From: a virus
Taxonomy: Duplodnaviria > Caudoviricetes
IMG/VR virus record: IMGVR_UViG_3300012173_000012
Location: 1-24,133 of that record
Direction: 5' to 3' (one strand)
Length of the DNA: 24,133 bases
Both the position numbers and the translations under genes were made by a program. This document shows positions 1 to 24,133 of this stretch, one piece after another. The notes beneath the pieces are model-generated. The model did no database searches, was not told the origin of the DNA, and saw nothing but the letters and a program-made list of their open reading frames with translations. Each line of letters begins with the position of its first letter. Within the stretch, counting starts at the first letter, position 1.

Positions 1-510
1 CATAGGCGCGCCACCAAGATAATCTGTTCTACCAGCACCAGCAGAAATAATGGTTCGCCAACCATCTGTGTTCATCTTTCGAACAAAACCGGCCTCTAGA
101 ACTTCAAGCGCTCTAGATACTATATTCCATCGTGCCTGACGACTATATTTGATTGGCCAATCAATAGAATTGCCAACATCATATGTCTGTACAGTTACGA
201 TATCGCCAGTGACGGATCTGGTCGGAATAGCGCCTTCGCTTGGGATTGTATAAGCAATATATTCTCCGTCATTATGTTGCTGATAAAAATCTAATGGATA
301 TTCCGCTGTAGCACCTGGATCTATAACTTCTACGCTAAATATACCATTAACAATATCCCCATTTAATAATCCCTGACGGAGCGGGACAGTTAAGGCAGTA
401 GCTAAATTGCTTGATGCTAATGCGGCTTCTTTATCGTTTGTACTTCCGGTTCTTTTTAGTAACTCCACCATTTCTGGAGTTGGTTGTTTGATTTTATTCT
501 TTCTATTCAT
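1..510 (-). CDS. Major capsid protein, N-terminal part (runs off the left edge)
   Basis: Not in the ORF track because it has no stop in the window. My translation from ATG 510 gives MNRKNKIKQPTPEMVELLKRTGS...PLRQGLLNGDIVNGIF...EYPLDF...YTIPSEGAIPTRSVTGDIVTVQTYDVGNSIDWPIKYSRQARWNIVSRALEVLEAGFVRKMNTDGW, open for 170 codons. It has an HK97-like pattern, an AAGGGGT SD and the expected position after protease and decoration genes. Confidence 0.85.
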   Translation of the reverse strand, partial: MNRKNKIKQPTPEMVELLKRTGSTNDKEAALASSNLATALTVPLRQGLLNGDIVNGIFSVEVIDPGATAEYPLDFYQQHNDGEYIAYTIPSEGAIPTRSVTGDIVTVQTYDVGNSIDWPIKYSRQARWNIVSRALEVLEAGFVRKMNTDGWRTIISAGAGRTDYLGGAPM

Positions 511-526
511 ACTTTACCCCTTTATA

Positions 527-997
527 TTAAATATCAATGTATACTTTTGCAAAACCATCTGCGTCAAGCGTAGTTTCCCATCGACCAATGCGAGCGGAAT
601 CTGTGCCTGATGCTACAGCGAGAAAGCCACTTGCTCCAACATAAACGCCACCACCAACTACAGGGGTGCCAATTATCATATCTGTTACTAACCATCCTTT
701 TCGTAGTAAAGTAACCTTTTCTCCTGGGCGAACCTCCATATTGTGGAAATTCTTATAATCTCTTGTAGCGCTTAATGCTGGGTTAACATTCTGTAGTAAT
801 ATGCCCTTTGGAACAGCACCAGAGCCGGTGGCATGGTACTGTACTACGTTTGTAAGGTCGTCAAGAGCTACGCCAGAACCGGCTGTCTCAACACAAGCTA
901 CTCCACCCTTTTCCTTGGTATTTTGTGCAGTTACCTCTGACCAAAAATTTGAAATATCTGTCACTTCTGCATAATCACGATCTGGTTTAAGAGCCAT
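527..997 (-). CDS. Putative head decoration/cement protein
   Basis: 156 aa, Gly/Val-rich and beta-type (PKGILL, GEKVTLLRKG, DADGFAKVYIDI). Lies between the scaffold and the major capsid gene. Confidence 0.6.
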   Translation of the reverse strand: MALKPDRDYAEVTDISNFWSEVTAQNTKEKGGVACVETAGSGVALDDLTNVVQYHATGSGAVPKGILLQNVNPALSATRDYKNFHNMEVRPGEKVTLLRKGWLVTDMIIGTPVVGGGVYVGASGFLAVASGTDSARIGRWETTLDADGFAKVYIDI

Positions 998-999
998 AT

Positions 1000-2385
1000 T
1001 TATTCTCCATTTTTACTGTCTTTATTTTCATTATCACTATCATCAACGTTAAAAAGAAGACGAGCTAGTCCCAAGGCAATATCTTCTTCTTTTTCTTGTT
1101 CATTATCGCCAGCAACATTAAAATCTCCTTTATCGTCACTATTTTCTGTTGCTGTTTCTAGAGAATCAGACAAACTATCCTTTGATTCATCAGAGGCTTT
1201 CGCCTGTATAGCATTCATATTAGCATATTTAAGAACAGAAGCAAAAACTTCGTCGCTCATTGCGCATAACTCTTTTACTATATCATCTTTTTCATTACTT
1301 GCTATATTTTTAACCTTAGATAGTTCCTCAAATCTCTTTTGAGCCTTTTCTAATTGTTTTATATTGTCTAATTCTTTTGTCACTTTGTCTAAATTAGCTA
1401 CAGTCTCATTTCTCTGTTTTTCTGACAAGACTAAGGCTTCTTTAGTAGAATCTAGATCTTTTTGTAAAGATTCTATTTTTTCGTTAATTGATTTTTCTTT
1501 TGAAGCAAAATCATTTGAAACTGAAGCAATTTGATCCGTCAATTTCTTTATCGTTTCGTCTTTTGAAGCTATATTGGATATAGCCTCTTCTAATTGTTTC
1601 TTAATATCATTGTCCATTTCATTACCCCCTGTATTATTTGTATTATCTTCGCTCATATTCGCGGCCAACTTGATTATAGATCTAGGATTAGCGGGATTTT
1701 TAACTAGTCCCTGGCCACCAAAAACTATATTTTTCAAAACTCTACCTATCTTATACCCCTGATACTCCCCTTTTCCACCATAAGATCTCAAATATTTAGT
1801 AAGGAAAGATGTTTTTTCGTCTCTATCAAGGATTTTCGTATCTCCATTTTTTGGATTTTTAAATGCATACGCAAAATCATCGAACCAACACTCCATAGAA
1901 ACAAACATATTTCCATTATTTATATCTTCTAATACTTTATTTACTTTTTCTCCTAGTAATTGTTTATATAAAACTCCAGCAACCTCTATATCAAATTCAT
2001 CTGGAATGGCATCATTTTCATTCAATAATATATCTTCGCCATTTTTATCAATTGCCTTACTATGTATCATGTGTCCCAGTATAGTATCAGAATTATGGTC
2101 GCTATTTATAGGTTTATGTCTCGGAGTGTCTTTTGATCTCCATAGTTCTTCTTTAGAAAATACATCATCGTTTAAATTCCATCCAGCACTAACTAGTACC
2201 GATACAATAACGGCAAGGTCTGGTTGGTCTATTCCTACTAGATCTTCAACAGAATTGATAGAAGCAATTAATTTATCTAAATCATTAGCAGACTTAGCTA
2301 TTTTGGCTTCAGATGTGACAATAGCAGGAGCGCTAATCATAGCGTCGGACAACCCGTCTTTTTTTTCTTTATTAAAAATCTTCAT
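1000..2385 (-). CDS. Prohead protease-scaffold fusion (head maturation protein)
   Basis: N-terminal half has WNLNDDVF, KPINSDH, LGH, VSMEC and GLVKNPANPRS, a pattern typical of phage prohead proteases. C-terminal half is a long acidic coiled coil. Located between portal and capsid. Confidence 0.75.
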   Translation of the reverse strand: MKIFNKEKKDGLSDAMISAPAIVTSEAKIAKSANDLDKLIASINSVEDLVGIDQPDLAVIVSVLVSAGWNLNDDVFSKEELWRSKDTPRHKPINSDHNSDTILGHMIHSKAIDKNGEDILLNENDAIPDEFDIEVAGVLYKQLLGEKVNKVLEDINNGNMFVSMECWFDDFAYAFKNPKNGDTKILDRDEKTSFLTKYLRSYGGKGEYQGYKIGRVLKNIVFGGQGLVKNPANPRSIIKLAANMSEDNTNNTGGNEMDNDIKKQLEEAISNIASKDETIKKLTDQIASVSNDFASKEKSINEKIESLQKDLDSTKEALVLSEKQRNETVANLDKVTKELDNIKQLEKAQKRFEELSKVKNIASNEKDDIVKELCAMSDEVFASVLKYANMNAIQAKASDESKDSLSDSLETATENSDDKGDFNVAGDNEQEKEEDIALGLARLLFNVDDSDNENKDSKNGE

Positions 2386-2438
2386 ATAGCCTCAAATTTT
2401 ATACACTAGTATTAAACATAACAAATAACTTTCAATAA

Positions 2439-2762
2439 TTAATCAGTTCTTTCTGTCAAAAATTTAGCTAATTCTTTAACCACAAGATCTTTATCTACAC
2501 AAACTGACTCAAGCAATCCGTTTTTATTAATAGAGCTTTCCATATGATCCATGTGTTGTGGCAACGTATATTGTTTCATTTCTTCTAGTCCGGTCAAATC
2601 GCTCTTGACCGTAGAAACATAGGAAAAATTTAGCCTATCCTTTTCTTCATATGAATCATAATATTTAGAAAAATACAAAGAATCAAATGGAACCACTTGA
2701 TTATCTATAACTAAAGAACATGCTCTTTTTTCTGTGTCCAAGGAAATATTTATCATAGACAT
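2439..2762 (-). CDS. Hypothetical protein in the head module
   Basis: 107 aa ORF with a GGAG SD, co-oriented with its neighbours. Confidence 0.65.
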   Translation of the reverse strand: MSMINISLDTEKRACSLVIDNQVVPFDSLYFSKYYDSYEEKDRLNFSYVSTVKSDLTGLEEMKQYTLPQHMDHMESSINKNGLLESVCVDKDLVVKELAKFLTERTD

Positions 2763-2785
2763 TATTTTTTCTCCATAAAGTTACT

Positions 2786-4843
2786 CTAATTTTCTAATAA
2801 CTCAGCCCAACACGATACTGTCAACATTCTTTGTTCCAAACAAGATATACCCCTATTAATTCTATTTTTGTATTCTCTTATTAACAAATTTAAATTTTTA
2901 TTGAATTTATTAAACTTTTTCATATCTATATTTTTTAATAAATTACCTATATTAATATTATTAATATCACAATTAGAATCTATATTAGAAAATATTAATA
3001 GTTTTATATTATTTAATTCAGATTTTTGTTTTTGAGTTAATGACCTTATATTCTTTGTTCCATTTTTAGCAAGAAACATATCGTCTACTATAATATCTAT
3101 TGATTTCAATGTATTTTCGCCAATTACATTATACATAGACAAGCTCTTATTGGTCCTCTGCTTCCTGGGGGATGTATCCTTAGTATTTGGCGGTCTTCCT
3201 GGGCCATTAATAGATGTTTGTCTCGGTTGATCGCCAAAATTGTTATCTCCACCACCAGATTGTTTAGCTGCTTCTAATGCCAATTGACCCTTCAATTGTT
3301 CTTCCATTACACTTATCGGTCTATAAAATGGATTAGCCTTCTCAAATACTGGTTGGTTAGAGTCTCTTATATCTTGCTCCAATTTCAGATTCTCTAGCTC
3401 AACAATAAAGTCTTGTCCAAAAACCTTATGTACTGTTTCTATTGAAATGATTCCCCTGTCTAAGAGTTGCACTATTAACTGTTTTTCAGCCGCCTCGTCC
3501 CTTAGTGACATTGTTGCAAAACTAATGCTTGGTATAGTTTTAAACCCCATAGCATCAGCAACCAAATGTAATTCATTATTTATCCAGTTTATACATTTAG
3601 ATCTTACATATTCTAATCTTTCAACTAATGTTTTTAACTGAACAAATGCGGATTGAGCATTTCTTGTGCTAGTTTCATTTCCGCCAACAAGAGAGGAAGG
3701 AATTCCAAGCCCACTTATAATGTCTTTATCTACAGATTGATACTTTTGAGGACCAAGAATTTTATCTGTTGGAGGATATTCAAATTTGAAATCTATTAAG
3801 TCGTTCCATATAATATCTAGCGCGCCACCGCCAACATTATTTGACAATATATCTTTTAATTTATTTATAGCAGCCTGAGTAGGTAATATTTTTTGCTCAG
3901 AATTACCTAGCTTCCACAATCTTACGGTGTTAATAACACCATCAAGAGCAGCCATATCAGCTTGCTTCATCTTATCTTTTAAAAGAACATCTTCTATAAC
4001 GCCATAAAGAAAAGGCGTTCCCCAATCTTCCCAATCATCCTTTTTGTAATAATCAATATAAATTCTTTCTTCATCCAATGCTATTAATTTATTGCCATTT
4101 TTTGCAGCTTCTATTATTTCTTTTGGCAGTTGTTGTATTAATTGTCTTTCAGCATCGGTTTTAGGATTTTTAATGGAAGACATCAAATCTTGATTAAGTC
4201 TAATGCCTAGCCTATTGCCACCAACGAACTTTCCAACAGCACCCCCTATTTTATCTACAACAACGGGAGATATAAAAGTGTATCTCCAGGGAATTTCTCC
4301 CTTTTTAATATTCTTCTTTTTTACTGTTAATTTCTCTGGATTTTCTCTAAATTTATCTTCTATTAAATAGTCTGGAATAAAATCATAAGCGCTTGTCATC
4401 TCTTTTATAACTGGCTTTGTTATGATTGCTGTTTTCCTACGAACTATTACATTGGCGTCTCTTAATATCAGTTTCATAAAATCATGGGCGCGGCTTTCCA
4501 GATTCACTTTTTTTGCCCATTTTTTATAAAAGAGTTCTTGCTTTTTATTTGGGTGTCTCAAATCTAGACCACTAGCGGCAAAATCTGTCATTAAATCAAT
4601 TATATTTCTAATTAATCCATTTTTTTTATATATGCCTTGGCAAGCCCTTATTATTTCATGATGATCAGTAGGAATAGTGTCTTCTGGTCGATGAAAATCT
4701 ATATCGAACCTATTTAGTCCTGGCCTAACGGTTTGAGACGTACTAGAGGCTTTAGCCGACCTTTTAACAACACAATCTTCTGGAACGTCATAGACATTTT
4801 TAGCTCCAGTAGATTTTTTATATAATGGCTTTTTATTTTCCAT
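2786..4843 (-). CDS. Portal protein
   Basis: 685 aa directly after the terminase. IYKKNGLIRNIIDLMTDF, YKKDDWEDWGTP, a helical core and a low-complexity GRPP tail. Confidence 0.8.
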   Translation of the reverse strand: MENKKPLYKKSTGAKNVYDVPEDCVVKRSAKASSTSQTVRPGLNRFDIDFHRPEDTIPTDHHEIIRACQGIYKKNGLIRNIIDLMTDFAASGLDLRHPNKKQELFYKKWAKKVNLESRAHDFMKLILRDANVIVRRKTAIITKPVIKEMTSAYDFIPDYLIEDKFRENPEKLTVKKKNIKKGEIPWRYTFISPVVVDKIGGAVGKFVGGNRLGIRLNQDLMSSIKNPKTDAERQLIQQLPKEIIEAAKNGNKLIALDEERIYIDYYKKDDWEDWGTPFLYGVIEDVLLKDKMKQADMAALDGVINTVRLWKLGNSEQKILPTQAAINKLKDILSNNVGGGALDIIWNDLIDFKFEYPPTDKILGPQKYQSVDKDIISGLGIPSSLVGGNETSTRNAQSAFVQLKTLVERLEYVRSKCINWINNELHLVADAMGFKTIPSISFATMSLRDEAAEKQLIVQLLDRGIISIETVHKVFGQDFIVELENLKLEQDIRDSNQPVFEKANPFYRPISVMEEQLKGQLALEAAKQSGGGDNNFGDQPRQTSINGPGRPPNTKDTSPRKQRTNKSLSMYNVIGENTLKSIDIIVDDMFLAKNGTKNIRSLTQKQKSELNNIKLLIFSNIDSNCDINNINIGNLLKNIDMKKFNKFNKNLNLLIREYKNRINRGISCLEQRMLTVSCWAELLEN

Positions 4844-4892
4844 AAAATCCTTTATTAATGCATTTCAATTGTAATCACATTGATTATACACA

Positions 4893-6986
4893 TTAAATAA
4901 TCTCTCCTCTTTTAATTGCTACGAACGATGATTTTCCAGCAATCCAATCATCGCTATTTGCCATGTGTGCCATTCCGGGACCAACATATAGGCTTGTATC
5001 CTTTTTATTTTCTATTCTCCTAAAATTTCCTGGAACATCGGTATAATCTACCAAGACTGTATTGGAATTATCTAAGTCATGAATATATTTATGAATATAC
5101 AGAAGACTAGTATATCTATCTTTTCTTAGTCTTCCTTTTACCGATTTGCCCTCCGTGGCTCCGGTAGCTTTTGCCATAGTTGGAATATCAAACTTATCTT
5201 TTCCAGTAGCGGTTTCCATCTGTTGTATTGTGCATAATTCATTTTTAAGCTCTTCTATATTATGAACGCATTCCTCAAAGGTATCTATATATATACTTTT
5301 AGCCTTTTCTATCATTAATGCAGCTTGCATAACGACAGTATCGAAAGATGGAAACAATATCTTTTTGGTTTCTAAACTTTTATGAAGACAAATATTGCAG
5401 CTAGAATTAAATTCATTTGTTGGCTTAACAAGATTCAATATATGTGGACCATCTGTTTCTTCGTCTGTAGTGTTCATTTCATCTTCTTTTATAATCTCAT
5501 ATATAGGAAATTCTCCCAAATCTTTATTTATAGTTTTTTTGTCTCTTAACATTTCTGCCAATGGATACCCACATCCCTGACTATCCATTTCTATTCTTAC
5601 AGGAGAGAATAATTTGCATAATTTTCTTATATGAGAACAGCAATACGCATAGTAGTCACAGGCATCTATCAATCCAGCCTTTTTATTTTTATTAAATACA
5701 GTCTTATTGCAACTCCAACAATAAACTATTCTATAGTGATTTTTCCAAAACTCCAATATTACTATCCCAATATTATCTCTTTCAGCGCCAGGATCAATTC
5801 CTATGCCGTATTTCCTACCTTTAACTCCATTCATCATAGGGTTAAATTCTATTTCTCCGTATGGCGTGACAACAGGAGAATGTGGCTTTGAAGTACAAGA
5901 TTCTATCATACTTCTGGAAAAGAAACCATTTGAGTCCCTAACAAATATAGCCTGATATTCCATTAAATATATATTACTAGGTAACGTAGCTTTTGCATTA
6001 GCTAATTGTCTTTTATCTAGTAATCCATCTGGAAGATAGTCTGATGGGAGACGAATAATTGCATAGTCTTTGTAATTGAATTTATCTGGTACGTTTAATG
6101 GGCCTCCAAAAATTTCCGCAACCTTGCCCGGTTCTCCTCTGCTTTTAATAATGTCTTTCCATGTATTGAACTTAGTGGCAAAATGATTAAAATGATAATC
6201 AGCAGTCCCGGCACATATAATTTGATTGCCTTTAAGTATTTGATTATTTATACTTTGTATATGAGAACTTGGAATACCCATTTTTCTTAATTTTTTCTCT
6301 ATAGCTAATTTTCTTGCTTCTTCAACTGGGCTTTTAGTTGTAGCAGCGAAACCCCTCACCACAACATCAAATATATGTTGAGGAATTGATCCAAATTCGT
6401 CTGCAATAACACATGTCGCACGAAGACCTCTTATTCTACTCCCATCACCCAACGGAAGACTCGTGATAGTAGAATTACCTATTCTAAAATAACAACTATC
6501 CAACCCTTGTTTTGGGCCTATATTTTTACCACTACCAATTATACTTCTTAGTATTGGGGCGTCGTTCCATATATTTTGAATGTAATTAAAAACTAATTTT
6601 GATTGTCTAAGGCCAGCGCCAACTATTACTATTTTTGATCCAGGATCTAACAAAGCTTTAATTACAGAGTATACTGCTAATGTAAAGCTCTTTGATCCTC
6701 CACGACTGGCAACAAGCACGGGAAATGCAGTTTTCCAGAGAACTCTTAGGATAGCTGCCTGAATTGGAAATAGATCTATATTTAATATGGTCTTACAGGT
6801 CCATGAAATATAATCTACATTCAACATCTTGTCCACTATGTATTCATCAAAATTGCTATTTGATTCTTTAAGATCAGAAAAAATATGCTTATCTATTTTA
6901 GGAAGAGAATCCCTGTATGGGAAAAGATAAGAAAAATCACCCTCGTCAGTTTGCAAAAGATTATTTATTTGTTGAGAAATATTCAT
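4893..6986 (-). CDS. terL: Terminase large subunit
   Basis: Walker A-like ASRGGSKS, Walker B CVIADEFG, RGLRA, RNase H-type nuclease motif IGIDPG and C-terminal KDRYTSL. Confidence 0.92.
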   Translation of the reverse strand: MNISQQINNLLQTDEGDFSYLFPYRDSLPKIDKHIFSDLKESNSNFDEYIVDKMLNVDYISWTCKTILNIDLFPIQAAILRVLWKTAFPVLVASRGGSKSFTLAVYSVIKALLDPGSKIVIVGAGLRQSKLVFNYIQNIWNDAPILRSIIGSGKNIGPKQGLDSCYFRIGNSTITSLPLGDGSRIRGLRATCVIADEFGSIPQHIFDVVVRGFAATTKSPVEEARKLAIEKKLRKMGIPSSHIQSINNQILKGNQIICAGTADYHFNHFATKFNTWKDIIKSRGEPGKVAEIFGGPLNVPDKFNYKDYAIIRLPSDYLPDGLLDKRQLANAKATLPSNIYLMEYQAIFVRDSNGFFSRSMIESCTSKPHSPVVTPYGEIEFNPMMNGVKGRKYGIGIDPGAERDNIGIVILEFWKNHYRIVYCWSCNKTVFNKNKKAGLIDACDYYAYCCSHIRKLCKLFSPVRIEMDSQGCGYPLAEMLRDKKTINKDLGEFPIYEIIKEDEMNTTDEETDGPHILNLVKPTNEFNSSCNICLHKSLETKKILFPSFDTVVMQAALMIEKAKSIYIDTFEECVHNIEELKNELCTIQQMETATGKDKFDIPTMAKATGATEGKSVKGRLRKDRYTSLLYIHKYIHDLDNSNTVLVDYTDVPGNFRRIENKKDTSLYVGPGMAHMANSDDWIAGKSSFVAIKRGEII

Positions 6987-7505
6987 TTACTCTTCATCCT
7001 GTGCTTTCCATCTATCTTTTTCTATTCTTATCACATTCTGAAATATGGTTTGTGCATATTTCATACCGCACTGACCAGCATATATAATATGCACGCCATA
7101 AAATAACGATATAGCTACAACCCAAGAGACGAGAGCTTTTCCAGGGACATTGTTTTTAAATTGCGGAATAGACAGACTAAAATGATCAGTACAAATCGGT
7201 GATTCAACAATAATATATTTGTATTTAAATCTCCTCATTCTTTCCATTTCTTTTTCGAAAGTCTTTCTTGCAGAGTAATTTACCCATAATTCACTAAAGT
7301 CTGTTTTTCTTTCTATGCATAGAATATCATCGTACCCCTCTAAAGTATAATCGCCAGTATCCATCGTTTTTATAATTGTGCCATCACATCTTGGCGGTTT
7401 TTTTCTTAAATCAGCTTTATCAAATATCCATCCATATCCATCCTGCTCTCTAGTATCTCTAATTACTGTATATGATGGCAATACTAATCTACTCATTTTC
7501 ATCAT
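6987..7505 (-). CDS. ERCC4/XPF-family structure-specific nuclease (true start may be 7496)
   Basis: DTREQ...GDY...IERK motif set of ERCC4 domains. Confidence 0.85.
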   Translation of the reverse strand: MMKMSRLVLPSYTVIRDTREQDGYGWIFDKADLRKKPPRCDGTIIKTMDTGDYTLEGYDDILCIERKTDFSELWVNYSARKTFEKEMERMRRFKYKYIIVESPICTDHFSLSIPQFKNNVPGKALVSWVVAISLFYGVHIIYAGQCGMKYAQTIFQNVIRIEKDRWKAQDEE

Positions 7506-8394
7506 CCATTTCTTCTGGAAATGACTCTGCGTCTAAAATCAACGGTTCAAAGCCATCTTCGCCTGGAAGTTTTTGATTTTTTCTAAACTCGTTCATAACG
7601 TCATCAGAAGCTATTTTGCTTAGTTCTGCGTATCTAGCTTGTTTTTCTCTCTCCGTTCTAGAGTTTTGAAGCAGGGCTACTAAATTTATGAAAGTTTCTC
7701 TACCGCCTTTTAACTCATCTACTCTGTCTTTTCTAGTAGCAGCTAGATTTTCATATATTTTCTTTCTTTCGCCAACTAATTTGTCATATCTATCATTAGT
7801 CTTGTTCAAGTCCGATCTTTTTTGGTCAAGCTTTCTGTAGTATTCTATTCTAATGGTTTTATCATCCTTTGAATCGTCATCTTTAATTGGATGTTCGCTT
7901 AGCCATTTAGAAATATCATCAACTTCATTCTGTAAATCTTTCATAGATTTTAATTGTCTATTGATTAGTATTCTGTGTTTTAAGAAATCGTCTATTTGGA
8001 AAAATTCACTAGTAACTATATCTTCAAATTGACAACAAAGATCGCCATATTCAGAAAGATATATATTGATTTCTTCTTCTGTGAATTGATCTTTTAATGT
8101 TTTGAATAAGAGATTATTTTTGAACTGTTCCCTAAACCATTCGGCCTTCTCTTTTTCATCTATTAGAGAAGAAGGGGATGATAGAAATGGCTTTGGGGCA
8201 TCTACTTTTACTTCTGGACTAGCTGATTCTTTTTTTGTTAGCTTATTTCTATTTCTTCTTATTGTTTCTATATTCCATAGAATGCCAAACTCTTTGTTTA
8301 ACTCCTCTTGTATTTTTTTATCCGTACATCCCTGAGAGGTTAAATAAATCAATTTTGTTTTAGCTTTTGGATGATTGTTTAATTTTGCGGACAC
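7489..8394 (-). CDS. Coiled-coil protein, candidate terminase small subunit
   Basis: GTG start, N-terminal HTH-like segment (CTDKKIQEELNKEFGILWNIETIRRNR) and long coiled coils. Function inferred from position upstream of terL only. Confidence 0.45.
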   Translation of the reverse strand: MSAKLNNHPKAKTKLIYLTSQGCTDKKIQEELNKEFGILWNIETIRRNRNKLTKKESASPEVKVDAPKPFLSSPSSLIDEKEKAEWFREQFKNNLLFKTLKDQFTEEEINIYLSEYGDLCCQFEDIVTSEFFQIDDFLKHRILINRQLKSMKDLQNEVDDISKWLSEHPIKDDDSKDDKTIRIEYYRKLDQKRSDLNKTNDRYDKLVGERKKIYENLAATRKDRVDELKGGRETFINLVALLQNSRTEREKQARYAELSKIASDDVMNEFRKNQKLPGEDGFEPLILDAESFPEEMDDENE

Positions 8395-8395
8395 T

Positions 8396-8914
8396 TTATT
8401 TCCTATTCAATATTTCAAATATTTCTTTTTTTAATTTTTGTAATACAGATTCTTTTATTTTTTCGCCATGTATAAGTTTATGAAAATATGGTCTTAAATT
8501 ATCTGATATATTAGATGATATGAAAAAATACGTGTCTTTATCTTCTATATTATTTTCTATGTCTACTTTATTTTTTATAAAATCATCATCTTCTATTTCT
8601 TTGTCACCAATAGGAATTGCATTTATTATGTTTATTCTATCTTTATTTTTTGCAGAGTCTTTGTTAAAATATTTATCTCTTTTTAAATTCTTTATTCTAT
8701 TGCTTATATGTACGTTTAGAAAATTTTCTAAATCGCCAAATTCCTTTTTATATCTTTTTATAGCATCGAGACACATAGCCCATATTTCTTGATATATATC
8801 GTCAGAGACAAAATACGCAAAGCTATCTCTATTTTTCCTCGTATTAGCTATCTTGTTTATTGTCTCTATCGTTTTCTGATCCAATTTCTGTGATTCCATC
8901 TTCTTCCTCTTCAA
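8396..8914 (-). CDS. Phage sigma70-region-2-like transcription factor (likely start ATG 8899)
   Basis: DDIYQEIWAMCLDAIKRY...LENFLNVHISNRIKNLKRD matches the region 2 pattern D..QE......A..RY.....F..Y....I.N...N..R. Confidence 0.7.
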   Translation of the reverse strand: MKRKKMESQKLDQKTIETINKIANTRKNRDSFAYFVSDDIYQEIWAMCLDAIKRYKKEFGDLENFLNVHISNRIKNLKRDKYFNKDSAKNKDRINIINAIPIGDKEIEDDDFIKNKVDIENNIEDKDTYFFISSNISDNLRPYFHKLIHGEKIKESVLQKLKKEIFEILNRK

Positions 8915-9023
8915 ATAGTTTAGCTACACAAAATTCTGCTTCGGCCTTTTCCAAATCGTCCTTAACTTTTTCCTCTACCATCTTTGTTCCGACTACTTTT
9001 AATTCAACTTTATTTTTTTTCAT
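8844..9023 (-). CDS. Small acidic hypothetical protein (59 aa, below the ORF-track cutoff)
   Basis: AAGGAG SD, then ATG 9023: MKKNKVELKVVGTKMVEEKVKDDLEKAEAEF...QDS*. Overlaps the start of the sigma-like gene. Confidence 0.6.
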   Translation of the reverse strand: MKKNKVELKVVGTKMVEEKVKDDLEKAEAEFCVAKLFEEEEDGITEIGSENDRDNKQDS

Positions 9024-9121
9024 GACAACTCCTTAATTAATGTTATACTTTATTATACGACCTATAACATAAATATTTTACACAAAATGGAAATAAATTT
9101 AAAAATATGGTATAATTTTAT

Positions 9122-9442
9122 ATGAAAATGGAAATTGTAACTAATACACTGCCGTACATTAAAAGATACACTTTATTTCTTATCAAAAATAACAAAAAGA
9201 TTGAAATAATGCATTATAATAATATAAAAACGGCAGAAAGAGATAAAACAAATATTGAAAATTTTTTAAAAACAGGAGATCCACAAGAGATAGAATATTT
9301 TTTATCCAATTTTAAAGTCTTCATGAATATGAAAGATACTAAGTCAAAAGATCCATTAAAAACTATGGAAGAAAGAATTAAAATCGCAGGAAAAGAGATA
9401 GACATACCAGAAAAACCTGTTAGGAGAATAAAAATTGATTAA
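9122..9442 (+). CDS. Hypothetical protein
   Basis: First ORF of the + strand operon. TGGTATAAT at 9108-9116 lies just upstream, so the mRNA may be leaderless. Confidence 0.65.
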   Translation: MKMEIVTNTLPYIKRYTLFLIKNNKKIEIMHYNNIKTAERDKTNIENFLKTGDPQEIEYFLSNFKVFMNMKDTKSKDPLKTMEERIKIAGKEIDIPEKPVRRIKID

Positions 9443-10133
9443 TCTAATACATGGGCAGTTTGAGAATATAAATTTGGATAATTATAAATTCAACCTAGCT
9501 TTCCTAGATCCCCCAGATAACCAAAAAATGAAATACGAAAATTACAATGATAATTTAAAAGAATCTGATTATCTTGACTTATTACAAACATGGACCCAAA
9601 AGGCTTGCGAAATAACTAAAGGTCCAGTATTTTTAAGTATAGCTGAAAAATATATAGCCACAATAGAAAAATTGATAGATTTTGGAAGCATAAAATTAAT
9701 TCAAAGAATTTACTGGTATTATTCCTTCGGCCAAAATAATAAAACAAGATATTCTCCGTGTGTAAGACCTATTTATTGGCTCAATGAACCGACCATCTAT
9801 GCAGAAAATATTAAAATTAAATCAGATAGAGAGGTAAAATATAAAGACAAGAGAGCCAAAAACGGAGGCAAACTCCCCAATAACGTTTGGGATTTCAGTA
9901 GAGTTTGTGGAACCTTTAAGGAAAAAAGAAAATTTCATCCAACACAACATCCAGAGAAATTGATAGAAAGAATAATACTGGGACATAGTAAACCAGGAGA
10001 TTTAATACTAGATGGCTTTGTTGGATCTGGTACTACTGCTATAGTGTGTAAAAGATTAAATAGAAGTTTTGTAGGAATAGATTGTTCTCAATATTATCTA
10101 AATAAAATTAAGGAAATCTTAAATGATAGATAA
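9435..10133 (+). CDS. Orphan beta-class N6-adenine/N4-cytosine DNA methyltransferase
   Basis: Motif IV DPPD (variant of DPPY), NVW, HPTQHP and motif I LDGFVGSGTT, in beta order. Confidence 0.9.
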   Translation: MINLIHGQFENINLDNYKFNLAFLDPPDNQKMKYENYNDNLKESDYLDLLQTWTQKACEITKGPVFLSIAEKYIATIEKLIDFGSIKLIQRIYWYYSFGQNNKTRYSPCVRPIYWLNEPTIYAENIKIKSDREVKYKDKRAKNGGKLPNNVWDFSRVCGTFKEKRKFHPTQHPEKLIERIILGHSKPGDLILDGFVGSGTTAIVCKRLNRSFVGIDCSQYYLNKIKEILNDR

Positions 10134-10455
10134 GTCAATAGAAGTTATGTTGGATCAATGGGAATCAGAAATTAAACATTGGATTGTAAGTTCTAAGAAG
10201 AAAGTAGAAGATCCGAAAGAAAGAGTCAAGCCAATAAATAAAGAAAGAATAACAGTGTACGATTTTTCGTCGTATAAAAAGCAAAAAAATACCCAAAAGA
10301 GATTAGCAGCTATTCTTCCTGAATTAAAAGAATTGATAGAAAGCCTTCCGACTATATTAGATCAAGAATGGCCATTAGACGCTTATCTTGAATTGATACT
10401 AAATCACTATATGATAATTATACATAAAATAAAGAAACAATTATGCGCAAAATAA
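10123..10455 (+). CDS. Hypothetical protein
   Basis: Translationally coupled 110 aa ORF. Confidence 0.65.
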   Translation: MIDKSIEVMLDQWESEIKHWIVSSKKKVEDPKERVKPINKERITVYDFSSYKKQKNTQKRLAAILPELKELIESLPTILDQEWPLDAYLELILNHYMIIIHKIKKQLCAK

Positions 10456-10694
10456 GAAAAATAAAATGTATAACTTGCTCTAAAGATAAATCCGGTAAAA
10501 ATAATGGAGAAAAAATACTCGGAGATCTTTTTGTTTGCAAGGGGTGCGTAAATAAAATACTTAACATATATATAATAAACAATCAAATAAAATGGCTATG
10601 CCCCTTGTGCAAAGGAGAAAGCGGTGTTCATAAATGCCAGCTATGTGACCTATCATTAATTTTATGGAATGCTAAAAATGCACAACAATATTGA
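10443..10694 (+). CDS. Small zinc-finger protein
   Basis: Four CxxC pairs: CITC, CKGC, CPLC, CQLC. Confidence 0.65.
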   Translation: MRKIRKIKCITCSKDKSGKNNGEKILGDLFVCKGCVNKILNIYIINNQIKWLCPLCKGESGVHKCQLCDLSLILWNAKNAQQY

Positions 10695-11697
10695 AAAAGA
10701 AAGAGCGTATATATTTTCAATAAAAGACGCTGTGGATATAGCAATAGATAAATTTGGCAAAAATATTATATCCGACAAATATGATAGTATAACAGATTAT
10801 TATTTACAAAAAAATATAAGAATAAGAAATGAAAACGGATTATTTTTTCTTCAGAGAAAAACTGGGAACAAATGCGACCTACAAAGATTAGAAGAAAGTT
10901 CTTTGTTAAGTGGAAATGCTTCTAATATATTAAAAAATGAATCAAAATTACAAATTGATAAGAAAAGATTCGATTTATTCTCTAATGATGATTATATTAT
11001 AACATTAGATATATTAAAGAATCCATTCAAAATAGCTATATTAGAAATAGAATCTAGAAAAGAAAATACACCACCAACTCTACAAGAAATATTAAAAACT
11101 GATCATAAATTTATAGAATGCCCATTATCTATCTGGGACTATACATTTAGAAAAATAGGCATTTGTGGCGGACCTAGCGCTGGAAAAACTGAAGTATCAA
11201 AATATATATCAAATAGACTAAATGCAGATTTCAAAATAAATTCATTTTGTACTACTGAGTACGCGACTTCTTTTATACAAAAGTACAAAAGAAACCCAAC
11301 TATACATGATCAATTTATAATATGGAACTCACAGCAAAAAAGAGAAGAAGACGCCTCTAAAAAACACAATGTTGTGATATCAGATTCTCCAACGTTTTTA
11401 TCATACATTTATTCACTTTATTCTTGCAAAGAAAAACCGATAGAAGATAAATCAAATTTTTTCTTATTAACAAAACTGTATAAAAGATGTTTAGAAGACC
11501 TTGTTGGTTATCAGCAGATATTTCTTTTAAATACAATTGAATACACAGAAAATGGTATAAGATTTCATGATAAAAAAGAAAGTGACAATATAAAAGATTA
11601 TATCAAAAAGTTTTTACAAGATCATGGTGTCAATTTTATAGTATCTGATTTTTCACAACAAGAAGATATTTTAAAAACTATATTATATATGAATTAA
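10669..11697 (+). CDS. CYTH-like domain fused to a NadR/Ttd14-like (AAA_28) P-loop kinase
   Basis: N-terminal EKERAY, RIR, KKR and LEIE (CYTH pattern). C-terminal IGICGGPSAGKT, EYAT, SDSP and ENGIR. Confidence 0.75.
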   Translation: MLKMHNNIEKERAYIFSIKDAVDIAIDKFGKNIISDKYDSITDYYLQKNIRIRNENGLFFLQRKTGNKCDLQRLEESSLLSGNASNILKNESKLQIDKKRFDLFSNDDYIITLDILKNPFKIAILEIESRKENTPPTLQEILKTDHKFIECPLSIWDYTFRKIGICGGPSAGKTEVSKYISNRLNADFKINSFCTTEYATSFIQKYKRNPTIHDQFIIWNSQQKREEDASKKHNVVISDSPTFLSYIYSLYSCKEKPIEDKSNFFLLTKLYKRCLEDLVGYQQIFLLNTIEYTENGIRFHDKKESDNIKDYIKKFLQDHGVNFIVSDFSQQEDILKTILYMN

Positions 11698-11699
11698 TT

Positions 11700-12317
11700 A
11701 TGTCTAAAAAATTTAGAGATGACATAGATCAATATTTTGATTATGGGCTTTTTGCCTCAAAAAGACTTTTATACATAGGATCTAATTCTTCTAATTCACA
11801 AGAAGAAGAATCTGGAACAGACTATAAAATGGCAGAAAACGCCATTATAGGATTATCGTATTTAAATACCGTATCAGATAAACCAATAACTATAATGATG
11901 AATAATCTAGGAGGAGAAGAATATCATGGGTACGCTATATATGATGCTGTATCTGCTTGTAGATGTCATGTCACAATCATTGGTATTGGATACTGCTCTA
12001 GTATGGGTTCAATTATATTACAAGCCGCTGATCTTAGGGTTCTGGCAAAAAATTCTTTCTTCATGATACATGATGGTTCCGAATCATTAAATGGTCATTG
12101 TAAAAATGTAGAAAATTATGCCAAATTAGCAGAAAAAAATAGAGAAAGAATGTACAGAATTTATTATGAGAAGATGAAGGAAAAAGTACCTAAGATAACA
12201 ATTAAGGCTGTAGAAAAACTATGTACCTTAGATAAAGTATATTCAGCAGAAGAAGCTGTAGATTGTGGATTAGCAGATGAGGTGTTAGATAAGATGAATA
12301 AATTTATATTGGATTAA
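11700..12317 (+). CDS. clpP: ClpP-family protease
   Basis: NNLGG, AIYD, CSSMGSIILQA (catalytic Ser), FMIH (His), SAEEAVDCGLADEV. Confidence 0.9.
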   Translation: MSKKFRDDIDQYFDYGLFASKRLLYIGSNSSNSQEEESGTDYKMAENAIIGLSYLNTVSDKPITIMMNNLGGEEYHGYAIYDAVSACRCHVTIIGIGYCSSMGSIILQAADLRVLAKNSFFMIHDGSESLNGHCKNVENYAKLAEKNRERMYRIYYEKMKEKVPKITIKAVEKLCTLDKVYSAEEAVDCGLADEVLDKMNKFILD

Positions 12318-12320
12318 TAT

Positions 12321-12656
12321 ATGGGACAAAAAGATAAGATATTATTCCTATTGAAAAGATGGAATGGTTTGCTGATAGGAGCGGCATCACAGACCGTATA
12401 CAATAAGGCTATAAGCAAGGATGGAAACAAAGATCTCGTTCCTAAAAATATTCACTGTATTATAGACACAATTGGGCATATAGATAATATAAAAAAGAAA
12501 ATAGTAGACATAATCCCTAAATGCTCCTTTATAGAAAAAGAATATAACCCTGGAATAGATTTAACTGATAATGACCTGACCGAACTATACATAAAGCATA
12601 ATAGAATATGTATAGAGAAGGTAATGAATTTAGTAAATACGAATAGAATAAAATGA
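12321..12656 (+). CDS. Hypothetical protein
   Basis: 111 aa ORF within the operon, ATGA overlap with the next gene. Confidence 0.6.
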   Translation: MGQKDKILFLLKRWNGLLIGAASQTVYNKAISKDGNKDLVPKNIHCIIDTIGHIDNIKKKIVDIIPKCSFIEKEYNPGIDLTDNDLTELYIKHNRICIEKVMNLVNTNRIK

Positions 12657-13120
12657 TATATTATGTAAAAGAAGATTTATTCAGTAAAAAAGCTGATATA
12701 CTAGTAAACACGGTAAATTGTGTCGGCGTTATGGGAAAGGGAATAGCTTTAGAATTCAAAAATAGAATGCCAAATCTATTCAAAGAGTATAAAATTGTAT
12801 GTAAAAATAAACAATTAAAGCCTGGAAATATATTTGTATACAGAGATATCTATAAAACAGTTATAAATATGGCTACAAAAGACCATTGGAGAAATCCTTC
12901 TCAATATTCTTGGATAGAACATTGTCTATTAGAAACAGCAAATTATATAATATTTAACTATCTAGATGACAAAGATATAAGAATGCCTTTACCCGGATGT
13001 GGTAATGGTGGATTAGATTCCAAAATTGTTTCTCTTATGATAGAAAAGACTTTTTCCGTAATTAAAAATAACATATACGTTTGTGTGTATAATCAACTGG
13101 TACACCCGCTCGGCCTCTGA
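12653..13120 (+). CDS. DarG-like macrodomain (ADP-ribosyl glycohydrolase)
   Basis: LVNTVNCVGVMGKGIALEFK, ATKDHWR and PGCGNGGL are characteristic of the DarG macrodomain. Confidence 0.85.
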   Translation: MIYYVKEDLFSKKADILVNTVNCVGVMGKGIALEFKNRMPNLFKEYKIVCKNKQLKPGNIFVYRDIYKTVINMATKDHWRNPSQYSWIEHCLLETANYIIFNYLDDKDIRMPLPGCGNGGLDSKIVSLMIEKTFSVIKNNIYVCVYNQLVHPLGL

Positions 13121-13157
13121 TTGAGTAAGTTATGCCAAACTTAGGGCGGGTTTTTTT
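13104..13157 (+). terminator. Intrinsic terminator-like structure with branched interior
   Basis: ACCCGCTC (13104-11) pairs with GGGCGGGT (13144-51), followed by a T7 run (13151-57). Confidence 0.6.
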
Positions 13158-13748
13158 ATGCGCACAGAAATGAAAAAAATGCTATATAAGATATTATCTA
13201 AAATAGTAACTTTCCTAGGAGATATCCATTTCTATGGATGGAAATATCCTTTTTGGTTTATTATAAAAGTACCAGAATTCAAACTGACCGGGAAACATTA
13301 CGAAGAAGTGAAATCTATTATATTACCAGGGGATATACTTCTAAGAAATACTGATAGATACCTTGACTCGTATATGATACCAGGATTTTGGACACATGCC
13401 GGTATTTATATAGAAAACAATAATGTAGTACATGCCATAAGCGATGGAGTTGTAGTAGAAGATTTGATAACTTTTATGAGAACAGACTATTTGTGTGTTT
13501 TAAGAGCATCAGAATCCCTAAGAGAAAGATGTCTAGCTCTGACACAAGAAATTGTTAATAAAGAATACGACTTTGTTTTTGATTTTAATGACACTAATAG
13601 ATTTAGCTGCACAGAATTAGTCTACTTTTGCTATCATTCAATAATTCCTGTAACAAAAAGATGGGGAAAGCTTATTGTTATTGGTGATGATATTTTTAAA
13701 TGCGACTCTCTATCTGTTGTTTACAATTCTTTGGAAAAAGTTTCCTAA
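13158..13748 (+). CDS. Permuted papain-like amidase (YiiX/YebB, NlpC/P60 superfamily)
   Basis: PGDILL, WTHAGIY (His), YDF and FSCTELV (Cys) in the permuted order. Confidence 0.85.
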   Translation: MRTEMKKMLYKILSKIVTFLGDIHFYGWKYPFWFIIKVPEFKLTGKHYEEVKSIILPGDILLRNTDRYLDSYMIPGFWTHAGIYIENNNVVHAISDGVVVEDLITFMRTDYLCVLRASESLRERCLALTQEIVNKEYDFVFDFNDTNRFSCTELVYFCYHSIIPVTKRWGKLIVIGDDIFKCDSLSVVYNSLEKVS

Positions 13749-14325
13749 TAGTTTCATAATAGTAAACATTAAGCCAAGCATCGTATAAGGCGTTGTGTTG
13801 ACCAAGTACGTGTACTGTTGGCTTATGAATTTGAATTTTGGCCTTTGCTAAATTCATGTTTATTCCTTTTGCAGCGTCAAATGGTCTTCCCTCAAGACTA
13901 GAGGTAAAGTAAGTTATAGAATTTAAATCTATACTACTATAATTAAAAGCATCATAAGTAAGCAAATCACTTACACGATTCTTTTTTAGAAATTCAATCA
14001 AAAATCTGACATCAAAAGATCCTATATTAAATCCCATAAAAGTAAAACAATGTTTATTAAATTGTCTAAATTCATGGTCACAGCATATTGAACTTAACCA
14101 TTGTTGAAAATTAACAGCAGTTTGTCTAGGATTATTTCCTTCTTTTTTAGATAGATCTATCTTGTTCATTTTAAGAGCCTCTGGTTGAACCAATAATTCA
14201 TGATAGTTTATTTTCTCATAGAAATGAATCCCAGATTCTAAATCGACAGCAGCTAATTGTAGGATTTCATGTTTTAAAGGATCAAGACCACTTGTTTCTA
14301 TATCTAATGAAATTATTCTAGTCAT
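13696..14325 (-). CDS. DEDDh 3'-5' exonuclease (DnaQ-like)
   Basis: LDIETSG, FNIGSFD, HNALYDA. Confidence 0.88.
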   Translation of the reverse strand: MTRIISLDIETSGLDPLKHEILQLAAVDLESGIHFYEKINYHELLVQPEALKMNKIDLSKKEGNNPRQTAVNFQQWLSSICCDHEFRQFNKHCFTFMGFNIGSFDVRFLIEFLKKNRVSDLLTYDAFNYSSIDLNSITYFTSSLEGRPFDAAKGINMNLAKAKIQIHKPTVHVLGQHNALYDAWLNVYYYETIRKLFPKNCKQQIESRI

Positions 14326-14821
14326 AAAAATATTTCTCCGAGTCTAATTCATGAAGCATCTCTTTTGGTAAATTCAAATCATATGGTAATCTACAACTTT
14401 TAGTATTAATAGGAATCAAATCAATTGTCTTACAGTTCTTCCAAGAATAAGGATTTATTTCATAAACTAGTTTGCCACACATAAAGGCGGAAAAAACTTC
14501 TGCATTTGCACCAGGGGACTTTCGCCATCCCTCTATACAATATACTTCCTTGCATCTATTGACAACAGCGTTTATGTCTGTTATCATACATTTCCAATGA
14601 GGCGTTCCAGCTTTTGTAACCTCTGCGGGATTAAAAACCGTCAATCCATTTTCTCTTAATTTTTTAGCTATTTCATTAAATATTGGGTAATTTAAGTCTT
14701 TTCTCCCAGTTATTGACATTGGGCCTGAGAGATATACATCATATTTTGTGTAAAAACGTTGCCATATTGTATAAAATGTCAACAAAATTGCACAAATAAT
14801 TGCTAAAATAATATAAATCAC
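14318..14821 (-). CDS. DUF4406 / nucleoside 2-deoxyribosyltransferase-like protein with N-terminal TM helix
   Basis: VYLSGPMS, NYPIF, VFNPAE and GWRKSPGANAE; the first 20 residues are hydrophobic. Confidence 0.75.
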   Translation of the reverse strand: MIYIILAIICAILLTFYTIWQRFYTKYDVYLSGPMSITGRKDLNYPIFNEIAKKLRENGLTVFNPAEVTKAGTPHWKCMITDINAVVNRCKEVYCIEGWRKSPGANAEVFSAFMCGKLVYEINPYSWKNCKTIDLIPINTKSCRLPYDLNLPKEMLHELDSEKYFYD

Positions 14822-15183
14822 GAATAATTCTCCATTTTTATTTTAATTTTACTTAAAATTTCATCAAAATCTGACTTTTCTGAATTGATTGGCAATTCTA
14901 AATGATTATGACCAATGTAAAAATCTGCACCAGATATTGTGTCTTTTATAAAAAATTTAAATTCTTTGCCAAAAATATTTCTTAAAAAATATGGAATACT
15001 ATGTTCTTTCCATAAGGCTTTATCACAGTAAAACTCTATGCTATAATCTTCTGATAATTCTAAAACAAATTCCTTAGCCCCATTTATTAATGAAAAAGTA
15101 GCATTGCTATCTTGATAATTATGATATCTATCTTCGTATATAATACTACGAAGATCCACACAAACAATATTTTTAGGTTTCAT
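14818..15183 (-). CDS. Degenerate HAD-like protein
   Basis: IVCVDLRSII, INGAKEFV and ADFYI follow small phage HAD proteins, but the second Asp of DxD and the DD motif are missing. Confidence 0.45.
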   Translation of the reverse strand: MKPKNIVCVDLRSIIYEDRYHNYQDSNATFSLINGAKEFVLELSEDYSIEFYCDKALWKEHSIPYFLRNIFGKEFKFFIKDTISGADFYIGHNHLELPINSEKSDFDEILSKIKIKMENYS

Positions 15184-16387
15184 TTATAGATCCATCGCAA
15201 ATTATAATAGAACATTCCTTGCCCTTAGACACCCTCTCAATCCACACTTGCCCATCGTGTTTCTGTGCCATTTCAGCAACCATCTTCAAATTCTTTTCGT
15301 CCAGTAAAGAACCATCACGAACAAGTAATATTTTAAGCTTAGGGTTCATGGCCAAACCCATTGCAACCGATATCTTAACTTGTTGTGCAGAAGAGCATTG
15401 TTCAAAAGGAATTTCGCCGAACATAACTTCATCTTCCGTAAAGCCTAAGCCTTTAATTGGGAACTTTGCATTTTCTAAAAGATCTTGTTTTTCTTTATTT
15501 ATAGATTCTATTCTATCGGTTAAGTCTTTCGACTTGATTCTCAAGTCATTTAATTCATTCCCTAATTCGTTTCGCTTTTGGTTTTCTCTAACCTTTTTAT
15601 TGTTAGATTCACAAGAACTAATTTGTGATTCAATATTATTTATATGAATAAATTCTAAAGCTTTTAAAGACTCTTTATCTTTATCTATTTGAGTTTTTAA
15701 ATTTTTCTTTTCATCTTGTAATTTTTTAATTTCCTTGTCTATCCATTCTAGCCTATTATTTTTCTTGTTTACAGAATCATTTAATGTTTCTATATTTCTA
15801 TTATTTTCAATAGCATCAGTTAATTGTTTCGACAAATCTGTCATAGAGATTTCTTGTTCTGGAACACTATCGTGTTCTGGAAGACTCTCAAATTGTGCCT
15901 TCAATTCCTTGCCGCGTCGATTTATATCTGTTCTCTCGTCAAAAACTTTCTTGTATTCTTTATCAAGATTTGTAAAATCCAGGCCGACTACTTTTTTCAA
16001 GGTTTCTAATTTTTTCTTCGAATCCATTCTACAAAATTCGAGGGGATCAAAAGATAAGTCACCAACTAACTTGTCAAGCATTGCTTGAGGAGAAGAGTAT
16101 GACGCTCCTTCTTTACTTTTTACAACAAGATTTGTTCCGCTTTTGGTAAAAGTTCGTGTCACTACAATGTCACCAAGATCCAAAACAATCTTTGCCTTTT
16201 CTTGGCCGTCACGGATTGGCTTACTTGGAATTCCCTTAGTCCCAGCTAAAGCATATTCGATAGAGTCAAGGATAGAACTCTTTCCGGCTTCGTTGTCTCC
16301 ACCAATAATTATAGTAGAGCCATCTGGCTTTATTGAGACGGCTTTTAGCTTTTTAACATTTTCTGCTTCTAGCGATACGATTTTCAT
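15173..16387 (-). CDS. SMC/RecN/Rad50-like coiled-coil ATPase
   Basis: Walker A GDNEAGKSS, central coiled coil, signature-like SSAQ and Walker B/D-loop LLVRDGSLLD. Confidence 0.85.
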   Translation of the reverse strand: MKIVSLEAENVKKLKAVSIKPDGSTIIIGGDNEAGKSSILDSIEYALAGTKGIPSKPIRDGQEKAKIVLDLGDIVVTRTFTKSGTNLVVKSKEGASYSSPQAMLDKLVGDLSFDPLEFCRMDSKKKLETLKKVVGLDFTNLDKEYKKVFDERTDINRRGKELKAQFESLPEHDSVPEQEISMTDLSKQLTDAIENNRNIETLNDSVNKKNNRLEWIDKEIKKLQDEKKNLKTQIDKDKESLKALEFIHINNIESQISSCESNNKKVRENQKRNELGNELNDLRIKSKDLTDRIESINKEKQDLLENAKFPIKGLGFTEDEVMFGEIPFEQCSSAQQVKISVAMGLAMNPKLKILLVRDGSLLDEKNLKMVAEMAQKHDGQVWIERVSKGKECSIIICDGSINET

Positions 16388-16587
16388 TCTAATTCCTTTA
16401 ATGCTTTTTCTAAATCTTTTAATTCATTTCCGAATGTTTCACCAGTATACGGAAAACCATGATTATGGGCCATGACAAAAACAGAACTATACTCTGGAGA
16501 CTTTATAATCTTGTTTAATTTTTCTGCAAGAAGATTGGCAGACTCATGTAATTTTTTAACTTCAGATAATTTGTGTCTATAATCCAT
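16384..16587 (-). CDS. Hypothetical protein (start reassigned to ATG 16587)
   Basis: TAATG coupling with the upstream gene and a GGAG SD. MDYRHKLSEVKKL...HGFPYTGETF. Confidence 0.65.
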   Translation of the reverse strand: MDYRHKLSEVKKLHESANLLAEKLNKIIKSPEYSSVFVMAHNHGFPYTGETFGNELKDLEKALKELE

Positions 16588-16874
16588 TATGGCCACTCCC
16601 TGTAATAGACGGCACCATATCCATTTGATTCTTCTATAACTTCGCAAGCATTCATACCAAACTTTAAGGCTAATCGTTTTGCTATCTTTATACAATCAGA
16701 ACTATATACGTCTTTGTTTCCAATTATATCCTCTATCTCATTATAAAATTCTGAAGAGTTTATAGAACTTTGATCTTCTTCGTTTTTTAACGAAAGCCAA
16801 CATCTAACTACAAAACTATCATGAGAATATCTTGAACTAAATTTGAATCTTTGCATTTGTTCAAAAACTTCCAT
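16587..16874 (-). CDS. Hypothetical protein
   Basis: 95 aa, coupled to genes on both sides. Confidence 0.65.
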   Translation of the reverse strand: MEVFEQMQRFKFSSRYSHDSFVVRCWLSLKNEEDQSSINSSEFYNEIEDIIGNKDVYSSDCIKIAKRLALKFGMNACEVIEESNGYGAVYYREWP

Positions 16875-17167
16875 TATATATCCCCATTCTCTTTTATTTT
16901 TGTGTCCTCATAAGGAGCTACATATCGTCTATAAAATTCCATTTTTACACAATCAAGAACGCCCATGATTTCGTTATAAAATCTATATCCGGGCTTAAAG
17001 GCTACATTCCTTTTTGTTGCTACTTCTTTCAATGTTTTAGAAAAAACATAATTTAAATTCCCGGCAAAATCTTCTGGGTGAATCATCTTAACATCATTTA
17101 ATTGATTAATCAAATCATATAAAATAATCTTCCAGTCATCTCTTTGTGATTGTTTTATATATGGCAT
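16874..17167 (-). CDS. Conserved phage protein (DUF6899-like)
   Basis: MPYI...GNLNY...EFYRRYVAPYEDTKIKENGDI is a widespread phage family. The family name is from memory. Confidence 0.65.
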   Translation of the reverse strand: MPYIKQSQRDDWKIILYDLINQLNDVKMIHPEDFAGNLNYVFSKTLKEVATKRNVAFKPGYRFYNEIMGVLDCVKMEFYRRYVAPYEDTKIKENGDI

Positions 17168-17169
17168 TT

Positions 17170-17382
17170 TTATTGACCTTCATTTACAACAACCTCTAGT
17201 TCTTCATTAGTAAAATACTCTGGACGACCAACTGGAGGTCTGCCCTTACCGAAGGAAAGATGGACTCTTGTATTGTCTTCTTCTTTAAAACTCTTTGCAA
17301 CACCAACACGGCCAACTAGTTTTGGACAAGCATCGCACTTTACTACTTTGTAACTACCACCTAAATTAAAACTTGAAACCAT
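17170..17382 (-). CDS. Small SH3/KOW-like beta protein
   Basis: AGGAG SD; VGRVGV...VHLSF...YFTNEELEVV. Confidence 0.6.
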   Translation of the reverse strand: MVSSFNLGGSYKVVKCDACPKLVGRVGVAKSFKEEDNTRVHLSFGKGRPPVGRPEYFTNEELEVVVNEGQ

Positions 17383-17393
17383 ATCTTTCTCCT

Positions 17394-17780
17394 TTAAATT
17401 TCACTAGCAACTAAATCAACTTTATCTACCAACTCTAAACCACCAAAAAAAGCCATTTCACCATTATTTAAACAACAAGCATTTCTGTCTCCGGTCTTCA
17501 TTAAATAACAATCTAAATCTACTTTAAATGTTTCTCCATTCTTTAGTTTTTCAAATTGTACTTTCTTGCTGGGGATTTTTCCATATACAATTACAACATT
17601 TATTTCATCTATTATATCGTGATCATTATAGTAATCTAATTTGTTATTAGTCAAAGAAAAAACGTTACAATTATTTTCTTCTTCTATTTTTACAAAAACC
17701 TCTTCGCCCCTTCTAAAGGTTGTTCCTTCTTTTATTTCATGGAAGAATAGATCTTTTGTTTTTGGTTCAATTATTCTCAT
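17394..17780 (-). CDS. Hypothetical protein made of two tandem ~60 aa domains
   Basis: FHEIKEGTTF..VFVK..NVFSL and FEKLKNGETF..YLMK..NACCL. Confidence 0.7.
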   Translation of the reverse strand: MRIIEPKTKDLFFHEIKEGTTFRRGEEVFVKIEEENNCNVFSLTNNKLDYYNDHDIIDEINVVIVYGKIPSKKVQFEKLKNGETFKVDLDCYLMKTGDRNACCLNNGEMAFFGGLELVDKVDLVASEI

Positions 17781-17781
17781 T

Positions 17782-18027
17782 TTACCAACCTCTTTTATTT
17801 TTTATTTCATTAACAATTGCTATGACATTATCACAGGCATTATATTTCTTTATTTCTTCTACCCCATACCCTATTATTTCTTCTCCTTCCTTAACAGGAA
17901 GGTTTGCACGACAACAAAAATCTAATTCTTGTGAGGCCTCTAATAACTGGTCCATTAAGTCGTTACAAGAGTGGATATTTGGCTTTTTATATAAATCTGC
18001 TCTTTTAGGGTTTTTAAGTTTTGCCAT
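17782..18027 (-). CDS. Hypothetical protein
   Basis: AAGGA SD, within the operon. Confidence 0.65.
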   Translation of the reverse strand: MAKLKNPKRADLYKKPNIHSCNDLMDQLLEASQELDFCCRANLPVKEGEEIIGYGVEEIKKYNACDNVIAIVNEIKNKRGW

Positions 18028-18040
18028 TTTGTTTTTCCTT

Positions 18041-18379
18041 TTATGTTACCAGTTTTGGTCTAAATATAGTTGAATCATCAAGGGCTGACTCTCTTATCTT
18101 ATTCCAAACTTCATGGCTCTCGTCTACTTCGCCAAATTCTTTTACTAGGTCAAAAGACATATAGTTTTCTTTACAAGTAGCATACAAGGGATTAAGTTTC
18201 GTTATATCTACCGGAAGCAATGATCGTCTCTGATTGGCCCCCTCTCCTTCTGGCTTCCCTTGCATACAGAAGATTGTTCTTGTAGATCTTATAAAGTCTC
18301 CTCTGTCCATTTTTGTCAAATCAACAGCGGTTTCAATCATTCTCGTTGTTCCGTCTACTAAGTCTACTCTATACCACAT
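18041..18379 (-). CDS. Hypothetical protein, first gene of the leftward operon
   Basis: AAAGGAG SD and upstream GGTATAAT on the minus strand (18400-18407). Confidence 0.7.
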   Translation of the reverse strand: MWYRVDLVDGTTRMIETAVDLTKMDRGDFIRSTRTIFCMQGKPEGEGANQRRSLLPVDITKLNPLYATCKENYMSFDLVKEFGEVDESHEVWNKIRESALDDSTIFRPKLVT

Positions 18380-18739
18380 TTGATTCTCCTTTCTACTTAA
18401 TTATACCTAGCTGAGCCTGCTATTTTTACATAATTCGAAATTAATTGGCCCCCGGTTTTTTTGGGAAGTTTAGAAATCTTAAAAACGATTTGTTCTTTTG
18501 TCCCGGTTTTTGGGGGCCGGTTGCGTCTAAGCCCCCCGCGATTTTCGGACCCTATATCGCCCTTCCGTTATCGGACATAAAACCCCCCCACCCTATCGGA
18601 CCTTCTAAGCTCTTATAACCATACCTTATTTATCAGACTATCTTGCGTGACGACGCAAGCGTTATCAGACCATTTAATTATCAACACCTTCCGATAACTT
18701 ACCTATCTTATCACACCTAAAATATTTTCTTCTTCCCCC

Positions 18740-18768
18740 TTGCATTCCGCCCGATGGTATGCTATCAT
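18740..18768 (+). promoter_or_regulatory. sigma70-type promoter
   Basis: TTGCAT-17 bp-TATCAT with extended -10 TG, followed by a GGAGG SD. Confidence 0.75.
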
Positions 18769-18789
18769 TGTATTGGAGGAAATGAAACA

Positions 18790-18873
18790 ATGTTTACCCT
18801 AGCTATCATCGGTTTTGGTTCGATAACGGTTGGCGTACTATGGGCGCTTGCAATTAAAGCGGACCTTCTCTAA
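18790..18873 (+). CDS. 27 aa single-TM microprotein
   Basis: GGAGG SD; MFTLAIIGFGSITVGVLWALAIKADLL. Confidence 0.6.
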   Translation: MFTLAIIGFGSITVGVLWALAIKADLL

Positions 18874-18884
18874 GGAGCGATAAC

Positions 18885-19010
18885 GTGACAACCATCCGAG
18901 AATCCGCCTATCGAATTATCAGACGTTTCATCGTGTTATCAGACGGAACTACGATAGCATACTGGGACGTTGAAGAGACGGCGACCGATAACAAAGGAGA
19001 CTTATCGTGA
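18885..19010 (+). CDS. 41 aa hypothetical microprotein
   Basis: AAGGAG SD and GTG start; MTTIRESAYRIIRRFIVLSDGTTIAYWDV...; GTGA overlap with the next gene. Confidence 0.6.
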   Translation: MTTIRESAYRIIRRFIVLSDGTTIAYWDVEETATDNKGDLS

Positions 19011-19237
19011 CGATCTTTCCAGGTGACACTATCGGACTATTCGGCGAGATTAGCGGACATCGCGTCGAAGAAGTTATCGGACCAATGTTCGATGTTCGTG
19101 CGAAGTATTTATTGGACGATGGACGTGTCGTTCAATTATCGGACATTCACTCGCATCGTACCGAAACCGGACAGGACACTATAACCGAAACCAGATACGA
19201 TGGAGTTATTCGGACCATCGACCAGGACGACCGATAA
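19007..19237 (+). CDS. Hypothetical early protein
   Basis: AAAGGAG SD, GTG start, 76 aa. Confidence 0.7.
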   Translation: MTIFPGDTIGLFGEISGHRVEEVIGPMFDVRAKYLLDDGRVVQLSDIHSHRTETGQDTITETRYDGVIRTIDQDDR

Positions 19238-19249
19238 GGAGCAGATAGC

Positions 19250-19486
19250 ATGACCGAGAAAAACACTCATTCCTTCCCCGACCGTTTGAAGTTGCACTTG
19301 AACGAGAAGTTATGGGAATGCGTCCGAGAAGTATCGGATATATCGGACTTATACTTAATGTCCTATATCTGTCAAAGCGGAAACGAGCGTTATCGGATAT
19401 ACACGGACCCAGGATATTATCGGTCTGCGCAACGAGCGATAACCCACGAATTACCGGACCTTCGTCGACTCGCGGGAATGTCCTAG
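19250..19486 (+). CDS. Hypothetical early protein
   Basis: TAAGGAG SD, 78 aa. Confidence 0.7.
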   Translation: MTEKNTHSFPDRLKLHLNEKLWECVREVSDISDLYLMSYICQSGNERYRIYTDPGYYRSAQRAITHELPDLRRLAGMS

Positions 19487-19499
19487 AAGGAGAAGAGTT

Positions 19500-19682
19500 A
19501 TGGGAATGAGCGAAGGGGAAAAACTTTATCGGAAGTACAGGGACGATGGAATTATTATCGTCCACAGGAATGAAGTTTTCGGACGCGCAGCCGATGGTAT
19601 CTTGGTCCGAATAGGAGATACCGATAACATGGAATGCGTGTTCCTATATCTCGAAGACCGAGGCGGTCCCGATAACTGGTAG
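19500..19682 (+). CDS. Hypothetical early protein
   Basis: AAGGAG SD, 60 aa. Confidence 0.7.
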   Translation: MGMSEGEKLYRKYRDDGIIIVHRNEVFGRAADGILVRIGDTDNMECVFLYLEDRGGPDNW

Positions 19683-19692
19683 GAGCGATAAC

Positions 19693-19803
19693 ATGGAACA
19701 AGTTTTCTCGGACCTAGTGGCGAATATCGGGCATGTCGTTTATGTTCCGATAATCGTGGGAACCCTGACTATATTATCGGTCGTCCTCTGCAAGGGCCGA
19801 TAA
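19693..19803 (+). CDS. 36 aa single-TM microprotein
   Basis: AGGAG SD; MEQVFSDLVANIGHVVYVPIIVGTLTILSVVLCKGR. Confidence 0.6.
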   Translation: MEQVFSDLVANIGHVVYVPIIVGTLTILSVVLCKGR

Positions 19804-19814
19804 AGGAGAAGCGT

Positions 19815-20084
19815 ATGATTCTAGGACGTAAACGTACGGGTCAAAAATTTCCGGTCCTATTTCCGCGCGGAATGCGTCCGGTCGTCTTTTATCAGACGGA
19901 AAAAGTGGGCCTGTATTATCACGCCACGATTGTTAGGGTCGATAATCGGCGTGGTATTACATGGAATAAAGAATTTAGGGGAGAAACTGGAATCGGCTTG
20001 ACAACCGAGAAGGCGCTTGCTATGCTTAGACAACGATTGACCGAGACAGGATACACGTATGACGTACGGGAGGAGGTGAAGTGA
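19815..20084 (+). CDS. Hypothetical early protein
   Basis: AAAGGAG SD, 89 aa. Confidence 0.65.
   Translation: MILGRKRTGQKFPVLFPRGMRPVVFYQTEKVGLYYHATIVRVDNRRGITWNKEFRGETGIGLTTEKALAMLRQRLTETGYTYDVREEVK
19998..20026 (+). promoter_or_regulatory. sigma70-type promoter inside the 19815 ORF
   Basis: TTGACA-17 bp-TATGCT with extended -10 TG. Confidence 0.65.
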
Positions 20085-20281
20085 TACTTTACCTGACGTA
20101 TAAGCGCCGAAAATGGTTCGCCTATTCCGTGAAGCCGATAAGGTGGAATAGCGCGGCCGATCCTGATACGGCGTTATCGGGCCTGATAGAAGGATTGAGG
20201 AATATCGGTTGTAAGGCGCTTGTGTTGGGCGTTTGTCGACCGAGCAGGGAATTCTTGGAAGGAGAAAAAAATGAGAATTGA
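20081..20281 (+). CDS. Hypothetical early protein
   Basis: GGAGGAGGT SD, GTG start in a GTGA overlap. Confidence 0.65.
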   Translation: MILYLTYKRRKWFAYSVKPIRWNSAADPDTALSGLIEGLRNIGCKALVLGVCRPSREFLEGEKNEN

Positions 20282-20546
20282 AACGGTGAAGGTATCGGAC
20301 CTGAATATCGTGGTCGCCAAGCGCGGCCGAAAACCTGATCCTGAAGTTATCGCGCTTGTCAATTCGGTCCGAATTGCGCCGGATGGTACTGGTATCCGAG
20401 TTATGGCGCGCTCGGAACAGGAAGCCGATAAGTATTCGGCTAAGATTCGCGCCGCGGTCAAGAAGGCAGGATTTTCGGTTATTATCGGGCGCATCGCGGA
20501 GTCGTCCGATATTCTTGTTACGAAGAAAATTCCTGTTGACGGTTGA
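20271..20546 (+). CDS. Small basic putative DNA-binding protein (start reassigned to ATG 20271)
   Basis: AAGGAG SD; MRIETVKVSDLNIVVAKRGRKPDP... has an AT-hook-like KRGRKP. Confidence 0.65.
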   Translation: MRIETVKVSDLNIVVAKRGRKPDPEVIALVNSVRIAPDGTGIRVMARSEQEADKYSAKIRAAVKKAGFSVIIGRIAESSDILVTKKIPVDG

Positions 20547-20571
20547 CGTATCGCGCCGCGAGCGCTATACT
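20543..20571 (+). promoter_or_regulatory. sigma70-type promoter
   Basis: TTGACG-17 bp-TATACT, followed by a 5' hairpin CGCGCCTA/TGGGCGCG (20586-20604). Confidence 0.8.
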
Positions 20572-20634
20572 GGTATGATCCGAGTCGCGCCTATTGTGGG
20601 CGCGTGTGTTGAAACGACCGAGAAGGAGAATTTT

Positions 20635-21087
20635 ATGGCGAATCAGGTACTGTCCGAGAAGAAGAAGGTCTCCATTGACGAGGCAGGGTTTCGGAATGCG
20701 TCCAATTGTTATGGGCGCGACCGGAAGATTGTTGACGCTATCGTGTCTATCGGACGCGCGAAGGGCGATCCGGTTTCCGCGCTGAATTCCGCCGTATCGG
20801 TCCTGGCAAAAATGCGAGGCCTCGATACGCACGCGCAGCGTATGCTTAAGGCCGTTATGGGTCTTGACGAAAATGTCGATCCGGTCAATGCGTACGCGCT
20901 CGCGCAGGAAACTATCGGCCTGATTGTCGAATTCTCGGAGCGCGGGTCGACGTACACTCCTGCGGCGCGTCTCGGTTTCGGTTCTGATCCTTCCCATATT
21001 ATCGCGCGGAAGATTCTCGGAACGGATACCAGCGCCGCGAAGGTCCGCGCTACTTTCGCCAAGGTCTCGACGATTCCTGTGGCTTAA
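20635..21087 (+). CDS. 150 aa helical hypothetical protein (start reassigned to ATG 20635)
   Basis: AAGGAG SD, downstream of the 20543 promoter; MANQVLSEKKKVSIDEAGFRNAS...STIPVA. Confidence 0.75.
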   Translation: MANQVLSEKKKVSIDEAGFRNASNCYGRDRKIVDAIVSIGRAKGDPVSALNSAVSVLAKMRGLDTHAQRMLKAVMGLDENVDPVNAYALAQETIGLIVEFSERGSTYTPAARLGFGSDPSHIIARKILGTDTSAAKVRATFAKVSTIPVA

Positions 21088-21939
21088 TTCGCGTCAATGT
21101 TCGGCGCGAACGCACCCTGGGATTGTTGCCAACGGGTCTCAGGGTGCGCTGCGCTGTACGTCGACGCTATCGGGTAACTACCGAATAAATAGGCGCATAA
21201 TATAGCGCGCCGGCGAACGTGCGGAAGCCGAAGTAACAAGTTTATTATCGGTATGTAGCGGGGTTTCGATTCGTTATCGGGCGACCGCTGGGGAGGGGAG
21301 AATCGTAGGGAAAAACGTTGCGCGTTTTAACGGTCGAATTGAGCGCTAAGGAAAGCGCACAATAGGTCCAGCGCAACGGAATAACCTACGGTTGACAATC
21401 CGCCCTATCGTGGATTAGACCACGTATTCGACTACGGAACGGAATAGGAAAGAAGCGATAGAATAACCTGACGATATATCGAAGCGGACTAGAAAAACGG
21501 ATCGACTATCCGTTGTCGCGCACGATATACAAACGGCAGGGTAAAATTATCGCGTTAAATTCCTGTTCTAAAAGCGCACGAAGCGCTAACGTAGGCCGAT
21601 AATCGCGCAAGTGATATTCCTTCTTCACGCCATAGGTCCGTCAATATCGCATTAAAAGAAGATCCGAAAATGGTCAAAAGCGGCTTGTCACCGTTATTAG
21701 GTCGTTCAGGGTTTTCGCGTTATTCCCCTAAGTGAAAATGCCGCGCCCGATAGGGAGAGCGGGAACGATAACTGTAGCGCGCGATGGTTCGGACAATTCC
21801 GAAGGAAGCTCCATCGTTAAATAACCCCTGAATAAACAAGCAATTATTTGGGGGAATTCAATAGTTCAATTCATTTGTCACACCTACGCTAATTAGCGGC
21901 CCAAAACGGATGCAAGTCCGCGATTATTTGGGGTTTTTT
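21088..21939 (+). ncRNA. Putative large structured non-coding RNA (~850 nt), family unassigned
   Basis: No credible ORF. Many nested helices with G-U pairs on the + strand, GCAA tetraloops, A-rich linkers, and a terminal stem plus T6 (see findings). Confidence 0.7.
21900..21939 (+). terminator. Terminal stem and U-tract closing the putative ncRNA
   Basis: CCCAAA/TTTGGG encloses CGGAT-GCAA-GTCCG, then TTTTTT at 21934-39. Confidence 0.5.
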
Positions 21940-22119
21940 ATGGTGTGATTGTTTCACGTAGTATAAAGTATCCTGCGCCTAATTAAAAGCAGGGGACGAT
22001 GGAAAAATTGTATAGTCAAGAAATTGGCTTGCAATAATACGCCCTAAGTCGGGTTCATTCCGACCTGGGAAATGGTGGTTCAATTCCGCCCGTGGAACAT
22101 TGTCTAAAAGGAGAAAGAA

Positions 22120-22341
22120 ATGAGAATTGAGTATGGCAGTCAGAAATCCAGGATTATGTTTGATGAGCTTCATGAAGGAGATTGTTTCATTTTTGGGGAT
22201 TATCACTATGTAAAGAGTAGAAAGGCTCTTTCATGGCCTCAAGTAAATGCTTTCAATCTGAGTCTTAATATACCCGTGCAATTCGAAGACAGCCACGTCA
22301 CAGTAAAGCCAGTCACAGCAGTAATCCAAATTCACCCATGA
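22120..22341 (+). CDS. Hypothetical protein, single-domain paralog of 17394-17780
   Basis: AAGGAG SD; FDELHEGDCF..YVK..NAFNL. Confidence 0.7.
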   Translation: MRIEYGSQKSRIMFDELHEGDCFIFGDYHYVKSRKALSWPQVNAFNLSLNIPVQFEDSHVTVKPVTAVIQIHP

Positions 22342-22368
22342 TATAAGGGTGATATCACTTTGATATCA
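22339..22368. promoter_or_regulatory. Three TGATAT(A/C)A boxes at an 11-bp period, operator-like
   Basis: TGATATAA at 22339, TGATATCA at 22350 and TGATATCA at 22361. Confidence 0.5.
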
Positions 22369-22503
22369 TTGGGGTGTTAAAATGGATAAGGGTCGGAGAG
22401 AGGTTAAATAGGTAATCAAACAACATTTCTGAAACACGATTTCTTGATTACTCTATCTGCCTTATGGGTTGTACTTGTTGGGGAGTAGTAAAAGGAGTTA
22501 ATA

Positions 22504-22650
22504 ATGAAATGCCCAAAATGCGGTCTAAAAATGGGCTATCAAGAATTCGAAGACGAAGATGGTTGGAATTACCAGTGGGTCTGCGCAGGCACAGAATCCC
22601 AAGATGGCTGTTGGAATTACGTGGACTTAGAGAAACCACTAGAGAATTAA
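22504..22650 (+). CDS. 48 aa zinc-ribbon protein
   Basis: AAGGAG SD; MKCPKCGLKMGYQEFEDEDGWNYQWVCAGTESQDGCWNY. Confidence 0.7.
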   Translation: MKCPKCGLKMGYQEFEDEDGWNYQWVCAGTESQDGCWNYVDLEKPLEN

Positions 22651-22740
22651 CAACTTTGCTTTTCTTTTTCACGAATTCTATTTTCCTTTCTTTGATCGCA
22701 GTCTAATGGGTAGTTTGATACCTGGAAAGGGGTAAATCAT

Positions 22741-22932
22741 ATGGTCGTGCCAAAGTACAAGGCAATTAGGCTTCTGTTGAACCAAGCAGGGTGGTCCGAG
22801 GAGAAGTTAAACCGCTTTATTGAGCTAAATCCAAGGGTTTGGCTAACTGTTCTCAATTCCCCAATCGAAGACGCGGTGGATAGTATGTTCGTTTTTGATG
22901 CCCATATCAATCACGAATTGTGTCAAGATTAA
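22741..22932 (+). CDS. Hypothetical protein
   Basis: AAGGGGGT SD, 63 aa. Confidence 0.65.
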   Translation: MVVPKYKAIRLLLNQAGWSEEKLNRFIELNPRVWLTVLNSPIEDAVDSMFVFDAHINHELCQD

Positions 22933-23174
22933 GAGAGGGTCTTTTCTCTTTCAAGATTTCTATCTCCTCTCTGTGTCCTTCTTGTGTGTTGTTAGTAATA
23001 TGAAGTAATCAAATGGGGGATTAAATGCCTATCATCATTGCCTTCATCATCCTTTGTATTGCTATCTGCCATTTTTGGCTAAAAGACAGGGGAGTTTAGC
23101 AACCTGCTTTTCTCTTTTACGAATTCTATCCCTTCTCTCTTTGTGTTCCTGTGTGTGGTGTTATGGAGTGCAAT

Positions 23175-23366
23175 ATGCGTTTATCACGCAAAAAACGACG
23201 AAAGTCCCGCGCAAATCTGTATTTTCAACATCGTAAATGCCGAACGTGCGGCATAGTCAACTGCGCGTCTCACCATTGCGTCCAAAACGTCGAATGCACT
23301 TCTTGTTTCTGGGAGGGTTGTGGGTGTAAGCTGGTCAACGAAAAGTGTCCTTCTTGTGGGAAATAG
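23175..23366 (+). CDS. Basic Cys-rich zinc-finger protein (start reassigned to 23175)
   Basis: GGAG SD; RKKRRK followed by CRTC, CASHHC, CTSC and CPSC. Confidence 0.65.
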   Translation: MRLSRKKRRKSRANLYFQHRKCRTCGIVNCASHHCVQNVECTSCFWEGCGCKLVNEKCPSCGK

Positions 23367-23371
23367 CTATC

Positions 23372-23695
23372 ATGAACAATTTCATGTCGGGATTTGTGGC
23401 GGGGCTTGTTGTTGAGTTTGTGGTTATCCTTGTCATTTTTTGGAAGATGACGAAAACCAATAGGAAAAGCCAAATGGCGATGAAAAATCTGCGATCTTTC
23501 CGTTTTGGTCCATTCTGGTTTTACAGAACAGATACAGGGTGTCTCAATTTCGTAATTTCCAGAAATAGGAAGAAGTTGGCGGGGTTCACTTTCTACCAAT
23601 ACAAAAAGAACGAGGACAGAAATCATTCTGGGATCGAAGTGTCTGTTAAGATGGGTAATTTCTATCGCGTTTTCAACATCAAAAGCCCATTCTAA
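23372..23695 (+). CDS. Membrane-anchored hypothetical protein
   Basis: N-terminal TM segment FVAGLVVEFVVILVIFW followed by a basic domain. Confidence 0.6.
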   Translation: MNNFMSGFVAGLVVEFVVILVIFWKMTKTNRKSQMAMKNLRSFRFGPFWFYRTDTGCLNFVISRNRKKLAGFTFYQYKKNEDRNHSGIEVSVKMGNFYRVFNIKSPF

Positions 23696-23712
23696 ACAGC
23701 GAAAGGCCAAAA

Positions 23713-23928
23713 ATGAAAAACAAAAAGGGTTGGTCAGCGGATATTGGCGAATACGAAAAGGGAATCAACATATCCTTGCCTGGCGCTAGAAACCTAGCAG
23801 AAGCCCACCAAATGGCTTTTTCAAGGGTTTATGAATGCGACCATTGCCAAGACCCGTTCGTAGTCCAAATCTATAGAGACGGGAAAATAGTGTGGGATTT
23901 TACGAATTTCCAGCCTTTCGATTATTAG
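23713..23928 (+). CDS. Hypothetical protein
   Basis: 71 aa, AAAGG SD. Confidence 0.65.
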   Translation: MKNKKGWSADIGEYEKGINISLPGARNLAEAHQMAFSRVYECDHCQDPFVVQIYRDGKIVWDFTNFQPFDY

Positions 23929-24023
23929 GGGAAAAATCAAATAAATACAATCACGATTTGTGGGTTCCTACGAATCATTTGTAGGGTTTCGTCGGGTCTT
24001 TATGGGCAAAAAGGGAGATTGTT

Positions 24024-24133
24024 ATGTTGAAATTTGATTTCGTTTGTCCCGGAGAAACGTTCATTGTAGACAATCCGGGTAACGAAACACCAGAAGTCCA
24101 AAGAACCGTTTTCGTAAAAATGAATAGCGATGA
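24024..24133 (+). CDS. Partial CDS, probable further paralog of the 17394/22120 domain
   Basis: GGGAG SD; MLKFDFVCPGETFIVD...VFVKMN runs off the right edge. Confidence 0.6.
   Translation, partial: MLKFDFVCPGETFIVDNPGNETPEVQRTVFVKMNSD

Follow-up and report, generated by a model that had tools for sequence, protein, structure and literature searches.

An island of XerC-arm-like half-sites in a tailed phage genome, a possible landing pad for host XerC

Phage T7 has arrays of short repeats beside its terminal repeats, and the first-step DNA of phage T5 provides a comparison for blocks that lie close to a genome end. Karaboja reportedly described in 2021 the unloading of Smc-ScpAB by XerD at XDS in Bacillus subtilis. 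The known hijackers of the Xer system are filamentous phages and satellites, which use one or two full sites to insert at dif. According to passages of PMC4246890, the IMEX rely on the host Xer proteins, and the TLCphi site combines a good XerC arm with a degenerate XerD arm. Passages of PMC3025954 record an earlier survey that covered one genome of Planctomycetota and failed to find dif there. The genome end of phage Basilisk was called from a read pile-up (passages of PMC5000459). Our literature search found no description of phage arrays such as the one reported here.

The window, the whole stretch of 24,133 nucleotides of viral DNA that was analysed, features an island in which a short word recurs across genes and reading frames. 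The island comprises the following elements.

18520..18550, + strand: proximal boundary element (GGTGCG-like word, C run, then TTTTCGGAC), identified by eye and by pattern
18542..21753: array of 45 XerC-arm-like half-sites, TTATCGGAC and variants, 30 on the + strand and 15 on the - strand
19007..19237, + strand: small ORF of 76 aa; the G001 and G003 islands contain homologues
19250-19486, 19500-19682, 19815-20084, 20081-20281 and 20271-20546, + strand: small ORFs with strong ribosome-binding sites
19998..20026, + strand: sigma-70-like promoter match, 10/12, by consensus only
20543..20571, + strand: sigma-70-like promoter match, 10/12, by consensus only, upstream of the 20635 gene
20635..21087, + strand: conserved gene, 150 aa, all-helical, with a YTP..GFGSD motif
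21090..21800, no strand: non-coding distal part of the island, with the CpG excess stopping near 21800

The 76-aa ORF matches no Pfam or PHROG family. The small ORFs of 19250..20546 have no homologue in the islands of five relatives, and no Pfam or PHROG family was found for the four of them that were scanned. The window has no Rfam match to a structured RNA. Four of the five listed pieces from an RNA run fall within 19001-22042; they are contigs of a single run, with no transcription shown.

The preliminary description listed 22 copies of TATCGG, 12 of CCGATA and five of TTATCAGAC, and each of its positions is exact. Its statement that no copy follows 21760 was confirmed by recount, while the copies outside the island number five (3314, 15514, 2199, 11437 and 15367) instead of the roughly four that it reported before the island. 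The 34 TATCGG/CCGATA copies lie within 18569-21752, where about 5 are expected. In 300 shuffles of 18501-21800 the expectation was 1.8 when mononucleotide composition was preserved and rose to 4.0 and 4.9 for dinucleotides and trinucleotides, with a maximum of 11; a 4-mer-preserving shuffle yielded 20.6 +/- 3.2 and a maximum of 32. The word is also selected inside genes. When proteins were kept fixed and codons redrawn according to island usage, the motif-matrix sites in seven ORF intervals (one not a multiple of three) amounted to 24 versus 2.8 +/- 1.5 (maximum 7 in 60 runs), and TATCGG to 17 versus 3.1. The enrichment, for which a local dinucleotide or codon model had been proposed as the critical control, thus persists in dinucleotide, trinucleotide and synonymous shuffles.

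A degenerate 9-mer, TTAT[C/A/G/T][G/A]GAC, has TATCGG as its core. The full word, TTATCGGAC with its variants, occupies the 45 island sites in five of the six frame/strand registers. Only nine exact members of the degenerate 9-mer occur in the window; the others differ mostly in the last letters, and copies here are more degenerate than those of relatives. Shuffles, registers and codon test agree with the earlier proposal that the motif is a constraint on the DNA itself, whatever the frame. The 9-mer behaves like a protein recognition code for the island segment. Helical phasing of the sites is not evident, nor are the sites spaced regularly like iterons; the distances between them have only a loose mode at 25-27 bp. 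Symmetric arm-to-arm sites with a 6-base spacing were found in none of 50 divergent neighbour pairs. A tandem-repeat origin was rejected, the island being without a tandem array.

The idea that the word is an artefact of local composition, mutation or a chimeric join draws on the composition of the segment, which is strongly distinct: island GC is 47-54% against mostly 26-34% leftward and 40-42% rightward, and CpG observed/expected is 1.66 against 0.70 and 0.88 outside. Unrelated repeats, both coding linkers and intergenic ones, contain this 9-mer too; its occurrence is thus not limited to Xer sites. A triple-motif scan of GTDB returned at least 120 loci that, among the matches listed, are mostly tandem or coding repeats. 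Such an artefact is nevertheless hardly credible and already largely refuted by the shuffle results, by a 168,571-bp contig that covers 8000-24133 without differences, by other runs that bridge both island edges, and by conservation of the word in relatives whose islands have diverged until little DNA similarity is left.

On the other strand the word reads GTCCGATAA. With its variants it matches part of a published dif, the site at which XerC and XerD resolve chromosome dimers: the XerC arm of deltaproteobacteria, whose inner nine letters are GTCCGATAA in Myxococcus and Anaeromyxobacter, GTCCTATAA in Syntrophus and GTCCCATAA in Geobacter and Desulfovibrio (passages of PMC2731167). A matrix derived from phage islands only ranks GTCCGATAA first, GTCCTATAA second, GTCCCATAA seventh and GTCTGATAA eighth among 262144 9-mers. 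Reciprocally, a matrix built from 10 host dif-like sites alone detects 24 island sites, 7.1/kb compared to 0.26/kb outside. The island sites conform to the 11-bp XerC arm, with outer letters that are more variable here than in relatives. An arm with TTATG 6 bases beyond it was found in 98/151 genomes of Planctomycetota (the phylum of G040), mostly once, versus 18/151 for the control, and in 38/61 genomes of a deltaproteobacterial phylum (control 13/61); in Bacillota the arm scored 9/41 and the control 13/41. KOPS words point at the dif-like site from both sides in 4/5 genomes checked. In most of the 5 genomes the planctomycete site does not coincide with a switch in local GC skew.

Among the options raised in the preliminary description a host factor is the best, and what it missed is that the word equals the XerC arm of dif. 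Its suggested likeness to the DnaA box is not supported: the box scores -1.0 bits and ranks 6092 of 262144 under the phage matrix, and the DnaA C-terminal domain PF08299 was found in 0/5 relatives searched. Nor is a Chi-like role supported, the word being not enriched in either of two planctomycete chromosomes (31 vs 33 and 17 vs 19 for the control), which may not be those of the host.

The window contains no XerD arm and no full dif, the best two-arm score being 11.4 versus 26-35 for host sites. XerD arms are not enriched in the island, TTATG is found at 6 bases from only 1 of 500 arms in this phage family, no more than at other spacings, and an exact full site was present in none of 5 further relatives. 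Recombination at the sites of this family is therefore not supported, although a site of the TLCphi type with a degenerate XerD arm may be present. The island also departs from the single-copy, intergenic nature of dif with its 45 copies, 25 of them inside ORF intervals. Convergence of KOPS words on the island was considered and rejected, with only 3 such words in the complete relative G005. A search for prophages with the candidate small terminase subunit found 0/401 in Planctomycetota genomes, and L397, the one prokaryote record with a match, has a join that spans an N gap.

The word and its polarity recur in 7/7 relatives with contigs long enough; the preliminary description had called for a search for analogous islands. 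DNA and most genes of these islands are diverged, with little similarity between island DNAs. A full island holds 30-77 half-sites. In the window they are densest toward the left edge of the island, and strand polarity falls from 107:28 to 24:24 across the thirds of 5 islands. Amplified half-sites without XerD arms, at such numbers and with the same word in unrelated phages, could be a sponge that soaks up host XerC, blocks dimer resolution and division and so prolongs infection. We consider this quite unlikely, since a sponge could sit anywhere, whereas the array is single in the complete G005 genome, begins at a sharp edge and shows a gradient as well as a strand bias.

No tyrosine recombinase was found in the complete genomes G005, G021, G025 and G028. 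XerC/XerD-like genes are present in 3/5 relatives searched (G012, G013 and G016), so the reader of the sites need not always be the host protein. Xer, from the host or the XerD-like protein of relatives, might then act as a transcription roadblock that shuts early genes, as the sites within ORF intervals and those surrounding the promoter matches would allow. Such a switch is very unlikely: site density peaks at the non-coding edge, and the clusters of smaller phages lie at the two borders of the gene block and not at promoters.

Similar arrays are found in phages without detectable terminase similarity to this one, and the word occurs beside terminases of at least three other PHROG families. 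In every family seen, among the matches listed, the array is upstream of the terminase genes. The commonest 11-mer in 12 other phage records is ACGTCCGATAA (49/191), identical to the host arm. In these records TTATG is located exactly 6 bases past 5/221 arms versus 0-1 at 15 other spacings, and full dif-like sites are present once each in 5/12. The packaging genes of the window have the following coordinates.

2786..4843, - strand: portal protein
4893..6986, - strand: terminase large subunit (TerL)
7489..8394, - strand: candidate terminase small subunit (TerS), a family marker assigned by position only

The nearest cultured relatives of TerL are from Bacillus phages Stahl, Staley and Basilisk (23-26% identity). 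The TerS candidate has no family match and no similarity to Basilisk gp31, which occupies the same place. The 9-mer might be the site of the small terminase or of a related helix-turn-helix protein, dif likeness being a matter of chance; in line with this are the location upstream of terminase genes and a gene beside the L397 boundary that resembles the amino terminus of the TerS candidate (30% over 71 aa, E 1.6e-6). We give little credence to this possibility, the word being common to at least four terminase families without detectable mutual similarity, and dif being the pattern followed by its range of variants, by the AC on the 5' flank and by the five full sites with their 6-base spacing. 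A terminase-specific code, among the options envisaged at the outset, is weakened because phages with dissimilar terminases carry the same word.

A link of the island to a genome end is plausible but indirect. The island boundary is 10.1 kb upstream of the TerS candidate here and 14-19 kb in 7 relatives, while the annotated terminal repeats of Basilisk and Staley lie 12.6 kb and 13.5 kb upstream of TerL, with a low-complexity block at the matching end. The island position thus resembles mapped ends of related phages, which are distant relatives at the TerL identities above. The boundary element is present in 8/8 oriented family records that reach that far, the first motif site follows it at 17-22 bp in 6/6 full islands, and 18520..18550 may be where the genome ends or is cut. 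Of 35 linear contigs, 8 have a motif cluster no more than 600 bp from one of their ends, versus 1.6 expected, although contig ends may also arise from neighbouring tandem repeats. The depth of island contigs shows no clear doubling and is modestly, inconsistently higher in low-depth assemblies (contigs only, depth 2-16). A Bacillus-type arm forms a sparse cluster in Staley and Slash only, with no cluster at the ends of Basilisk, SPO1 and phage K.

Cumulative GC skew has its minimum at the island, within 350 bp of the boundary, in 6/6 full islands, which fits an origin equally as well as two inward-reading arms. The island could accordingly be an origin, or a zone of SMC unloading or segregation where Xer serves as a non-catalytic roadblock, as XerD does at the XDS sites of Bacillus subtilis, SMC being unloaded at its binding sites (passages of PMC11894783 and PMC10945525). 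This is quite improbable in our view: gene direction switches at the same place as the skew, the lack of a DnaA domain in the 5 relatives searched and of regular iteron spacing speaks against an origin, and the precedent concerns XerD, whereas the island arm is of the XerC side according to passages of PMC2731167.

Our favoured explanation, held tentatively and at somewhat less than an even chance, is that the island, with its roughly 45 XerC-side arms of dif lacking the XerD arm, is a landing pad for host XerC on the probable first-injected end. Such a number of copies matching half of dif suggests that the phage likely coats the island, probably a genome end, with host XerC. XerC probably binds the island copies. 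With less assurance, but on balance, we also lean to the sharp left edge being a physical end or the border of a terminal repeat, in which case the island would be packaged last and enter first, with its host-type promoters. The XerC coat may hold or shield the entering end and help it to join into a circle or concatemer, a job that would be mainly non-catalytic in this phage family; some smaller phages retain a single full dif-like site within the array, at which recombination could take place.

A broader scenario, rather unlikely but worth formulating, is that many tailed phages, unrelated to one another, that infect planctomycetes, deltaproteobacteria or neighbouring groups converged on paving first-injected DNA with XerC half-sites. 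The end-capping and joining coat, made from a recombinase of chromosome segregation, would block end-sensing nucleases or SMC-type defences and circularise the genome, with the 20635 protein as phage partner. Homologues of 20635 are found in the islands of G001, G003, G004, G005, G012, G014, G016 and G020, and a profile search gave 69 hits. The G005 homologue was modelled with pLDDT 89. Searches for the function of 20635 gave no trustworthy match to a family, solved structure, fold or Atlas entry (best Z 3.3; best score 0.78), which does not imply a new fold. The locus search with 20635 as query returned none.

A multi-kilobase array of XerC arms only, in coding DNA and common to tailed phages whose packaging motors are unrelated, would put the host recombinase to a different use. 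Such an array might offer a way into the question of how large phages, once injected, protect their ends and join them, a step that is poorly mapped for terminal-repeat phages, and the arm sequence is a possible host marker for uncultured phages. The analysis also yields a dif consensus for Planctomycetota. If the array were accessory DNA for recombination, it would fall back to a variant of the IMEX.

The nine inner letters of the XerC arm are the word itself, both in the dif of deltaproteobacteria (passages of PMC2731167) and in the dif-like site that the present analysis found in Planctomycetota. The island differs from dif in having dozens of arms, in coding DNA and in a phage, with no 6-base core and XerD arm in the family. 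It shares with the IMEX (CTXphi, VGJphi, TLCphi) the presence of dif-like DNA in a mobile element, yet those bring one or two attP sites and use dif for their integration (passages of PMC4246890), whereas here a large tailed phage has a 3-kb array, no full site in the window and no integrated copy seen at dif. Like XDS in passages of PMC11894783 and PMC10945525, it would offer several Xer-binding sites for a purpose beyond resolving dimers, but the XDS are few, chromosomal and bound by XerD in those passages, while the phage island has 30-77 sites of the XerC-side arm in 3 kb. The terminal repeats of Basilisk and Staley resemble it in their position upstream of the terminase, their sharp boundary and their small genes with host-type promoters reading away from that boundary; they carry a block of alternating purines and pyrimidines, whereas the word of the island is the arm of a host recombinase running through genes.

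The window belongs to a large tailed phage; among cultured phages, its large terminase comes closest to the ones in Bacillus phages Stahl, Staley and Basilisk (23-26% identity). Its genes run leftward to the left of 18.4 kb and rightward within the island, the motif-dense block at ~18.5-21.8 kb. The island genes feature strong ribosome-binding sites and two promoter matches, each 10/12; an early-gene switch is a rival reading of the island. The features discussed are:

2786-4843: portal
4893-6986: large terminase
also encoded: ERCC4-type nuclease
7489-8394: candidate small terminase (TerS), by position
18520-18550: boundary, a conserved element at the left edge of the island
20635-21087 (+): conserved island gene

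Separating the terminase genes from the island is a rightward block (9435-13748) with genes for an N6/N4 DNA methylase, a NadR-like kinase and ClpP, and with a macro domain and a permuted papain-like amidase; a contig of run X3 omits 9732-12133. In relatives G020:C1 (3575-6970), G016:C1 (126214-129546) and G012:C1 (129162-132492) the frame of the large terminase either spans 1111-1132 aa or is split, which suggests an intein or intron insertion.

The island holds 22 copies of TATCGG and 12 of CCGATA in 18569-21752, and five of TTATCAGAC, all exactly where the preliminary description placed them. It was also right that none follows 21760, while its about four copies in the first 18.5 kb become five outside the island. 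Shuffling gives mean copy numbers of 1.8 (mononucleotide), 4.0 (dinucleotide) and 4.9 (trinucleotide), with a maximum of 11 in 300. The enrichment thus persists under a dinucleotide model, and also when codons are redrawn with the proteins fixed (24 ORF sites observed against 2.8), the two models under which its disappearance would have refuted the preliminary reading. Sites occupy five of the six frame/strand registers, in agreement with the proposed independence from reading frame. The island has 47-54% GC, a CpG observed/expected ratio of 1.66 and sharp edges at ~18.5 and ~21.8 kb, both bridged by contigs from other runs. Repeat analysis ruled out a tandem repeat. A chimeric join was also ruled out, a 168,571-bp contig, which may be the window's own source, matching 8000-24133 without differences.

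A search with the TerS candidate yielded 14 loci, two of them the window's own phage; eight of the other 12 were taken whole and the remaining four are short contigs. Five of the eight carry a full island, two stop 219 and 277 bp past the boundary and one stops short of it. Analogous islands, which the preliminary description proposed to look for, are therefore present in 7/7 relatives whose records reach far enough. They lie 14-19 kb upstream of the TerS candidate, and circular G005 (167.6 kb) has exactly one. Motif scans supplied at least five further family members, which are thus selected for island presence. DNA matches between islands are short except in one close pair, and common genes are few. 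The constant one is the homologue of gene 20635, a helical protein (69 profile matches) for which structure and fold comparison found no assignment. The word (a degenerate 9-mer with a TATCGG core), the boundary, the density gradient and the strand bias are kept, strand ratios over successive thirds of five pooled islands being 107:28, 74:27 and 24:24.

About 1 kb of non-coding DNA 3' of the conserved island gene is visibly alike in G012, G014 and G020 (L323:18460-19700, L327, L334:15850-17000); it gave no Rfam match and is a candidate structured RNA or cis element. A record titled Heimdallarchaeota chromosome (L397:5209-7770) has the family boundary and island, with archaeal-looking genes on the far side of an N gap, a join that is probably due to faulty scaffolding; its gene adjoining the boundary resembles the TerS candidate's N-terminus.

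The commonest 9-mer of the five pooled islands is TTATCGGAC (51 copies against 0.2 expected from flanks), followed by TTATAGGAC (24), TTATCAGAC (20), TTATGGGAC (12), TTATAAGAC (8) and TTATTGGAC (5). The window has 45 matrix sites, nine exact, with last letters more degenerate than in relatives. Searching full texts for the reverse complement turned up a table of dif sites in PMC2731167, where the arms assigned to XerC contain GTCCGATAA (Anaeromyxobacter, Myxococcus), GTCCCATAA (Geobacter, Desulfovibrio) and GTCCTATAA (Syntrophus). A phage-only matrix ranks these 1, 7 and 2 among 262144. The DnaA box, XerD arms and the XerC arms of gammaproteobacteria rank 3466 or worse, and the likeness to that box suggested earlier is not supported. 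A rival reading is a terminase signal resembling dif by chance.

The arm followed by six bases and TTATG occurs, mostly singly, in 98/151 genomes of Planctomycetota, the phylum of a Thermoguttaceae genome (control 18/151). Ten host loci give the consensus ACGTC[C/T]GATAA-N6-TTATGTT, offered as a dif-like consensus for this phylum (L463-L472, L477-L496), for which PMC3025954 reported no dif prediction. KOPS words converge on the site in 4/5 genomes; local GC skew mostly does not switch there (five genomes). The pattern is found in 38/61 genomes of a deltaproteobacterial phylum (control 13/61) and 9/41 Bacillota (control 13/41); spanning several phyla, it narrows the host without naming it. A matrix built on just the ten host sites finds 7.1 sites/kb in the window's island against 0.26 outside it. 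The word is very probably the Xer arm.

In cultured phages Staley and Slash (L171, L172, L499), TTCCTATAA, which resembles the Bacillus-type XerC arm, has three copies within the final 2.9 kb of each genome (3/6 and 3/4 of distinct sites), one of them inside the terminal repeat; this is a weak, post hoc lead.

Arrays of the word also occur in smaller phages without a match to the window's terminase, flanking both sides of a 2.5-4.5 kb small-gene block upstream of the packaging genes:

G011, G021: TerL phrog_979
G018: portal family shared with G011 and G021
G025: phrog_5989
G019: phrog_38

In 12 other phage records the commonest 11-mer is ACGTCCGATAA (49/191). Outside phages, the word is found in SDK-coding linker repeats of bacterial genes, where a C-terminal part predicted to bind DNA comes next, and in intergenic repeats of Bacillaceae (L422, L445, L395, L458). 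Four planctomycete-type records and one other have a tRNA gene followed by three to four direct copies of the 9-mer and an integrase-like gene (L414:5823-6060, L393:5058-5310, L362:5807-6060, L405, L462). In G040:C1 the group at 4747196-4747248 is followed 56 kb on by three copies in the same orientation (4803028-4803059). These groups resemble arm sites flanking an integrated element on either side, and their copies equal the host XerC arm.

The island lacks defining features of dif. An arm-matrix scan of the window found no full dif and no enrichment of XerD arms, none of five further relatives has an exact full dif-like site, and TTATG lies at six bases in 1/500 family arms; judged by sequence, this family has half-sites only. 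In the 12 other records TTATG is at exactly six bases in 5/221 arms (0-1 at other spacings), with one full dif-like site in each of five; since three of these are related to one another, there are fewer than five independent cases. A XerC/XerD-like protein, below curated cut-offs, is present in 3/5 relatives searched, and in L473, L474 and L475 the recombinase gene adjoins a ClpP-like gene. None was found in complete G005, G021, G025 and G028; we therefore infer that no reader other than the host enzyme is at hand in every case. XerC probably binds the copies; a XerC sponge is a rival reading of the island.

Tailed phages generally package the terminase-upstream end last and inject it first. 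The annotated terminal repeats of Basilisk and Staley are 12.6 and 13.5 kb upstream of TerL, the Basilisk end being called from read pile-ups (PMC5000459). At their opposite end, just inside the right terminal repeat, a low-complexity block has a different word; it alternates purine and pyrimidine, with TACATA and CATATA (L170, final 1.2 kb; L172, final 1.5 kb). Of 35 linear contigs, eight have a non-tandem motif cluster no more than 600 bp from a contig end (1.6 expected), a count that excludes five circular records and every tandem-like cluster; however, assemblies also break at repeats. Both contig ends of G011 carry the same 2,876 bp of its block. Island depth is not doubled (low-depth contigs only). 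The boundary coincides with the GC-skew minimum, which also fits the rival reading as an origin or SMC-unloading zone. On this indirect evidence a genome end is the somewhat favored reading of the island.

The preferred full proposal, a XerC landing pad on the entering genome end, is tentative. Loading of XerC over the first 3 kb would rely on dozens of weak half-sites, whose density and shared orientation are greatest at the edge; the coat would shield the entering end and help the two genome ends find and join one another. Phages with one full dif-like site could recombine there.

In the literature searched, mostly outside subscription journals, we found no account of tailed phages with arrays of Xer half-sites. 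The island is not assigned to IMEX (mobile elements using host Xer at dif), to the XDS set of XerD-binding sites or to a mapped terminal repeat. Partial precedents are TLCphi, whose site combines a good XerC arm with a degenerate XerD arm (PMC4246890), and Bacillus subtilis XerD, which when bound to several sites unloads SMC (as described in PMC11894783 and PMC10945525).

Follow-up and report, generated by a model that had tools for sequence, protein, structure and literature searches.

To our knowledge, only a handful of bacterial and phage RNAs this large and this structured are known, and the function of GOLLD and ROOL is still open. The gene of the OLE partner, oapA, adjoins the OLE RNA. 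GOLLD and ROOL are described as forming RNA-only cages (PMC12286853), and over ten thousand viral candidate RNAs are reported in PMC10690425. No description of the RNA analysed here was found in the literature, and six supplement files of PMC10690425 hold no match to it, though others of that paper could list fragments. A first-pass annotation of the DNA had proposed a large, plus-strand, multi-domain non-coding RNA, and this is supported by homologous modules at the same position in related phages and by two-sided changes at predicted base pairs.

The gene-free stretch and its predicted fold

The window, i.e., the whole stretch of 24,133 nucleotides that was analysed, comes from a tailed phage and carries terminase, portal and cement genes on its minus strand. 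The identical sequence is present within a metagenome contig of 168,664 bp, giving an uncultured phage of about 169 kb; its best cultured-phage terminase matches are only 23–26% identical and it has no close cultured relative. Scans of bacterial and archaeal genomes (two) were empty and thus gave no clue to the host. From about 18400 to about 21940 the GC content is 49% compared to 32% outside, and the motif CGATA/TATCG, which continues into the RNA element, shows an enrichment of about 13-fold. The gene-free stretch forms the final 850 nt of this island, which ends sharply near the 3′ end of the RNA. Short plus-strand genes behind sigma-70-like promoters lie in the island, and these promoters together with its position suggest that it is the early region of the phage. 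The following features of the locus are used below:

18400..21940, no strand assigned, GC-rich, putatively early island enriched in CGATA/TATCG (GC and motif counts)
20543..20571, plus strand, sigma-70-type promoter-like site (10/12 consensus matches), predicted start of a shared early transcript
20635..21087, plus strand, 150-aa gene, putative RNA partner (profile search, family alignment, helical model)
21088..21949, plus strand, large structured non-coding RNA of about 860 nt with predicted ends (folding, pair probabilities, homology, RNA-library contigs)
21950..22099, plus strand, tRNA-like module with acceptor-like stem, inserted hairpins and a T-arm at 22074–22090 (predicted fold), a predicted processing signal

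Some further observations were made in and around the island. The sequence TTATCnGAC occurs eight times on its plus strand and its reverse not at all, and a CGATA/TATCG-rich island also lies upstream in the related loci L008–L016 and L027–L029. A strict search of the island for an E. coli-type XerD arm found none. A near-identical 23-nt region comprising ribosome binding site and start (20259–20281 and 22108–22130) precedes two otherwise different small genes flanking the locus. Between small genes 3′ of the RNA, a pyrimidine-rich repeat of about 55 nt is present in two copies (22941–22994 and 23107–23163; 79% identical), part of which recurs at 22647–22681.

The stretch 21088..21939 is gene-free as annotated: each of the six frames contains 8–19 stops, the longest stop-free runs are 47 codons (plus strand) and 79 codons (minus strand), and there is no credible open reading frame. 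Its folding energy of −309.5 kcal/mol corresponds to z = −5.5 on the plus strand and −4.4 on the minus strand (20 dinucleotide shuffles each), which is beyond chance. Such an excess might be a by-product of island composition, as the island is GC- and CpG-rich and carries a self-complementary motif; in the gene-free stretch the observed/expected ratio of CpG is 1.8 and the motif density is high. Shuffles preserving 4-mers (eight each) were added since CGATA/TATCG complements itself. Under these the candidate still gives z = −4.4, compared to 0.0, −0.1, −0.5 and −0.4 for four island control windows of equal length; two downstream control windows give −2.0 and −1.6. Together with the compensatory changes in relatives described below, this already largely refutes composition as the source of the folding, and next to no weight is left for it.

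Within the window, no Rfam family reached its gathering score and up to E = 10 only chance matches appeared, placing the RNA outside Rfam, including GOLLD, ROOL, OLE and the introns against which a comparison had been proposed. ARAGORN called no tRNA or tmRNA in the stretch. The absence of a tRNA, tmRNA, RNase P or intron signature, as noted in the first-pass annotation, therefore agrees with both programs, by which tRNA, tmRNA and RNase P RNA were rejected as candidates. A group I or group II intron was rejected as well, as the stretch starts after the stop codon of a complete family gene and has no Rfam intron match. The same applies to HEARO or OMEGA RNA, as the linked reading frame encodes an all-helical protein of 105–150 aa with no match to a nuclease family (HNH/RuvC; IsrB, IscB, TnpB).

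Pair probabilities were derived from a partition function over 21088–22110. The predicted domains, with the basis of each, are:

21091..21167, plus strand, Domain 1, long irregular hairpin that immediately follows the stop codon (pair probability 0.96–1.0)
21170..21184, plus strand, Domain 2, short hairpin whose UAACU loop is conserved (same loop in the related loci L127, L129, L130 and L131)
21257..21289, plus strand, Domain 4, two-helix hairpin, best-conserved module of the family (homolog alignments, model R3)
21301..21393, plus strand, Domain 5, nested arm with CGTAGG/CCTACG and CGTTGCGC/GCGCAACG (pair probabilities)
21441..21569, plus strand, long six-helix arm with A-rich internal loops between the helices (pair probability 0.88–0.98)
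21593..21627, plus strand, sequence block that also occurs in L129/L130, with a GCAA loop (E 7e-4)
21646..21949, plus strand, 3′ domain, arm 21646–21706:21895–21949 closing a multi-branch insert (predicted fold)

The fold drawn initially from the letters survives in part. All eleven helices that had been given with coordinates are fully complementary at their positions, and nine of the 14 helices drawn are supported by a pair probability of at least 0.88: those at 21111, 21304, 21316, 21455, 21467, 21475 and 21496 have means of 0.88–1.00, and GCGCT/AGCGC and CGATGG/CCATCG reach 0.99. Five are not supported. The helix 21088/21103 has a probability of 0.00 and its bases sit in the longer hairpin 21091–21167; AATCCGC/GTGGATT (21397/21410) reaches 0.12; GGAAT/ATTCC (21441/21559) has 0.00, the same arm forming in a shifted register with 21560–21569; TTCAGGG/CCCTGAA has 0.00; and CGTAGG/CCTACG (21590/21883), which had been drawn as closing the 3′ domain, also has 0.00 and costs 10 kcal/mol when forced. 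GCAA is present at 21607 and 21912 as described. The U-tract 21934–21939, proposed as the terminal element, pairs inside the long arm 21646–21706:21895–21949 in the best fold, and since a contig from an RNA library (21895–22042) also crosses it, it is probably not the RNA end; the element probably extends to about 21949, followed by the tRNA-like module. Overall, the absence of genes and nine helices of the initial description hold and the folding is beyond chance, whereas the 3′ domain and the terminator as drawn do not. For the 3′ domain, which has no alignable homolog and shows no covariation with any homolog, the predicted fold is doubtful, with two candidates within 6 kcal/mol; the alternative restoring the terminal GCAA hairpin is 5.9 kcal/mol worse. 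In the predicted fold, 145 of the 306 unpaired bases are A.

Relatives of the locus and covariation

DNA searches found nothing: blastn against 50,697 phage records gave no match to the stretch, and the window RNA's own helix pattern was not found in viral contigs. The upstream gene was therefore used to find relatives. A scan of viral contigs with the single protein and a search with the family protein in the 50,697 phage records gave none. A profile search with the upstream protein returned 36 proteins, 34 of which form a coherent family; P0011 and P0036 were dropped as spurious cadherin matches. Family alignments led to 11 distinct viral loci, L010 being left out as a near-duplicate of L009, with terminases 52–61% identical to that of the window. 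Nine more came from scanning for terminases (80 loci) and then running the profile on 50 of the records so obtained. The family gene is thus present in 20 distinct related phage records with terminases 52–63% identical to the window's. Metagenome scanning yielded only three copies of the window's own phage. L006 and L007 are identical over their overlap and L005 differs outside the RNA only, so no covariation can be drawn from them; L018 was rejected as a chance motif match. Record G020 (97% complete) has no match to the gene, but its contig begins inside the motif island, so this is not a true absence.

In the terminase scan, the matches of G004, G006, G007, G008, G012, G013 and G014 are split inside long open frames at about residue 182–199 or 345–357, suggesting inteins at two sites; the G006 terminase has one TGA in the last piece.

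For the 800 nt following the gene, z is negative in all 21 rows, the window included, and at or below −3.8 in 16 of them (10 trinucleotide shuffles per row; L131 read from +690 onwards, L132 only 548 nt long). In the 20 related loci, Rfam reports tRNAs only. The RNAs belong to subtypes between which there is large domain turnover. Type A is the commonest, its members being 56–70% identical among six. In type B (L027:4256–5200 and L029:4232–5350), the stop codon is immediately followed by a minimal tRNA-like element and then by a structured RNA that can be aligned to neither type A nor the window and ends in a clear terminator-like hairpin; L029 has about 190 nt extra compared to L027.

In type A, two-sided changes occur at 84 of 227 predicted pairs among six sequences and at 150 of 267 among nine. 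In a comparison of L129 and L130 (88% identical), where the structure of either sequence was checked against its partner, 17/17 and 18/20 two-sided changes keep the pair, and the type B pair L027/L029 gives a weaker signal (14/18 and 6/11). For the window RNA (W) itself, a four-row alignment has 59 of 60 cells paired and two-sided changes at 4 of 15 pairs, all from L128, while a second one (W, L127, L129, L130) is 91.9% paired with two-sided changes at 6 of 19 pairs, distributed over Domain 1 (4/14) and Domain 2 (2/5); these four-row structures were chosen from the sequences' own folds and lean towards themselves, and two rows are 88% identical. The GGUC/GGUC tandem G-U helix of Domain 5 (21332–21335/21365–21368) is invariant in four of four rows, and its central G-U/U-G pairs in nine of nine type A rows.

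This evidence bears on whether the stretch acts as DNA, i.e., as hairpins or cruciforms ending the first-injected region or as a field of protein-binding motifs with incidental transcription. The stretch does end the GC-rich island, the roughly 13-fold enriched CGATA/TATCG runs through it, and its minus strand also folds well (z −4.4). However, at 174 type A pairs predicted from both strands, G-U and A-C cells stand at 109:39 on the plus strand, and at 38:13 when G-U is forbidden in folding. This excess of about 3:1 on the strand of the gene points to a plus-strand RNA and not to a symmetric DNA cruciform, in line with the earlier argument from G-U pairs. Moreover, the tandem G-U helix is invariant, the helices are short and nested instead of long perfect inverted repeats, and T-loop modules flank them. 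A DNA-level signal is therefore very improbable, and we hold with high confidence that the stretch is a real structured RNA.

In type A RNAs (e.g., L013:4440–4455 and 5240–5260), the 5′ part contains an unpaired, conserved CCCAU whose complement is the GUGGG loop of the terminal hairpin at the 3′ end; this is possibly an end-to-end pseudoknot, as seen by eye only.

The position of the window RNA within this family follows from several searches. It is not detected by type A sequence profiles or by the models R1 and R2. Searched against the 20 whole loci, it matches only the syntenic stretch of L129 (1.4e-8), L130 (6.2e-8) and L127 (0.012), and its reversed and complemented controls have no match in the loci. 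Control DNA from the island reaches comparable scores in searches of other islands (E to 9e-14), so composition of motif-rich island DNA can inflate sequence scores. Against a profile of L129/L130, the window RNA scores 15.5 bits, and the best of 300 shuffles keeping 2-, 4- and 5-mers scores 0.3. Model R1, built from type A only, finds L128–L130 (E 2e-5 to 2e-3), and model R3, built from W and L128–L130, recovers the same 5′ module from 12 of 17 further loci with E ≤ 0.025, the E-values being rough; L132 follows at E 0.21, and R3 has no match in L027, L029, L131 and L133. Applied to 27 further records, R1 found nothing, including in G051; since R3 found the G051 locus, the blank of R1 shows nothing. 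The shared modules are the first hairpin, the hairpin with the UAACU loop, the two-helix hairpin, the GGUC/GGUC tandem G-U helix and the 35-nt block with a GNRA loop, which is GCAA in the window and GCGA and GUGA in L129/L130. The long arm 21441–21569 has no alignable sequence in L129/L130 and may be homologous to their arm by its like position and build.

Window and type A are linked through two intermediates, and the linked part is mainly the 5′ third together with a single short block; on this basis the window RNA very likely belongs to the same family. The evidence supports that, far from being a lone element, it is a very divergent representative of an RNA that occurs across the clade and goes with the upstream gene. 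Of the alternatives originally left open, a new class or a distant member of one, the probable answer is a divergent member of an RNA family without Rfam match. The window copy shows how far the family has diverged and that members are missed when a model is built from the common subtype.

The upstream gene, the tRNA-like module and a putative ribonucleoprotein

Of 12 loci tested, 11 have the −35/−10 pattern before the family gene. Family proteins have about 105–125 aa in most members and 150 aa in the window. The member P0015 was modelled as an all-helical protein of five helices (pLDDT 91). All 32 of 32 members carry a net positive charge on their C-terminal 25 residues (mean +4.7), and the rest has a mean of −4.3; the C-terminal helix is basic. 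This would be compatible with nucleic-acid binding and could equally concern DNA, e.g., the island motif. The family protein has no match in Pfam or PHROG and none to a nuclease family; the best hit of a PDB sequence search has E 0.14. A fold search with the P0015 model, which is not the window's protein, gave at best Z 3.6 in the PDB (rmsd 3.9, 49 aligned) and no BFVD match at E ≤ 0.001. The best ESM Atlas score was an uninformative 0.78.

A conserved structured 5′ leader lies about 250 nt before the family gene, between promoter and start codon, in type A loci (L008, L009, L011–L016, L028, L132–L135), and the window has only a short hairpin (20586–20604) there. In L131 (G017:49421–51223), about 700 nt resembling a repeated promoter region lie between the family gene and the structured stretch; they are followed by a promoter and by the structured stretch starting with the UAACU hairpin, possibly an RNA with its own promoter. 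Gene and RNA can thus be uncoupled, and their adjacency is not absolute.

The acceptor/T-arm shape is what RNase P and RNase Z bind to as substrate, which makes trimming at the module 21950–22099 a plausible way to generate the RNA end. The module has large inserts and is not called a tRNA by ARAGORN or Rfam. Its T-arm pattern occurs 955–1151 nt after the stop codon in 8 of 21 loci, directly after it in two and at 1457 in one; it is absent in ten of the 21 loci and has no occurrence in an 18.4-kb core.

One metatranscriptome run (X1) contains half of the sampled words. Its five contigs on 12.1 kb comprise three within 21257–22042 (21257–21483, 21513–21779 and 21895–22042, all without mismatches) and two elsewhere, and the third crosses the U-tract into the tRNA-like module. 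Contig depth is 3–5 and unstranded, the run was chosen with this very stretch, and DNA carry-over is possible. The metatranscriptome comparison proposed at the outset hence yields low-depth contigs over the stretch and no strand information, weakly supporting that the stretch is transcribed. That no X1 contig covers the upstream gene carries no weight either way. A second run, X2 (share 0.16), is probably DNA; it contains one identical 203-nt piece and was not counted as expression evidence.

The reading we prefer, with somewhat better than even confidence, is an early ribonucleoprotein, in which the RNA gene of about 860 nt would be co-transcribed with the 150-aa gene, trimmed at the tRNA-like module and bound by protein as a scaffold. 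Judging from promoter and island position, a single early transcript from the host-type promoter 20543–20571 would carry both gene and RNA. The RNA is predicted to fold into a multi-domain scaffold, its end might be cut at the tRNA mimic by RNase P/Z-type cleavage, and the small basic co-encoded protein might bind it, forming a ribonucleoprotein that would be active during the first minutes of infection and would most likely serve host takeover or counter-defence. That the RNA forms a complex with the upstream protein in particular is a tentative proposal with somewhat less than an even chance, and any specific biological role is doubtful at present. As a speculative outlook of similarly low confidence, the earliest products of this clade might include a kilobase RNA scaffold together with a dedicated small protein whose fold is not recognised, the two constituting a new type of ribonucleoprotein for takeover or counter-defence, with the RNA end cut free at a tRNA mimic, the 3′ domains swapped between lineages and the 5′ core with its tandem G-U helix kept fixed.

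Alternatively, the RNA might be real and independent of the protein, assembling as an RNA-only multimer (cage or dimer) by analogy to GOLLD and ROOL, with the gene merely sharing a strong early promoter. Its size, the long arms with A-rich loops, the conserved GNRA loop and the tRNA-adjacent position resemble these RNAs, and the structured stretch of L131 may have its own promoter. However, the large domain turnover between subtypes fits poorly with many conserved contacts, and gene and RNA stay adjacent across phages whose RNAs no longer align. Furthermore, the perfect palindromes of 8–12 nt overlap predicted helices and not hairpin loops, and a kissing-loop search returned AU-rich 5–6-mers only and no convincing kissing pair. 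We consider such a multimer unlikely, yet it is the alternative to be taken most seriously.

Less probable still is that the early mRNA has here a structured 3′ region acting in cis, serving stability, processing or attenuation ahead of the tRNA-like modules and later genes, or that the stretch is a relic ribozyme or intron, instead of a trans-acting RNA. The element starts at the stop codon, neither a terminator nor a promoter lies in between, an RNA contig crosses into the downstream module, and type A loci also have the structured 5′ leader. Nevertheless, about 900 nt with 150 of 267 pairs covarying is well beyond what known bacterial UTR elements need, no intron or ribozyme of Rfam matches, and no gene is interrupted.

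Comparison with known large RNAs

The early ribonucleoprotein that we favour can be set against the described systems. The RNA resembles GOLLD in being longer than 800 nt (about 860 nt), multi-domain, encoded by a phage (terminase and portal lie in the window), located near tRNAs or tRNA-like elements and divided into separable conserved and variable halves, as GOLLD is described in PMC12286853 and PMC5737381. Its tRNA neighbourhood consists of the tRNA-like module 21950–22099, and ARAGORN calls further tRNAs in L007. Past the window end, these are two degenerate tRNA-like genes (L007:8862–8934 and L007:9746–9820), both Leu(taa) and scattered singly among early genes. In contrast to GOLLD, described with a conserved 3′ and a variable 5′ half, the conserved half here is the 5′ one, and a type A model of the 3′ region misses the window and L127–L131. 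GOLLD is described as rising during lysis, whereas the phage RNA here would be made early, and it lies in a putative early operon behind one dedicated small gene. The GOLLD model of Rfam has no match in the window at gathering score or at E ≤ 10, and none in the 20 related loci.

With ROOL it shares being a large ornate RNA with few invariant nucleotides, found in phages near tRNAs (PMC5737381, PMC12286853). ROOL is described as having about 580 nt and three pseudoknots, compared to 860–1050 nt here, and its Rfam model matches neither the window nor the 20 related loci. The non-coding transcripts lnc001 and lnc002 of Staphylococcus phage K, of 0.6–1.15 kb, are likewise reported with early or tRNA promoters and beside tRNA genes (PMC9241854); phage K is unrelated, has no sequence match to the window RNA and serves as an analogue only.

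OLE is described as a large structured RNA that works as a ribonucleoprotein (PMC12054373, PMC3413148). It is chromosomal in Bacillota, of about 600 nt and highly conserved in sequence, whereas the window RNA is phage-borne and divergent. The OLE model of Rfam has no match in the window, and the neighbour here is a small, soluble-looking helical protein without Pfam or PHROG match and not of the OapA type. The phage RNA may nonetheless work like OLE in binding the protein of its neighbouring gene, for which synteny and the basic C-terminus are what is seen.

As a summary, this is a large ornate phage RNA akin to GOLLD and ROOL in size, phage context and tRNA neighbourhood that fails the GOLLD, ROOL and OLE models. 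The family adds a handle that GOLLD and ROOL lack, namely one small conserved protein encoded directly before the RNA, and its natural variants differ by whole domains. Whether such an RNA forms an RNA-only cage or a ribonucleoprotein is thus directly testable in vitro, without culturing the phage.
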